A stretch of DNA of 64,000 nt, from the NCBI GenBank assembly GCA_046483845.1, contig JAWOCK010000098.1, positions 655 to 64,654 on the forward strand, written 5' to 3'. The notes beneath the pieces are model-generated. The model made no database searches, had not been told where the DNA came from, and saw nothing but the letters and a program-made list of their open reading frames with translations. Position numbers and translations under genes: made by a program. Positions 1 to 64,000 of this stretch are shown here, in pieces; the stretch's first letter is position 1, and each line of letters begins with the position of its first letter. The stretch is from Thermoplasmatota archaeon. Lineage in GTDB: Archaea; Thermoplasmatota; Penumbrarchaeia; Penumbrarchaeales; Penumbrarchaeaceae.

Positions 1-297
1 AGGCTGATGCCCACATCCCCCCAGGATTACATCTCCAGGTTCTGCTCGGAGCTGAAGCTCTCCGGCGAGACCCAGACCAAGACCATGGAGATATTGAAAC
101 AGGCCGATGAGATGGAGATAACCTCCGGCAGAGGACCTACCGGCATGGCGGCTGCGGCGATATACATCGCCTCCATCATGACCAACGAGAGAAGGACCCA
201 GCGGGAGGTCGCAGATGTGGCGGGTGTTACCGAGGTCACCATAAGGAACCGCTACAAGGAACTGGCAGACAAGCTCGGTATCGACCTCGAGATCTGA
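1..297 (+). CDS. tfb: Transcription initiation factor IIB (TFB), C-terminal cyclin-fold part; the 5' end lies upstream of the window
   Basis: The ORF is open from nt 1. Translation (…[56 protein letters not shown]) matches the conserved second cyclin repeat and C-terminus of archaeal TFB/TFIIB. Confidence 0.85.
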
Positions 298-314
298 TAG
301 AGGGTGGCCGCCCC

Positions 315-626
315 TCAAAAATAGATGAAATAAGCGATAGCGCCGTAGCACAAAAGTGAAATGAACAAAAACGCCCAGAAGCCGATCTTCCTTATCTTAT
401 GCCTGAAAAGGACCATTGAAAGGAAGGATCCCATGAACCCCCCCAAAAGGATCGAGATTATCAAGCTGGACTCGGGTACCCGGGTCCTTCTGCCGACCGC
501 CTGGAGCTTATCGAAGGAAAAGAGCAGGAAGGATACCGTTGCGGCGGCCGCGATATAGGAAATGAACAGGTCCATATGTAATAAAAAGAACAGTGAGGCG
601 GTCATCAGTGTGATGAGCACGATCAT
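315..626 (-). CDS. Small membrane protein, DUF1294-like
   Basis: The C-terminal region (…FDKLQAVGRRTRVPESSLIISILLGGFMGSFLSMVLFRHKIRKIGFW…) resembles the DUF1294 signature. Start chosen at an internal Met; the listed 166-aa ORF is probably over-extended. Confidence 0.45.
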   Translation of the reverse strand: MIVLITLMTASLFFLLHMDLFISYIAAAATVSFLLFSFDKLQAVGRRTRVPESSLIISILLGGFMGSFLSMVLFRHKIRKIGFWAFLFISLLCYGAIAYFIYF

Positions 627-801
627 GGTCAAGAATACCTTCTGCCTGATCCTTGCGGGGTTCCTTGAACTTGCTCTCATCCATCCCATTCCTTCACACC
701 GGACCTTGTCCACCCGGATAGCTACGGGACATGGATAATATTTTCCCCGACCTGCAATGAGATAATATACGCCCATTTCATTCCGGTTCAAAGGTGATGC
801 A

Positions 802-1284
802 TTGAAGCAGAACATTGATCCGTACGAGGTGCTCGGTGTAAGTGAGGAGTCATCGCCTGAAGAGATAAGGAAGGCCTACAAGAACCTGGCCCTTAAGCTG
901 CATCCGGACAAGATCGGGACCAATCCAAGGGCGTTGGAGCAGATGAAGCTGGTCAACGAGGCCTATGCCTTGCTAAAGAACCGACTGATAAAGAAGAGCT
1001 TCGATGATAGCGATGACTGGGAGAAGGAAGCATCCATAGAGCAGAGGGAGAAGGTTTGGAGGGAATACTCCAAACAGGTGGAGGACTACTACGAAAAGCT
1101 GCAGTCACACATCAAGGAGAAGTACAAGGACATCGATGTGCAGAAGGGGAGATTGGACGATATGGAGTCGGATCTGAGAAAGAGGGAAGAGAGATTGGTA
1201 AGGAAGGAGAAGCAGCTTGATGAGCTACTACTTCACATATCCAAGGCCTACTCGCTCATCGTGGATGTCTCGAAGGAGATATAA
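802..1284 (+). CDS. J-domain (DnaJ-like) protein with charged coiled-coil C-terminus
   Basis: The N-terminus (DPYEVLGVSEESSPEEIRKAYKNLALKLHPDK) is a canonical J-domain with an HPD motif. The rest is K/E-rich and predicted coiled-coil. Apparent TTG start. Confidence 0.75.
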   Translation: MKQNIDPYEVLGVSEESSPEEIRKAYKNLALKLHPDKIGTNPRALEQMKLVNEAYALLKNRLIKKSFDDSDDWEKEASIEQREKVWREYSKQVEDYYEKLQSHIKEKYKDIDVQKGRLDDMESDLRKREERLVRKEKQLDELLLHISKAYSLIVDVSKEI

Positions 1285-1288
1285 CGTT

Positions 1289-2632
1289 CTATGTCCAATG
1301 TACAGCACTTATGAACTCGTCCCACTGGGTATCCTTTGCGAACTGGATATCCTCGTATGCAGGCATGTAGGATGAAGACCTGTATGGCAGGTATATCGAA
1401 ACCCCGTGGGCGTCGGGGTGCCCGCCGTCATCAAGGGTTCTCCTGTACATCAATATCAACTCATCCACGGCGTCCATTATGGATTGTGCATGTGAGGACC
1501 TCAGGGTGCCTGCGGTCGCTTTGGAGAGCTGGTAGGCGAGATCATAGACGTCGTAGTTTGTATAGACCGCATTGTAACCTATCCATTCCATCTGGTGAGA
1601 GAAGTATTCCGTATAGAGTTCGCTGTTCTGATACTCGGGGTGGCCTATGACCGTGTTTATTAAAAGTGCCTGATTTACGGTTTGACCGAACCCTGTGACC
1701 TTTGGGATGAGCTCGCTGGCTAGAAGGTCCAGTGATCTGACAAGCGGCTCTACATTGGATAGATTGAATACACCGAACACGTCCGAATAACCTTCCTTGG
1801 GAATGTAAGGTGGAGCCCTCCACGGTCCGTAGGGCATAAAGGTATCGCCCATGGTCAGTGCGAACTCCTCCCCTGTCATCTCCGGATAGGAGGACAGCTC
1901 TCTCCAGCATTCATCATACTGCCAGTTGCCCGGTTCCCAGACATCGTTCTCCGGTTCCGCCTCAGCTCCCCAACCATAAGTGGAGCCAGCAACGAAATAG
2001 TTGCAGGAACTGCTTATCTCGTAGGCGAACTCCACCATTCCGACCAGGCAGGCCTCCGTGGAAAGTACCTCGACATTCTTCCCTATATGTTCCTTGAAGG
2101 CATCCAAGGTCCTTCCGGTCTCCGGCAGATCCAGGTGATCATTGGAAAGCACATCCCAGCAGATACCCCTCCAACCGCCTCCGTGGTTGGCCAGATGGAC
2201 ATTGTATCTTTTGGCGGGATAATTATCCGCCCCCCATTTCAGGAACTCCAGGAGCTGGTCCCCATCGCCAGTGTTCAGCTCTCCGTCTGTCCATTCGGGA
2301 TCTATATCGGTTAGGTTCAGCTCCTTCGAGCCGTTCTGTTCCAGCTCCAGCAGTCTGGTGTCCCCTTCCTCTTCCTTGTCAAGTATGATAATAACGTTCA
2401 CCTTTTCGTTGTCGGGGACCATCTCGAGGAAATGGAGGTTGCACAGCATCATGTTCCATTCACCGAGATCTCCCTCCCCGCACATCCACATCAGGGAGGT
2501 CCACTCGGCAACATCGGTGCTTTTCTCATCACCGCCCCCCGGTTCCTCTCCCCCTCCGAAGACGACGACTGCGGCGATGATGAGAAGGGCAGATGCCGCA
2601 AGTGCTGCAAGGACCTTATGCTGCTTGTTCAT
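1289..2632 (-). CDS. Membrane-anchored clostripain-like (C11, clan CD) cysteine peptidase
   Basis: N-terminal hydrophobic anchor (LAALAASALLIIAAVVVF). His-Gly dyad motif (VHLANHGGGW) and Cys motif (LSTEACLVG) have the spacing and context typical of clan CD / clostripain-family peptidases. Confidence 0.55.
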   Translation of the reverse strand: MNKQHKVLAALAASALLIIAAVVVFGGGEEPGGGDEKSTDVAEWTSLMWMCGEGDLGEWNMMLCNLHFLEMVPDNEKVNVIIILDKEEEGDTRLLELEQNGSKELNLTDIDPEWTDGELNTGDGDQLLEFLKWGADNYPAKRYNVHLANHGGGWRGICWDVLSNDHLDLPETGRTLDAFKEHIGKNVEVLSTEACLVGMVEFAYEISSSCNYFVAGSTYGWGAEAEPENDVWEPGNWQYDECWRELSSYPEMTGEEFALTMGDTFMPYGPWRAPPYIPKEGYSDVFGVFNLSNVEPLVRSLDLLASELIPKVTGFGQTVNQALLINTVIGHPEYQNSELYTEYFSHQMEWIGYNAVYTNYDVYDLAYQLSKATAGTLRSSHAQSIMDAVDELILMYRRTLDDGGHPDAHGVSIYLPYRSSSYMPAYEDIQFAKDTQWDEFISAVHWT

Positions 2633-2696
2633 AATAGACCAAATTCGGGGTTTCCCTTAATAAGATTCCGATTCTTCCCATGACGGATCGTGTCCT

Positions 2697-3593
2697 TCAG
2701 GTGTTCCTGGCGACCAGATAGATACCGATTAGGACCAAGGGACCGCCCAACAGGGCACCGGCACCGGGGAGCTCCTGAAGGATCAACACTGCAAGAACAG
2801 TGGATCCCACGGGCTCACCCAAAAGTGATACCGAAACCAGGGTGGGTGAGACGTATCTCAAGGTCCAATTGTATATTGTGTGGCCTGCCAGCATGGGGCC
2901 GATCGCCAGTGCAAAGAGGATCAGATATTCCACCGGATCATCCGAAAGGAACCTCACCCCCAGGATGAATATGGCGATCAGTAAAAAGAGCGCTGCCCAC
3001 AGGTAGACTATGAATGCATAGGTGGGGAGGGACATCTCTTTCCTGTACCGGGACCCGGCAAGTATGTAAATACCGAACATCACCGCGCCCCCAAGTGCCA
3101 ACAGGTTCCCCAACACCGTCCCCTTTGACATCGTCAGGTCACCTCCGATCAGCACAAAGGAGCCGATCAGTGCCAATACCATCCCCATTACTGCCCTGGC
3201 ACCGAGCTTCTCCTTGAAGAACCAGACGGAAATGGATGCGACGAACAGTGGATGAGTGGTCACAAGTAGCACCGAACTCGATACCTTGGTGAACTGAAAG
3301 GACCAGATCCAAAGGGCGAAATGGGAAGCCAGTGCAAGTCCCACCAGGGAAAGTTCGACGACCTTCTTCCTCGAGAGCACGCTCCTCTCCCTTCCGAAGG
3401 TCCATATGAAAAATGGGAGCAGGACCGCATCGGCAATAAGAAGTCTCCATGCGGAAATGGCCAGAGGATGGCTGCTTGATAGTTTTATCAATATGGCCGC
3501 TGTAGAGACCGCTGCCATTGCCGCAAATACCCAATATTTGGAGGAGCCCTTGTTGAAGAGCGCTCCAAGAGCTCCGTCTCCGCTGTCGACCAT
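2697..3593 (-). CDS. EamA/DMT-superfamily transporter (10-TM)
   Basis: Hydrophobic 298-aa protein with two repeated 5-TM halves typical of EamA domains. Confidence 0.7.
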   Translation of the reverse strand: MVDSGDGALGALFNKGSSKYWVFAAMAAVSTAAILIKLSSSHPLAISAWRLLIADAVLLPFFIWTFGRERSVLSRKKVVELSLVGLALASHFALWIWSFQFTKVSSSVLLVTTHPLFVASISVWFFKEKLGARAVMGMVLALIGSFVLIGGDLTMSKGTVLGNLLALGGAVMFGIYILAGSRYRKEMSLPTYAFIVYLWAALFLLIAIFILGVRFLSDDPVEYLILFALAIGPMLAGHTIYNWTLRYVSPTLVSVSLLGEPVGSTVLAVLILQELPGAGALLGGPLVLIGIYLVARNT

Positions 3594-3634
3594 ATCGTTT
3601 TGAGAACTCCAACGCGGTTATTTAATAGGTTCTC

Positions 3635-4690
3635 GTGATAATGAGAGCCATGGACCAGGTGGGATACCCCTGGAGGATCAAGAGGGGGAGCAGCACCCTG
3701 GAGCTCACCCGACCCGTGGTGGTAGCTCCCATGGCGGGAGCCTATGATCCACCGTACAGGATGGTACTGCACCAGCTGGGCCTGGAGCTGTCGTTCACGG
3801 AGATGATAAGTGCAAGGGCGGTCCACGAGGGGTCGAACAGAACACGATCGATCTCCGATTGGGTGCCCGAAGAGGGATACTCCTGCGCCCAGATCTTCGG
3901 AGCGGACCCCATATATCTATCAACTGCCGCCCGCAGGATGGAGAGGATGGGGCACTCGATGATAGATCTCAATGCGGGATGCCCCAAGAGGAAGGTTACC
4001 GGAACTGGTGCAGGTTCAGCACTGCTCAGGGCACCATCCGTATTCCTCCGGTGCATCTGCTCCATCCTGGATTCTGTAAAGGTCCCCGTGGGAACGAAGA
4101 TAAGGTCAGGCTACAGCGAATATGATGATAACTTGCTCAGGGTGCTTGTAAAAGACCTACAGGGAGCAGGGATATCATATATCGCGGTCCACCCCCGCAC
4201 CGGTAAGCAGCAGTACACCGGAAAGGTTGACCGAAAGCTTATCGGAAAGGTCCGGTCATGGGTTGACATTCCCATCCTGGCCTCCGGGGATGTCAAGGGT
4301 CCTGAGGATGTGGAGCAATACCTGGACCTGGGTGCTTCCTCTGTCATGTTCGCAAGGGGAGCTCTTGGAGACCCGTTGTGGTTCGGAAGGACCCTGACCT
4401 GTTTGAACGGGGACAAGGAGTGGGTAAAAGACCCTGCCGGAGGTCAGGATGGATTGAAGGAACATCTCTCCCTGGTCAGGGACCATCTTGAAAACGCATG
4501 TGAATGGTACGGGGAGAAGAGAGGCTGTATAGAGTTCAGAAAGCATCTGGTCTGGTATATGAAGTGGTTCAGGAAGAGGGGTCCCTTCAGGGAAAGGGCA
4601 TATTCCATCAATACCAAGAACGATGCTCTTTCCCTTATATGCGACCTGGAGACGGAATGGGCCCGGGACCTTCAGATGAACCTTTATTAG
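3635..4690 (+). CDS. dus: tRNA-dihydrouridine synthase
   Basis: N-terminal VVVAPMAGAYDPPYR (FMN-binding Dus signature) and the conserved catalytic NAGCP motif (LNAGCPKRKV). TIM-barrel length. Confidence 0.8.
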   Translation: MIMRAMDQVGYPWRIKRGSSTLELTRPVVVAPMAGAYDPPYRMVLHQLGLELSFTEMISARAVHEGSNRTRSISDWVPEEGYSCAQIFGADPIYLSTAARRMERMGHSMIDLNAGCPKRKVTGTGAGSALLRAPSVFLRCICSILDSVKVPVGTKIRSGYSEYDDNLLRVLVKDLQGAGISYIAVHPRTGKQQYTGKVDRKLIGKVRSWVDIPILASGDVKGPEDVEQYLDLGASSVMFARGALGDPLWFGRTLTCLNGDKEWVKDPAGGQDGLKEHLSLVRDHLENACEWYGEKRGCIEFRKHLVWYMKWFRKRGPFRERAYSINTKNDALSLICDLETEWARDLQMNLY

Positions 4691-4740
4691 TCTGGACATC
4701 TATTTCGTTTCCCGAGATATCCATATCGGAGGTTCCCCAG

Positions 4741-7700
4741 ATGTACATCGGCAAAGAAAAGGTTTTTCCAGCCTGCCTGTTGACGGCAGTTATGCTGCTG
4801 TCTCCCTTTCTGATCGTGACCATGAGCGCGGAGGAAACTGTTTCCGAAAAAGAGCCTGCAACACGGGCCGAAAAATATTACCTGTCGGAACAGGACATAT
4901 ATCTTCCGAATGCGGAGAACAAGGACAATCTCTACCTGATAGCTTGGGTCGAGAGTGCGGACACCTACATAGGGACCAATATCAACGGAGGCAATTATGA
5001 GTTCAACTTCAGGACCATCGCGAACTCCTTCCCGATAAAGATCGACGGCTCGACACAGAGCTCGGGCTCGAAGAGAAGGGTCATGGTGGAGCTCTTCACT
5101 GCAAAGGACTGTCCTTACTGTCCCGGAGCTGACGGGTCCGTTGATGCAGTGGCCGACGAGAGGTTCCCGGACGACATGACCTTGATCTCATGGCATGAGG
5201 GATTGGAACCCGGCGGGGACAACCTTCAGAACAAGTATTCCGAGGGCAGGAACAGCGGATACAGTGTCGTATCGATGCCCAAACCCACTGTTATATTCGA
5301 CGGGGAAATTGCGCTCGTCGGAGGGGATCCCAGTGCAAGCGCACCTGACCTTGTGAAAGCCTACAACACAGTTGTGGACTATGCAATGGTGGAGCCTCCC
5401 ATGGTATCGATCTCCGGGTCCGGGAGCGCGTCTGGCGATATGATAGGTTTCAACACAAGTTTTCAGATCATGAACCCGATGCCCAGGGGTAACTGGTCGT
5501 TCAAGGTGGCCGTCTGTGAGGACATCCAGACAGAACACCAGGGAGCCGAGATCAGGTTCATTCCGAAATACGTCAAGACCAGCAGGATAACCGGACTCCT
5601 GGAGGGGTTCCCTGAGGTACAGCTCCATGATCAGCAGATGTTCAGCGATATCGACAGGAACGATGTACAAGAAGAGCTAGAGGTCCTCTGGACGGCCAGC
5701 GATCCCGAGGATGGAAATGATGTTGAGATAGATATCCTGATCAGCAGGGACCATGAAGCGTGGGAGAACGTGGCCTCTGGTCTATCCAACACCGGATCTT
5801 ACATATGGGATACCCTGGACCCGAGGGCACCGGACGGTGGATATCGGCTCAGGGTACTGGCCAGGGATAGCGATGGGAACGAGGTCCTCTCCGGGGAGGT
5901 CTCCACCTTCACTTTGGACAATAGGGACCCTCCCGAGGGAGAGATCACGGTCCCGGGAAAAGCCGGGGCATCGCTGGGAGGACGTATTACCTTCAAGTGG
6001 AACTCCTCTGATGATGAAGATGAGGTATCACAGCTGAAGGAACGGGTTTCGATCTCGGATGATGCGGGTACCACCTGGAGGGTTCTCACCACGGATCCCA
6101 GCGGCTGGGAGACCAACGACGGTAAGTTCATGATGAACTCACTGGTATATCCTGACCTTGACACATACGTGCTGAAGGTGGAGATCAAGGACAGGGATGA
6201 TATGATCACACCTTTGATATCTCCAAGGTTCGAGATATACAACAACGATGCTCCGGAGCCTACCATAATATCGCCTGCTTTCAAAGAGCAGATCACGGGG
6301 ACCCTTGATATCGGATGGAGTGCCCATGATGAAGAGGATGTTGCCTGGGGGATGTTCGAGAACATGACAGGCAACTTCTCCGTAAGGAAGTTGGGAAAAG
6401 ATGAATGGGTCAAGCTGTTCATCGGTCATCTCGATGAGGAGATGGAGAACAAGACATTCGATACCTCCGTGCTTCAGGGGGATGGAGATTACGTTCTCCG
6501 GTTCACGGTCACCGACTCCAGGGGGAGATCCGCGTTCGTTGAACGAGAATTCAGTGTCTACGATCCCGACCCTCCTGTCTTCACATCCCCTATAAAGGTA
6601 CCGTCGACAGAGGACGATCACCGAAATCGGATGTTCAACATCTCCTGGGAAGCAGAGGATGACGATGCCGGTGAGACGATAAGGTATACCCTGGAGATCT
6701 CCCCGGTTTCAGAGAACAACTGGACCTCCATTGCAGAGAAGATAACGGATACCGAGTACAGCATCAACCTTTCCGGTTACCAGGAGGGAAGGTACAAGCT
6801 GAGGATCACGGCTGTCGATTCTAGCCCATACAAGCTCAGCTCGGAGATAGAGTATGGTCCCTTCTATTGGAACGCGCCTGACAGGCCCGATCTGGAGTTC
6901 CTCTCACCCTATCCAGGATCCGATGAGGTCATCGAGGATGAAACGGGCCTTGCGAACCTCACCGGTTTCATGACGTATCCCGTAATCTGGAGCGGCTCCG
7001 ATCCCGACGGTGACAACATCACTTATTCATTGTATTACAAAAAGCAGAGCGACGAGGAATGGACATTGGTGGAAGATGGCATGGAAAAGAGCTCGGTCAT
7101 GTGGAACCTCTCCGGGTTCACCGACGGAAAGTACCTTCTCAGACTGGTGGGGGTGGACTCCTCACCCCAGAAGCTGAGTTCTGAGATCATTGCGGGACCA
7201 TATATCGTCGATGTTCCCTGGGACCCGCCAGTTGAAGATGACGATATCGAAGACGATGACGCAATAGATGACAATGATACAGTTGACAAAGGTATGGATC
7301 TGACCTTCATATTGATCTCGGCCACGGTGATCATATTATTAGCCATATTGGTGGCTGGCCTGGTGATCTTCCTCATGTCCCGGATCAAGGGTAAACAAAA
7401 AGAGACCTCTCCACCTGTGGTCCCCACCGAATCAGATGTGGACCTCTCCTCCATTCCGGGGTTCGAAAGACAGATGCCAACCAACATGCCACCGCAGCAG
7501 ATGATGCAGCCTCAAGACCCTGTACAACAGACGCCCGCTCGACCAATGCAGGAGCAGTCTCCGGTATCCGGGACCACTCAGGCACCCGAGATCCCACCTA
7601 GCGATAAAGGTGCGGCCCCGCCGGTTATGGAGCAGACGCCTGAAGAGGTACCGACACCCACCCCGCAGGTTCCTGAGAGTGGGGAGCAGGGCCTTCAGGA

Positions 7701-7803
7701 TACAGAACAGCAAGAGGAACCCCCTGGGCAGGATACCGATAAGGTTTCCGAGGAGGAAGAAAAAGGACCCATGGGCCCGCCGCCTTCGATACCTGACATC
7801 TAG
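4741..7803 (+). CDS. Large exported, membrane-anchored protein: N-terminal thioredoxin/glutaredoxin-like CPYC domain, tandem acidic Ig/Fn3-like beta-sandwich repeats, C-terminal TM and long Pro/Gln-rich cytoplasmic tail
   Basis: Start moved to MYIGKEK, followed by a signal/TM segment (LLTAVMLLSPFLIV). VMVELFTAKDCPYCPGADG is a thioredoxin-fold beta-strand plus CPYC active site. At least four ~100-aa repeats share W-x-[SA]-x-D-[DE]-D and Y-x-L/R-V-x-[AV]-D-S motifs. C-terminal TM (ILISATVIILLAILVAGLVIFL) is followed by a ~150-aa P/Q/E-rich tail. Confidence 0.7.
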   Translation: MYIGKEKVFPACLLTAVMLLSPFLIVTMSAEETVSEKEPATRAEKYYLSEQDIYLPNAENKDNLYLIAWVESADTYIGTNINGGNYEFNFRTIANSFPIKIDGSTQSSGSKRRVMVELFTAKDCPYCPGADGSVDAVADERFPDDMTLISWHEGLEPGGDNLQNKYSEGRNSGYSVVSMPKPTVIFDGEIALVGGDPSASAPDLVKAYNTVVDYAMVEPPMVSISGSGSASGDMIGFNTSFQIMNPMPRGNWSFKVAVCEDIQTEHQGAEIRFIPKYVKTSRITGLLEGFPEVQLHDQQMFSDIDRNDVQEELEVLWTASDPEDGNDVEIDILISRDHEAWENVASGLSNTGSYIWDTLDPRAPDGGYRLRVLARDSDGNEVLSGEVSTFTLDNRDPPEGEITVPGKAGASLGGRITFKWNSSDDEDEVSQLKERVSISDDAGTTWRVLTTDPSGWETNDGKFMMNSLVYPDLDTYVLKVEIKDRDDMITPLISPRFEIYNNDAPEPTIISPAFKEQITGTLDIGWSAHDEEDVAWGMFENMTGNFSVRKLGKDEWVKLFIGHLDEEMENKTFDTSVLQGDGDYVLRFTVTDSRGRSAFVEREFSVYDPDPPVFTSPIKVPSTEDDHRNRMFNISWEAEDDDAGETIRYTLEISPVSENNWTSIAEKITDTEYSINLSGYQEGRYKLRITAVDSSPYKLSSEIEYGPFYWNAPDRPDLEFLSPYPGSDEVIEDETGLANLTGFMTYPVIWSGSDPDGDNITYSLYYKKQSDEEWTLVEDGMEKSSVMWNLSGFTDGKYLLRLVGVDSSPQKLSSEIIAGPYIVDVPWDPPVEDDDIEDDDAIDDNDTVDKGMDLTFILISATVIILLAILVAGLVIFLMSRIKGKQKETSPPVVPTESDVDLSSIPGFERQMPTNMPPQQMMQPQDPVQQTPARPMQEQSPVSGTTQAPEIPPSDKGAAPPVMEQTPEEVPTPTPQVPESGEQGLQDTEQQEEPPGQDTDKVSEEEEKGPMGPPPSIPDI

Positions 7804-10538
7804 ATGCTGAAGAAACCGCCGATGTACCTGTATCCCCAGAAGGCATACCAGATAATGAACGACCCGGCGAATACCAGCAGCAGTCCCGATATCCTCTTTA
7901 CCTTGTCGGTGGAGGAGATGAACCTCTCCATCACCCTGCTCCCTGAGGCTGCAAGATATGAAAAGATGATCATCATTGTGGCTATTGCAAAGGTATAGGC
8001 CATGAACACGATGATACCCCCCAACCAACCCATTGCGGTGGAGGAACCGAGTATTATCACAGCGATGAAGGCCGGGGCCATACAGCTTGATGCGGCAGCC
8101 CCGTAACCGAACCCGTATGCGAAGAGCCCTCCGGACCCGGAGGGATCCGGCTCCCTGTTACCCCGGACCATCATGATCAGATATGTGAAAGGTCTCTTTA
8201 TCAGGTCAATGAACTTCTCCAGGAACTGGTCCTTACCGATCAGGGTTACCACACCCAACAACAGCAGTATGGCCCCTATCACAGGCATCAGCGTGATCAG
8301 CCAGGACTTCACCACCGCTCCCAGTATGGCCACCAGAACGGCTATGATAAGAAAGAATGCGATGATCCCCAGGGCCGCGAACACGCCTCCCCTGATCGGG
8401 TTCACCTTCCTGCGTTCTCCGGCCTGGCTCGATATGTAATATGACAGGTATCCGGGCAGCATCGGGAACGAACACGGTGAGAAGAAGGTAAGCACCCCGA
8501 AGGTCACTGCCGAGAGGGTGATGACTATCAAACCACTCTTTTGCGCGATACCTGAGATCCCGTAGGTTCCTTCATGCGCCTCGGTGATGGCAGTCCTGAC
8601 CTCGTCCTTATCTATGTATCCCGTATGCTGATATGCGATATCCCCGTTGGGAGCAACGATCACCATCTTCGGGGTCTCCAAGGCGTCGAACTTCTCTATG
8701 AAGGAAGTGTCCCGTCCTATGGACCACTCGGCCCCGTATTCGTTCTGGAAATCCCCCATCATATCCATGCTGTCATCTTTGTCCACTGAGACCGATAGGA
8801 ATTCCACCTCGCTCCCGTAGGTGTCCTTGGCCCATTGGTAAACCTCCACCACATCGGGCATTTCCTTTTCGCAGACCGAACAGGTGGTGTACATTATATC
8901 TATAACCAGGACTCTATCCTGATAATCCGCCGGTGTGTGAATGCTGCCTTTGGTGTCCGTCACCGAGAAATCGGGGACAGTTGTAACCTCCTTGCTCAAT
9001 AGGCTGGAGCCTCCGATGAAGGACACTATTAGGCCGATCATGATGACCATTGCCATGGTCCCCTTGGAGGAGAAGAACCGGAAGATGCCCCCCTCCCTTC
9101 TCTTCGAGATGAAATAGGCCAGAGGTCCCAATAGAATGATCAGAATTCCCATGATAATGATGGCGCCCCCTCCGGAAAGGTCCATGGAGGAAGAGTCCCC
9201 CGACCTCGAGTCGGACCCGTCTGCAAGATGGAACACCGGGGAACTTGACTGGGCAAGCTCGTCATCGTTGGCCAACACCTGGACGAAGAGCGGGCCCCCT
9301 TCATATCCTTCGATTACCGCCGTCCCCACGGGATCGGAATAAGCATAACACGTCCCGGTATCGTCGCATAGTTCTTCTCCTTGGAGTTCCAGCTTCACTG
9401 GTGTCCATTGAGTTGAATTCTCCGCTTTGGTGTTGTAGAACAGGGTGGAGCTTGCAATTCCACCCTCATCCTCGAAGGTAACGGTCACGATGTCTTCGGA
9501 CACTCGTGCATCGGTGACCCTCGGCGGCTGGTTATCCCTGTCGTAGGCAGTGGAATCCGAGGTGGCCGACTGGAGGGCCCTCGGTGTACCGGCCCTGGTA
9601 TTGCCGTCCGAGGCGCTTGCGACCGAATCTGTGTCCTGGGTATCGAACACCGCCGCCACGGCATACATGTTCTGAGGTCTGACGGGGACACCATCTTCGG
9701 GATTTATTTCGGGTATGGGGAAATCTCCCGAGAACTGGTAGGTCTCACCGTTCCTGAGCGTGAACCTCTCATCCTCCACAGCATATCCCCTGAAAACGGC
9801 GTCGTTCTCTACATATTGGTCATAGACAAGAGAATAGGCTTCCGCTCCGTCCTCGACCATGAAAACATAAAGTGATCCCTGAAGGGCGGGATTTGTCACC
9901 AGCTTTGCATTTCCGTCGTAGGTGACGCTTCCCACGACAGTGAACTCACCATCATCGTATACCTGGTCGATCTCCAGCCATAGATACGGGAAGCTCCACG
10001 TTAATCTCTCCATCGGTCTGTATGGTCTATTATTGTACCTCTGCTTGGACTCCTCTATGGCAAGCTGTATGTTGGACCTGTCGATGTCCCTTGTGGAGGT
10101 GGAGGCGCCACCGAGTTCGAAATAGCCTCCATCGAATTCCAGGTCCGGGGTGCCTGCAAGTCCAGGCTGGTAATGTTCCATCCTCTCCTCTGACTCCTCG
10201 GTCCTCAATGCGTCCACATTGCCCCCGTTGAGCTCGTGGAAGATCACAGTAGTGTGTGGGACGGACCCGTCATCCTTTGCCTCAAGATAAGTATCGTGGA
10301 CCGCTTTTTCCGGGCTGTCCGACGTGGGGCTGTCACCCATGCACGACGGGCAGGACAGGCCTGTGAAGAACTCCAGAAGAGGCCTATGTATCCATCCGGA
10401 CGGGGGCTGTGCCGCCATGCCATCGCCGGACCCTATCTGTGCCTCAGATGATCCTGTCTGGACCAGAGGCCCCAAGGAAATGAGGCCTGCTAGTACCAAC
10501 ATGATGACAATATACAGATCGAACTTCATGGCTGACAC
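7800..10538 (-). CDS. Fusion protein: exported CxxC thioredoxin-like N-domain plus large beta-rich domain, two TM helices, TlpA/ResA-like periplasmic thioredoxin domain, and a CcdA/DsbD-family transmembrane thiol-disulfide electron-transfer domain
   Basis: Signal peptide, then LLEFFTGLSCPSCMGD (CxxC). TlpA-like block DFSVTDTKGSIHTPADYQDRVLVIDIMYTTCSVCEKEMPDV…TPKMVIVAPNGDIAY. C-terminal polytopic domain carries the two CcdA/DsbD signature cysteines (TFGVLTFFSPCSFPMLPGY and GFGYGAAASSCMAPAF). Overlaps the preceding gene by 4 nt, tail to tail. Confidence 0.75.
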   Translation of the reverse strand: MSAMKFDLYIVIMLVLAGLISLGPLVQTGSSEAQIGSGDGMAAQPPSGWIHRPLLEFFTGLSCPSCMGDSPTSDSPEKAVHDTYLEAKDDGSVPHTTVIFHELNGGNVDALRTEESEERMEHYQPGLAGTPDLEFDGGYFELGGASTSTRDIDRSNIQLAIEESKQRYNNRPYRPMERLTWSFPYLWLEIDQVYDDGEFTVVGSVTYDGNAKLVTNPALQGSLYVFMVEDGAEAYSLVYDQYVENDAVFRGYAVEDERFTLRNGETYQFSGDFPIPEINPEDGVPVRPQNMYAVAAVFDTQDTDSVASASDGNTRAGTPRALQSATSDSTAYDRDNQPPRVTDARVSEDIVTVTFEDEGGIASSTLFYNTKAENSTQWTPVKLELQGEELCDDTGTCYAYSDPVGTAVIEGYEGGPLFVQVLANDDELAQSSSPVFHLADGSDSRSGDSSSMDLSGGGAIIIMGILIILLGPLAYFISKRREGGIFRFFSSKGTMAMVIMIGLIVSFIGGSSLLSKEVTTVPDFSVTDTKGSIHTPADYQDRVLVIDIMYTTCSVCEKEMPDVVEVYQWAKDTYGSEVEFLSVSVDKDDSMDMMGDFQNEYGAEWSIGRDTSFIEKFDALETPKMVIVAPNGDIAYQHTGYIDKDEVRTAITEAHEGTYGISGIAQKSGLIVITLSAVTFGVLTFFSPCSFPMLPGYLSYYISSQAGERRKVNPIRGGVFAALGIIAFFLIIAVLVAILGAVVKSWLITLMPVIGAILLLLGVVTLIGKDQFLEKFIDLIKRPFTYLIMMVRGNREPDPSGSGGLFAYGFGYGAAASSCMAPAFIAVIILGSSTAMGWLGGIIVFMAYTFAIATMMIIFSYLAASGSRVMERFISSTDKVKRISGLLLVFAGSFIIWYAFWGYRYIGGFFSI

Positions 10539-10658
10539 CCGGAGTTCAGAATACCTCCTCTACTGTCCGAAAACCTATGGTTATTTACTCTTTACCGCGA
10601 ATATGGTAAAACTCCACTGCCCATCACGTTTTAATAATCGACGATTGATGGACCCGCA

Positions 10659-11726
10659 ATGGAGCTCGATCTCTTCGATTACGATCTGCCCCGCGAGATG
10701 ATAGCGCAGTCCAAATCGGACCCGAGGGATTCCTCCAGGTTGTTCTATATGGATGCCAGAGGTGAAAGGACCATACACCGGCATCATGTGTTCAGGGATA
10801 TCGTGGGACTTCTGGACAAGGGAGATATACTGGTCCTGAACAGATCGAGGGTGATCCCCGCCAGGATACCGGTGAGGAAAGTGACAGGCGGCAGGGCCGA
10901 GGTACTGCTCCTGAAAGGATCGGATGACGGGTCCTGGGAAGCATTGGTTAGGGGAAGGAACATAAAGAAAGATGAGCGGCTGCTCTGCGATGATGAGGAT
11001 CTTGAGATATTGATGAAGGAAAGGATGCATGAAGGAAGGTGCAGGATAGCGTTCCGGCGAAGGAATGGTCCGATGGACCATTCAGCGGCCATGGAATGGC
11101 TTCGTCGGTGGGGGCTCATGCCTACACCCCCGTACATCAAAAGGATACTGGACGATCCCGAGGAGTACCAGACCGTCTACGGGGACATGGAAGGTTCCGT
11201 GGCCGCTCCCACGGCAGGACTGCATTTCACAGAAGGCCTTCTGGAAAGACTGAGGGAAAAAGGTGTCAGGATCGTCCACATCATCCTCCACGTAGGACCC
11301 GGGACCTTCGCACCGGTGAGGTCCAAAGATATCAATGACCATATCATGGAAGAAGAAGAGTTCCTGATCCCCGAGAGCGTCAAGGATACGGTCAGGGATG
11401 CTGTCGAACAAAGGGATAGTAACGGGGCTAACAGGATATGGGCCGTGGGGACCACGACGATGAGGTCGCTGGAGTCAGCATTCGATGAGCAGGGTGAATG
11501 CATCCGGGAAAAAGGGAAGACCGACCTTTTCATCACCCCCGGATACCAGTTCAAGCTCCCCTACAAGGGTTTCATAACCAACTTCCACCTGCCAAGGTCA
11601 ACCCCCCTCATGCTGGTCTCGGCGTTCCACGACCGCGAGAGCATACTGGCGGCATACCATGAAGCGATGAGGATGGGTTATCGGTTCTATTCGCTTGGTG
11701 ACTCCATGATGATAAGGAGAGGTTGA
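10659..11726 (+). CDS. queA: S-adenosylmethionine:tRNA ribosyltransferase-isomerase (queuosine biosynthesis)
   Basis: Matches bacterial QueA blocks along the full length: LPREMIAQ…RDSSRL, VLNRSRVIPARI, YQTVY…SVAAPTAGLHFT, HVGPGTF, AVGTTTMRSLES, ITNFHLPRSTPLMLVSAF, YRFYSLGDSM. Confidence 0.9.
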   Translation: MELDLFDYDLPREMIAQSKSDPRDSSRLFYMDARGERTIHRHHVFRDIVGLLDKGDILVLNRSRVIPARIPVRKVTGGRAEVLLLKGSDDGSWEALVRGRNIKKDERLLCDDEDLEILMKERMHEGRCRIAFRRRNGPMDHSAAMEWLRRWGLMPTPPYIKRILDDPEEYQTVYGDMEGSVAAPTAGLHFTEGLLERLREKGVRIVHIILHVGPGTFAPVRSKDINDHIMEEEEFLIPESVKDTVRDAVEQRDSNGANRIWAVGTTTMRSLESAFDEQGECIREKGKTDLFITPGYQFKLPYKGFITNFHLPRSTPLMLVSAFHDRESILAAYHEAMRMGYRFYSLGDSMMIRRG

Positions 11727-11727
11727 A

Positions 11728-12876
11728 TTGGCACATTTCCATCTTGAGCTGGGAGAGAGAATGGGACCAAGGGCGGGTAAGCTCGAGCTTCCCTCCGGGT
11801 GCAAGGTCGAGACGCCGCTCTTCATGCCGGTGGCGACCAAGCTCTCGGTCAAGACACTGGAGCCCGAAGAGGTGAAGCGCACCGGAACGACCACCTTGAT
11901 AACCAACGGTTTCCTTACCTCTCTCGAACCGGGGAGCAGCGAGGTGAGGTCCATGGGCGGACTGCACAGGATGATGGGGTGGAGCGGGGGGATCTTCTCC
12001 GACTCCGGTGGTTTCCAGTTCATCAGGAGGGGCTTCGATGCAAAGGTGGAGGATAAAGGGGTTCGTCTCCGCTCACCCTACTCCGGAGCCCCCGTATGCT
12101 TGACCCCTGAAAGTGTGGTGGACATGCATGTAATGCATGGTGTAGATGTAGGCATGGTACTGGACCACTGCCCCCCATACTCCTCCACCGAAGAGGGTAT
12201 CCTCGATTCCGCCCGCAGGACAGTCCACTGGGCCAGAAGGTCCAGGGACCACATGGAGGGCGAAGAGCTCAGGGAGCTTTTACCGGACTGCGTTTCGGAG
12301 CTGCCGTTACTCTATGCCATAACCCAGGGGGGTACTTTCCTTGATATCAGAAGAAAGAACACGGAAAAGCTTGTGGAGCTGGACCTCCCTGGTTACGGAA
12401 TAGGGGGGCTCTCCATAGGGGAAGGAAAGAAGGAAATGTTCAATGCCCTGGAGGCATCCACTTCCTATCTTCCGGCGGATAGACCCAGATATTTCATGGG
12501 GATGGGGGAGCCGACCGACCTTATAAGGTCGGTCCTGGCGGGTGTTGATCTATTCGATTCCGTGTTCCCCACCCGCAACGCCAGGCACAGGTCCGTTTTC
12601 GTAGGCAGCGGGAAGGAGAACATCAGGGCCTCCGGGTGGAAGGGGAACCATGGGCCGATAATGGAGGGGTGCGGATGCCACACCTGCAATAACTTCTCCA
12701 GGGCCTTCGTTCATCATCTCTTCAAGACCATGGAACCCCTGGGACCGAAACTAGCCACGGTCCACAACGTCCACTATATGCAGGACATGATGAAAGGGAT
12801 CAGGACCTTGATCCAGGAAGAAGATATGGAGGGCTCTCCGGATGATATATTGTCCAGGATATTCCAGGTGCGTTGA
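11728..12876 (+). CDS. tgt: Queuine/preQ1 tRNA-ribosyltransferase, bacterial-size (382 aa, no PUA domain)
   Basis: TGT blocks ETPLFMPVATK, DSGGFQF and the Zn site CGCHTCNNFSRAFVHHL. Starts 1 nt after the queA stop (apparent TTG start), so operonic. Confidence 0.85.
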   Translation: MAHFHLELGERMGPRAGKLELPSGCKVETPLFMPVATKLSVKTLEPEEVKRTGTTTLITNGFLTSLEPGSSEVRSMGGLHRMMGWSGGIFSDSGGFQFIRRGFDAKVEDKGVRLRSPYSGAPVCLTPESVVDMHVMHGVDVGMVLDHCPPYSSTEEGILDSARRTVHWARRSRDHMEGEELRELLPDCVSELPLLYAITQGGTFLDIRRKNTEKLVELDLPGYGIGGLSIGEGKKEMFNALEASTSYLPADRPRYFMGMGEPTDLIRSVLAGVDLFDSVFPTRNARHRSVFVGSGKENIRASGWKGNHGPIMEGCGCHTCNNFSRAFVHHLFKTMEPLGPKLATVHNVHYMQDMMKGIRTLIQEEDMEGSPDDILSRIFQVR

Positions 12877-12967
12877 ACCGCATTTGAAAGTGGGAACAAT
12901 ACACCTATGGTTGAATGAGAGTTCGACAAAAAGGGTATTTATCCCGTTCTTTTGCTCTATTTGACGA

Positions 12968-12986
12968 AAAATGTTTATATATCATC
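12968..12986 (+). promoter_or_regulatory. Putative archaeal BRE/TATA promoter for the downstream surface-protein gene
   Basis: cgaaaaaTGTTTATATAtc, an A-rich BRE-like stretch followed by a TTTATATA TATA box about 80 nt upstream of the ATG at 13064. Coordinates approximate. Confidence 0.4.
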
Positions 12987-13063
12987 TAATTTCATCTGCA
13001 GTTTGGGGTTACATGGTCAGTATGTATCTGTAATCCGAGCAAATAGCACAAAGAGGTGTTCAA

Positions 13064-15661
13064 ATGATGGGAAGGAAAAAGATGATTGGTAGTATGGCAT
13101 CATCGTTCATTGCGCTGATGCTGACTATGTCTGCTGTATTGCTGCTGTTTCCGATACCGGATGCGGTAGCTCAAACCGGAGAATACGATGATCCGATAAT
13201 TGACCTGAATATGGTAAATAACATGGAGGTAAGACCAGCTCATGCTTTCAATACCTCTTCGCAAAATATAATAATCAGCTGGGAATGGCCGGAGATGTGG
13301 GCAATGAACACTGGACCTTACGAGGTTACCATCGAGATGTATGATAGCGAATCGATGTTGCCTATTCGCTGGCCGATATTCCATTGGCATGTCGAATCCG
13401 GAACCCCCGCACCAGAATCATATGAATGGGAATTGAACAATTCGCTTCAGCCATCGGACAGCTATGTTTTCAACCTTACATCTATGGCCAACAACAGCGA
13501 TACTGGTACTTATTATATGGACTGGGACGAGGCTCCTTTCGAGATAATGGATGGAACACCAATGATAGAGGATATTAGCGCCGATCCACTTGTTGTGGAC
13601 AACAGCGGAACGGGCGTAATCAATATCACATTCTCGTTCAACAGACATTTCGACCATTTGGACAGAGGGAATTTCACAATGGGGCTGTTCAACTACAATA
13701 CGATGGAATGGATAGAATTGGATGTAGATGAGCCTTCGCCGGAAAACATATCCTCCGGTCCTTACTCATCAACAGCCTGGACCCACGTAACTATTCCCTT
13801 TGACACTCCTACCGGAGAATATTATCTCCATCTCAATGCAGTGGATGTATGGGAATACGGGGAAACGTGGAATGAAAGCATATTCAGGGTCATCTGGAGA
13901 GAGGTCCCACCTGTGATGGTTAATGATACCATACATATGAACGAGGATGAATTCGCATTGGTGGACCTCAACGATCATTTCACGGATCCAAACGGACAGG
14001 ATCTGACATATTACATCAATATGTCCGCCGTTGAAAATATAACCATAGTCTGGGTGAATAATCATACCATCAATATCACAGCTCCAATGGATTGGAACGG
14101 CGAACAGGACTTTGGGATCGCCGTTACGGATGGGATCGATCTGCCGGGCCACAATGCGACCTTCACCATGAACGTTATCGTCCATCCCATGCCTGACGAT
14201 CTGCGCCCCACCGAGGATCGGATCGTTATGATCAACGAGGTATTGATGGAAACATACTTCGATCCTTTGGAATTCTTCTACCATCCCGACGGACCCGTGA
14301 ACCTCACTGTATCCATCGGATACGAGGAGGTCGTCGTGAACGATACCTCCAACGAGACCGAGAAACAGCCTATCTGGCACTTCGAGGAAGGGAATATCTC
14401 GGTCGAGATGAACGAGACCCAGCAGAACATGTCCAAGGCCATGCTCCTTCAGGATTTCGAGGAGGGAAGCTGGGAGTTCCCAATAGCAGCCTGGATAGAC
14501 GGCGAATGGGTGATGAACGGGACCGCATTTGTTGAGGTGGACCCCGTCAACGACGTACCCATGCTGGCCGTGGAGGGCATTACCTTCTACTATGATGAGA
14601 TCTTCACTGCCAACCTGGCCGATCTCTTCTACGATCCGGATTCCACCAATCTCAGCTTCATTGTGGACACCACCGCCGAGAACCTGGTGATAGATTACAA
14701 CGAGACCACTCACGATATCGCCATATCCGTTGAGAACAACTGGACCGGAAACTCCGAGTTCGAGGTCAACGTCTCGGACGGCGAGGACTACAACGTGGTC
14801 ATGATACCAGTCGAGGTCCAGATGCACACCTACACCCTCAGTGGTGTAGTGGATTACGAGGATAACGAGACACACGGACTGGAAGGCGTCTTCGTGACCC
14901 TCATGGTCGGTGAGACAGAGGTGCCCGTTGACAACGTCACCGGCGAATATTCCGTGGAACTCGTGGAAGGCGAATACTCCGTATCCATAACCCTCGGAAC
15001 CGATATGATCTATGATGAAGAGGCGGGACAGAGCGGATACATTGCACCCGAACTGGACAATATGACCATGGATATGGATAAGACCCTCGATATTTCCATC
15101 GAGTGGATGGAATATACGGAGAGCGCAGAAGAAGCTACCTGGGAGGACATCGATTTCGATAGTGCTGTCAAGGAGGAAGAGGATGACACCTTGACCTTCG
15201 CAATCCCGGTTAAGAACGAAAGCAGGACCGGCTACGGTGACCTGAAGGTCTATCTCATCATATACGATGATGAAGAAGAGTGGGAGTTCAACTTCACCTG
15301 GATAGAGAGCGACATGGAATATACCCTGGAGATCTCCGAGGATCAGATGGATGATCTTCCCGAGGGGAAGCTCAAATACAAGTACTCCGACAAGGCAGGT
15401 AACGAGACCTCCGAGATGGAATATACCTTCAGGGACGAGAAGCAGGACGCTTCACTGGTGACGGTCATCGTATTGATCGTCCTCATCATACTGGTCCTCA
15501 TCGCCCTGGTCTTCATCATGAGGAAGCCCTCGGAGGAGTTCGACGAGGAAGAAGAAGAGGAAGAAGAAGGGGAGCGCGTCTGCCCGTCCTGCGGTGAGAC
15601 CATCGCCGATGAGGAAGCAGTGGAGTGCCCCTATTGCGGCGAGTCCCTGGAAGAAGAGTGA
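13064..15661 (+). CDS. Large acidic exported surface (glyco)protein with cadherin/Ig-like repeats, C-terminal TM, poly-Glu linker and a cytoplasmic C-terminal zinc ribbon
   Basis: Signal peptide (IGSMASSFIALMLTMSAVLLLFPIP). Very high D/E content with numerous N-x-S/T sequons and repeat-like blocks (…VDLNDHFTDPNGQDLTYY…, …LADLFYDPDSTNLSF…). TM (LVTVIVLIVLIILVLIALVFIM), then EEEEEEEEG and CPSCGETIADEEAVECPYCGE. Confidence 0.7.
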   Translation: MMGRKKMIGSMASSFIALMLTMSAVLLLFPIPDAVAQTGEYDDPIIDLNMVNNMEVRPAHAFNTSSQNIIISWEWPEMWAMNTGPYEVTIEMYDSESMLPIRWPIFHWHVESGTPAPESYEWELNNSLQPSDSYVFNLTSMANNSDTGTYYMDWDEAPFEIMDGTPMIEDISADPLVVDNSGTGVINITFSFNRHFDHLDRGNFTMGLFNYNTMEWIELDVDEPSPENISSGPYSSTAWTHVTIPFDTPTGEYYLHLNAVDVWEYGETWNESIFRVIWREVPPVMVNDTIHMNEDEFALVDLNDHFTDPNGQDLTYYINMSAVENITIVWVNNHTINITAPMDWNGEQDFGIAVTDGIDLPGHNATFTMNVIVHPMPDDLRPTEDRIVMINEVLMETYFDPLEFFYHPDGPVNLTVSIGYEEVVVNDTSNETEKQPIWHFEEGNISVEMNETQQNMSKAMLLQDFEEGSWEFPIAAWIDGEWVMNGTAFVEVDPVNDVPMLAVEGITFYYDEIFTANLADLFYDPDSTNLSFIVDTTAENLVIDYNETTHDIAISVENNWTGNSEFEVNVSDGEDYNVVMIPVEVQMHTYTLSGVVDYEDNETHGLEGVFVTLMVGETEVPVDNVTGEYSVELVEGEYSVSITLGTDMIYDEEAGQSGYIAPELDNMTMDMDKTLDISIEWMEYTESAEEATWEDIDFDSAVKEEEDDTLTFAIPVKNESRTGYGDLKVYLIIYDDEEEWEFNFTWIESDMEYTLEISEDQMDDLPEGKLKYKYSDKAGNETSEMEYTFRDEKQDASLVTVIVLIVLIILVLIALVFIMRKPSEEFDEEEEEEEEGERVCPSCGETIADEEAVECPYCGESLEEE

Positions 15662-15685
15662 TAACTCAGCATCCGGTGGAACAAC

Positions 15686-15720
15686 GGGGGCCCCTTGCGG
15701 GGCTCCCTTTTTTTTATTTT
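15686..15720 (+). terminator. Stem-loop plus oligo-T terminator after the 13064-15661 gene
   Basis: GGGGGCCCCttgcGGGGCTCCC hairpin immediately followed by TTTTTTTTATTTT, about 25 nt after the stop. Coordinates approximate. Confidence 0.5.
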
Positions 15721-15807
15721 GTACATGGGATACACATTAGGTCAAAGTAAACGGATGCACCAGGTATCCCTACCGACCGGTTCAGAATATAGGGCATCTT
15801 CCACTGT

Positions 15808-16701
15808 TCAAAAGAGACGATCTGACATCTCAACAGCTTTAACCAGGTCCAGGGCCCTTTTCGTCTCCTTCACATCATGGACCCGGATCACGGATGCACC
15901 GTTCAGATAAGCCAATACTGCAGCGGCGATGGAACCCTCCAGCCTCTGGTCCACATCCAGGTCCAGAACCTTTCCTATGAAGCTCTTCCTTGAAGCACCC
16001 ACAAGTATGGGGCACCCTATATCGAGAAAGCTCTCAAGGTCCCTCAATATCACCAGATTATCAGCGACCCTCTTTCCGAAACCGATCCCGGGGTCGATCA
16101 TCAATCTCTCCCTCTCCAGGCCGTTCTCCTCCAAGGTCTCAACTCTCTCTGTAAGGAACGAACGGATATCGGAGAGCACATCATCATAGGACGGCGCCAC
16201 CTGCATGTCCTTCGGGGTCCCCTTCATGTGCATGATACAGGCGGATGCCCGGTACTCCGCAACCAGCTCGGCCATGCCTTCACCGCGTAGAGCGTTGACA
16301 TCGTTCACAATGGAGGCTCCCCGGCTCAGAGCTTCCCGGGCAACCTCAGCATGCCTGGTGTCGATGGAGATCGGGATATCGATCCCACCCACCAGCCGCT
16401 CGACAACGGGTACGGTCCTTCTCATTTCCTCTTCCAGCGGGACCGGATCGGCGAAGGGGCGGGTGGATTCCCCACCCACATCGATGATATCGGCACCCTC
16501 GGCCGCCATCTCCATCGCCCGATGGACTGCCTCGTCAGCGGATCCGTAGGACCCTCCGTCGGAAAAGGAGTCCGGGGTATTGTTCAAGACACCCATGATG
16601 ATCGGGGGCTCCAGCTCCTTGAAGTGCTTCTCAACGGGGTGGAAACCTGTTCTTTCAAGAGGAGCCGTCGCTATCTCCATTTTCCTTCTTCTTATCATCA
16701 C
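15808..16701 (-). CDS. folP: Dihydropteroate synthase
   Basis: IMGVLNNTPDSFSDGG, DIIDVGGESTRP and the pterin-binding TIM-barrel blocks. Its 5' end overlaps the 3' end of the upstream topoisomerase gene on the same strand. Confidence 0.9.
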   Translation of the reverse strand: MMIRRRKMEIATAPLERTGFHPVEKHFKELEPPIIMGVLNNTPDSFSDGGSYGSADEAVHRAMEMAAEGADIIDVGGESTRPFADPVPLEEEMRRTVPVVERLVGGIDIPISIDTRHAEVAREALSRGASIVNDVNALRGEGMAELVAEYRASACIMHMKGTPKDMQVAPSYDDVLSDIRSFLTERVETLEENGLERERLMIDPGIGFGKRVADNLVILRDLESFLDIGCPILVGASRKSFIGKVLDLDVDQRLEGSIAAAVLAYLNGASVIRVHDVKETKRALDLVKAVEMSDRLF

Positions 16702-18724
16702 TGCTCCCCCTGTCCTGTTTGGTGGGACACTTGGGATTTATGCAGGTATTTAAGGGTCTGGAGCGCCTTCTGTACATTATTATCATCGGGGACCTGCAAA
16801 CCTCGCAGATCTCATCCGTGAACCCTATCTTCCCTTTCTGAGGAAGAGGATAGCTCTTGGAGCAGCCCGGATACATGGAGCACCTGACATACCGCTTCCC
16901 TCTCTTGGACCTCAACTGGACGAGATCATTATTGCACCTGGGACATTTTCCAATGACATCCTGCACGTCCAGGGACTCCCTGATCTCCTTTCCAATGTCC
17001 TTTTCGTGTTCCTTCAGGCGCTTCATTACCTCGGAGAGCATCTCCCTGGACTCGTTCAGTACCTCCCCTTGGGTCAGCTCCTTCAGCGATATCTTTTCCA
17101 TGTCCTTTTCAAGGCGCGATGTCATCTTTGGCTCGGTTATCATCCTCGCATGTTTCTCCAGCGACGCGATGAGGGCGTCCCCGGACAGGGTCGGCTGCGG
17201 AGGCGACTCCTCTATGTATCTCCTTGAATAGAGCTTCTTTATTGTCTCGTGCCTGGTGGACTTCGTCCCGAGACCAAGGCGCTCCATTTCCTGGATGAGA
17301 CCGCCCTGGGAATACCTCTTGGGAGGCTTGGTCTCCTTACTGAGAAGGTCCATTTCCTCGATGGAGACATCATCCCCTTTCTCCATCGGGGGAAGCTTGT
17401 TCTCCTTGACCTTTGAGAACTCGTAGACTGACCTCCATCCCGCATATAGTGTTATGAGTCCCGAGGCATTGAAGGTCTCTCCCTCCACATCTATCCTGAG
17501 AGATGTCATCTCCACACGGGCGGGGTCGTGAAGGGTCGCAAGGAACCTCCTGACCACAAGATCGTATATCTTGAACCTCTCGGGACCGAGCTTGGCCCTG
17601 GTCGCGTATGAGGTGGGGTAGATTGGGGGATGGTCCGTGGTCTGTTTTTTTCCCCTTGTAGATCTTATCTTATCCTTGGAGAGTATGTATCCGCAGGCCT
17701 CCGTATACGGACCTTTGTTCAGGTCCTGGACCGTCTTTTTCAGGTCCAGGTCCTTGGGATAGACCGTGTTGTCGGTCCTCGGATAGGAAATGAAACCCTT
17801 GGTGTAGAGGTCCTCGGCAACGGACATTATCCTGGAGGCCGACATCCCGAGCGAGTTGGCAGCCCTGATGAACTGAGTGGTATTGAATGGAGTGGGGGGC
17901 TGGTCCTTCCTTTCCCTCTTCTTCACCTCGGTGATGGTCCCGCTATTGGCATCTCGGACCTTCTCAAAGGCCTTGGAGGCTTTTTTCTCATCCTTGAAAT
18001 CGCCACCGGAATGGTACCCCGAGAACTGTTTCCCATCCTTACCGAACAACGCCTCTATCCTCCAATAAGGCACCGGCACAAATTTCCTTATCTCCTTCTC
18101 CTTGTTCACTATCAACGCAAGTGTGGGACTCTGGACCCTTCCCACCGAAAGGAACTCGTGTCCGAGCCGTTCCGCCGCAAGGGAAATGAAACGGGTCAGG
18201 GTAGCTCCCCAGACCAGGTCCACTATCTGTCTTGTCTCTGCAGCCGATGCAAGGGCAACATCTATCCTGCCGGGTTCGGAAAAGGACCTGTAGACCTCCG
18301 CAGGCGTAAGAGATGAGAAATGGGCCCTCAGGGATCTTTCGGCACCGCTATCACCCAGTGCATGGTCCACCGCCTCCTTCCCGATTAACTCCCCCTCCCT
18401 GTCATAGTCGGTTGCCACATAGATCTCTGATGATTCCTTGGCCAGGGACCTCAATACACTTGCTATTCCCTTTTCCGAGACGGTCTTTATGGGTTCTGCC
18501 TCTATCAGGGATGCCGGGTCCACACGGCTCCAGGAATTATATCTCTTGGGAAAATCCATGTTCAATATGTGTCCCCTGAGACCGATGCACTTGGTCTCTT
18601 CTCCCAGCCAGTGAAAATAATAGATGGGGACCCTTCCGGAACTTGTCTTGGTGACCTTTCCGTTGGACAGTATATCGGAGATCCTTTTTGCGGCATTATC
18701 CTTCTCGCATATTATCAATCTCAT
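16655..18724 (-). CDS. topA: DNA topoisomerase type IA (Topo I/III) with C-terminal zinc ribbons
   Basis: Start moved to MRLIICEKDNAAKRI (Toprim). Type IA core is readable along the full length. C-terminal CPRCNNDL…CSMYPGC and CEVC…CINPKC are zinc ribbons. Confidence 0.85.
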   Translation of the reverse strand: MRLIICEKDNAAKRISDILSNGKVTKTSSGRVPIYYFHWLGEETKCIGLRGHILNMDFPKRYNSWSRVDPASLIEAEPIKTVSEKGIASVLRSLAKESSEIYVATDYDREGELIGKEAVDHALGDSGAERSLRAHFSSLTPAEVYRSFSEPGRIDVALASAAETRQIVDLVWGATLTRFISLAAERLGHEFLSVGRVQSPTLALIVNKEKEIRKFVPVPYWRIEALFGKDGKQFSGYHSGGDFKDEKKASKAFEKVRDANSGTITEVKKRERKDQPPTPFNTTQFIRAANSLGMSASRIMSVAEDLYTKGFISYPRTDNTVYPKDLDLKKTVQDLNKGPYTEACGYILSKDKIRSTRGKKQTTDHPPIYPTSYATRAKLGPERFKIYDLVVRRFLATLHDPARVEMTSLRIDVEGETFNASGLITLYAGWRSVYEFSKVKENKLPPMEKGDDVSIEEMDLLSKETKPPKRYSQGGLIQEMERLGLGTKSTRHETIKKLYSRRYIEESPPQPTLSGDALIASLEKHARMITEPKMTSRLEKDMEKISLKELTQGEVLNESREMLSEVMKRLKEHEKDIGKEIRESLDVQDVIGKCPRCNNDLVQLRSKRGKRYVRCSMYPGCSKSYPLPQKGKIGFTDEICEVCRSPMIIMYRRRSRPLNTCINPKCPTKQDRGSSDDKKKENGDSDGSS

Positions 18725-19091
18725 TTGGTCACCGTTCGGGGGCCCCGATTGTAGATATCGATATTTAAGAATGTCTATGGATCCAGTATTATGTGTTATC
18801 AAAAGACATCTGCGACAAGCTCATCCAGTCAACTCCTGACAATCAAGGAGTTACCTTCCTTGATAGCCCATAGAAGAGAGCTTTCCCTGCCTGATCAAGG
18901 AGGCGGTCCATGCTACAAATGGAGTGACAATACATGATACGTCGTTTGAAGGAAGAAGCACTGAGCATAAGTGCCATAAGCAGAAGAACAGGTCATTGCA
19001 GAGATACCGTCAAGTTGCTTTCTCTACCGATCAAGGTCGAATGGTATCTCGAACCGATATCCGGCTCGAATTACCTTCGGAACTGCCGGGA

Positions 19092-19601
19092 TCAGAGCTC
19101 GGGGTAGATATCCATTATCTGGTCTATTCGATGAAGGGTTATCAGCCTATCCGATCGTGGTTTCCTTCTCGGAATCAGCCTCTTTGCCAACGGCCTCTCG
19201 ATGAATATGGCATTTATCCCGGCCTCCAGGGCGGGTATCATGTCATGCCCCAGGGAGTTCCCCACCATGTAGCATCTCCTCCTGTTTGCATTACCACAGA
19301 TCCTGTCGATAACCTCGGGGGTCTTGTTCCTGACGAAGTAAACGTCCTTTTCCCTGAACCATCTCCTGATGCCCAACCTGTCGAGCTTTCTCCATTTCTG
19401 GGAATCATCCAGTACGATGTTCATGGTCAGCATCAGCAGCCGGTCATGTCTGGATGACAGAAAATCCAGCACATCTTCAGCACCAGGGAGCAGTCCGCTG
19501 TAATGAGGGAGGACAGACAAGGGCTGTTTCAAGACCAGTGTATTGTACATGGAGAAGTTGGCAAGGGTATCGTCAAAATCGAATATGAAGGTCTTTCTCA
19601 A
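19092..19601 (-). CDS. HAD-superfamily hydrolase
   Basis: N-terminal FIFDFDDTL (DxD nucleophile motif I) and later HAD motifs (…MVGNSLGHDM…). Apparent TTG start. Directly downstream of purP on the same strand. Confidence 0.55.
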   Translation of the reverse strand: MRKTFIFDFDDTLANFSMYNTLVLKQPLSVLPHYSGLLPGAEDVLDFLSSRHDRLLMLTMNIVLDDSQKWRKLDRLGIRRWFREKDVYFVRNKTPEVIDRICGNANRRRCYMVGNSLGHDMIPALEAGINAIFIERPLAKRLIPRRKPRSDRLITLHRIDQIMDIYPEL

Positions 19602-19611
19602 CGGAACACCA

Positions 19612-20685
19612 TCACGTGATTATTTTGTCCAGTCTGTCGAGGTCACGTCCGAGCTTTATTTCCTGGGCGATCCTCCTTCCCGTTGAAAGCCCGGGCTCGA
19701 TGAAATCGGAATACGGAGAACCTGTTATGAATGGATTTGTCCCCGCAACTATCCTTGCTGAGATCTCGAACACCTTGAACTCCAGCTTATCGGTCACAAC
19801 GGTCTCCAGGCAGAAGGGGCCGATCATTCCGCCGAATATCTCGTAGGAGGTCCTGACAACGTTCTCGGCCATCTCGAAGGCCTTGCTCAGAAGGGATTCC
19901 CTGATCACCAGTGGGAGGTTCCCCGTCACCACGAAGGTCGGGTAGATCCCATGCTCCTTCAGTTCCTCCTGAGAACCAAGCTTGTACATCTCATCGATAT
20001 TGGTCTCATCCCTCCTGTCCATGGATAGTAGCTCGACGATCCCTTCTGCCCCATCCACATTATAGCCTGACTTCCTGAGCGGGGAATGGAAATAGTGGAG
20101 ATAATACCTGGTTCCAAGAATGTACTCCTGGATATTGAACTCCTGTGAATGATCTATTCCCAGTTTGAACTGATTGTAATCCTTGGCAATGAAGAAACCC
20201 CTGCCACCCTTCGCACCCTGATACTTCACCATCACCGGTCTGTCTATCAATTTGGGATCCTTGATCTCCCTGGGCATACTGATCCCGGACCTTTCAAGCC
20301 AGACCCTCTCCATCTTCCTGTCCGATTCCCATTCCAGGACCTTTCGGTTTCCGAACGTGGGTGCGGCCAGATCCTTGAAATTATCAGCACCGAGATACTC
20401 TACGAAGGAACCATGCGGAATAATGATGCCGTTGTCGGCGATTATCTCGTCCAGATGGTCCTTGATCTCGTCATATCTATCAAGTATCAAGAAATCATCT
20501 GGTCTTGCAAGCGGGAAAGCATCGTAGAGCTTGGGGGGACGACCCACCGCGATCCCGAGAGTTTTCAAGCCTTCCACTTTCGCACCGTGAAATATCTGAA
20601 GGCTGGAATGGGAGCATACGGTAACTACCTTCAGCTCATCCTTGTTGTATCCATCCAGAACCTTCTTTACATCGAACGCTTCCAT
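19612..20685 (-). CDS. purP: FAICAR synthetase PurP (formate-dependent, ATP-grasp; archaeal purine step 9)
   Basis: Start moved to MEAFDVKKVLDGYNKDELKVVTVCSHSSL. Strong similarity across the whole length to archaeal PurP (…PHGSFVEYLGADN…FGNRKVLEWESDR…VKYQGAKGGRGFFIA…VTGNLPLVIRESLL…). Confidence 0.9.
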   Translation of the reverse strand: MEAFDVKKVLDGYNKDELKVVTVCSHSSLQIFHGAKVEGLKTLGIAVGRPPKLYDAFPLARPDDFLILDRYDEIKDHLDEIIADNGIIIPHGSFVEYLGADNFKDLAAPTFGNRKVLEWESDRKMERVWLERSGISMPREIKDPKLIDRPVMVKYQGAKGGRGFFIAKDYNQFKLGIDHSQEFNIQEYILGTRYYLHYFHSPLRKSGYNVDGAEGIVELLSMDRRDETNIDEMYKLGSQEELKEHGIYPTFVVTGNLPLVIRESLLSKAFEMAENVVRTSYEIFGGMIGPFCLETVVTDKLEFKVFEISARIVAGTNPFITGSPYSDFIEPGLSTGRRIAQEIKLGRDLDRLDKIIT

Positions 20686-20741
20686 TATCACATAAAGCAA
20701 TCGGTCTCTTATTAGATTTTCGGGGGTTGACCTGATCAGAA

Positions 20742-20765
20742 ATGCAATGCCCCCCTGATAAAGGG
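20742..20765. other. Perfect GC-rich inverted repeat (stem-loop) between the giant-gene stop and the purP start
   Basis: gcccccctGATAaagggggg(c), an 8-9-bp stem with a 4-nt loop. Possible transcript 3'-end or processing structure for the 20780-26497 gene. Coordinates approximate. Confidence 0.3.
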
Positions 20766-20779
20766 GGGCGCTACAGATC

Positions 20780-23700
20780 TCACTCGAAAACGGCACCGCA
20801 GTGCGGACAGATCGGAGCGGATACCGGTATCAAGGCCCCGCACTCGAAACATTCGGCGAGCTCCTCTTCTTCCTCCTCCACCGGAACCGGAGCCGCATCC
20901 TCGCCAGGAGCCTCCTCCTCGATCTCCTCGGAGCCCTCCTCTTCGAGTTCCTCGAGCTCTTCCTCCTCTTCTTCGAACTCTTCATCCTCCCGACCTTCTT
21001 TCTCCTCTTCCTCCGAAGGTCCCTCCTTCTGTAACGGTTCTACATCGGCCTTTACAGGTCTATGGCAGGCCGGGCACTCCGTGGCACCGGTCGGTATCAG
21101 CTCGCCGCACTCACATTCCAACTCATCCGAGAACTCGACACCGCAATGCGGGCATATATCCGCATCGAGCTGGACCAGGCCCCCACAGTTGGAACATTTT
21201 GCCATGTCCTTTGTCTTGTATTTCTTATACACGAAGTAGCCGATAGCACCACCGATGAGAAGCAGGACCAGTATGATGATCAATATCCACACCCATAGAC
21301 GGCTGGGTTCATCCCCTTCCTGGATCTGGACAATGACCGTCGCTTCATTGTTGTCCTTGTCGGATTCATAATAGCTATTCTCATCATCTATCTTCACCCT
21401 GAACAACTTGACATCACCCACAGAGCCTTCTGGTTCGACCCTGAAGGTGACAAGAACTTCTTGATATGGAAGAAGGTCTACGGTCCTCAGATAGCTCTCA
21501 CCTTCAGCAAGCGAGGCGGGTTCATCGAACTCAACCTGGAGATCATGAAAGGAGAAGTTGCCGTTGTTGGTGACCTTGAACGTAACTTCATACTCTTTGT
21601 CCTCTTTCATATCGAACTGCCCGGTCTCTATATTGTACACATCACTTTCCCTCAGAAGTTCGATGGATAGGTCGGGTGCCTCCATCACCTCCAATTGCAG
21701 GGTCAATACATTGTTCCCTTCATCGAACTCCCGTATACTGTTCTCGGGGTCGACCATTATCCTCAACATGTTCATCCCCAGATCCTTCAGGTTCCAGTGG
21801 CCCCTTATCACATCCGTTCCGTTGGTTTCGAGGAAAGGTATCCTGATTATCTTCTCCGTCCAGCTATCGGTATCATTATATGCCTTGAAAAGGACCGTCG
21901 TATTGCTGGCAGCCTTACCACCTATATTGGTCAGGTTCAGCTCCAGGGAGATATTCATACCTAGGTAGGCCATTGGTTCATATTCCAGATCGATGTCGAT
22001 ACCAGGATATCCGGTGGACAACATCAGAGAGCTGTTGGATAGTAAAAGCTCAGGAACATCCTGTATGTCAAATATTTCAACCTGATGGTGAATGCGGTTG
22101 TTGGAGGTGGTCTGCTCCTCCCCTTCCAGCAGGTCCACCTCAACCAGCAATGTCCTGATACCCTTGGGATAATCAGCGATCCAGGGCCTCTCGACGAACA
22201 TGCTGGACCTCCCGGGCAAGGTCCCTGCAAGGTAGGTCATTCCTATTCCCAGCGGGATCGGGTTGGGATCGTTCTCGAACTCCGCATTGAAGAACCTTAT
22301 CCTGAAGGTAGGGGCAGTGGTATCTCCCGTGTTCTCAACGGTTGTGTTTATGGTAAGACGGTTTCCCACTCCCACACTGTTCACCTCGAAATCACCCTGA
22401 TAGAGAGTGATGTTGGTGACCTCCAGGTCGGGCAGTGTCCGGACATACATCTTCCAGAACACCTTGTTGTTCTCTTCATCGCTCTCATCAATGGTATCGA
22501 CCAGGTCCAGGATGACATATATTTCATGATCACCACCGGTTGTGGGGGTCCATGTGACATTTGCCCATCTGAAACCCCCTGCCGGGACAATGTTGATGGA
22601 AACGGAGGGCTGTGTCTCCTTCCAGGAGATTATCTTTCCACCTTCCAGCGGATCTCCGTCGTAGAACCTTATGAAAACGTTCCTTGCAGGAGTTTCGCCG
22701 GAGTTCCTTACAGATGCACTGATGGTGACCTCTTCCCCGATATCAATATTGCGATCCGGTGAGAAATAGAGATCGTTCGTACCCATGTACAGATCAGGTT
22801 TGGAGATCACCCTGATATCGATGGATCGGAGATTGTTATCCTCGTCGGGTTCTTTTATGATATCCCGGGGGTCGGCAACTATGAACATGGTCCTGAACCC
22901 GCTTTCTTCCTCTGCCCTCCGGGATTCCCATGTTATGGAGATGTTCTTTTCCTGACCCGGTAGAAGATCAACATTCACTGTGCTGATGACATTCGTATCA
23001 GAGTCAAGCGCGAACTCCACCTTTGCATTATGAGCCATTGTCTTTCCTATGTTCTTTACAGTGGCCCAGAAGGTGGCGTTCTTGCCTTCTGTTATTACAC
23101 TGGGAGAGACACCAATGTTCGAAGTGAAGGTCAGATCCGGTGGGGTGTCAACCCTTATCGGGAAGATCACCTCGTTGTTCGCCTCGTTCTGTTCCCTTAC
23201 ATCATCATTTAAGTCAATTGCAACGATCAGTTCATGTACACCGGTCGGCGGTCCCGCATACCAGATGAACTCCAGTTCGATATCATCGCCAGGGGATAGC
23301 CCGGGTACCGAACGGTCAAGGTCTATCTTATTTTCCTCGGTCCTTTCCCCGTCATAAACGCTCACCATGAAAGCTCCTGCAGGCAGGTCTCCCGTGTTCT
23401 CTATGGTGAACGTCACCACCGCCGTGGTGTTCACCGTTACCGGGTCCGGTACATTGATGCCGAAGGAGTTCAGGACAAGCCCGATATCCGGAAGCGAAAG
23501 TACCTCTATGGTCCGGACATCGATCGAGTTTATGGGTGACCTGTCGTACTTGGATACCACGGATCCCACCACGTTCAATGTTCCAAGGGCCATGGGCGTC
23601 AAGTTCACGGTCTTCTCCACGGTCTCGCCGGGCGGTATATAATCGAACATCAAAAAGGAGCGGATCTCGCCTTCTCCTGAAGCATCGGTCCATGTCATGT

Positions 23701-26497
23701 TCACATAGAATGGGTTCTCTTCGGGGTCGAGCTCTCCCTCATTACTGACCAGTACATCTATCCGACCCGTGGTATTATAAGCCCATGTTATGGGTGGGAT
23801 ATCGAGCTCTATCGCATAATCGGGACCCAATCCTATGGTGTTGATCTGGTGATCGAGGTTGTCATCCTCATCGGTCTCCTTCACATCCCCGTTCACATCC
23901 GCCATAAGTGAAATATTGACCTCTCCCTCGGTGCAGACCCATGTAGCGTTGACAACATGAGAGGCACCCGGGGCAAGTTCAGGAACAGACCTCTCGACCA
24001 GCGGCTCTCCATCGATCATGATCGAGGCGGAGAACCGGTCCGAGGAGAACTGACCATCGTTCTTTACACTGCCCTTGAGCTCCACCGGGAACCCGTCTAT
24101 CAATGTGCCTTCGGTCCATATCATCTCGGGAACTATGTTGGGTCCGCCTGGCAGGACCACTACAGCATCGATGTTCGCACCTGATAGAACTGCAGCCAAA
24201 GGATCGGACCGGATACCCGAATATGAAGCATTGAACCTGTAATTACCGTGATAGGTCCTTCCGGTGCTCCTTATCTCTTCCTCCAGAAGCGAAAACCTCG
24301 CTGTGCCGTTATCACCAGTTGTATGGGAGGAAACATCGACCTTGAGGGGCCCCAGGACACGCTGAACGTACAATGATGCGCCTGCTATCGGATTCTCGAC
24401 GGAGTCCTGGACCTGGACATTTACCCACCAATATTTCTGTATCACCCCTGTACCGACAGCTTTCAACCATTTGGTCCTTCCATCGGGAAGTGAGCCGGAA
24501 AAGGTAACATTGGTGAGCGAAGCGGAACGGTCCACGTCCAGTACCGTATCGAAGATCGCATCCCGGGATGAGAACGCAACATTGTCCCAGTCCAGATCGC
24601 CGATATTTACTGGCCCCCCTCCGAGCTCGAGGTCGCAATCGGTCGCAAAGATATCCTCGGAGGTGATCCCGGCAGCGTCAACAGAAACATCGACATCAGT
24701 TCCGTAGAGGTTAAAGGACCCGTTCACCATCTCACCCTGTATGTCTATTATCCCGGTGTCCCTTGCTACTATCTGATCGAACTGCAGGCTGCCCCCGTCC
24801 ATTATCATCCGAGGAGCCGAATTTCCAATGAGATAGATGTAAAGGTCCTCTTCACCGTGGGAGGAAAGGGAGACATTGTTCAACTCCATCTTGCCTCCAT
24901 CCTCAATAAGTATGTATGCAGGTGAATCGTCCGTCAGGAAGGATACGGTCGTATCATTGATCGTGAGATGACCCCCGGACCTTATTATGAGATGACCGTC
25001 AAAAGCATAATACGAAGGATAGAACCTCCCATCTACGATAGCTGAGGTCCCGTTCAGGGTGGTGGAACTGCTGAGTGTAAGATCGACATCGGAGCCCGAG
25101 AAGAAAGAAGAGGAGGAGGGGACCATCACATATTCCTTGAATTCGAACGGACCTCCGAGGTCAGAGAAGGCATAGGTACTCTCGGCCGAGCCATCCAGTA
25201 TGGATGCGATAAGATCAACGGCCTCTCCCTGGTCAGGGACATTGGGATAGTTCTTGAACGATGTGTGTGAGGACAGGGTTTCCGTGACCTGGGTTACCTC
25301 GATCTTGAAATCCGGATATGAATCGGAGTTGGGCATGGTCGAGGGTGTTATCACATCGGTGATCACCGGGACGAAGCTCCAACCATCCTCATCCGTGCTG
25401 CTCCAATCAGAGGAGGTCCGGTCCATGAAATCCAATATATCGCCGGTCAGGTAGCTCGAAGTCAACTGTCTGTTTGTGCTGCCTTCGATCCTGTATATGT
25501 CGAGCACCTGGTCCTCCACAGGAATGCCTACCCCGTCGAACACCCGAGATGCTATCCATCTATAATAGATGGCCTTGGAGCCCGTGTTGCGGGTATGGAC
25601 AGCGGGGTAAGTACGATCGGCTGCCGACACATTGAAAGCAGCTCCAACCAGATGGGCCACTGCACCATTGGTTATCTTTAGCATGTTGTGCGAGCCGGTA
25701 GACCTGTTGGATTCGAAATCAATATCCAGGAAGGAATTTATCACAGTAACGTTGGTACCCGAACCATCCAGTGTTATGTTTCCAGCTATCCGACCGTCCC
25801 TTGAGGATGTTGTGAAGGAAAAGGTATCCCTTATCTCCGTATTTACTATCAGTCCCTTGGAACCTGAGAGATAGGTAAAGAGAGGGCCGTCATCATTGTA
25901 GTCCGCATCGTCCGTTGTACTGCCGTCACCGTCGATATCGTATTGAAGGTCATTGGTGTATTCCAGCTTCTTGAATATGGACCCGATGGAATCTATCCTG
26001 CCGCCATTTGTAGCCTGTATCTCACCGGGACCCTCTACCATCGAATTCTCGAAATAAAGCCTGCTTCCTGAGCCATCAACTCCCATATCTATCATGAAGT
26101 AAGGATGAAGCTGATCGGTCTGTGTAGTCACTATGGTATTCTTGAATTGGAGGTATCCACCATCCTGGACCCTGATCGAATAAATATGATCATCACCTCC
26201 ACCTATGACCCCGTCCAATCCGACATCCTGGGAAAGGGTGAGATTGCAGTTGGTAAAGGTGAGTGTGCTTCCAGAGCCGCTGACCGTTATATTGCCGTCC
26301 AAAATATAATCCACCCCGCTGAAGCTTCTTGAAGCGCCTCCTGTCACATTGACCGTACCTAGGGTGCTTGCACCCTCGGCAGGACCTTCCAAGGGGAAGA
26401 TCATGTAAAGACCGGAGAACAACATCATCATAGCTATTGGAGCAGCCATCCATTTTTTTGATCCAAAGAACCGTTTTCCTTCCATACGATCCACCAT
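20780..26497 (-). CDS. Giant (1905-aa) exported surface protein: right-handed beta-helix-like N-region, multiple CARDB-like repeats, C-terminal TM, poly-acidic linker and four cytoplasmic CxxC zinc-ribbon pairs
   Basis: Signal peptide (MAAPIAMMMLFSGLYMIFPLEGPAEG). N-region rich in NxT/S-containing beta-helix-like repeats (…TVSGSGSTLTFTNCNLTLS…). Repeated ~100-aa CARDB-like modules (…VTFTIENTGDLPAGAFMVSVYDG…, …ATFWATVKNIGKTMAHNAKVEF…, …TISASVRNSGETPARNVFIRFYDG…). TM (LWVWILIIILVLLLIGGAIGYFVY), then CSNCGG…CPHCG, CECG…CPACH, E-rich stretch and CFECG…CPHCG. Confidence 0.75.
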   Translation of the reverse strand: MVDRMEGKRFFGSKKWMAAPIAMMMLFSGLYMIFPLEGPAEGASTLGTVNVTGGASRSFSGVDYILDGNITVSGSGSTLTFTNCNLTLSQDVGLDGVIGGGDDHIYSIRVQDGGYLQFKNTIVTTQTDQLHPYFMIDMGVDGSGSRLYFENSMVEGPGEIQATNGGRIDSIGSIFKKLEYTNDLQYDIDGDGSTTDDADYNDDGPLFTYLSGSKGLIVNTEIRDTFSFTTSSRDGRIAGNITLDGSGTNVTVINSFLDIDFESNRSTGSHNMLKITNGAVAHLVGAAFNVSAADRTYPAVHTRNTGSKAIYYRWIASRVFDGVGIPVEDQVLDIYRIEGSTNRQLTSSYLTGDILDFMDRTSSDWSSTDEDGWSFVPVITDVITPSTMPNSDSYPDFKIEVTQVTETLSSHTSFKNYPNVPDQGEAVDLIASILDGSAESTYAFSDLGGPFEFKEYVMVPSSSSFFSGSDVDLTLSSSTTLNGTSAIVDGRFYPSYYAFDGHLIIRSGGHLTINDTTVSFLTDDSPAYILIEDGGKMELNNVSLSSHGEEDLYIYLIGNSAPRMIMDGGSLQFDQIVARDTGIIDIQGEMVNGSFNLYGTDVDVSVDAAGITSEDIFATDCDLELGGGPVNIGDLDWDNVAFSSRDAIFDTVLDVDRSASLTNVTFSGSLPDGRTKWLKAVGTGVIQKYWWVNVQVQDSVENPIAGASLYVQRVLGPLKVDVSSHTTGDNGTARFSLLEEEIRSTGRTYHGNYRFNASYSGIRSDPLAAVLSGANIDAVVVLPGGPNIVPEMIWTEGTLIDGFPVELKGSVKNDGQFSSDRFSASIMIDGEPLVERSVPELAPGASHVVNATWVCTEGEVNISLMADVNGDVKETDEDDNLDHQINTIGLGPDYAIELDIPPITWAYNTTGRIDVLVSNEGELDPEENPFYVNMTWTDASGEGEIRSFLMFDYIPPGETVEKTVNLTPMALGTLNVVGSVVSKYDRSPINSIDVRTIEVLSLPDIGLVLNSFGINVPDPVTVNTTAVVTFTIENTGDLPAGAFMVSVYDGERTEENKIDLDRSVPGLSPGDDIELEFIWYAGPPTGVHELIVAIDLNDDVREQNEANNEVIFPIRVDTPPDLTFTSNIGVSPSVITEGKNATFWATVKNIGKTMAHNAKVEFALDSDTNVISTVNVDLLPGQEKNISITWESRRAEEESGFRTMFIVADPRDIIKEPDEDNNLRSIDIRVISKPDLYMGTNDLYFSPDRNIDIGEEVTISASVRNSGETPARNVFIRFYDGDPLEGGKIISWKETQPSVSINIVPAGGFRWANVTWTPTTGGDHEIYVILDLVDTIDESDEENNKVFWKMYVRTLPDLEVTNITLYQGDFEVNSVGVGNRLTINTTVENTGDTTAPTFRIRFFNAEFENDPNPIPLGIGMTYLAGTLPGRSSMFVERPWIADYPKGIRTLLVEVDLLEGEEQTTSNNRIHHQVEIFDIQDVPELLLSNSSLMLSTGYPGIDIDLEYEPMAYLGMNISLELNLTNIGGKAASNTTVLFKAYNDTDSWTEKIIRIPFLETNGTDVIRGHWNLKDLGMNMLRIMVDPENSIREFDEGNNVLTLQLEVMEAPDLSIELLRESDVYNIETGQFDMKEDKEYEVTFKVTNNGNFSFHDLQVEFDEPASLAEGESYLRTVDLLPYQEVLVTFRVEPEGSVGDVKLFRVKIDDENSYYESDKDNNEATVIVQIQEGDEPSRLWVWILIIILVLLLIGGAIGYFVYKKYKTKDMAKCSNCGGLVQLDADICPHCGVEFSDELECECGELIPTGATECPACHRPVKADVEPLQKEGPSEEEEKEGREDEEFEEEEEELEELEEEGSEEIEEEAPGEDAAPVPVEEEEEELAECFECGALIPVSAPICPHCGAVFE

Positions 26498-26802
26498 CCG
26501 GGTATAAATGCCTCGTCAGTTCAAAGACCAATCAATGCTCGCCAGAATCATTGAATTGGACATCCCCTTCTACAGCAGTTTTTATTACGTATATATAGAT
26601 TGTTCCTTTTTATTTTTGTAAATGATGTTTTCATCAGCATTACTTACGAATGTCGTTTTCGACCTATTATCCTTGTCATCAAGCATGGGACCGGTCGGAC
26701 CTAGCAATGGATCCAAATAAAAGGGTTTTCATCTTGTTCCCTGGGATTCCCCGGGGTAAAAAGGATATAGCCGTTGAACGATTATGACCCTGGAGGTCTG
26801 AG

Positions 26803-29800
26803 TTGCGTTGGTACAAGTTAAATGTCCGTCCATATGGAATGACATCCATCGACAGGAACAAATGTATTGTATGCCTGGCACTTATCTTCACATTTCTAAC
26901 AACATCCACATTCCCGATATCAGGTCAAGGAGAGAATTTGGGAACACTTTCCATGCCGGAGAAAGGATCTCTTCACATCCGCATCAACGAAGTATATCCG
27001 GACCCGGATACGGACACCAACGGCGATGGGGATGTGGACCAGCTAGATGAATTCGTTGAGCTCTACAACCCTTCCTCGGTGGATGTCAACATATCAGGTT
27101 GGACAATTTCTGACAACGGAGGATCTTACACCATCGGTTCCGGTTCGGTCTCGGCGGGGGGATTCTTCCTGATATGGAGAGAGGTGTCAGGTCTGAGGTT
27201 GGGCAGCTCGGACCATATAGATCTCACAGCTTCCAACAGCACATCTATGGACATTCTCAGCTGGGTCCAGATAGAAAGGGGAAGGTCCATGCAGAGGTCT
27301 CCTGACGGTGCTGAGAGGACCCGGTCCGTCAAAGACCATACGCCGGGTTGGGAGAACCTTCCACCACCCAGAATTATCATGAACGAGGTGATGGTCGACC
27401 CAGAGGGTGCCAATACGGGGGCCCAGTGGATCGAGCTCTTCAATCCGGGACATTCAGAGGACCTGGAGGGATATTGTATTGATAACGGAGATGGTGCATT
27501 CATGCTGCTTCCCGAGGTCCGGATACCATCCGAAGAGAGGTGCCTTGTGTTCACGGGGGAGCCGCCTCCGGGTGCGGTGGAGATGGGCATCCCGTTCTGT
27601 GTTATCTCTCTTGGCAGGGCTTTCTACGTGAACGGGGATGACCTTTGTCTCACCGATCCTGACGGATACTTACTGGACTATGTGGCCTGGGGTAACTCCA
27701 CACACGTGGGTTATCCTTCTGGCATCTTCCATGGAGAACCATGGGACGGGGGTTACTATGATAATGAGATGGAAAGGTTCGTCCAGGGCGAGAACATGAA
27801 CCCAAAACCGCATGAAGGGAGATCCCTCAAGCGCTCCGAGGACGCCTTTGATACGAATTCCACCTTGGATTGGAAAGTGGACGAGGGAGGGATGGGTAGC
27901 ACCATGGGTTACGATAACTCACTTGACCCATCGGTGCTGGTCTCTCTCCCCTCGGATGTGATATGTGTGGACGGCAGGGTGTGGAGCACCGTGAACTTCA
28001 GCATGACCAATACGGGAAACATGCATGATGAACTGACCATTGATCTGGAGACCACATCCACCAGCTGGATCATCGAGCCGTCCAACATCACTATCCCTGA
28101 CCAGTATCCCGGGAAAGTGGTGAACAGTTCGTTCTCTGTCCTCGGTCCCGAACTTGGCGATAACAGGTCTTGTCTTGTGGAAATGAACATGGTATGGTCC
28201 TCTTTGTCCTTCATCGAAATAAAACAGAGTGTTCAAGTGATGATCCCCGGACCTGACCTAGGGATATCCGACTTACAGGTCGAGGTGAAGAACGGGGACC
28301 TCATGTCGATACCGGAGGGATCCTTTGTGGACATATCCTTCATCGCAGAGGGAGGAGGTGAGATCAACCCTGGCAACACAACGGTCATCGTGGAGATGAG
28401 AAATATTGACACAGGAAGCATCTCCACCATCTTCAACCGGCAATTATCTGATATGCGGACCGGATCAAGAAGGAAAATGGACCTCCGGCTTGATACGATC
28501 GATCTTTCAGGGAACCACACACTTTACTTCTCCATAGATCCGGACAATTTGATAAAAGAGGTGGATGAGAACAATAACCATGAAGTTGTGGACATAAGGA
28601 TCGAGCCCTCCACAGTCCCGCAGGGGCAGGAGAGCTTGAAGATAACAAAGGTCCTGTGGAACTGCACTCAAGAATCGACCTTCGTCGAGATAAGAAACCC
28701 ATGCCCAACCGGGATCCCCATCGATGGAATGAAGCTGTCCGACGGAACCGTTTTCGCCTCCTTCGAGGATGATGTGACGATCGAGCCAGGAGAGAGGATA
28801 TATCTCCTCTGGGGAGCAAAAGCACAGGAACGCGTGCCTGAGCAAGGAAGACATATATGGGTCAGTGGAGGAAGTGCAAGGCAGGAAAGGATGATAGCAG
28901 AGAACGGGGTTCCCGACCCTTTCTCAACGGGCAGGATACAGCTCCTTTCACGGTACAGACATCTCATTGATGATGTCCCGCTGAGACCACCCCTTGACAA
29001 AGGGGAAGAGACAACATGGGGAACCATATACCACAGGAGGGTGGATTCTCGGGGAATGCCGGTGGATACCAATACATCTTCGGACTGGTATGTATACAAG
29101 AATTCGGCCTGGATAGGCGGCATCTTGCCGGCCCCTTCCCCATCAGGAGGACCCGGAGAGCTGATCATACTTCGAACGGACCGGGAAGGGGTCGACGTAT
29201 CCGGTCTTGCACTCTTCCTTGGAAACAGGTGTGCGGTGATACCAAACGGGACCAGAACCGATGAGAACGGCCTTCTGGTCATATCCTCGGACCCTGTGTT
29301 CTTCCGGGATGCACAAGGTAGGGACCCAGACCTTGTAACGGGTCACGATACGGATGGACCGGATGGTGATATCATCCCCGGGTGCCGGGTTCCCTCCTTC
29401 AGCGAGATGCTCCTTCCGAACTCGGGAGGGAACCTGGTCCTTAAGGACCGGTCGAACATCCCGATCGATCGGGTCAGTTGGGGGAGCGTGACCGAACCTC
29501 ACCTGGAAAAAGCGGAGAGAGACGTGCTCTACTGGAAGGACAACGAAAGCAGTGATTGGAGAATACTGGCATACGGGAAGGAAAAGATATACGCATTGGA
29601 CCACGCCAGAGAGGCGGAGAATGTCAGCATTCATTTTTTCGATGACAGACTTGACCTGATGAGATGGATGATGCAAGAAGAACGTCTCACGCTCCACACG
29701 GACCTTCTGGCGGATGATGATATTTATTCTCTTCTTTGTTTGTACATGGACGAGGGAAATGAAGTTGTCATCAACTATCATGTTCCACCCTGGGAGGAAC

Positions 29801-32800
29801 TTGATGAAAGATGGGGGCTTTATGCAAACAGCAGTTCCATGGCATCCATTGCATGGGGCCTGTGGAAAAAGGGAGCAGATGTTCGCTACCAGGATGGAGA
29901 TTGCAGTATCGGAGGAATGAGCATTGCCTTCGCTAGAACGAGAATGGCATTATTTCCCGGTCCCTTCCTGGAGAGTGAGCAAGTGAAGGTGGAGCCTCTT
30001 GCAGGTATCGATCTTCAGGGTAGGTCCATTGATGAAGGACACATCCAGGAGATCGCATCTTCACTGGATCTTGATGATGCGGAAAGTCATCTGGACCTCT
30101 TGGACCCAGTTCCGATCGATATATCTCCTCTTGACCTCGGGCCCCCGGGAGAGGGTTCCTTTATCCGGGAGTGCTCAATGATGGCCAATGACTGGTTGGG
30201 CCCCATGGACCATCTAAAGGGTCACATGTCCATGGTTCTGGGGGAAGGCCCGTGGGATATGGTCGATATTTTGGACGTTCTGCGCTGGGAGGATGGAGGC
30301 AGGATCGTATTAAATCCGAGGGATATGAGCGTCGTATCGAGGGATTGCATACCGTTTCTCAAGGAAGTACGATCAAGAACGGAAAAGGGGGAGCACCTTT
30401 ACTGGATGGACGGTCTAAAGGATGACATGTTCCTGAGGGCTGCCTCTATACAAGAGGTGCTCGAGGGAGAAAGCAGTAACTCCGGAATGTATATGGGAGA
30501 CACTACCTGGGCGTATACCCTGTTCGGAGGATACGGGACCTCGGATTCCTCCAGCTCGATATGGATACCTTCCTTTGGCGAGGACAGGATAGGGACCAGG
30601 CTCGATCTCGACATGGGATTGAACGGTCCTCTCGGAGACCTTTTCGGGATGACAACACCCTTCCCATGGTCCTTGATCGCCCCTGAGACCAACAGTTCCT
30701 CCGTTGGAGCACGCCACCAATTGAGGATAGAGGAGGTATATTACAACACTTACCTTGTGGACGATCCCGATGAGTACGTTGCGGTGAAGAACACCGGCCA
30801 CAGTGAACTGGACCTCTCCGGTTATATCTTATCCGACGATGAGGGGCTCGGGATAGCCTCTGATGGTATGGTCGTGATCGAGAATTCAACGGTGGGCCCA
30901 GGGGAGCTTTTTTTCATATCAATGAATGCAGGGGCTTTCCTGGGTCAGAACGGTTTCCCACCGGATTCTTCTTGGGACAGGTCCGGGAGCTCTATCTGTA
31001 CCAGTGGTTTCTTCAGACTCTCCAATTCGAAGGATACCGTCTGCCTCAGGGACCCGCTGGGTTCAGTGGTGGACGTTGTGGCATACGGAAGCGCAATATG
31101 GAAAGAGGGACAATGGAGCCATTACGGCCCCCGGGACTGGACAGGACCCGCGGTGGACGATGTTGGTTGGGGAAGGGTTCTCCACAGATGCCCGGGGCCC
31201 CAAGGTCAGCAGGCAGAAGATACGGATTCCGCCCTGGATTGGTCGGATATCAGGGATAGGTATCCGGGGCAATCCAGGTTAACCCCCTTTTCGGAACGCA
31301 CCATGGATCGGCTTGAGTACGGCGTATGTCCTGATTCAAGTTCAAGTATAATGGACGATCTCATCTCCGGGGCAGGTTCGACCCTTCTTGTGAACGTTTA
31401 CGAACTTACCTCTCACTGGATCGTATCCAGGATGATCGGAGCAGTGGACAGGGGAGTCGATGTCAGGATCATACTGGAAGGGAACCCTGTGGGAGGAATC
31501 CGACAGTTGGAGAAGAGGTCTGTGGCCAGATTGCTGGATAAAGGCATCGATGTCCGGTTGATGTACACGGACCCGTCGAGGAACATAAGGGACAGATACC
31601 GATACGATCACGCAAAGTACATTGTCGCAGATGGCAACAAGGTACTGGTATCCACCGATAATTTCAAGGATTCCTCATTCCCGCCGCTGGACACAGCATC
31701 CGGAGCTACCACGAGAGGTTGGGTCGTTTCCATGGAATCAAAGGGGCTGGCGAACGATCTCACCGTGGTCTTCGAACAAGATTTCCATGGTCCGGATATG
31801 TTGGATGCGCGGACGCTCATTGAAGAATGGGGTGACATACGGGAAATGGCTAATATTGAAAGGAGCGGCAGACACGTGGACATCTTCAGACCAGGGAAGG
31901 CAAAAGCAGGTTCATCCGCCCGTGTTATGGTCTCCCCTGATCATATCTCGCTCAGGTCCAACAGTCTCATGAAGGCAATAGAGCTGGCCGAAAAGGAGAT
32001 AGCCCTGGAACTGCTGGATATGGACCCTTTCTATCTGGATGATAAGTGGGACCCGGATACTTTCACAGGGGAATTGTCCAATCCTTACATGATAGCACTG
32101 CTGGATGCGGCGGAAAGGGGAGTCGATATCAGGGTCCTTCTGGACGGCACGGACTTCGACGGGGACCTGGAGCCCGACAATCAGTTCGCCGCGGACATAC
32201 TGATGGAAGCTGCGGAGACCAGGGGCGTTTCTGAGCATCTCCAGGTGCAACTCAATCCCAGAACGAGATTCCACGACCGTGGGAATATCGAACTGATCCA
32301 CGCCAAGGGAGCAATAATCGATTCCGATACCACCTGGATCTCTTCCTACAACTGGAATCCCGTTTCAGGAACAGAGAACCGAGAGGTGGGGGTGCTGATA
32401 TCCTCCCGGGAATGTGCCGGATATTTCAGAGGGGTCTTCGACTTCGATTGGGATGGCACCCTGCAGGACGAGGTTGAGGCTAGAAAGGTCTGGGCCTACA
32501 GCCAAGAATTGGAAGATGGGGGTTGGGAGGTGGTCTGCGAGTTCGATATAACCTGCTCCGCCGATGCACCCACTGAATTCTTACTCTATGCAAGGAGTGG
32601 GAAGGATCTGCCTATGCAACCCATCGGCTCCAGCGGCCCCATCCATAACAGTACCTCGGTCATCTGCATCAAAGGGACACTGGAGAACATAACGGAGGTG
32701 ATCGATCTCCGCCTCCATGCCAGAAAGGACAGCAGAGAGCTCGAGATACTTGAGTTCGATGTTCCTCTGGGTATCAACGAAGATACCTTCGTTCTAAAAG

Positions 32801-32928
32801 GGCTGCTCGGATCACCGCTAATACCCTTGGCCATCATACTTCTCATCTCCTTGGGCACCGCTTTAATGAGAGATGTGGTCAGAGCCGTCAGGAACAAAAA
32901 GAGGAATAATGCAGGTATAGAGGAATAG
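26803..32928 (+). CDS. Giant (about 2030-aa) exported protein with three lamin-tail domains (LTD), a CARDB-like region and a C-terminal tandem-HKD phospholipase D-fold (nuclease/PLD-like) domain, then TM anchor
   Basis: A likely true start is MTSIDRN at about 26839; the track ORF begins with TTG. Signal peptide, then the LTD signature repeated three times: LHIRINEVYPDPDTD…DEFVELYNPSSVDVNISGWTISD, IIMNEVMVDPEG…QWIELFNPGHSEDLEGYCID, LRIEEVYYNTYLVDDPDEYVAVKNTGHSELDLSGYILSDD. Two HKD motifs: HAKYIVADGNKVLVSTDNF and HAKGAIIDSDTTWISSYNWN. C-terminal TM (PLIPLAIILLISLGTALM). Confidence 0.75.
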   Translation: MRWYKLNVRPYGMTSIDRNKCIVCLALIFTFLTTSTFPISGQGENLGTLSMPEKGSLHIRINEVYPDPDTDTNGDGDVDQLDEFVELYNPSSVDVNISGWTISDNGGSYTIGSGSVSAGGFFLIWREVSGLRLGSSDHIDLTASNSTSMDILSWVQIERGRSMQRSPDGAERTRSVKDHTPGWENLPPPRIIMNEVMVDPEGANTGAQWIELFNPGHSEDLEGYCIDNGDGAFMLLPEVRIPSEERCLVFTGEPPPGAVEMGIPFCVISLGRAFYVNGDDLCLTDPDGYLLDYVAWGNSTHVGYPSGIFHGEPWDGGYYDNEMERFVQGENMNPKPHEGRSLKRSEDAFDTNSTLDWKVDEGGMGSTMGYDNSLDPSVLVSLPSDVICVDGRVWSTVNFSMTNTGNMHDELTIDLETTSTSWIIEPSNITIPDQYPGKVVNSSFSVLGPELGDNRSCLVEMNMVWSSLSFIEIKQSVQVMIPGPDLGISDLQVEVKNGDLMSIPEGSFVDISFIAEGGGEINPGNTTVIVEMRNIDTGSISTIFNRQLSDMRTGSRRKMDLRLDTIDLSGNHTLYFSIDPDNLIKEVDENNNHEVVDIRIEPSTVPQGQESLKITKVLWNCTQESTFVEIRNPCPTGIPIDGMKLSDGTVFASFEDDVTIEPGERIYLLWGAKAQERVPEQGRHIWVSGGSARQERMIAENGVPDPFSTGRIQLLSRYRHLIDDVPLRPPLDKGEETTWGTIYHRRVDSRGMPVDTNTSSDWYVYKNSAWIGGILPAPSPSGGPGELIILRTDREGVDVSGLALFLGNRCAVIPNGTRTDENGLLVISSDPVFFRDAQGRDPDLVTGHDTDGPDGDIIPGCRVPSFSEMLLPNSGGNLVLKDRSNIPIDRVSWGSVTEPHLEKAERDVLYWKDNESSDWRILAYGKEKIYALDHAREAENVSIHFFDDRLDLMRWMMQEERLTLHTDLLADDDIYSLLCLYMDEGNEVVINYHVPPWEELDERWGLYANSSSMASIAWGLWKKGADVRYQDGDCSIGGMSIAFARTRMALFPGPFLESEQVKVEPLAGIDLQGRSIDEGHIQEIASSLDLDDAESHLDLLDPVPIDISPLDLGPPGEGSFIRECSMMANDWLGPMDHLKGHMSMVLGEGPWDMVDILDVLRWEDGGRIVLNPRDMSVVSRDCIPFLKEVRSRTEKGEHLYWMDGLKDDMFLRAASIQEVLEGESSNSGMYMGDTTWAYTLFGGYGTSDSSSSIWIPSFGEDRIGTRLDLDMGLNGPLGDLFGMTTPFPWSLIAPETNSSSVGARHQLRIEEVYYNTYLVDDPDEYVAVKNTGHSELDLSGYILSDDEGLGIASDGMVVIENSTVGPGELFFISMNAGAFLGQNGFPPDSSWDRSGSSICTSGFFRLSNSKDTVCLRDPLGSVVDVVAYGSAIWKEGQWSHYGPRDWTGPAVDDVGWGRVLHRCPGPQGQQAEDTDSALDWSDIRDRYPGQSRLTPFSERTMDRLEYGVCPDSSSSIMDDLISGAGSTLLVNVYELTSHWIVSRMIGAVDRGVDVRIILEGNPVGGIRQLEKRSVARLLDKGIDVRLMYTDPSRNIRDRYRYDHAKYIVADGNKVLVSTDNFKDSSFPPLDTASGATTRGWVVSMESKGLANDLTVVFEQDFHGPDMLDARTLIEEWGDIREMANIERSGRHVDIFRPGKAKAGSSARVMVSPDHISLRSNSLMKAIELAEKEIALELLDMDPFYLDDKWDPDTFTGELSNPYMIALLDAAERGVDIRVLLDGTDFDGDLEPDNQFAADILMEAAETRGVSEHLQVQLNPRTRFHDRGNIELIHAKGAIIDSDTTWISSYNWNPVSGTENREVGVLISSRECAGYFRGVFDFDWDGTLQDEVEARKVWAYSQELEDGGWEVVCEFDITCSADAPTEFLLYARSGKDLPMQPIGSSGPIHNSTSVICIKGTLENITEVIDLRLHARKDSRELEILEFDVPLGINEDTFVLKGLLGSPLIPLAIILLISLGTALMRDVVRAVRNKKRNNAGIEE

Positions 32929-33003
32929 TTCTTCCGCTGCCCTTTACATAAACTTTATTACAGCCTTTCATGATAACGGTCCAATTCAGACCATAAGGTC
33001 CAG

Positions 33004-33753
33004 TTGGGGATGGAAATGTTCGAGGTAAAGGTTAAGGTCGATACATTGAAGAGCGTTTTCTCTATCCTTACTCCCATCGTCGGTGAGGTGAAGCTCAAGG
33101 CGGATGATGAAGGATGGAAGATAAAAGCGGTGGATCCAGCCCATGTGGCCATGGTGGACCTGACGCTTTCGAAGGATGCTTTCGATAAATATGAGCTGGA
33201 GCCCATGGAGATGGGATTGAACGTCGAGAGGCTCCTTGAGCACATGAAAGGTGCAAAGGCAGAGGACATTGTCAGCATAGTACTGGCCGATGATAACAGG
33301 CTTGTGGTCTCCATGTCCAACCTGACACTGAAGATACCTCTGGTGGATGCTTCTGGTTTCTCGGACCCCAAGGTCCCCAACCTGCAGCTTCCTGTGGGTC
33401 TGAAATTGAACTCGGGAGAGCTTCAGAAAGGGTTGAAGGTCTCCGCATCCATCTCCGATTACATCACCTTCGATTGCTCGGAGGAAAAGCTCACAATGAC
33501 CTCATCGGAGGACCTCTCCTCCATGACCCTTGAGCTCATGAAGGGAGAGCAGTACGAGGTCATAAATTTCGATAAACCGGCGAAGAGCTCGTTCTCACTG
33601 GACTACTTCAGCCAGCTGATGAAAGGCATTGGACCCAACAGGGACATCAATTTCAACATCGGCAACAGCTACCCTCTGAAGATGGACTTCGATTTCTCCG
33701 ATGAGAAGGGGCATGCAAGATATCTTCTGGCGCCAAGGATAGAATCCAGTTAA
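33004..33753 (+). CDS. pcn: DNA polymerase sliding clamp PCNA
   Basis: MFEVKV…LKSVFSILTPIVGEVKLKADDEGWKIKAVDPAHVAMVDL… and a 249-aa two-domain length typical of archaeal PCNA. ATG at about 33010 is the likely start. Confidence 0.9.
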   Translation: MGMEMFEVKVKVDTLKSVFSILTPIVGEVKLKADDEGWKIKAVDPAHVAMVDLTLSKDAFDKYELEPMEMGLNVERLLEHMKGAKAEDIVSIVLADDNRLVVSMSNLTLKIPLVDASGFSDPKVPNLQLPVGLKLNSGELQKGLKVSASISDYITFDCSEEKLTMTSSEDLSSMTLELMKGEQYEVINFDKPAKSSFSLDYFSQLMKGIGPNRDINFNIGNSYPLKMDFDFSDEKGHARYLLAPRIESS

Positions 33754-33762
33754 GGAACCCTC

Positions 33763-34134
33763 TCAATCGAGCTCCACTGTCTCGATCTCCCGGGGGGCCT
33801 TATCCTTCCCGATCCGATCCAGCAGAGCCCTTGTTAGCCGTATCCTATCGTAGTTTATCACAATATAGAGAATGAAGAACGGTATCGAAGCGAGTGCAAG
33901 GAGAACGGGTACCATCCCCCAATCGATGTAACTGCCACTGTTCTTACCATCCAGCAATCTGACGAACAGCTCCCCCAATGCCCAAAGGACCAGGAATATA
34001 CCCGCTGTCATGAATACCCCTGAAAAGAGAGATCTGAAGAAAAGCACCAGCTTGGGCCTCTTCTTCATTTGCTTCCCCCTGCTTTTCCTTGACCGGCTCG
34101 ATCCGGGTCTCTTCGACATGTTAGTTCCTTCCAA
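33763..34134 (-). CDS. Small membrane protein with highly basic N-terminus (hypothetical)
   Basis: MSKRPGSSRSRKSRGKQMKKRPK, then two predicted TM helices. No recognisable family. Confidence 0.4.
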   Translation of the reverse strand: MEGTNMSKRPGSSRSRKSRGKQMKKRPKLVLFFRSLFSGVFMTAGIFLVLWALGELFVRLLDGKNSGSYIDWGMVPVLLALASIPFFILYIVINYDRIRLTRALLDRIGKDKAPREIETVELD

Positions 34135-34175
34135 CCAGTTGACATAGACCGATCCCTATTATTTCTTGTTTTCTT

Positions 34176-37100
34176 TCAATACCCTCGAAAACCCATCTCA
34201 CTATCTATCTCGGAGCGATCATTGAACGCTCCATGGGGTCCATCTGGGCTGTTCTCCTGTTCCGGAGGGTGCTCATTTTCCTTTTTCTTCTTATTCCTGA
34301 TGAAGATCATCAAGGCTGCTGCAAGAAGGAGGACCGATATGGCTGCTGCCGTGATCAAGATGAAAAGCCGCCCGCCCTCCCCACTGTAATGCGAGGACGT
34401 TTCGGGCTCTACTATGTCGAAGCTCAACCGGTCGGACCCATTGATACCTCTGCCCAGTTCATCCCGGATATCCAGGACCATGATATATCTGCCAGGCTCC
34501 AGATCATCTTCCAGAAGGACATCGAAACGCCTGTTCTCCGGGTCCCACCGGACCTGAAGATCTATCCGGGAACCGTTCTCATCAATGAGGTGGACCGAAG
34601 AGTTGATCGAAATGGTACCTGAGATCCTTATATCAAGCGACCGCGGCACATCAATTTTCCCGAGGTACCCCATCTCATCCTGGAATGAGGAGGAACCATC
34701 CACGGAGACTATACTTACAGGCTCGAAGACAACGAATTCAAGCTCGGTCGGGACCATCCTCTCACCTGTCGCATCCGTCAACCCGTTCGATATGAACACG
34801 TAATAGACAACTCCGTCATCCAGTTCATCCTCCGGATCAATGACCAATGTCCTGGGGTCTGACAGGGAGATCTCCGCAGGGATATCGACCCCTGATGCCG
34901 ACTGCAAGCGGATGTTCGCGAATATGGTGTCCGGATCGATCTCTTCATTGAAAATGAACAAGAGATCGCTTTCCTCTGTCATGTTACGGGGGTCATCTCT
35001 GAAATTGACATGAACCAGCTCCGGCGGCGTTCCGTCGGTCACAACGTTTATCACGACAATGTCATGATCGACGTTCCCACTGGCATCGACGACCTTGAAC
35101 TGTATCCGATGCTCTCCAAGCTCGTGGAAGGTAATGGAGACCTCTTTTCCAAAGTAAAGGTTACCGGACCTCTTTTCCACCCAGGTAAAATTGGCATCCA
35201 GAGGGAACATGGGATCGTTGTCCTTGGTCTCACCCGCGGAAAAGGAAATGGTCCCTCCCCTTATCACTTCCCTGTCCTCACCAGCAATTACATCGGGGGG
35301 TGTTACGTCCTGGACCAGGATATTGAAACTTGTTGAATCCGAGCAGCCGCCCGTATCGGTCACCGTGAGTTCGCACAGATATGACCCGGGAGTGAAGAAG
35401 GTCCATATTACCTCACTGCCTGTAAGGACCTTCTCATCCGGTCCCATGATGCTCCAGGTGAAGCTTCCAAGAGCCATTATTTCCGGATCATTATCCTCTA
35501 AATATCCATGACTGAGAACGATCTCCTCATCCTCCTTGACCACAAGGTCTTCCATTTCCGCCAGCTGCGGGGGGTCGGTATCGGTGACCTGAAAGTGGGT
35601 GATATTGAAGTCATGGTTCCGGGCGGAGTCGATGACATGAAGGGACACCTCATATGTGCCCGGTATGTCGATATTGAGGTCCACCACCTTCCCGTAGAGC
35701 ACCACCTCACCTTTACGGGTCATTATCGACCATGTGTAATTTATCAGACCGGATAGTGGTGTATCCGGGCCAATGAACCTTGATGAGGAGGCGTCAAGAA
35801 AGAATGGGGCCGAAGTGGTAGCATTGGACATCGATATCCTGGCCTCGGGCTCGTACGGATCGTAAACGACGTATACCTCCTCTTCCAGGGTCGAAGGCCC
35901 GTTACCCAGCCGGTCATAGAAGAGGACCCGGAAGGTGTTCCCACCTTCCTCCAGGGTCAGGAATGTCTCGAAGGATCCATCCTCATCGGCTCTGCAGCTA
36001 ATGAACTCGGATCCATCTTTCATCACCTTGACAACCGCGTAAGGCTCCGATAGGCCGGTCAACCTGTAGACGGACACGTTCAAGACGGAAACCAGCTCGG
36101 ATGAGACAGAAAAGTAATTCGGCGGAGTGTTATCGACGATGAAGGATACGGTACGATCGGTGACATTGACGTTCTCCGCCTCATCCTCCACTCTTGCCCT
36201 GACCAGTATGATGCTGCCCTCGGTAAGCGGTGAGGAAAGTTGCGTTGTATCCCAATCATAAGGATCCTGAGGAGTGTCATCCCGTCCTACCAAGGCCCAA
36301 TCCGTATCCGGGTCCCCATCGTTGTTATGGTCAAGGGCTCCATGGAACAGAACCTCCCTTGCATCCGGATCGGTTGTGTAGTTGATCTCATACACCTTGT
36401 TCACAAAGTGGGGCCCTCCGTAAGCTTCGAAGCTGAACCGTGGTGGTGTCTCATCCCTGGGGACCGATCGGACCCATTCGGTGGGTTCCGAAAGGAAACC
36501 CAGTATGTTCAATGATCTGATCCTGTAAAAATATCTCCTGCCGTCGATGAGGCCGTCATCCACCCAATACGTCCTGTTGTCCGGCGTGGTGTGAACCAAC
36601 TTTATATCATCAGGCTCTCCACTGCCCGCAGATGATTCATTTGCGCGGTAGATCATGTACGACATGAGATTTACGTCACCAGGACTCTCCCATGAAAGCT
36701 TGATGCTGTTCCCGATGAGAACGGGTTCTGCAGAGAGATCCAGTGGACTCCTGGGTATGTTAGTATTTATTATCAACGGGCTTGCAGACAGTTCATGAAC
36801 AGGCGGCAGGTAACTCCGCTTTATCGTGCCCCTGATGGTATAATTGCCCACGACCAGGTTCGGAACGGTGAACTCTCCTGTATATATTCCATCATTTGCC
36901 ATGACATCAGGTGCAATACCATCATCCTCGGCGGCGATACCCTGTCTGGAACCTAGACCTACCACATCGAATTCCGCTTTCCAACCGGCGGTCCCGTTGA
37001 TGCTGACGATAACCCTGTCCTGATAGGTCAGGGTTATTCCGTTACTATCATGGGAGACATCGGATATCTCTGCCGGAATATAGGCCATGATCGAACTCGA

Positions 37101-39533
37101 AACGGACCGTCTGGGGTACTGCTCGTTATAATGGACGGTCACGGGTTCGTCCCTGGTGACACGGACCTCACCCGGACCTGGCATAGATGTCGTGACCTTG
37201 ACACTCCCCTTGAAGATACCGATTCCCTTCCCGCCTACCTTATCCTCGGTCAGATTTATCATCTCGCCGTCCGTGTCCGATGATGTGTTGACCTTGAGCC
37301 TGACCCAGCCCTCCCCCGTGAGATTTGCGTCCGAAAGTTCGAAGTCGGCCGAGGAGCCGTTGGCGGGAACGAACGGTGCCTTCCAGTTGAGTGAACTTGC
37401 GGCTCCGGATATGTTGCCCGAGAGTACCAAGGCATATGGTTGAGGTCCCTGGGAAACGGAGTATCCGGAAACGTTGATACCATACACTCCCGATGATGGG
37501 GATCGGATCAGGACTCTCTCCACATTGTTCCTTCGATCATGCTGGCTGGTCGAGTTGTATACCAGACCGTTTCCTTTGTACACCTTACCGTTTGGGGCCG
37601 TAACCTTCAGGTCGAGATCGTTGACGAGTTTGGTCGAGGAGGTGTTGGAACCGGGATAATCCGTCCAGACAAGAGTGACCACCATGTCCGCACCGCCCCC
37701 GGACAGCGTGTAAAGCCTCTCGTGGGTGGAACCCGTGGAAAGACCTGTCTTGTTATCCACGAAGGAAAGCACCCCTGCGTCCGAGTCGTTCGTACACAGC
37801 GAGTTGGACAGGTTTACCCTACCCCATCCCTCATATTTGTTAGGTATGGATGACCAGTTACCGTTCAATGGTCTGGCCCCGTTGATCAGCGTTGCCTTCA
37901 CCAATGCGGATGAGGGGTCATCCAGCCCCTCGATCTCCTCATAGTACTGCCTTATCAAAGCCGTAATTCCCGCCACCAGCGGTGTCGACATGGAGGTTCC
38001 CCCAAGGTAGGCATATTTGGAATTGACACCGACATATGTGGAATTGGAACCCCAATAATGGTTCCAGAAATCACTGATAGTGGAGGCCCTGGTGGAGAGG
38101 ATATAGGTCCCCGGTGCTACAACATCCGGTTTTATCCTGTTGTCCCCCCAGGTCGGACCGAATGAGGAAAAATATGCCATTTCCGACACATTATCGGCTG
38201 AGGAGGACACATTGGGCCTGTAGTTCTCCGATGCGCCCACTGCAATGACGTTCTTCGAGGACGCCTGGGTCGATACCGAATGGTCGCCCACCGTATGGCC
38301 CTTGTTCCCGGATGAAAAAAGAACAGTGAGGTTCTTGTGGCCCCAGAGATAATTATCCGTCTGCCAGGACCTCCAGGTATAGTTCCCATAGGAGGACCTG
38401 GAAGACCAGGAATTGGTCTGTATCCTGGCTCCGTTCTTGAATGCGTCGTTGAAGAGCCTGGTATAGGATGGTATGGAAAGTGAGCCGGTGGAGGTCATGG
38501 TCGATTGAAAGACCAGGTCCGCGGCCGGGGCCATTCCTGAATAGGTACCATTTGATGCTGATCCGTTACCCAGCGCGGACCCTGCAACATGGGTCCCGTG
38601 ACCTCCCTTGTAATCCCACTTTTGGGTGGACGGATTCCAGACATGGATGTCCGGATCGGACCAGTTACCTGTTCTCCCATAGGAATACGCCGCCTTTATC
38701 CTTCCTTTGAAATCCTGGTGAATTGTGGAATTGGAACCGGTATCGAGACCCGTATCGCAGACAGCGATCACCTGTCCGGTTCCGTTAAGGGATAGAGTGC
38801 TCCTTGTTCCTTCCACGTCCATGATCTCCGCCGCAATATCATTATCAGCACCAATAGTCCCCACGGTGGATATATGCGAGATCCAGCCTTCTGCAGATAG
38901 ATAAGCGATATCCGCCGCCGAAAGATCGAGGTACAGAAGACCGCTGTTGAGGTCAAAGAATGCATCTCGCCCTTCTATGTATGCCATTTCGTCTCCCGCG
39001 GGCATCCTGTAAAGACCCATCACGACCTCGAAGAGGCCTTGGCCGTTCCTGGATATGACCCGGTCAAGGAGTTCGCTCTCCAGTTTGAAGACGGGATGGT
39101 AAGGTGCCGTGGCGCGCACCCCGGGTCTGCTATTGATCTCTTGCCCTTCACAGCCATCATCGTCCACGAGCAAGGTAGATGAGGATACCACGTCCACTAC
39201 CTCGAACTCCTGGAAGATATCCGGGTCGACGGGACCATGGAACTGTACGAGCGATAGTCCGGATCCGCCGAGATCGGGCAGTCCGGAGTAGAGGTCCTCA
39301 TATTTCGCAGGATCGAAAAACCACCTACCGATGATCAAGTCCCTGAATGGGTCATATGGTCGGTCCGGCCGGTCGGGACACTCCGAAAGGTCCGTCCACC
39401 ATTGCGGCGTTAGGTCGTCGATCATGCTGTCCCTACCGACCGTCTGGTCCCCTGATGCTTCTGGGAGGACCAGTGTGAAAGATATCAATATCAGAACAAT
39501 GATCGCCCGATCGATCATTCCATCACAGGACAA
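34176..39533 (-). CDS. Giant (about 1780-aa) subtilisin-like serine protease (S8) with multiple beta-sandwich accessory domains and C-terminal TM anchor
   Basis: Signal peptide (MIDRAIIVLILISFTLVLPEASG). Catalytic triad motifs in canonical order: Asp (IAVCDTGLDTG), His (HGTHVAGSALGNG), Ser (GGTSMSTPLVAGITAL). Long Ig/PKD-like regions follow. C-terminal TM (LFILITAAAISVLLLAAALMIFI) plus a short basic/acidic tail. Confidence 0.85.
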   Translation of the reverse strand: MSCDGMIDRAIIVLILISFTLVLPEASGDQTVGRDSMIDDLTPQWWTDLSECPDRPDRPYDPFRDLIIGRWFFDPAKYEDLYSGLPDLGGSGLSLVQFHGPVDPDIFQEFEVVDVVSSSTLLVDDDGCEGQEINSRPGVRATAPYHPVFKLESELLDRVISRNGQGLFEVVMGLYRMPAGDEMAYIEGRDAFFDLNSGLLYLDLSAADIAYLSAEGWISHISTVGTIGADNDIAAEIMDVEGTRSTLSLNGTGQVIAVCDTGLDTGSNSTIHQDFKGRIKAAYSYGRTGNWSDPDIHVWNPSTQKWDYKGGHGTHVAGSALGNGSASNGTYSGMAPAADLVFQSTMTSTGSLSIPSYTRLFNDAFKNGARIQTNSWSSRSSYGNYTWRSWQTDNYLWGHKNLTVLFSSGNKGHTVGDHSVSTQASSKNVIAVGASENYRPNVSSSADNVSEMAYFSSFGPTWGDNRIKPDVVAPGTYILSTRASTISDFWNHYWGSNSTYVGVNSKYAYLGGTSMSTPLVAGITALIRQYYEEIEGLDDPSSALVKATLINGARPLNGNWSSIPNKYEGWGRVNLSNSLCTNDSDAGVLSFVDNKTGLSTGSTHERLYTLSGGGADMVVTLVWTDYPGSNTSSTKLVNDLDLKVTAPNGKVYKGNGLVYNSTSQHDRRNNVERVLIRSPSSGVYGINVSGYSVSQGPQPYALVLSGNISGAASSLNWKAPFVPANGSSADFELSDANLTGEGWVRLKVNTSSDTDGEMINLTEDKVGGKGIGIFKGSVKVTTSMPGPGEVRVTRDEPVTVHYNEQYPRRSVSSSIMAYIPAEISDVSHDSNGITLTYQDRVIVSINGTAGWKAEFDVVGLGSRQGIAAEDDGIAPDVMANDGIYTGEFTVPNLVVGNYTIRGTIKRSYLPPVHELSASPLIINTNIPRSPLDLSAEPVLIGNSIKLSWESPGDVNLMSYMIYRANESSAGSGEPDDIKLVHTTPDNRTYWVDDGLIDGRRYFYRIRSLNILGFLSEPTEWVRSVPRDETPPRFSFEAYGGPHFVNKVYEINYTTDPDAREVLFHGALDHNNDGDPDTDWALVGRDDTPQDPYDWDTTQLSSPLTEGSIILVRARVEDEAENVNVTDRTVSFIVDNTPPNYFSVSSELVSVLNVSVYRLTGLSEPYAVVKVMKDGSEFISCRADEDGSFETFLTLEEGGNTFRVLFYDRLGNGPSTLEEEVYVVYDPYEPEARISMSNATTSAPFFLDASSSRFIGPDTPLSGLINYTWSIMTRKGEVVLYGKVVDLNIDIPGTYEVSLHVIDSARNHDFNITHFQVTDTDPPQLAEMEDLVVKEDEEIVLSHGYLEDNDPEIMALGSFTWSIMGPDEKVLTGSEVIWTFFTPGSYLCELTVTDTGGCSDSTSFNILVQDVTPPDVIAGEDREVIRGGTISFSAGETKDNDPMFPLDANFTWVEKRSGNLYFGKEVSITFHELGEHRIQFKVVDASGNVDHDIVVINVVTDGTPPELVHVNFRDDPRNMTEESDLLFIFNEEIDPDTIFANIRLQSASGVDIPAEISLSDPRTLVIDPEDELDDGVVYYVFISNGLTDATGERMVPTELEFVVFEPVSIVSVDGSSSFQDEMGYLGKIDVPRSLDIRISGTISINSSVHLIDENGSRIDLQVRWDPENRRFDVLLEDDLEPGRYIMVLDIRDELGRGINGSDRLSFDIVEPETSSHYSGEGGRLFILITAAAISVLLLAAALMIFIRNKKKKENEHPPEQENSPDGPHGAFNDRSEIDSEMGFRGY

Positions 39534-39593
39534 AGTTAGACCTCCATTACGAATCGCACATCTATTCTATTATATTATAAGTAACGGTCACCT

Positions 39594-40058
39594 TCAAACA
39601 AGTGGACCACAGGCCTTCTCACCGTCCACATGATCGTGATCCTCTTCGTCGTCCTTGGGCTTAAGATCGGGACGATCAATACCTTTACCCTTGTAATATT
39701 CATATAAGGCCTTCTTCAAAGCATCCACTGCCAGGAGCGAGCAGTGAACCTTCACAGACGGCAATCCGTCCAGACCTTCGACCACGTCAGCCCACTTCAC
39801 GTTCTCGGCATCTTCCAGATCCATCCCTTTCACTATCTCGGTCAGCATGGATGTGGTGGCGATGGCCGAAGCACAACCGAAGGTTCTGAACTTGATATCC
39901 TCTATCCTATCATCCTTGACCTTTATGGAAAGTTCCATCATATCCCCGCAAACGGGGTTTCCCACCGTTGCCCTGGCATCGGCATCTTCCATCTCGCCCA
40001 CGTTCCTGGGGTTCTTGAAATGCTCCAGAACCTTCTCCGAATATTCCAGTCTTGTCAT
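39594..40058 (-). CDS. iscU: Fe-S cluster scaffold protein IscU/NifU-like
   Basis: …NPVCGDMMEL…FRTFGCASAIATTSM…HCSLLA…, with the three conserved scaffold cysteines. Confidence 0.85.
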   Translation of the reverse strand: MTRLEYSEKVLEHFKNPRNVGEMEDADARATVGNPVCGDMMELSIKVKDDRIEDIKFRTFGCASAIATTSMLTEIVKGMDLEDAENVKWADVVEGLDGLPSVKVHCSLLAVDALKKALYEYYKGKGIDRPDLKPKDDEEDHDHVDGEKACGPLV

Positions 40059-40061
40059 CTT

Positions 40062-41225
40062 TCACACCTTCTTGTTGTAAAGAGGGGACATCTCCCTAAG
40101 CTGGGAAACTATGCCCGGCATGAGGTCCAGAACATATCGGGCATCATCCATCTCATTGGTCGGGTTCAAAGTGAACTGCAGACTTCCGTGTGCCTCCTCA
40201 TGTTTGAGGCCCATTGCCAGGAGCGTCTTTGAAGCTTCGAGGTTCTTCTGGGTGCATGCCGACCCGGAACTGACGGAGATACCGTTCATGTCCAGCAAAA
40301 GGAGCATGCTCTCTCCTTCGATGTGGTCAAAGCGTAAATTCGCATTGTTGGGAAGACGGTGTTCCGGGTGGCCGTTAAGATGGCTCCCTTCTATCTGGCT
40401 CATTCCCTTTATCAGCTTATCTCGTATCCTCTTGATGCGGGGAACGTACACCTTCATGTTCTCTTTGACATACTCGGCAGCCGCCCCCATTCCGACCAAC
40501 CCGGGGACATTCTCGCTACCGCTTCTCAGGCCTCTCTCATGACCTCCACCCTTTATCAAGGATGAGATCCTGGTGCCCCCTCTCACATATAGGGCGCCCA
40601 CTCCTTTTGGTCCCATCATGTCCACGGAGGATAATGTGACCAGGTCCACGGGCACCTTGGTGACATCGAACCTGACCTGGAAGGCAGAGGTCGTAAGGTC
40701 CAGATGAACCAGTGCTCCAGCTTCCTTTGAGAGTTCTGCTATCCGAATGACGGGCTGAATTGTACCAACCTCGAAACTGGCCAGTGGAAGTGTGACCATG
40801 TATGTGGAATCGTCGATCATCCGGGACGCCTCATCTATCTTGATGACCCCGTACTCATCTATGGGCAGCAGTTCTCTGTCGAGTCCGGTACCCTCGACGG
40901 CCGCCGAGGTTGCCCTGACCGAATCATGGTCTACCTGGGAGATTATCAATCGGTTCTTTTCCTTTCCCTTGAAAGGAAGCGGCCCTCTCAATGCGAGATT
41001 GATGGACTCCGTGGCCCCTGACGTGAAGTATATCTCTTCGGGAGACGCCTTTATCAATGAGGCCACACTGGAGCGTGCGTCTTCCATGGAAGTGCGGGGG
41101 ACCCTTCCAAGATCATGTATGGAGGAGGGGTTCCCGAAGTGCTCTGTGAAATAGGGGAGCATCCTCTGGACAACCTCCCCTCTTGTGGGCATTGCAGAAT
41201 TGCTGTCGAAATACACCCTTTTCAA
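40062..41225 (-). CDS. iscS: Cysteine desulfurase (class V aminotransferase, IscS/NifS)
   Basis: VYFDSNSAMP…, PLP-lysine region and the active-site loop SVSSGSACT. The gene is 3 nt upstream of iscU. Confidence 0.9.
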   Translation of the reverse strand: MKRVYFDSNSAMPTRGEVVQRMLPYFTEHFGNPSSIHDLGRVPRTSMEDARSSVASLIKASPEEIYFTSGATESINLALRGPLPFKGKEKNRLIISQVDHDSVRATSAAVEGTGLDRELLPIDEYGVIKIDEASRMIDDSTYMVTLPLASFEVGTIQPVIRIAELSKEAGALVHLDLTTSAFQVRFDVTKVPVDLVTLSSVDMMGPKGVGALYVRGGTRISSLIKGGGHERGLRSGSENVPGLVGMGAAAEYVKENMKVYVPRIKRIRDKLIKGMSQIEGSHLNGHPEHRLPNNANLRFDHIEGESMLLLLDMNGISVSSGSACTQKNLEASKTLLAMGLKHEEAHGSLQFTLNPTNEMDDARYVLDLMPGIVSQLREMSPLYNKKV

Positions 41226-41299
41226 CGGATCACCATTACAGTTCGTTCCATCTAGGACCTGGCACTATAAAAGAATGACACTTGACATGGAAAACTCCC

Positions 41300-41947
41300 T
41301 CATTCGATCTTGTCCTTGAAATAATGTTCTATTATCTTCTTTTGACCTCTCCTCAGGGTTTCAGAGACCGAGGCTGTTGATATGTCGAAGATCCTTGCAA
41401 GCTCCCTTATGCCTATCCTCTTCGGGAAATCATAATATCCCCTCTCCAGAGCGGTCTTGATTATCTTCTCCTGTCTGGGGGTCAATGATTCCTTGTCGTC
41501 TATTGGTTGTATGAGTATCAATCTGGATTCGATACCCTTTTTCTCAAGTGATGCCACCAATTTCTGTATCTGGACCTTTTCGTTCATGACCAGCTTCCAT
41601 TCCACCCAGCTCTGATCATCGGTGGATGCAGATATGAGAAAACATCCCGATTCCAGTATGGACCGGCACCCGCCACACCCCTTGGTACCAACGATAACTA
41701 TTACCTTGTCCTGGTCCACCTGGCTTGATTTCACGAAATCAATATGATCGAGCTCTTCTATCAGTTTTTCAAGTAGTTTAGGGTCCGTTCCGTTAAGCTT
41801 TATCTCTGCTAGGTCCTGGACACCTTCATCCCCGAAAGCAATGGTATCCACTATGCTTATCGAAATGGGAAGCTGTCTGGATATCTTTCCAACCCAGCTT
41901 TCCTTGAGGTTGACCGCTAGGACCGCTTCATACAAGGAATCCACCAC
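41300..41947 (-). CDS. Transcriptional regulator with C-terminal HTH_10 (Bat-type) DNA-binding domain and an N-terminal Cys-rich sensor-like domain
   Basis: C-terminus LTPRQEKIIKTALERGYYDFPKRIGIRELARIFDISTASVSETLRRGQKKI matches HTH_10. The central region has GTKGCGGCRSILESGCF (4 Cys). Located just upstream of iscS-iscU on the same strand. Confidence 0.55.
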   Translation of the reverse strand: MVDSLYEAVLAVNLKESWVGKISRQLPISISIVDTIAFGDEGVQDLAEIKLNGTDPKLLEKLIEELDHIDFVKSSQVDQDKVIVIVGTKGCGGCRSILESGCFLISASTDDQSWVEWKLVMNEKVQIQKLVASLEKKGIESRLILIQPIDDKESLTPRQEKIIKTALERGYYDFPKRIGIRELARIFDISTASVSETLRRGQKKIIEHYFKDKIE

Positions 41948-42054
41948 CCGAATATCCGATGTTCGTAATTAAAGATTGTCGTGAGAAGGTCTGTTCATCT
42001 AGTGGAAAATGTTATTACACTGTAAATGTACATTAACATGAGGGCTCGAGTTCG

Positions 42055-43401
42055 ATGAAAGGAAAGAAGGACGGAGAAAAGGACGAGTTCGAAGAGGACC
42101 GGTTCGATGAGCTCAATGAGAATAATGAGCTCGAGGAGGAGGACGAAGACGATTCCTGGTGGCCGCTCCCATCCAAGGAAGAGGAGAAGGACTGGATAAA
42201 GGAAGAGCTTTCCAAGGTCCAGTGGGACAGCGGATCGAACCCCTGGAAGAAAGAAGCCATGAGGATGAGGGACGAAAAGAGATATCTTGAGAACGAGGTG
42301 ATGCGTCTCCAGAACAAGGTCATGCTCCTCAATGGTGAGCTGAACAGGATGAAATCCCCTCCGCTGATCATCGGTACCGTGATCGATCGTTACACGGATG
42401 AACAGATACTGGTCTCGACATCTGGTGGTCCTTCTTTCGTGGTCAAAGTACTGTCCTCCGTTGACATCCATGATCTGGAAGTGGGAACCAAGGTTTCCCT
42501 GAACAAGGACAACATGTCCGTGGTATCGATACTTCCATCATCAAAGGACCCGCTTGTGGGAGCAGCGGAGATAGATGAAAGGCCGGATGTAAGTTACAAG
42601 GACATTGGTGGTCTGGAGCAGCAGATAGGGGAGCTAAAAGAGGTCGTGGAGCTTCCTCTTATACGCCCCGATCTCTTCAAGACCGTGGGCATAGATCCTC
42701 CTAAGGGAGTTCTTCTCATAGGACCTCCGGGATGCGGGAAGACACTTCTGGCTAAGGCCATCGCCAGAGAGACAAAGGCAACTTTCCTAAGGATGGTGGG
42801 ATCCGAACTGGTTCAGAAATACATAGGGGAAGGGAGCCGGATGGTGAGGGAGCTCTTCCAGCTCGCCAAGGAAAAATCACCTTCGATATTATTTTTGGAC
42901 GAACTGGATTCCATCGCGGGCAGAAGGACCGATTCATCCACATCCGCCGATAGAGAGGTCCAGAGGACCCTGATCCAGCTCCTTTCAGAGCTGGACGGCT
43001 TTGACAACCTTGGCGATGTCAGGATCATCGCGGCCACCAACAGGCCCGACATACTTGATCGAGCGATACTGAGACCCGGAAGATTGGACAGGATAATCGA
43101 GATACCGCTTCCTGATTTCGAGGGAAGGAAAGAGATATTCCGTGTCCACATGAGAAAGATGAAGGTGGACAGAAAAGTGGACCTGGATGAGCTTTCATCC
43201 ATGTCAGCAGACTTCAACGGTTCTCAGATCAAGGCCGTATGCACCGAGGCCGGAATGTTCGCTATCAGGAGCGAGAGGAAGAAGATCACCTCCCAGGACT
43301 TCAAGGATGCTCTCCGAAAGCTCAAGGAGACCAGCGGGGAGGAGATACTCAGATTGTCCCAAACCTCCAAGGGAACGGACAGGTATTCCATGTTCGCCTG
43401 A
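42055..43401 (+). CDS. pan: Proteasome-activating nucleotidase (PAN, AAA+ ATPase)
   Basis: Coiled-coil region, Walker A GPPGCGKTLLAKAIA, Walker B ILFLDELD, second region of homology, C-terminal hydrophobic-Tyr-X-like end. Unusual ~45-aa poly-acidic N-terminal extension. Confidence 0.9.
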   Translation: MKGKKDGEKDEFEEDRFDELNENNELEEEDEDDSWWPLPSKEEEKDWIKEELSKVQWDSGSNPWKKEAMRMRDEKRYLENEVMRLQNKVMLLNGELNRMKSPPLIIGTVIDRYTDEQILVSTSGGPSFVVKVLSSVDIHDLEVGTKVSLNKDNMSVVSILPSSKDPLVGAAEIDERPDVSYKDIGGLEQQIGELKEVVELPLIRPDLFKTVGIDPPKGVLLIGPPGCGKTLLAKAIARETKATFLRMVGSELVQKYIGEGSRMVRELFQLAKEKSPSILFLDELDSIAGRRTDSSTSADREVQRTLIQLLSELDGFDNLGDVRIIAATNRPDILDRAILRPGRLDRIIEIPLPDFEGRKEIFRVHMRKMKVDRKVDLDELSSMSADFNGSQIKAVCTEAGMFAIRSERKKITSQDFKDALRKLKETSGEEILRLSQTSKGTDRYSMFA

Positions 43402-43402
43402 C

Positions 43403-45433
43403 TCAGTGTATCTTTGATCCCGGCGGCAGGTCCTTCATTATTGTAAGCAGGGATACCTCGTCATCATCCTCGGCGGCCAGGAGCATGCCGTTGGACATTA
43501 TACCCCTCATCTTGGCGGGTTTGAGGTTCGCCACCACAATGATCTTCTTTCCCAGCATCTCTTCTTTTTCCACATATCCCTTCAGACCGGCCACCAGGGT
43601 CCTGGGTTCTTCTTCACCCAGGTCCACCTTCAGAACATAAAGCCTGTCCGCATTGGGGTGGTCGGATATCTCAACTACCTTTGCAACTCTCAGGTCCAGC
43701 TTCTTGAACTGGTCGAAATCCACTATATCCATCTTTGGTTCCTCCTTCTTCTTCTCATCCATTTCCGGGGCTGGCACGGACGAGCCCTCTTCCGTTCTTA
43801 GTTCGAGCTTGGTGAACAAAGGACTGGGTCCATGGATGATCATACCGGGTGTGTAATCCTCAAGGGCCCTTCTCCAGTCCATTTCCTCATGTTCGCGGGT
43901 ACCCAGCATGGTGAACCATCTCTCTGCCGCGTGGGGAATGTAAGGGTACATCCCGTACATGATGATCCTTCCGATCTGAAGGGCTACGTTAAGAACGGTA
44001 CCGCATCTTTGTCTGTTCTCCTTGATCAGCTTCCAGGGAGCCTGGTCATTTATGTACCTGTTGCCTTCGTTGACAAGTGACATCATGGTGTATATGCCCT
44101 CTTTCAGTCGGACCTTATCCATTGAGGCCAGTGCGGTTTCGTATTTTTCCCTTGCAGTCTCCAGGATCCTCCGGTCCTCTTCGTCCAGCTCACCTCTCGG
44201 GGGGAGAGTACCGAAGTTATTGGCAAGGAAGGTCACCACCCTATGAAGATAGTTTCCCAGCGCCCCCAACAGTTCCGTGTTGTTCTTCTGCACGAACTCT
44301 TCGAGATCGAAGTTCGAATCCCCCTTCTCGGGCATGTTCAATGATAGGTAGAACCTCAAAGGGTCCACCGGATAATCCTTTAGAAAACCGTTAACGGTGA
44401 CGCCGTGCCCCCTCGATTTGGAGAACTGCGACCCATCCCATTGAAGATATTCATTTGATGGTACGTCATATGGAAGGTTCAGGCCTCCGTAAGCCGTCAG
44501 TATTGAAGGCCATATTATGGTGTGGAAGGGGATGTTGTCCTTTGCCAGAAAATAATAGTGCCTGCACTCCGGATCCTTCCAATAGGACTCCCAGAGTTCC
44601 GGTTGCCCAACGTTCAGGGAATGCAGCTTCGAGGAGGAAAGGTAACCGCAAACGGCCTCGAACCAGACATATATCCTCTTGTCCTCGTAACCTTCCACAG
44701 GGATCGGGACACCCCATTTCAGGTCGCGCGTTATGGCCCTGTCCTTCAGACCGTTCTTTATGAAATTCTCGGTATTGTTCCTGGTGTTCGCCCTCCATCT
44801 ATGCTTGTTGACCTCGATGAATTCCCTGATCTCGGGTTCCAATTTGGAAAGGAGCAGGTAGAAATGTTCTGTCTCTCTGAACTCCGGGGTATCGGAGCAT
44901 GTCCTGCATCTCGGGGACACGAGCTCGTTTGCATCGAGGACCCTTCCGCAGCCATCGCATTGGTCTCCCCTTGCATCCTCCGAACCACAGAAGGGGCAGA
45001 TGCCTTCGATATATCTGTCGGGCATGAACTTACCGCAGGTTTGGCAGTATGGAGCTTCTTCGGTCTTTTTGTCTATGTATCCGTTCTCCTTCAACCTGAG
45101 AAAGATATCGCTGACCACCTTGAAGTGGTGCTCTGAATGGGTCTTGGTATAAATGTCGTAGGAGATCTTCAGATCCTCTATGGTCTTCAGTATCGAGGTG
45201 TGGTTCCTTTCAGCAACCTCCTCTGGAGTGGTACCTTTATTATCGGCCGTCACCGTGATCGGTGTTCCATGCATATCGGAACCGGATACGAAAAGTGTTT
45301 CGTAACCCATCATCCTTGAATACCTTGCGAATATATCAGCAGGCAGCAGGCAACCTGCGATGTGCCCCAAATGGAGCGGACCGTTGGCATATGGCCATGC
45401 ACCTCCGATGAAGATCTTCTTCCTATCTGCCAT
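43403..45433 (-). CDS. metG: Methionyl-tRNA synthetase with C-terminal EMAP/Trbp111-like tRNA-binding domain
   Basis: Start moved to MADRKKIFIG. HLGH motif (PLHLGHIAG), Zn knuckle CQTCGKF…CPFCGS, KMSKS (FSKSRG). C-terminal OB-fold (…DLRVAKVVEISDHPNADRLYVLKVDLG…). Confidence 0.9.
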   Translation of the reverse strand: MADRKKIFIGGAWPYANGPLHLGHIAGCLLPADIFARYSRMMGYETLFVSGSDMHGTPITVTADNKGTTPEEVAERNHTSILKTIEDLKISYDIYTKTHSEHHFKVVSDIFLRLKENGYIDKKTEEAPYCQTCGKFMPDRYIEGICPFCGSEDARGDQCDGCGRVLDANELVSPRCRTCSDTPEFRETEHFYLLLSKLEPEIREFIEVNKHRWRANTRNNTENFIKNGLKDRAITRDLKWGVPIPVEGYEDKRIYVWFEAVCGYLSSSKLHSLNVGQPELWESYWKDPECRHYYFLAKDNIPFHTIIWPSILTAYGGLNLPYDVPSNEYLQWDGSQFSKSRGHGVTVNGFLKDYPVDPLRFYLSLNMPEKGDSNFDLEEFVQKNNTELLGALGNYLHRVVTFLANNFGTLPPRGELDEEDRRILETAREKYETALASMDKVRLKEGIYTMMSLVNEGNRYINDQAPWKLIKENRQRCGTVLNVALQIGRIIMYGMYPYIPHAAERWFTMLGTREHEEMDWRRALEDYTPGMIIHGPSPLFTKLELRTEEGSSVPAPEMDEKKKEEPKMDIVDFDQFKKLDLRVAKVVEISDHPNADRLYVLKVDLGEEEPRTLVAGLKGYVEKEEMLGKKIIVVANLKPAKMRGIMSNGMLLAAEDDDEVSLLTIMKDLPPGSKIH

Positions 45434-45480
45434 GCCAGTAGTGTAGAAGTTCACCATATATGAAATATGGGTATAACGTT

Positions 45481-46332
45481 TCAGATGGCCTTCAGATATC
45501 CCAGTACCGGTTCATAGACAAGTCCCTTGTCCAGCAGTGATGTCACCACCTCCTCCACGGCATCCCTTGACAGTTTTTTCCTCTCTACGTAATCCACCAG
45601 ATCGTTCCACCTGGTACCACTGCCTCCATCAAGCTCATTTATGATATCCACGACCATATCCTCGTATTCCTCCAGTGGGTCCTTTTCATCCTCCGCTTCA
45701 GGAGGGGACCTTCTTACCAGTTCCGCGGTGTCCAATTCCTTGGCGAACATGGTCTTGTTGAGGAAACGGAGAGTGTCCCGGATCATCTCTTTGGAGGATT
45801 CGACCACCTCCTCTCCTCCTCTTGGATCGTCGGGCTTTACGACTTCCATCCAACTGCCTGGTAATGGACCCCTGCCTTCCAGTTTCCAAAGTCTCGCCAT
45901 GGCGTCCCTTGCCGCCATCAGGTTGTACATGGCCCTTTCCTCCTTATCGATCTCCCTGATTATCTCGGGGTTTATGGTGATCACCTTGTTCCCCCTCTTC
46001 GAGACGAATGTGCTCAGCCTTCCCACCACCACCACCGGATATGTGGTCCTGACGTCCTCCATCATCCTCTGGACCTCGGGATCGAACCTTCCAACGGTAA
46101 ATGTGATGCCTCCGGTAGGGTCTGCCACCCTTACCCTGAGTATGGGAGAGTCCTCTGACCCGATATCGACCTTTTCCATGAGTATGCCCGAGATCATCAC
46201 CCGGTATACATTGGCTCCCGTGATGGTCACGAAGGTGCTCCGGGGCCTGCCCTCCTCGCTTGGTACCTCGTCCTCCACCGAATCTATGATCTCCTTGATC
46301 ATCAAAGGATAGGCCGGTTCCCTCCTTTTCAT
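45481..46332 (-). CDS. RPA32-like single-stranded-DNA-binding protein subunit (OB-fold plus C-terminal winged helix)
   Basis: OB-fold region (VYRVMISGILMEKVD…ILRVRVADPTGGITFTV) and C-terminal wH-like block (WNDLVDYVERKKLSRDAVEEVVTSLLDKGLVYE). Overlaps the 3' end of the upstream RPA1-like gene by 4 nt. Confidence 0.6.
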   Translation of the reverse strand: MKRREPAYPLMIKEIIDSVEDEVPSEEGRPRSTFVTITGANVYRVMISGILMEKVDIGSEDSPILRVRVADPTGGITFTVGRFDPEVQRMMEDVRTTYPVVVVGRLSTFVSKRGNKVITINPEIIREIDKEERAMYNLMAARDAMARLWKLEGRGPLPGSWMEVVKPDDPRGGEEVVESSKEMIRDTLRFLNKTMFAKELDTAELVRRSPPEAEDEKDPLEEYEDMVVDIINELDGGSGTRWNDLVDYVERKKLSRDAVEEVVTSLLDKGLVYEPVLGYLKAI

Positions 46333-47630
46333 GCCATCACCTCCATCAGGGATATTATCTCCCTTTCAAGCTGTCCGGTGTCCCATCCATTTTCGATCTC
46401 CGATAGGTTCAGGATAAGACCGTAATCATCCAGTATAGGGTCTGCGACCACTGTCACCGGCCTTCCGAGAAGCTTTTCGGTAAGGTCCTGAAGGACCCAA
46501 TCGGTGTCCATCCTATCCTTGACAGCGTCCTTTATCTTTTCCATATTGGTTGAAAGTATCTCTTCCACAATGGACCTGTCACCCTTCAGGAGAGCTGTTC
46601 CGGAACCATCGTCCAGGATGCACTTGAGCCCCAGGTCCATCTCGCCTTCGTTCCTTCCGTGCACTGTGCATTGTCCCTTTGTCAGCCTGCGTCCGCAGAC
46701 ATCGCACTTCTTGTAAATGCCGGACCCCGGTCTGACAGATAGTATGACCCCCCTGAGTACCACCGGACCCGAGAAGCGTCCCTGAAGAAGTCCCACCACC
46801 CTGGAATCCTCAGGCATCATCAGCTCATCGGCCGGGGGAAGACGGTCCTCGGGAAGGGGTTTGAAAAGGGATCCAGGAGATAGATTGAGATCCATCATAC
46901 CCCTGAACTCCTTGATATAACCCCCGATTATCCTGTAGCATCCGTTCTCGTTAAGGTCAACAGGCCCCCAGCAGGTAAAGTTCAATCTCCCGGTCCGGTC
47001 AGCAAGTGTACCTTTGGTGATATCGACCAATCTCCCCTTGGACCTGACCTTGAGCTCCCTCACCTCCACCACACGGACCTCGATGTCGACCTGCTTGTCC
47101 CCTGCCGAAAGCTCTGATATGGCGGATGGAACGCCGTCCTCCACCTTTGGGAGCAGACCCTCCGTATCCTCGATCACGGAAACAAAGGAATAATCGTTGA
47201 TCACCAGCTCCAACTCATCGTTCCATGTACGTGTGGATACGTTCTGAAGGAATATCGCGGTATCCGGTTTGAATGGAAAGTCCACCCAGCAGATATATCT
47301 TATCTCCCCGCTTGAATCACCCAGAAGACCCCTGAAGAACGGGTCGCCGTCCTCTTTTTCAAGCCTTCTCAGAGAAATTATCCTGGCCTTCAGAGAGATG
47401 TTCTTCATGTCAGGCACGAGCTCCTCTATGGACCCCACCAACTTGGACCTGTGCGGGACACGGATCCCCTTCTCCTCGTATGCCATCCTGGTTGCCTCTT
47501 CAACCGGAATTCCGAGTTCATCAGCCATCTTGTGGACCTCTTCCTTCAGATGGAAGAGCTCCTCACTACCAAGTTCCCCAAGCGCCCGGTCTGGTTCTTC
47601 ATTGGGCGCATTCTGTTCGTCATGAGACAT
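46329..47630 (-). CDS. Replication protein A large subunit-like (RPA1/RPA41-type) with OB folds and zinc finger
   Basis: Several OB-fold-like blocks and a C4-type zinc-finger-like motif CDVCGRRLTKGQC…H, as in euryarchaeal RPA41. Confidence 0.75.
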   Translation of the reverse strand: MSHDEQNAPNEEPDRALGELGSEELFHLKEEVHKMADELGIPVEEATRMAYEEKGIRVPHRSKLVGSIEELVPDMKNISLKARIISLRRLEKEDGDPFFRGLLGDSSGEIRYICWVDFPFKPDTAIFLQNVSTRTWNDELELVINDYSFVSVIEDTEGLLPKVEDGVPSAISELSAGDKQVDIEVRVVEVRELKVRSKGRLVDITKGTLADRTGRLNFTCWGPVDLNENGCYRIIGGYIKEFRGMMDLNLSPGSLFKPLPEDRLPPADELMMPEDSRVVGLLQGRFSGPVVLRGVILSVRPGSGIYKKCDVCGRRLTKGQCTVHGRNEGEMDLGLKCILDDGSGTALLKGDRSIVEEILSTNMEKIKDAVKDRMDTDWVLQDLTEKLLGRPVTVVADPILDDYGLILNLSEIENGWDTGQLEREIISLMEVMA

Positions 47631-47824
47631 AGCAATACCTCGGAGTCCTCAAAGGTCTCGGATTATTAATATTCACCAAGGAGGAGTGTTGTGAAAGTGA
47701 ACGAACCGTAAATTGCATAAACACGTAAGCAATTTCATTTAACTGGAGTAGATACTTCTTTAAGGTCGGATCTGGTCCAAATTAGGGGTATGTTCGGGAG
47801 CGTCCTTAAAAAGGGGAAAGCATC

Positions 47825-49276
47825 ATGGCCAGAAAACCAAAGAAAAAAAACGCCCTTGGAAAGGGCCTGAATGCCTTGATCAATGGTCAGAACAATGGTC
47901 GGGGCCCATCTCCGGATTCGGACCGGGTCAAGAACATGGACTTTTACCGCTCACTGCTCAGACAGTATGTACAGACCGGTGAGAGGGATATGTTGATAGA
48001 ACAGCTCCTGAATGACATCAGGGCTCATCTGGGAATTTCAGATGAGGAGCACCTTCATCTGTTGAAGACCCTTAGAAAGAGAGAGGAGCACAGGTCCAGC
48101 ACGGATGAGGAGAAGAAAATGGTGAAAACGGAGATCAAAGAGGAGCTAACGCAGCTCTTCTCGGAAATAAAGGGAGAGAAGAAGGTGGAAAAAAGTGAAA
48201 AGAAAAGGACAAACAAGGAAACCATACCTCTCCCTGATAGAACCCCGGATCTGCTGGACGATACCAATGGAGAGAAGAGAACCATCGAGGTCCCACCGGC
48301 GGATGACCACAATACCGATGTCCATCGTAATAGAAAAGACCTCAAAAAAAACAGATCATTGAAAAAACCCGGATTGATATCCCACAAGAACAGGAAACTG
48401 AAACTGGAATGGGACGAGGAAGAGCCGGAACCCATGGAAGTGGAACCTCCCGCCAAGAGAACGGGGGATTATGACGATCCCATACAGCTGAAATCCGCAA
48501 GGAAGGGACTCCGGGAGGAAAAAAAGCCTATCGAGGCAGAACCTTCTTCTATGGGTAAGGAAGAAGATGTCCCAATGGGTGTTATGCTGGACTACAAGGA
48601 GGATGAAAATATTCATACACCTTCAACACCGGCTCCAGAAGAAGAGATCGGACAGGACAAGGAGTTCCCGAAAGGCCCCAAGCGGAAAGAACCAAAAGAG
48701 GAAGCACCCATAAAGTTGAAGGATTCCATCGTCTCGGTGAGGATATTGGTGGAAGATGGTCAGCTCGAGGATGCCTTCGAGATGGTGAAGAGACTCCTTG
48801 ACAAGGACCCCGATGATCCGGATGTACTGAACGAATGTGGAGTGATACTCTACAACCTTGGCGACCTGGATGGTTCATTGGAATGCTACAGAAAGGCCAT
48901 GACCATTCGAACGCCCACACCTGAGATGCAGATCAACTATTCTTTGTTGCTCTCCGAAAAAGGTGAACTGGATGAAGCCCTGGACTTGATATCGGAGGTT
49001 TTGGAGAGCGACCCCTATTCCGAGGATGCCTGGAACAACAAGGCCGTGATCCTCTTCAAAGCAGGAAGATCCAGAGAAGCCTTGGAAGCTCTTGACAATT
49101 CTCTCAGGATAAATGACAGTTCAGTGGAGACATGGTTGAACACCGCCATCATACTTGAAAGGATGGAAGAGCTAGGTCCGGCCATGGAATGTTACAAGAA
49201 CATTCTGGAACTGGACCCCGAGAACGTTACCGCCATGAAGGGCGTCGAATACTGCAGGGCAGAGCTGGGACAGTAG
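47825..49276 (+). CDS. TPR-repeat protein with long K/E-rich N-terminal region
   Basis: The N-terminal 300 aa are lysine/glutamate-rich low complexity. The C-terminal 200 aa form about 5 TPR units (…ECYRKAMTIRTPTPEMQINYSLLLSEKGELDEALDL…AWNNKAVILFKAGRSREALEAL…). Confidence 0.65.
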   Translation: MARKPKKKNALGKGLNALINGQNNGRGPSPDSDRVKNMDFYRSLLRQYVQTGERDMLIEQLLNDIRAHLGISDEEHLHLLKTLRKREEHRSSTDEEKKMVKTEIKEELTQLFSEIKGEKKVEKSEKKRTNKETIPLPDRTPDLLDDTNGEKRTIEVPPADDHNTDVHRNRKDLKKNRSLKKPGLISHKNRKLKLEWDEEEPEPMEVEPPAKRTGDYDDPIQLKSARKGLREEKKPIEAEPSSMGKEEDVPMGVMLDYKEDENIHTPSTPAPEEEIGQDKEFPKGPKRKEPKEEAPIKLKDSIVSVRILVEDGQLEDAFEMVKRLLDKDPDDPDVLNECGVILYNLGDLDGSLECYRKAMTIRTPTPEMQINYSLLLSEKGELDEALDLISEVLESDPYSEDAWNNKAVILFKAGRSREALEALDNSLRINDSSVETWLNTAIILERMEELGPAMECYKNILELDPENVTAMKGVEYCRAELGQ

Positions 49277-49280
49277 AACC

Positions 49281-50624
49281 TCAGACTATGCGCCACTTCT
49301 GATAGGCGGGTGCGTCGGGACCGAAGCAATAATGGATGGTCTGGAAATCCTTCTTGAACTCCTTGACATCCTCCTTAACCTTAATTGGGTCCTCCTTATC
49401 GATCAACACCCTCTTGAAGAGGTCGGCTACTTCCGACATATTGGATTCCTTCATGCCGATCCTGGTCAGTTCCTGGGAGCCAAGCCGGAGGCCGGAGGGT
49501 CTCATTGCCGATCCCGGATCGTCCGGTATCAGGTTCTTGTTGGTTATCATGTTGGACGTCTCCAGGTCCAGAGCGCACGGTGCTCCTCCTCCCTGATCCG
49601 AGACATCAAGCACTATTGCATGTGAGCTGGTGAAACCGTGCTTCTCTCCTAGGACTCTGAACCCCCTTTCATGCAGCGCCTGTGCAAGGGCCTTGGCGTT
49701 CCTTATGATCTGGTCAGCATATTCCCGACCGAATTCCAGGTGCTCTGCGAAGGCTATCCCCTTGGCAGCCATGTTCATCAGGTGATGGGAGGAATGGGTA
49801 CCGGGGAATATCCTTCTCCTCACCGCCTTCCACTGGTCTTCATCCCTTGGATCACCAACCACGACACCCCCCTGTGGGCCCGGAAGTGTCTTGTGTGTCG
49901 AGCCGGTCATGATGTGTGCCCCCTCTCTGAGCGGGTCCTGGAACCTCCCACCGGCTATCAGTCCCAGGACATGAGCACCATCATACCATACATGGCATCC
50001 TATCTCCTGGAGTGTGTCCTGAAGTTCCTTCAGAGGGGCCGGAAAGAGAAATACTGACCTTCCGAAAAGGCACAATTTGGGACGGTGCTCCAGAAGCAGC
50101 TTCTTGGTCTCATCCACATTGATGTTCATCATCTCTTTGTCCCATACATATGTCATCTCGTTGCCGCCTCTCAGACCGCCAGCACCGAACTTGGCGGAAG
50201 AGATATGTGCGCCGTCGTTCAGATGTGGGGCAAAATAGAGATCGCCCGGTTTAATGAAGGCAAAGAACGCTGAAATGTTCGCTGTGGTTCCGGAAATGGG
50301 TCTGACATCCGCCTGGGGGGCCTTGAACAGCTTCTTTGCTATTTCCGTGACCCTCAGCTCGACCTTATCGACATATATATTGCCATTGTAGTATCTCTTA
50401 CCCGGCAGCCCTTCTGCATACCTATCCGTGAAATCGCTCACCTGAAGCTGCCTGGCCAGTGGGGAGACCAGGTTCTCCGAGGCAATCATACAGAGGGAGT
50501 CGTGGAACCAGTCCGTATGGGTATCGACCTGTTCGTAGATATATCTCACATCTTCGTTATCTGGAAGTTTCAGGGTCATGTAAACACCTTTAATGGGTGA
50601 ATGGTGGAACCCCCAAATTAACAT
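49281..50624 (-). CDS. glyA: Serine hydroxymethyltransferase
   Basis: …LIASENLVSPLARQ…, PLP-lysine motif TGSTHKTLPGPQGG. Full-length SHMT. A start at MTLKL (about 50579) is possible. Confidence 0.9.
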   Translation of the reverse strand: MLIWGFHHSPIKGVYMTLKLPDNEDVRYIYEQVDTHTDWFHDSLCMIASENLVSPLARQLQVSDFTDRYAEGLPGKRYYNGNIYVDKVELRVTEIAKKLFKAPQADVRPISGTTANISAFFAFIKPGDLYFAPHLNDGAHISSAKFGAGGLRGGNEMTYVWDKEMMNINVDETKKLLLEHRPKLCLFGRSVFLFPAPLKELQDTLQEIGCHVWYDGAHVLGLIAGGRFQDPLREGAHIMTGSTHKTLPGPQGGVVVGDPRDEDQWKAVRRRIFPGTHSSHHLMNMAAKGIAFAEHLEFGREYADQIIRNAKALAQALHERGFRVLGEKHGFTSSHAIVLDVSDQGGGAPCALDLETSNMITNKNLIPDDPGSAMRPSGLRLGSQELTRIGMKESNMSEVADLFKRVLIDKEDPIKVKEDVKEFKKDFQTIHYCFGPDAPAYQKWRIV

Positions 50625-52383
50625 TTCCCGTGGTATAGGGACTGCACCATCGGATCGTTATGGCAATCCTGAGAGCCCCACAGAGGAAAAATCATTAACC
50701 CCATTCGATCATTCACGGGACGAGGCTGCGAACTTGAAGGGTGCTCCTGAGAAGAACGGATCGATCCATGCTCCTCAATTGAATGAGGAACAGGGAACCG
50801 AGGCTCTGATAGATGGTCTGATAAAGTCCATACTGCGGGGAGAGATATCGGACAGGGAAACACTCCAGCGGGAAAAGATCAAAGCTGCAAAGAGAGACAG
50901 TATCCGCTTACCGACGAATTCCATGATACTCGACACGGTCCGGAGGAAATATCCAAAAAAGGAAGAGGAAATGCTCCACCTCCTCATAAAAAAACCATCA
51001 AGGACATTGTCGGGAGTGGCCGTGGTGGCGGTGATGACATCCCCCGACCCATGCCCCCATGGAAAATGTATATTCTGTCCAGGGGGATGGGACAAGGAGG
51101 TTCCGACACCGCAATCGTATACGGGAAGGGAACCGGCGGCCATGAGAGCTGCCGATAATCTGTACCAACCCTTCGAACAGGTGAGAAGGAGGATAGAGCA
51201 GCTGGAGGCGGTCGGGCACTCAACTGACAAGATAGACCTGATACTCATGGGTGGTACGATAACGGCCCGCCCACTCATCTATCAGATCGATTTCGTCAAG
51301 AGATGTCTTGATGGCATGAACGACAGGATCAGCGGGACCCTGGAGGAGGCACAAAGGCTGAACGAGAGGTCGGAACACAGATGCATCGGGATAACCTTCG
51401 AGACCCGTCCGGACTGGTTCGGAAGAAAGGAGAGCGATCTGATGCTTTCCATAGGGGGTACCAGGCTCGAGCTAGGGGCCCAAACCCTCTTTGACCTCCC
51501 ACTCATCAGGTCCAAGCGGGGACACCAGGTCCGTGACACCATCGAGGCGACCACCATAGCCAAGGATTCCGGCCTGAAGCTGGGTTATCATCTCATGCCC
51601 GGGATACCGGGATCTTGCAGAGAGATGGACTTCGAGACCGCTTATATGACCTTCAATGACAGCAGGTTCAAGCCGGACATGCTGAAGATATATCCCACAT
51701 TGGTGATCAAAGGAACAAAACTCTACGACATGTGGCGCAGGGGCGAGTACGAACCCATATCCACCGAGGATGCTGCGGAGCTGGTAGCGGAGGTCAAGAG
51801 GATAACCCCTCCCTGGATAAGGATCCAGAGGGTCCAGAGGGATATCCCCAGCCCCCTCGTCGAGGGGGGAGTGGATAAAAGCAATCTGAGACAGCTTGCA
51901 GGAGATGTTATGCGGGACAGGGGTTGGAAGTGCAGATGCATCAGGTGCCGTGAGATAGGTCACAAGCTCCGCGATGGGGGAGGGGTTCCGCTTCCGGAGG
52001 ACGTGACCCTGACCAGAAGGGAATACGATGCCTCCGGTGGAAAAGAGGTATTCCTCTCTTTCGAGGCAGAGGCCATGGATGCCTTGGTGGGTTATCTGAG
52101 GCTGAGAAGACCATCACCGGATGCTCACAGGGATGAGATCAAAGCAGCGGCGGTGATCAGGGAGGTCAAGGTCTTCGGTCAGATGGTCCCCATCGGAAGA
52201 AGGGCGGGGGATGACTGGCAGCACAGAGGCTATGGAAAGGACCTTATCGGATATGCCAGCTCCATAGCAGGAGAAGAATGGGGAATGGAACACCTCCTGG
52301 TCACTTCCGGCATAGGCGTGAGGGATTACTACAGGAAACTGGGTTTCGAAAGGGTCGGCCCTTACATGGGAAAGGACCTTTGA
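50593..52383 (+). CDS. elp3: Elp3-family tRNA (cm5U34) modification enzyme: radical SAM plus GNAT acetyltransferase
   Basis: Radical-SAM cysteine cluster CPHGKCIFCPGG. Elp3 blocks throughout and a C-terminal GNAT region (…GYGKDLIGYASSIAGEEWGMEHLLVTSGIGVRDYYRKLGFERVGPYMGK). The exact start is uncertain because the listed ATG overlaps the glyA 5' end. Confidence 0.85.
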   Translation: MGEWWNPQINISRGIGTAPSDRYGNPESPTEEKSLTPFDHSRDEAANLKGAPEKNGSIHAPQLNEEQGTEALIDGLIKSILRGEISDRETLQREKIKAAKRDSIRLPTNSMILDTVRRKYPKKEEEMLHLLIKKPSRTLSGVAVVAVMTSPDPCPHGKCIFCPGGWDKEVPTPQSYTGREPAAMRAADNLYQPFEQVRRRIEQLEAVGHSTDKIDLILMGGTITARPLIYQIDFVKRCLDGMNDRISGTLEEAQRLNERSEHRCIGITFETRPDWFGRKESDLMLSIGGTRLELGAQTLFDLPLIRSKRGHQVRDTIEATTIAKDSGLKLGYHLMPGIPGSCREMDFETAYMTFNDSRFKPDMLKIYPTLVIKGTKLYDMWRRGEYEPISTEDAAELVAEVKRITPPWIRIQRVQRDIPSPLVEGGVDKSNLRQLAGDVMRDRGWKCRCIRCREIGHKLRDGGGVPLPEDVTLTRREYDASGGKEVFLSFEAEAMDALVGYLRLRRPSPDAHRDEIKAAAVIREVKVFGQMVPIGRRAGDDWQHRGYGKDLIGYASSIAGEEWGMEHLLVTSGIGVRDYYRKLGFERVGPYMGKDL

Positions 52384-52394
52384 AAGGCTCAAGC

Positions 52395-53258
52395 TCATTC
52401 CGGATTGGCTATCTTCAGACCCAGGTGGTCGCTCGTTGCTTCCACTTCCCGGAGGAGATCCTTGTTCCTCTTCGACCTGTGAAGGAAAATATATTCCGAT
52501 CCCGGCGTTGAATCCTTTGCCATCCGGATACATTCCGGGATATTCTCTGCTGATGAGAGGATATAGTCCGGGACCATGTGACCGAAATCGAACTTTTGAC
52601 GCATTGCCCTGTCCGTGAACCTCGGTGCATAATGTCCTCCTCCCACGCCTATGGAGACCGGCAGTGGTTCAGAAACTTCATCCCTTGTCAGCAGGGATAT
52701 TGCGATGGCCTTCCCCAGTTCCGGCAGATGCCATCTCTCCTCACTGGATCCGATCTCGATGAAGAAGGACGGAGAGGAGATCCTGGGACCGTGATGAGTT
52801 ACCTCGAAGGTGGTCCTGTCCTTCAGGTCAAGCTCCTTCTTGCTCCGATAGAGTGACCTGAGGGCGGATGTCATCTCACGGGGTGCCGACGGTGGCAGAT
52901 GTCCGGGTTCTCCGCCGTAATCTGCGGAAAGATAGTTCCCAGGAGGATGCACCGTAAGTGAGCGGATATCCTTCTTAGACCTGTGTTTGCTGAGGAATAT
53001 CAAAAGGTCAAGCGGCCGTTTTGGATCCGACGAGGGGTCCATTCCCAATTCTGAACTGATATGATCGGATATCTCCCTGTCCACATCCTCGAAGTAAAGA
53101 TGGAGACCTGGTTTTTCATAAAGAAGCAGGTCCCCGCTCATCCTGACGGGGTTCCCCTGAAAGGTCCCTACCTCATCCCATGAGGTAAGCTCAAGCAATC
53201 TGTCCCTTATATTCCTGGATGCCGTATCTTCCAGACTGGTCAGAAGTACCCTCATCAT
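52395..53258 (-). CDS. dtdA: D-aminoacyl-tRNA deacylase, archaeal DtdA type (tentative)
   Basis: The 287-aa size and N-terminus (MMRVLLTSLEDTASRNIRDRLLE…) plus blocks …THHGP… and …FFIEIGSSEERW… resemble the DtdA/DUF516 family. Based on recall only, no alignment. Confidence 0.5.
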   Translation of the reverse strand: MMRVLLTSLEDTASRNIRDRLLELTSWDEVGTFQGNPVRMSGDLLLYEKPGLHLYFEDVDREISDHISSELGMDPSSDPKRPLDLLIFLSKHRSKKDIRSLTVHPPGNYLSADYGGEPGHLPPSAPREMTSALRSLYRSKKELDLKDRTTFEVTHHGPRISSPSFFIEIGSSEERWHLPELGKAIAISLLTRDEVSEPLPVSIGVGGGHYAPRFTDRAMRQKFDFGHMVPDYILSSAENIPECIRMAKDSTPGSEYIFLHRSKRNKDLLREVEATSDHLGLKIANPE

Positions 53259-53270
53259 CTCATCTCACTG

Positions 53271-54497
53271 TCATTGCACCCTGGAGTCCTTTCCGATGGT
53301 CCCTGATGCCTTGGAACCGGGTCCTATCCTTGTCCCCGAATAGATCATGGTCCCCGGATCGAGGGTGGCATTTATGCCCGTCTTGACATCGTCTCCGATG
53401 ATCACACCCAACTTTCTTCTTCCCGAGTCCACCTTCTCACCTTTAATGGTCACCGGGACGTTGGCATCATCCAGTCTCAGATTTGCCACCTTGGTCCCCG
53501 ATCCCAGATTGCAGTCGGAACCGATTATCGAATCCCCAACGTAGTTGTGATGGGGTATGTTCGATCGGTCCATTATTATGGAATTCTTTACCTCGGATGC
53601 GGCGCCTACCCTGGCATCCTTTCCGATGTAAGTGGACCCCCTTATGTAGCTGTTCGGACCGATCACAGCACCTTCATCGATGTAGACCTTTCCCTCCATG
53701 TAGGTGCCGGACTTCACCAGTGCGCCCTTGGCTATGAACACATCATCCTTTATCGTCACACCCGCCTCCACCTTTCCTTCAAGGCCGCTTTCCAACTTCT
53801 CCATGTATACTTCGTGTGCATTGAGCAGGTCCCAGGGAGAGCCGATATCGACCCATTCCTCCCGGGGAATGTACGCTCTGACATTATGGGCCTCCATCAG
53901 GATTTCTATGGACTGTGTTATCTCATATTCGCCCCGGGGGGAGATGGGAGTCTCCGCGACGGCCTTGAATATATCCTCGGTGAACAGGTAGATCCCTCCG
54001 TTTATCAGACCGGGCATATCCTCTCCTGATTTTTCCTTTATACCAATGACCCGATCGCCCTCCACATGAACCAGACCAAATCTGGAGGTGTCCTTCACCT
54101 CCACAAGGGTCATTATAGTGTCCTTTTTGGCCTCGAAGAGCCGGAGCATCTCCTCTATTAGCTGACCGGATACTATCACATCACCGTTCAAACAGAGGAA
54201 AGGGCCGTCCATGGCCTCCGAGGCCATCGAAATTGCATGGGCTGTACCAAGTCTTCTTGGTTGAACGATGTAGTCCATCCGAACACCGAAGGAGCTGCCG
54301 TTCCCGAAATAATCCTTTATAGATATCCCGTGATAACCTGTCAGGACCTGGACCTCCGTGACCCCGGCATCCCGAAGGGCATTTATGGTATGCTCCAGAA
54401 AAGGTTTTCCAGCAACGGGAAGCATGGGTTTGGGTCGATTTTCGGTCAATGGACCCATGCGAGTCCCTTGGCCCGCTGCCAGCACCAGTGCCTTCAT
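53271..54497 (-). CDS. Bifunctional sugar-1-phosphate nucleotidylyltransferase/acyltransferase (GlmU-like; N-terminal NTP-transferase plus C-terminal left-handed beta-helix)
   Basis: Start moved to MKALVLAAGQGTRMGPLTENRPKPMLPV (nucleotidyltransferase signature). The C-terminal third has hexapeptide repeats (…VGDSIIGSDCNLGSGTKVANLR…). Confidence 0.75.
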   Translation of the reverse strand: MKALVLAAGQGTRMGPLTENRPKPMLPVAGKPFLEHTINALRDAGVTEVQVLTGYHGISIKDYFGNGSSFGVRMDYIVQPRRLGTAHAISMASEAMDGPFLCLNGDVIVSGQLIEEMLRLFEAKKDTIMTLVEVKDTSRFGLVHVEGDRVIGIKEKSGEDMPGLINGGIYLFTEDIFKAVAETPISPRGEYEITQSIEILMEAHNVRAYIPREEWVDIGSPWDLLNAHEVYMEKLESGLEGKVEAGVTIKDDVFIAKGALVKSGTYMEGKVYIDEGAVIGPNSYIRGSTYIGKDARVGAASEVKNSIIMDRSNIPHHNYVGDSIIGSDCNLGSGTKVANLRLDDANVPVTIKGEKVDSGRRKLGVIIGDDVKTGINATLDPGTMIYSGTRIGPGSKASGTIGKDSRVQ

Positions 54498-54857
54498 CAT
54501 GACACGCTCGTTCATCCGGAACATGCTCTTTGTACTTCTTTTTTTTCTGAGAATGATCTGACCAACACCGTTCATACGGGATCATATCTGATGGTCATCT
54601 CCACGAAACCAATAACAATATTACAGAAAGAACATTGAGCAGGGTAGAAAAGTAGCCAGCAATATTATTTGACAGGTGTAGAAGAACCTGAAGAACGATG
54701 GCTGGGAAAATGAAAGTTCACCTGCGCGGTAAAAGAAGATAGAAACCATGCCTCAGAACGTGTCCTGATGGTATAAATTCCCAAGAATAGGTTTTTTTTC
54801 CGTTAAAATGACAGTCCAGAAGGAATATATTTAAATAGCCAGCAGTCGTTATGGGGT

Positions 54858-55151
54858 GTGGGTAGGGGATTAAGCTACCTTTATAGGAGGATGCTCAATA
54901 TGGCAATGACCAGGATAGATATTGGAACTGCAAAGAACATCGCGAATGAAAAGAACCTGAAACCAGGCAGGGTCGTGGGTACAGATGGTGTCCAGTTCAC
55001 CAAGGGCAACAACAAGAGGCTCGAGGTCATAGGCTGGAACGATTTCGAGAACGCCCTCAACACGAAGGACCTTGCCATCTATGAGTCCAAGGGCTGGATG
55101 AAGATAATGAAAAAAGAGAAACGTATCCCTGAAACGTTAATTGAACCCTAA
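54858..55151 (+). CDS. Small hypothetical protein
   Basis: 97-aa ORF in an otherwise gene-free stretch. No recognisable motif, so its coding status is uncertain. Confidence 0.3.
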   Translation: MGRGLSYLYRRMLNMAMTRIDIGTAKNIANEKNLKPGRVVGTDGVQFTKGNNKRLEVIGWNDFENALNTKDLAIYESKGWMKIMKKEKRIPETLIEP

Positions 55152-55721
55152 TAAAGTTTGGAAACAACTTTACACGTTACATGGTCATGTGACGTATATT
55201 GTCCTTGGATCGAACATCGACATACTATCGAAATTCAACCAATGATAATGCTTGCAGAACCCTAAGGGAAATTTAAGATTCTCTTGGGCACAGCAGAACC
55301 TACGGTTCCGCTTAGGTCTCGGGATCGGTTTACATGGCCTATGACTTTGCTCAGGATTGGTCCTGGAGGGGTTGAAAGAGGTATGGGGCTCTTTCTTTCT
55401 GTATACTTGTTCCATCATAATGTGACGTCAGTTGATACCAAATGAAGTTTGATATGAACAGGTGGATCGGAACCTGGGACCTCGGGAGATAGTGGAGTCA
55501 GAAGGTGTTTTCGTCTGCGAGTGCGGGGCCACTCATGTACAGGCCCGAGCAGGGCACAAGTCTTTTTTCCAGCTTTCAGGTCCCGAGTTGGGGCCACGAC
55601 CTGCGACATTTCAGGTCACTTTGCGGGTCGGGGCCTTCTCCTTGGGAGCTTTTTTTACCTTTGTCCGATCATCGATCCCAGATTGAACCTGGGCCTGACA
55701 AATGGGTTCCTCAGATAAAAG

Positions 55722-56573
55722 GTGAAACGGTCAATAGGTTTATTAGTGATGAAGGTGGATTTTATCCTCATGAAGTTCAATCTGGGAAAGCGAGAGATAG
55801 TGATCTTCCTGGCGATCATACTCGTGGTGTCCGTCGGGTCCTACTTACTCTTCATCAGGGACAGCGGAGGAGGCAGTGTTGACGATACGGATGACCGGGA
55901 TGACAAGAACAGAAAGCCCGTTGCGAACGCAGGTCTGGACCAGATGGTATACCCGGGGGAGCCGGCGATATTGAACGCCAGTAGCTCCAGCGATCCGGAT
56001 GGCGATGATCTCTATTTCAAATGGGATGTCGATGCAGGTGTTGACGAGAATAACGATGGCATCAAGGACAACGATTGGGAAATTAACGGCATGGTCGTCG
56101 AATGGACATATCCAGAACCCACGGAGGATATATCCTACATCGTGACCGTCAACGTATCGGACGGAGAGGCCTGGTCCACCGACACCAGCGTCGTTACTGT
56201 ATACGTTAGTAAGAATAAAACGATACCCGAGGTCACGCTGAGTTGCAACTACCAGCAGCAGCTCCCCTATTTGAGCTCCCACTTCATCGTTAGAGTGGAG
56301 GAGGTGACCTCAGAGGAGTCCATGATGAACTATAGTTATGAACTCGAGAACCCCGAGGGGAGTGTCATCAGGAACGGGACCCTGTCCTCGCTGATACCTA
56401 CCGGTCCCAACTCGACGGAGATCGCGTTCATCGATACCCCGTCCCTCGGTCTTCTTGACAGCATGGACAGTGTTTCCCTTAAGGAGAATGACGAGATAGT
56501 CGAGGGGTGCACGTTCAAACTCTATTATCTCATGGAACCCGAACCGGTCGGAGAAATAGAGCTCACCAAATAA
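55722..56573 (+). CDS. Small secreted/anchored protein with PKD-like domain
   Basis: N-terminal signal anchor (IVIFLAIILVVSVGSYLLFI), then NAGLDQMVYPGEPAILNASSSSDPDGDDLYFKWDVDAG, which is PKD-domain-like. The listed start is GTG; ATG starts at about 55749 or 55770 are likely. Confidence 0.55.
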   Translation: MKRSIGLLVMKVDFILMKFNLGKREIVIFLAIILVVSVGSYLLFIRDSGGGSVDDTDDRDDKNRKPVANAGLDQMVYPGEPAILNASSSSDPDGDDLYFKWDVDAGVDENNDGIKDNDWEINGMVVEWTYPEPTEDISYIVTVNVSDGEAWSTDTSVVTVYVSKNKTIPEVTLSCNYQQQLPYLSSHFIVRVEEVTSEESMMNYSYELENPEGSVIRNGTLSSLIPTGPNSTEIAFIDTPSLGLLDSMDSVSLKENDEIVEGCTFKLYYLMEPEPVGEIELTK

Positions 56574-56594
56574 CAGGAGAACAAGAGAACAAGG

Positions 56595-56650
56595 GCCTAT
56601 TATATGCTTGCAATTATTGGATAATTAGAACTAAAATGGTCCCGGCTCAT
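56595..56650. repeat. Direct repeat copy 1 (about 55 bp) containing the last 12 nt of tRNA-Tyr plus its downstream flank
   Basis: gcct(a)ttatatgCttgcaattattggataattagaactaaaatggtcccggctc is nearly identical (1-2 mismatches) to the segment at about 56775-56830 that ends inside the tRNA-Tyr 3' end. A third, shorter, diverged tRNA-3'-end-like fragment (tcgtcccggctcccggacc) lies between them at about 56683-56701. Confidence 0.6.
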
Positions 56651-56774
56651 AATATGTTCTCAATACTGATGGTAAAATGTTCTCGTCCCGGCTCCCGGAC
56701 CTTCGCACAAAACTGACCATCTCAAAATTGGTATCGGTTTTGTGCTGGCCAATAATTATTCTACAATTATAACG

Positions 56775-56830
56775 GGAGCCTTTATATGTTTGCAATTATT
56801 GGATAATTAGAACTAAAATGGTCCCGGCTC
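56775..56830. repeat. Direct repeat copy 2, overlapping the 3' end of tRNA-Tyr
   Basis: See copy 1. This copy is contiguous with the intact tRNA gene. Confidence 0.6.
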
Positions 56831-56934
56831 CCGGATTTGAACCGGGGGTCTAAGGATGTCTGCGGGGGGGCGGGGAGGAGCTCCCCGGGATCCAACTACA
56901 GTCCCCCGCTCTAGCCAGACTGAGCCAAGCCGGG
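56819..56934 (-). tRNA. tRNA-Tyr: tRNA-Tyr (anticodon GUA) with a 38-nt canonical-position intron (37/38) and encoded CCA
   Basis: Folded by hand on the minus strand. Acceptor CCCGGCT/AGCCGGG (7 bp), U8, D-arm GCTC-AGTCTGGCTA-GAGC (G18G19). Anticodon stem GGGGA/TCCTT with loop C-U-GUA-G|intron|A. Intron TTGGATCCCGGGGAGCTCCTCCCCGCCCCCCCGCAGAC. Variable loop AGACC, T-arm CCCGG-TTCAAAT-CCGGG, discriminator A, then CCA. Coordinates ±1-2. Confidence 0.8.
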
Positions 56935-57046
56935 TATGTTTGGTATCAGCCCTATTCAATCCTGATATATAAATGTTCGAGGAGTGATAACATATGAGAA
57001 TTTGACCAATAGGGTTTTCTATATTGGTACATTTAACAAGTTGGCT

Positions 57047-59899
57047 ATGAAAATGAACATTGGCTCCCGAAAGAAAGAGAGAACCATGGACCTCATCGAT
57101 AGGAAAGAGGAGCTGGCTCGGATCCAGGACATGATGAAAGGTGCGGAAAGTGGCAAAGGAGGTATGGTCCTCATCAAAGGCGAAGCCGGCATAGGCAAGA
57201 CCCGGCTCATAGATGAGGTGGCTAGGAGGGCGAAAGAGAGGGGATATTCGATCTATCGGGGGGCCTGTCTCCATTACAGAAGGTTCCCGTTATTCCCCTT
57301 CACAGAGATGATCAGGGATATCTACGATATAAGGAACGTTCCGATATCCGATGACATCAGAGCTTCCCTGGAGAAGAGGATCAAAAAGGTCCTTGGAACC
57401 GAAACATTACAGATCCGGGAGCTTTTAAAGCTGATCGAACCTGTGAACGATCCACTTGGAGCATACCGGTTCGACCTCGCTGACAAGGTCTCCTTGATCA
57501 AACAAATCCCTCCCATGGGTATGGAGGCAATATCCATTGGGAAACAAGGGAGTCAGCAGAACTTCATTCCGGATGAGAAAGACATCAAGTCCGTTGAATT
57601 GGGGGAAGGAAAGGAAAGTCTCGACCCGAAGAATGTTCAACTGCTGATCGATACCCTCGAAGGTTTCTTCGAAAGTAACCCCTACGGCATGGCGATCCTC
57701 CATTCATTCGATGAACTGGCCAAGGTAAACACCCGTAAGGAAATGAAGAGGTTCATAAAGAACATGGATGAGATCTCCAGGAAGAACAGTGGCGCCATCT
57801 TGTTCGGTTCGGTGGATCCCGAGGATGGTTTATTGAAGGAATTATCGGCATATGAGCCTTTCAAGGACGATAAAAGAACATCGGATATTACAGGGTCGGA
57901 TCCGGATGAGATCATGGGCTCACCAAACAGGATGATATCCTCCATATTCAACTCGCTGTCCGAGGATAACAAGAGCTTGATAATATTGGAGAACCTTCAA
58001 TGGGGGGACAAATCCACTCTCAACCTCCTTCATTACCTGGCAAGGGATGCAGCGGACAGGAACATGTTCATAATCGGCTCCTACCGAAGCGAGGAGCTCA
58101 ATCTGGAAGCGGATGGAGAAGAACAGGTACCGCTGAGGGATTCCCTTCAGCGGATGACGAGGGAGCACCTGTTCAGTACCTTGGAACTGGAAAGGTTCGA
58201 TAGGAAAAAGACATCAGAAATGGTAGAGTGCCTGATCGGGGAGAAACCCCGAAGAAGTCTGGTAGATGATGTGATGAAGGAAACAGATGGAAATCCCCTT
58301 TTCGTGATCGGTTACTTCAGCTCAGGGCTCCATGGCTTTTTTCCGGGGATGGTCCTGGATAACATCTTACCCGACCAAAAGACAATGATCACCATCAGGC
58401 TAAGGTCCCTAGACGAGAATGTAAGGGAAGCGTTGGAGCTTGCTTCCGTGATGAAAGACGATATTACAATAGAAGGTCTATCAAGGATCCTGGGAATGGA
58501 ACAGGGTAAGGTACTCGATATCATTGACGACCTGATGGTCCTCAAGTTCTTAAAGGAGAGCAATGAGGGTTTCATCTTCGAGCACGGAAAGGTAAGGAAG
58601 GTCATCTATGAAATGATGGATGAAGAGAGGAAGAAAGATCTGCACAGGAAGATCGCCCGGACATTGTATGGAAAGGGATTTGAAGATGACCCCGCAATGA
58701 TGTCTCGGGCATCCGAACATTATCTGATTGGCGGAGAGGAAAAAAAGGCGCTCGATCTGATACTCGCTCTATCGGAAAAACACAGAGACGATATACCAGC
58801 TGAGGTTCTGCTGGTTCATCTGAATAAAGCACTGGAGTGCATGGGTGACCTGGAGGGAGGAATGGACCGTCTCGACGACAGGGTCAGTATACTTCAGGAA
58901 AAGGGAGACATAGAAGAAAGGTGCGGGATGTTAAAGGAGGCAATGGGATCCTATCTGGAAGCGGTCCAGATAGCCGAAACGACCGGGATTTCCCATGACC
59001 TTGCCAGATCCTACAGGAAGATCGGGGATATGAAGTTGAGAATGTTCCAATGGGATCAGACCATCGATTTCTATCTCAGATCGCTCAACATCTCCAAGAA
59101 GGAGAAAAAACACATCGAGATATCCAAGGCTTTCAAAGGACTCGGGAACATCTACTTCTACAAAGGCGATTACTCCCGCTCCATTGAATGCTATCTGAAA
59201 TACATGGATTATCCAGAGAACCTCAAGGTTTCGGATCAGCTGGATTCCATGATCGGTATGGGAGACATATATTATCAGATGGGTGATTTCAATCAATCAT
59301 TGACCTATTTCAAGCTTGCTATCAGAAAATGCGATGAAGGAAAACTGGTCCCCTCCATTATATTGGCACACATGAAAATGGCAAAGGTCCTGTTGAGACT
59401 GGGAGAGGTTGAAGATTCCATCAGATTTGCCGAGGATGCATATTCCAGGATCGGGAACATATCGAACCGCCATGATTTCCAGCAGATCCTCATTTATTAT
59501 GTTGACCTGATGATAGAGGTCGGTGAAATGGAAAAAGCCCAGGAGGGCATCGACCAATTGGAGGACACGGTCTGGGGTATCTCCGATCTTCTCCTTGAGA
59601 CGCAGTGGCACAGGATAGTTGGTATCTTCCTTTCAAAACAAAGAAATTTCAAGGGCTCCATATACCACATGACCAAGGCACTCGAGATCCTGGAGAAGAT
59701 AGATATCCCGTTCCACACGGCATTGACATATTTCCATTTCGGACTGATCCGCTTCCAGCAGATGGACGTGGACGGTGCTCTGGAAATGCTGATCAAGGCA
59801 AATACAATATTCAAAAGGATAAAGGCATTGCATTACATCAGCAGAAGCTCATCCAAGCTCAGGGAGGTCGGCTTCATAAAGGAAGGTCTCAGAGGATAG
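57047..59899 (+). CDS. STAND/AAA_16-type P-loop NTPase with C-terminal TPR array and no recognisable DNA-binding or effector domain
   Basis: Walker A in LIKGEAGIGKTRLIDEVARRAKERG. Central helical region. C-terminal TPR-like repeats (…SYRKIGDMKLRMFQWDQTIDFYLRSL…AFKGLGNIYFYKGDYSRSIECYLK…IGMGDIYYQMGDFNQSLTYFKLAI…). The track ORF starts with GTG at 56984; ATG at 57047 or 57086 is more likely. Confidence 0.7.
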   Translation: MKMNIGSRKKERTMDLIDRKEELARIQDMMKGAESGKGGMVLIKGEAGIGKTRLIDEVARRAKERGYSIYRGACLHYRRFPLFPFTEMIRDIYDIRNVPISDDIRASLEKRIKKVLGTETLQIRELLKLIEPVNDPLGAYRFDLADKVSLIKQIPPMGMEAISIGKQGSQQNFIPDEKDIKSVELGEGKESLDPKNVQLLIDTLEGFFESNPYGMAILHSFDELAKVNTRKEMKRFIKNMDEISRKNSGAILFGSVDPEDGLLKELSAYEPFKDDKRTSDITGSDPDEIMGSPNRMISSIFNSLSEDNKSLIILENLQWGDKSTLNLLHYLARDAADRNMFIIGSYRSEELNLEADGEEQVPLRDSLQRMTREHLFSTLELERFDRKKTSEMVECLIGEKPRRSLVDDVMKETDGNPLFVIGYFSSGLHGFFPGMVLDNILPDQKTMITIRLRSLDENVREALELASVMKDDITIEGLSRILGMEQGKVLDIIDDLMVLKFLKESNEGFIFEHGKVRKVIYEMMDEERKKDLHRKIARTLYGKGFEDDPAMMSRASEHYLIGGEEKKALDLILALSEKHRDDIPAEVLLVHLNKALECMGDLEGGMDRLDDRVSILQEKGDIEERCGMLKEAMGSYLEAVQIAETTGISHDLARSYRKIGDMKLRMFQWDQTIDFYLRSLNISKKEKKHIEISKAFKGLGNIYFYKGDYSRSIECYLKYMDYPENLKVSDQLDSMIGMGDIYYQMGDFNQSLTYFKLAIRKCDEGKLVPSIILAHMKMAKVLLRLGEVEDSIRFAEDAYSRIGNISNRHDFQQILIYYVDLMIEVGEMEKAQEGIDQLEDTVWGISDLLLETQWHRIVGIFLSKQRNFKGSIYHMTKALEILEKIDIPFHTALTYFHFGLIRFQQMDVDGALEMLIKANTIFKRIKALHYISRSSSKLREVGFIKEGLRG

Positions 59900-59949
59900 T
59901 CTCGTTGGGAAAGATTATTTACCTACTGCTCGGTTACCTTGAAAACGGT

Positions 59950-61524
59950 ATGTCCTCTATCGTAAAAAATGTGCTGATCTCCGTGTCGGATAAGACCGGC
60001 CTGGAGATATTTGCCAGGGGTTTGAGCGAACTGGGTATTGACATTATCTCATCGGGAGGAACCTATAGGTTCCTCAGGGATAATGATATTGAATGCAGGC
60101 TTGTCGAGAACATAACGGGTTTCCCGGAGATCCTGGGTGGAAGGGTCAAGACACTTCATCCGAAGATATGCGGTGGCATCCTCGGTCGGAGGGACATTGA
60201 TGAGCATAGAAAGGAGATGGAGGAGCATAATATCATCCCGATCGATATGGTGGTGGTGGACCTCTATCCCTTCGAGAAGACCATAGAAAGGCAGGATGTG
60301 AAGGTTCAGGATGCCATAGAGAATATCGATATCGGGGGTCCGTCCCTTATACGATCTGCAGCCAAGAACTTCAGGGATGTGATCGTTGTCGTGGACCCGG
60401 CGGACCGGGATAGGGTGCTGGAAAAGCTCAGGTCGAAAGAAGAGATCGACCTGGATACAAGAAAGGACCTGGCGATAAAAGCATTCCAACTTTCTTCTTC
60501 CTATGATATCGCAATATACAACTGGATGCAGGAAGAATTCCATCCGGAAATGCCCTGGGGGGATTCCATAAGGGCCAGGTTCAACAAGGAAATGGACACC
60601 AGGTACGGCGAGAACCCGCACCAAAAGGGTGCCTATTTCTCTGAACCCGGGTTCAGCGGCATCTCCGTTGCCAACTCGGATGTCCTTTGGGGAAAGGAAC
60701 TGTCCTACAACAACATCTACGATGTGGATGCAGTAACCGACATATTGATGGAGTTCCCTGGTGAGGTCTGTTGCGCGATCATCAAGCACAACAACCCATC
60801 CGGTGTTGCGATCGCACCCGAAGGGAGCAACAGACCATTGGCTGATGCCTTCGAACTTGCTTTCAGCTGCGATCCGCTCAGTGCCTTCGGTGGCATAATC
60901 GGCCTGAGCCGTGAGTGCGATGGGGACACGGCCGAAAGGATCAACCAGAGGTTCTTTGAGGTCGTCGTAGCACCTGACTTCACCGAAGAGGCACTGAAGG
61001 AGCTGGAAAGAAAGAAGAACCTCAGGATCATAAGGACCAACAGGCCCATTATCGACACCACAACCCCAGAGAAGAGATGGGTGAAGATAAAGGGCGGCCT
61101 CCTTTTACAAACCATGGAGTGGCCTGAAGTGGACCCTTCAAAATGGAAGGTGGTTTCGAGGTCGGATCCCAGCGAGGAGCAGCTTGGGGACCTGGCCTTT
61201 GCCTCCAAGGTGGTCAAGCATGTGAAATCAAATTGTGTGGTCATGGCCAAGGGGAGAAGGACCGTGGGCATCGGTGCCGGGCAGATGAGCAGGGTGGACT
61301 CCTGTTTCATGGCAGGAAAGAAAGCTGGTGAAAATGCCAGGGGGTCGGTGCTCTCATCGGACGCGTTCTTCCCATTCCGTGACGGCATAGATGCGGTTGC
61401 GGAAACTGGTGTCCTCTCCATAGCTCAGCCGGGGGGCTCCATAAGGGACCAGGAAGTGATCGATGCTGTCGATGAACACGGCATGTCCATGGTCTTTACC
61501 GGTATCAGATTGTTCAAGCACTGA
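59950..61524 (+). CDS. purH: Bifunctional AICAR formyltransferase / IMP cyclohydrolase
   Basis: Start moved to MSSIVKNVLISVSDKTGLEIFARGL (MGS-like IMPCH domain). …KTLHPKICGGILGRRD…, C-terminal AICARFT blocks (…VVMAKGRRTVGIGAGQMSRVDS…). The listed ORF is over-extended 5'. Confidence 0.9.
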   Translation: MSSIVKNVLISVSDKTGLEIFARGLSELGIDIISSGGTYRFLRDNDIECRLVENITGFPEILGGRVKTLHPKICGGILGRRDIDEHRKEMEEHNIIPIDMVVVDLYPFEKTIERQDVKVQDAIENIDIGGPSLIRSAAKNFRDVIVVVDPADRDRVLEKLRSKEEIDLDTRKDLAIKAFQLSSSYDIAIYNWMQEEFHPEMPWGDSIRARFNKEMDTRYGENPHQKGAYFSEPGFSGISVANSDVLWGKELSYNNIYDVDAVTDILMEFPGEVCCAIIKHNNPSGVAIAPEGSNRPLADAFELAFSCDPLSAFGGIIGLSRECDGDTAERINQRFFEVVVAPDFTEEALKELERKKNLRIIRTNRPIIDTTTPEKRWVKIKGGLLLQTMEWPEVDPSKWKVVSRSDPSEEQLGDLAFASKVVKHVKSNCVVMAKGRRTVGIGAGQMSRVDSCFMAGKKAGENARGSVLSSDAFFPFRDGIDAVAETGVLSIAQPGGSIRDQEVIDAVDEHGMSMVFTGIRLFKH

Positions 61525-61668
61525 CAGCGTCAATGTTATTAGAGCAATGAAGTATCACCTCATAGACCACAACGGGTGAAACAGATGTCCGACGAGTCGA
61601 TCGATATTGAACCCACCATGCAGGAGATGACCATACAAACCTCAGGTTTCAGCATCACCACAGGAAAA

Positions 61669-62304
61669 ATGTCGGCCCTCGATGAGAAGAGGGAGAAAAA
61701 TAAAAAAAGGATCGCTGTTCTGGCATCCGGAAGGGGGACCGATTTCCAGGCAATAGTTGACGCATCCGAATCCGGGGAGGTTCACCTGAACATCGCCCTG
61801 CTGATCTGCAACAACAGCGACGCGTACGTCATAGATCGGGCAAAGGAACATTCCATACCTTATGTGGTGATCGACCACAGGAACAGGAAGCGCCAGGAAT
61901 TCGATAAGGAGATCGATGATCTACTGAGGAAGGAGAACATCGACCTCGTCGTGCTCGCGGGTTTCATGAGGATACTTTCCAGGTGGTTCGTGGTGCGTTG
62001 GAGGGACCGGATCATCAATATCCATCCCTCCTTGCTGCCGTCATTCCCGGGGGCGCACGCACACAGGGACGCATTGGAATATGGTGTCAAGGTAACCGGT
62101 CTTACTATCCATTTCGTGGATGAGGAGGTCGACCACGGTCCCATTATATTCCAATACCCCGTTATGATATTCGATGATGATGACGAGGAGAGCCTTTCGG
62201 GAAGAATACTGAAAGAGGAGCACAAATGGTACCCACGGATCATCCAATGGATCGTCGATGGAAGGGTCAAAAGGGACGGAAGAAAGGTAAGGGTCGATAA
62301 ATGA
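61669..62304 (+). CDS. purN: Phosphoribosylglycinamide formyltransferase
   Basis: [17 protein letters not shown], …[44 protein letters not shown]… (folate-binding / catalytic His-Asp region). Start chosen to give a canonical length of about 210 aa. Confidence 0.8.
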
Positions 62305-62323
62305 ACGAAAGCGGGGAAACAGG

Positions 62324-64000
62324 ATGGACAGCGTATTCGATCTGAGGTCCGATTTCCAACCCGCAGGAGACCAGACCAAGGCAATAGAGGAGATAGTGGA
62401 GACCTTTGGACAAGGTGGTGATCATGTCACACTTCTCGGTGTCACCGGATCGGGGAAGACGTTCACCGTGGCCAATGTCATAGAAAGACTTGGTCTTCCC
62501 ACGCTTGTCATGAGCCACAACAAGACCCTTGCAGCCCAGCTGGCCTCCGAATACGGTGATTTCTTCCCCAACAACGCTGTGGAATACTTCGTTTCCTATT
62601 ACGATTATTATCAGCCGGAAGCCTATGTTCCTCAGAAGGACCTGTACATCGAGAAGGATGCCTCCATTAACGATGAGATAGACAGGTTGAGGCACAAAGC
62701 GACAATGTCCCTGATGACCAGAAAGGACGTGGTAATAGTATCATCGGTATCCTGCATTTTCGGTCTCGGCTCCCCTGAGGAATATTTGAAACACAGCATA
62801 GATCTCCAGAAAGGGCAGAGGATATTGAGAAAGGACCTCTATTCCTCCCTGGTGGAGATGCAGTACAGAAGAGCTGAATCACTGGAGAGGGGGACCTTCC
62901 GGGCAAGGGGCCAGATGATAGAGGTCTGCACCGCCGATCAGACAGTGGTCAGATTGGAGTTCTTCGGGGACAGGATAGATTCCATCAGCTATGTGCATCC
63001 TGTATCGGGAGAGGTGACAGAAGAGATCCAGAGGATCCTTATCTTTCCAGCCACCCATTACAACATATCATCGGAAAGGCTGGAAAGGATATTGGCCCGG
63101 ATAGAGAAGGACATGGAAGAGAGGGTTGGATGGTTCAAGAGACATGACAAGTTCCTTGAAGCGGAACGGCTCCAACAGAGGACCTTGTACGACCTGGAGA
63201 TGATCAGGGAGATGGGGAGCTGCTCCGGGATCGAGAACTACAGCCGTTACTTCGACGGCAGGAGACCGGGAGAGCCACCGTACACCCTCCTGGACTTCTT
63301 CCCCGATGAGTTCCTGCTGGTAATAGATGAATCGCATGTCACGGTTCCCCAGATAGGTGGAATGTACCAGGGTGATCGATCCAGGAAGGAGAACCTGGTC
63401 GAATATGGGTTCAGACTGCCCGCAGCACTTGATAATCGACCTCTGAAGTTCAGGGAGTTCGAGAAGAGGATCTCAAGGGTGCTTTACACATCCGCCACTC
63501 CCGGTTCATACGAGAACAAGAGATCCTGTAGGGTCGTCGAACAGATAATCAGACCTACCGGTCTGATCGATCCCGAGATCGAGGTCAGACCGGTCATGGG
63601 CCAGCTGGAGGACCTTCTGGGTGAGATAAGAAAAAGGGTGGGGTCAAAAGAGCGTGTGCTCGTAACCACCCTCACCAAGAGGATGGCAGAGATGCTGGCA
63701 GATCACCTGAAGGAGCTGGGTGTCAAGGTCCATTATCTTCATTCTGACGTGAAGACATTGGAGAGGATAGAGATCATCAGTGATCTGAGAAGAGGGAAGT
63801 ACGATGTCGTGGTGGGAATAAACCTTCTGAGAGAGGGGTTGGACCTGCCCGAGGTCTCCCTGGTGGCGATACTGGATGCGGACAAGGAAGGTTTTCTGAG
63901 GTCGGAGACCAGTTTGATACAGACCATCGGCAGGGCGGCAAGGAATGTATCCGGAAAGGTCATCATGTATGCGGATGGCATCACCGGTTCCATGGAACGG
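62324..64000 (+). CDS. uvrB: Excinuclease ABC subunit B (UvrB), 3' end beyond the window
   Basis: [25 protein letters not shown]…[18 protein letters not shown] (Walker A), …helicase motifs…[24 protein letters not shown] at the window edge. Open reading frame in frame 2 continues to nt 64000 without a stop, so it is absent from the ORF track. Confidence 0.85.

Follow-up and report, generated by a model that had tools for sequence, protein, structure and literature searches.

A STAND–TPR protein of the core genome with a nested KaiC-like module in an uncultured Thermoplasmatota lineage

The combination of a STAND ATPase with tetratricopeptide repeats (TPRs) is the chassis of Avs proteins, and a gene of this layout lies beside a tRNA gene and a set of att-like repeats in a 64,000-nt stretch of DNA (the window) from a Thermoplasmatota archaeon. 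Is it an antiviral sensor lodged at an integration hotspot, or does it serve the cell in another capacity? A preliminary description made from the sequence alone considered the protein effector-less and a defence or signalling role worth testing. A signalling role remains the best reading: with a probability of about 0.5, the gene encodes a vertically inherited, single-copy signalling switch of the AAA_16/MalT clade of STAND proteins, whose output or adaptor would be an inactivated KaiC-like (iKaiC) module.

The gene and its neighbourhood

The features at and around the gene are as follows:

56600..56830, no strand: zone of scar-like repeats lying 3' of the tRNA (context, outside the gene)
56819..56934, minus strand: tRNA-Tyr(GUA) with an archaeal intron (Rfam RF00005, 50.1 bits; ARAGORN intron mode)
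57009..57027, plus strand: putative BRE/TATA promoter of the STAND gene, motif ATAGG(G/A)TTTT... (tRNA–STAND spacers of four loci compared)
57053..59899, plus strand: STAND–TPR gene (ORF list; database protein P0001; leader lengths of orthologs)
59900..59949, plus strand: 50-nt STAND–purH spacer with a BRE/TATA-like element (GGAAAgATTATTTACC...GAAAACGGT, then ATG; spacers of six orthologous loci compared)

The open reading frame at 56984-59899 on the plus strand is real, and the 971 codons counted from GTG 56984 represent the maximal frame in the ORF list. Translation likely starts at ATG 57053, giving 948 aa; this start is preferred because homologues support it and because the product then has the length of P0001, a database protein of 948 aa that is 99.9% identical to the window protein. 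The N-terminal leaders of orthologs are comparable in length, and a second in-frame ATG at 57047 is an alternative start. The sequence GEAGIGKTRLIDE is found in the window protein. The ATAGG(G/A)TTTT... motif, conserved at the four loci, sits about 30 nt 5' of the start codon and is the putative promoter of the gene.

The tRNA-Tyr(GUA) gene lies 119 nt upstream of the STAND gene on the opposite strand, so that the two are divergent, and its anticodon loop carries a 41-nt insertion (Rfam). Because of this intron, the tRNA was missed by ARAGORN at default settings and, in loci L001-L003, by Rfam at gathering thresholds; both results are false negatives, and the tRNA was recovered with Rfam in E-value mode and with ARAGORN -i, which called it tRNA-Tyr(GTA). 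The repeat zone holds two 49-nt direct repeats (56600-56648 and 56782-56830, 98% identical), each composed of the 12-nt 3' end of the tRNA and about 38 nt of flank, together with a 15-nt partial tRNA 3' end at 56685-56699. Three copies of the repeat are present in L004 (an NCBI contig, 99.96% identical) versus two in the window. Similar partial tRNA ends occur in L001, L003 and L006, and none was found in L002. The tRNA and the att-like repeats pointed out in the preliminary description are therefore real, but the repeats lie on the far side of the tRNA: they face a PKD gene at the 3' side, whereas the STAND gene lies 5' of the tRNA, at its promoter side, and is therefore neither inside nor bounded by the repeat zone. 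Viral contigs gave no attP candidate carrying the tRNA-Tyr 3' end (0 matches to a 25-mer), and the 44 matches to a 15-mer of this end are close to the number expected by chance on a rough estimate.

The neighbourhood of the gene is stable. In all nine related genomes tRNA-Tyr is directly upstream of the STAND gene, and purH is downstream in eight, the exception being L006, which has another gene there. Apart from this locus, the order PKD–tRNA-Tyr–STAND–purH–purN–uvrB holds wherever contigs reach, the upstream PKD gene and the downstream purN–uvrB pair being present wherever a contig extends that far. The whole collinear block exceeds 20 kb, and the shared gene order persists at protein identities as low as 33%. 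Relatives with a purH of at least 63% identity show no presence/absence polymorphism of the STAND gene; relatives whose purH is at most 48% identical share no synteny and for that reason are uninformative on its presence or absence. The STAND gene evolves fastest in the block, at 33–48% identity versus 60–88% for most neighbours, and the PKD gene is also fast (37–65%). No partner gene is conserved beside the STAND gene. The default assumption that purH is co-transcribed with the STAND gene was rejected, as the 50-nt spacer contains a conserved promoter-like element, and an independent promoter for purH is probable. Synteny that extends across genus- to family-level distances shows that the STAND gene is not mobile, although it does not indicate function. 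The gene belongs to the core genome, is most likely inherited vertically and occupies a fixed housekeeping position. The idea of a defence or integration hotspot does not survive this comparison, in which the housekeeping neighbourhood is conserved across the nine genomes, the very outcome that the preliminary description had named as a refutation.

Domain anatomy and the nested module

The protein is divided as follows:

57086..57271, plus strand: first part of the nucleotide-binding domain (NBD), with beta1, P-loop, alpha1 and beta2 (Pfam AAA_16 stretch 5-82; AF2 E26-32, H38-51, E55-60)
57272..57442, plus strand: helical segment of three helices, 3' of a conserved PxxPF motif (AF2 H70-79, H89-103, H107-117; ortholog alignment)
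57443..57871, plus strand: nested inactivated KaiC/RecA-like (DUF835-like, 'iKaiC') alpha/beta module of about 140 aa without Walker A
57872..57922, plus strand: linker after the nested module, low-confidence and poorly conserved (pLDDT <50 at residues 261-277)
57923..58240, plus strand: second part of the NBD, with Walker B, the sensor-1 Arg in GSYRSEE, and beta5 (second AAA_16 stretch)
58241..58795, plus strand: helical domain, winged-helix domain and arm of the NOD, with GNPLF and the FEH histidine (invariant residues; Foldseek; TIGR03903)
58796..59896, plus strand: TPR sensor of about 18 helices (Pfam TPR_12; weak, sub-threshold TPR_MalT; PDB matches to CTPR and LGN/Pins TPRs)

The protein is a STAND NTPase of the AAA_16/MalT clade. 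Pfam matches AAA_16 above its gathering score in two stretches (E 9.4e-19) and TPR_12 (E 2.4e-22), and the TPR_MalT match is weak and sub-threshold (27.4 bits versus a cutoff of 45). NCBIfam TIGR03903 matches locally at residues 284-557. The full-length AF2 model has a mean pLDDT of 87.3, and the best Foldseek match in the PDB is 6MFV, the archaeal STAND–TPR protein PH0952 (E 1.5e-12); a sequence search of the PDB matched TPR proteins only and left the NOD undetected. Neither Pfam nor NCBIfam detects an HTH or other DNA-binding family in the window protein, and no GerE, Trans_reg_C or BTAD effector domain matches at either end. Thus, the AAA_16/STAND P-loop domain, the long TPR region and the lack of an HTH described at the outset are borne out by Pfam, NCBIfam and the PH0952 match. 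The orthologs, which span 837-956 aa, likewise include none with a LuxR-type or other HTH, the feature that in the preliminary description would have marked the gene as a truncated regulator. Nothing lies N-terminal of the P-loop domain: in the 937-aa form Pfam places the start of the NBD at about residue 5, and the AF2 model has no domain ahead of it.

From N- to C-terminus, the layout is the first part of the NBD, the helical segment, the nested module, the second part of the NBD, the helical and winged-helix domains, the arm and the TPR sensor. Walker A (GEAGIGKT, 57179-57202) fits GxxxxGK[ST], with G, K and T invariant in the alignments. The three helices after PxxPF are kept in all orthologs, including L008, and the linker after the module has the lowest conservation within the protein. 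Walker B (LIILENLQWGD) is at 57977-58009. W306, D308 and R334 are near-invariant, G402, P404, F498 and H500 are invariant, and the GNPLF and FEH motifs are invariant or near-invariant. Where orthologs have the acidic pair of Walker B as hhhhED, the window protein has EN (LIILEN), the strand and the W, D and R residues being conserved; N at this near-invariant second acidic position may impair hydrolysis. The sensor comprises about nine TPR pairs, and its central TPRs and last three helices are the best-conserved parts of the protein (0.55-0.68 at P0001 residues 661-760 and 881-948).

The protein can no longer be called effector-less, as a cryptic domain of RecA/KaiC-superfamily alpha/beta fold, similar to DUF835 and devoid of a Walker A P-loop, is nested between Walker A and Walker B of its NBD. 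The module is modelled as a complete RecA-like domain with a core pLDDT >90, from a shallow alignment of 29 sequences. DUF835 (PF05763) is the sole consistent Pfam match of the insert, in four of five orthologs: the window insert scores 13.7 bits, below the gathering threshold of 33.1, ortholog inserts score 19–25 bits, also sub-threshold, and P0003 gives no match. Relatives of the same architecture (P0045, P0125, P0142 and P0176) reach 95–131 bits with DUF835, and three of them (P0125, P0142 and P0176) combine a split AAA_16, a bona fide DUF835 (101–131 bits) and TPRs. A word-indexed protein search with the insert profile found one protein only, and an exhaustive hmmsearch was used instead. 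With this search the profile, which includes P0045, matched 1,366 proteins; a Pfam scan of eight among the best 150 found either a bona fide DUF835 or this nested layout in 8/8. At E 1e-22 to 1e-10 the profile retrieves DUF835 proteins of several layouts (7TM-DUF835, stand-alone, C-terminal), in which Pfam confirmed the domain, and about 15 further cluster representatives of 916–994 aa match it at residues ~135–275. DUF835 has been described as an inactivated-KaiC output domain of archaeal response regulators, and REC-DUF835 proteins are reported from Thermoplasmata, in the same phylum as the window protein (PMC5847659).

The module is also the least conserved region of the protein (identity fraction 0.11–0.29 versus 0.55–0.68 for the TPRs). 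Its length and position are constant in six of the seven orthologs checked at the residue level; L087 and L088 align over their full length without a gap at the level of the whole alignment. The exception is L008, a syntenic ortholog that has a low-complexity linker in place of the module and retains the remaining protein. Because of this replacement, the module is possibly vestigial rather than an output.

KaiC-superfamily modules have been fused to the STAND–TPR chassis recurrently, at three different positions; for instance, DUF835 is N-terminal in P0209, and KaiC/DUF7504 is C-terminal in P0033 and P0029 (Pfam). Thermoplasmatota also encode paralogous AAA_16–TPR families (P0006-P0044) with 22–26% identity over the NOD and TPRs, which differ from the window gene in modules and genomic contexts and occur several per genome, whereas the window gene corresponds to one syntenic ortholog. 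Some of these paralogs carry a C-terminal KaiC (P0029, P0033) or a Pfam-listed Ser/Thr kinase domain, and four (P0009, P0012, P0013 and P0031) carry a different insert at the NBD site that holds the module in the window protein. This alternative insert has no Pfam, NCBIfam or PDB-profile match; it is suspected, as an unverified lead, to be Roadblock/LC7-like because of the JGI name of P0026 and the small Ras/Arf-type GTPase gene that adjoins the P0012 gene. GerE, SARP, kinase or cyclase domains occur only in distant bacterial AAA_16 relatives.

A proposed signalling switch and its alternatives

In the scheme inferred here, which covers what the TPRs bind, how the protein oligomerises, what the insert does as an output and which process is controlled, the NOD would rest closed on ADP, with TPR/arm–NBD contacts keeping it shut; PH0952 and MalT serve as the models. 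The well-conserved central and C-terminal TPRs would bind a conserved ligand or partner protein of the cell, and binding would lift autoinhibition, leading to ADP/ATP exchange and multimerisation. The output would be the nested iKaiC module, acting as a protein–protein adaptor with no DNA-binding or enzymatic effector. Lying between Walker A and Walker B, the module would be presented in dependence on the nucleotide state, and it would couple the STAND switch to KaiC-type signalling proteins or to another partner. A wider proposal, tentative and rather unlikely, is that Thermoplasmatota AAA_16–TPR proteins form a modular STAND platform with an output module plugged into the NBD between Walker A and B. 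If so, the ADP/ATP state would directly gate the exposure of an adaptor to KaiC-type or small-GTPase-type hubs, a kind of output coupling without a described precedent in MalT, Apaf-1, NLR or Avs proteins.

The protein may instead be a plain NOD–TPR scaffold that acts through its TPRs and oligomerisation, for instance as an assembly or co-chaperone-like platform, the module being a decaying relic without an output role. The low conservation of the insert, its loss from L008 with the rest of the protein kept, the below-threshold DUF835 scores across the clade, the change of Walker B to EN in the window protein and the strong conservation of the TPRs and C-terminal helices all agree with this account. 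It is doubtful though possible, since the module is predicted with confidence to fold as a complete RecA-like domain, keeps its length and position in 6/7 orthologs and is represented by bona fide DUF835 at the same site in related proteins. An antiviral Avs/NLR-like sensor fixed in the chromosome, with TPRs that sense a viral protein and a separate effector or the nested module as executor, is improbable. The STAND–TPR chassis, the fastest evolution within the block and the adjoining tRNA, with integration-like scars of variable copy number in its 3' flank, would suit such a sensor. Against it, the PADLOC-DB matches are confined to generic TPR models and, weakly, mad8 (E 0.011), with no Avs/AVAST or other STAND defence model among them; no nuclease, protease, SIR2 or TIR domain is present at the N-terminus; the gene occupies an identical position between housekeeping flanks in nine genomes without presence/absence polymorphism; the scars flank the tRNA at the end away from the gene; within the protein, conservation is highest in the TPR sensor and lowest in the insert; and the neighbourhoods of distant relatives lack defence genes. 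No nuclease, protease, SIR2 or TIR-type gene adjoins the STAND gene either.

Two further readings turn on regulation of transcription or of the neighbours. Control of purine biosynthesis (purH/purN) or of tRNA-Tyr expression is suggested by the adjacency to tRNA-Tyr (9/9) and purH (8/9) and by the promoter region common to the STAND gene and the divergent tRNA. This reading is quite improbable: the adjacency is explained by descent because the block of >20 kb is collinear, purH has its own conserved promoter element, the gene downstream in L006 is not purH, and the protein lacks any domain for binding DNA or RNA. Even less probable, to the point of being very hard to sustain, is a truncated or degenerate transcription regulator of the MalT/LuxR/SARP type that has lost its HTH. 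Distant AAA_16 homologues do carry GerE, SARP or Trans_reg_C DNA-binding domains, and PH0952 and MalT are transcription-type STANDs (PMC6468293). The syntenic orthologs checked at the residue level begin and end alike, without an HTH in any: Pfam lists no such domain for P0002-P0005, and the ends of L007 and L008 align with theirs. In each of them the NBD stands right at the N-terminus, and the protein is not truncated, because its C-terminal helices are among its best-conserved parts.

Comparison with known systems

With Avs/AVAST proteins, the signalling switch proposed here shares its overall build, a STAND ATPase with a TPR-like sensor behind it, and it differs from them in matching no Avs or other STAND defence model in PADLOC, in having no N-terminal effector and in sitting at a fixed place among housekeeping genes, not in a defence island. 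One plausible-looking candidate for an archaeal antiviral STAND sensor is thereby removed. A tRNA beside a STAND–TPR gene is not sufficient for a defence-island call; it also has to be checked on which side of the tRNA the gene lies and whether synteny is conserved.

PH0952 of Pyrococcus horikoshii (6MFV) and E. coli MalT are MalT-clade STAND ATPases with TPR/SUPR sensors. Their domains follow one another as in the window protein (NBD, helical domain, winged-helix domain, arm, TPR sensor), and Walker A, the sensor-1 Arg, GNPLF and the WHD His are conserved, although sequence identity to 6MFV is only about 13%. An autoinhibition mechanism has been described for PH0952 (PMC6468293), and by analogy its ADP-closed state probably applies here. 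Unlike PH0952 and MalT, the window protein has no N- or C-terminal HTH effector, and its NBD is interrupted by the RecA/KaiC-like module of ~140 aa and by helices. It thus documents a STAND ATPase whose sole extra domain is an inactivated KaiC-like module nested in its P-loop domain. The nested module shares with DUF835/iKaiC output domains a RecA/KaiC fold without a P-loop. It differs from them in lying inside another P-loop domain instead of at the C-terminus, and from classical DUF835 in its score of 13.7 bits, below Pfam gathering, its poor conservation and its loss in one ortholog. If the module is the output, the protein would connect STAND switches with KaiC-like hubs, both of them archaeal signalling systems about which little is understood.

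Gene model and domain architecture

The open reading frame of the STAND gene, 56984–59899 (+), comprises 971 codons when GTG is taken as the start and encodes GEAGIGKTRLIDE. P0001, a near-identical database copy (948 aa, 99.9% identity), starts at ATG 57053, and the N-terminal leaders of the orthologs are short and similar in length to that of P0001; thus, the true gene most likely spans 57053–59899. A 639-aa ORF that runs into its end (59605–61524) is purH with an artefactual extension at its 5′ end; the actual gene starts at ATG 59950 and encodes 524 aa, as in the orthologs.

The STAND-type P-loop domain and TPR region recognised in the preliminary description were confirmed by Pfam, which matched AAA_16 in two distinct stretches (E = 9.4e-19) as well as TPR_12 (2.4e-22); TPR_MalT matches residues 599–826 weakly, below threshold. 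The reported absence of an HTH also holds, since the Pfam scan found no DNA-binding family in the protein and the orthologs have no HTH. In NCBIfam, the matches were limited to generic TPR proteins and, locally, the NOD of a TOMM kinase/cyclase fusion. In the 937-aa form starting at 57086, used here for residue numbering, Walker A occupies residues 32–39 and Walker B (LIILENLQWGD) residues 298–308 (window 57977–58009). The two motifs lie ~260 residues apart; in uninterrupted relatives the entire Pfam AAA_16 match covers only ~170–180 residues. AAA_16 is therefore broken into two stretches by an insert between Walker A and Walker B.

In the full-length AlphaFold2 model (mean pLDDT 87.3, 56-sequence alignment), the predicted order from the N-terminus is beta1, P-loop, alpha1, beta2 and three helices, followed by an alpha/beta module of five to six strands (residues ~120–262), a disordered linker, a helix and strand with Walker B, and the rest of the NBD. 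A helical domain, a winged-helix domain, an arm and ~18 TPR-type helices are predicted to complete the protein. The best PDB match to the whole model by Foldseek is 6MFV, PH0952 of Pyrococcus horikoshii, the archaeal MalT homologue on which double autoinhibition of STANDs with a TPR sensor was defined (PMC6468293). The second acidic residue of Walker B is N in the window protein and D in all other orthologs and in nine of ten wider-alignment sequences. The substitution may slow hydrolysis and leave the protein hydrolysis-deficient in this species, although nucleotide binding should be kept.

The KaiC-like module nested in the ATPase

When the insert was scanned alone, DUF835 (PF05763) was the only consistent Pfam match, found in four of five clade members at E-values of 1.6e-5, 2.2e-5, 1.3e-3 and 0.056, all under the 33.1-bit threshold. 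An exhaustive search of 1.84 billion representative proteins with a profile of the insert (E ≤ 1e-3) matched 1,366 proteins. All eight top matches scanned with Pfam carry a bona fide DUF835 or share the nested architecture, and ~15 more cluster representatives (916–994 aa) match at residues ~135–275, the same position as the insert of the window protein. By Pfam, P0125, P0142 and P0176 consist of a split AAA_16, a bona fide DUF835 (101–131 bits) and TPRs, and P0140, P0135 and P0143 are ordinary DUF835 proteins. The window protein, described earlier as effector-less, thus has an extra domain, which is cryptic because it is both nested and diverged. No GK[ST] motif is present in the insert.

In passages of the work of Galperin and colleagues (PMC5847659), DUF835 is listed as an inactivated KaiC-like ('iKaiC') domain that serves as an output of response regulators in archaea of the Methanomicrobia and Thermoplasmata; those passages give REC–DUF835 architectures and contain no STAND fusion. 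Among the passages returned by a literature search on DUF835 and iKaiC, none describes a KaiC-like domain nested in a STAND NTPase. Pieces of the architecture in relatives are already annotated in databases, and the nested arrangement is a real curiosity of putative function.

Across the family, KaiC-superfamily modules occur on the STAND–TPR chassis at three positions.

Position of KaiC-superfamily modules in the window protein and homologous database proteins
Nested KaiC-like module: window protein, P0045, P0125, P0142, P0176
N-terminal DUF835, then AAA_16/NB-ARC, then TPR: P0209
Uninterrupted AAA_16, then TPR, then C-terminal KaiC/DUF7504: P0033, P0029

Recurrent fusion irrespective of position usually marks a functional link, and it is the main argument for the KaiC-like module as output or adaptor of the window protein. 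Other domains are also carried: by Pfam, other relatives have a Ser/Thr kinase domain, and cyclase, GerE or SARP domains occur in distant AAA_16 homologues from bacteria. In the Thermoplasmatota paralogs P0009, P0012, P0013 and P0031, a different module of ~110 aa occupies the same nested NBD site. It was suspected to be Roadblock/LC7-like, for which profile searches gave no support; a related protein is labelled Roadblock/LC7/MglB-like by JGI. At 8001–11918 of contig L005, the gene of P0012, a distant paralog, is in convergent 9-nt overlap with a gene for a small Ras/Arf-family GTPase (TIGR00231, E = 9e-21). A single Thermoplasmata MAG (CAZRSB01; contigs L010, L021, L025 and L029) carries at least four AAA_16–TPR paralogs on separate contigs, and therefore the family is expanded in the class.

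Conservation along the protein, scored as the fraction of seven aligned syntenic orthologs identical to the window protein
Insert: 0.11–0.29 (least conserved)
P-loop: 0.63
Central TPRs, P0001 residues 661–760: 0.56–0.68
Last three helices, residues 881–948 (...TSSKLREVxFIKEGL): 0.55–0.68

The ortholog of the Thermoplasmatota MAG Zod_Metabat.266 (L008, 5944–8457; 837 aa), in the same syntenic slot, has a low-complexity linker (DHDTPEGSPEGGQLSENNGPPQDAQAP...) in place of the alpha/beta KaiC-like module and retains the three helices and the remainder of the protein. At least one lineage can thus do without the module, which may be decaying.

Genomic neighbourhood and the defence reading

The neighbourhood was compared between the window, whose own NCBI match is L004, and eight other genomes or contigs.

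Protein identity of the relatives to the window protein
L001: 48%
L002: 40%
L003: 36%
L006: 38%
L007: 37%
L008: 37%
L087: 37%
L088: 33%

A divergent, intron-bearing tRNA-Tyr(GUA) lies ~110–190 nt upstream of the STAND gene in all nine genomes, and purH ~50–115 nt downstream in eight; in L006 a DUF2683 ORF follows instead. Next after purH come purN, uvrB and an aminotransferase wherever the contig is long enough, and the upstream block (SHMT–ELP3–DtdA–sugar-nucleotidyltransferase–72-aa ORF–PKD protein) is collinear as well. Among relatives with purH at least 63% identical, no absence of the STAND gene was found; purH relatives at ≤48% identity share no synteny and hence are uninformative on its presence. 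The block also keeps, at 57–68% identity, a 483-aa protein (window 47825–49276, +) that has TPRs at its C-terminal end and whose long N-terminal half is rich in Lys/Glu and of low complexity.

The STAND gene and purH each have a conserved BRE/TATA-like element of their own. In window 59900–59949 and orthologous spacers, six genomes in total, the purH ATG is directly preceded by a highly conserved GGAAAnnTTATTTACC...TTACCttGAAAACGGT, which resembles a BRE/TATA promoter from which a nearly leaderless purH mRNA would be made. The 3′ half of this element (TTACC..GAAAACGGT) is conserved as well.

Features of the tRNA-Tyr zone in the window
56819–56934 (−): tRNA-Tyr(GTA), ARAGORN in intron mode
56600–56648 and 56782–56830: 49-nt direct repeat, copies 98% identical
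56685–56699: 15-nt partial copy of the tRNA 3′ end

The Rfam tRNA model scores 50.1 bits at 56822–56934 (−), where 41 nt are inserted into the anticodon loop; the tRNA bears an intron and has an encoded CCA end. Combined with the names of the homologues, these tRNA features assign the window to an uncultured Thermoplasmatota archaeon. With default (bacterial-mode) settings, ARAGORN gave a false negative, calling no tRNA anywhere in the window; a second intron-bearing tRNA, tRNA-Met(CAT) at 11967–12081 (+), was likewise picked up only in intron mode. Each repeat copy comprises the last 12 nt of the tRNA and ~38 nt of downstream flank. Partial 3′-end copies are present in the window, L004, L001, L003 and L006 (two to four at L001 9201–9480, L003 3959–4240 and L006 1–16), always in the PKD–tRNA spacer (41 to 616 nt), and are absent from L002, whose spacer is 41 nt. 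The pattern suggests that integration and excision, or duplication, have recurred at the tRNA-Tyr across this lineage; no integrated element is there now. A ~170–183-nt unit holding the repeat occurs twice in the window (56574–56830) and three times in L004 (9353–9778), which is otherwise 99.96% identical, so copy number varies between near-identical genomes. Since downstream flank is duplicated together with the tRNA end, the zone resembles the product of unequal recombination or tandem duplication more than it does a plain attL/attR pair. Window 47222–64000 differs from L004 (CAYWLX010000006.1) by seven substitutions in 16.8 kb and the repeat unit; in the STAND gene, one of the seven changes an amino acid (GMEQ[G/D]KVLD). 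The window is thus a very close, non-identical variant of that deposited assembly.

The preliminary description raised a defence or signalling role as worth testing, given the position beside att-like tRNA-Tyr repeats and the frequent occurrence of antiviral STAND sensors at tRNA-adjacent integration hotspots. In favour of a defence role, the STAND gene is the most diverged of its block (33–48% identity, compared with 60–88% in most of the neighbouring genes); fast evolution is also seen in the PKD gene (37–65%). The tRNA and repeats are real, but integrases act on the 3′ side of tRNAs, where the PKD–tRNA spacer and its copies lie, and the STAND gene flanks the tRNA on its 5′ side. A conserved housekeeping neighbourhood in all relatives had been named beforehand as refuting the defence proposal, and the same tRNA-Tyr/purH slot is what was found. 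The defence-island reading fails on this ground, in agreement with the repeat side, the separate promoters, PADLOC (only generic TPR models on the protein) and the lack of defence genes in the contexts inspected around more distant relatives. A role in archaeal antiviral immunity is not supported, and a well-conserved sensor combined with a variable insert would be more in keeping with recognition of an endogenous ligand or partner that is itself conserved than with an arms race. The anatomy described here and a core-genome status for the gene are put at a probability of about 0.9.

Proposed mechanism and comparison with known systems

Upon this observed anatomy, homology and genomic fixity, a signalling and output model can be built in which every functional step is conjecture; it is tentative, at even odds or slightly less. 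By analogy with PH0952 and MalT (PMC6468293), the resting protein would be ADP-bound and closed, held by contacts of the TPRs and arm with the NBD. A ligand on the TPRs would release this state, allowing ATP binding and then multimerisation. The multimer would then expose its nested iKaiC modules, a platform on which a partner would dock; the most plausible candidate is a signalling ATPase of the KaiC family.

Compared with known systems, the protein falls outside Avs on the three features tested (HMM match, N-terminal effector and genomic context). Its insert belongs to DUF835 by profile homology and fold, not by Pfam threshold. Lacking an HTH, the protein and its orthologs are set apart from the HTH-regulator subgroup, and save for its deviant Walker B, the window protein has the features tested for the AAA_16/MalT STAND clade.
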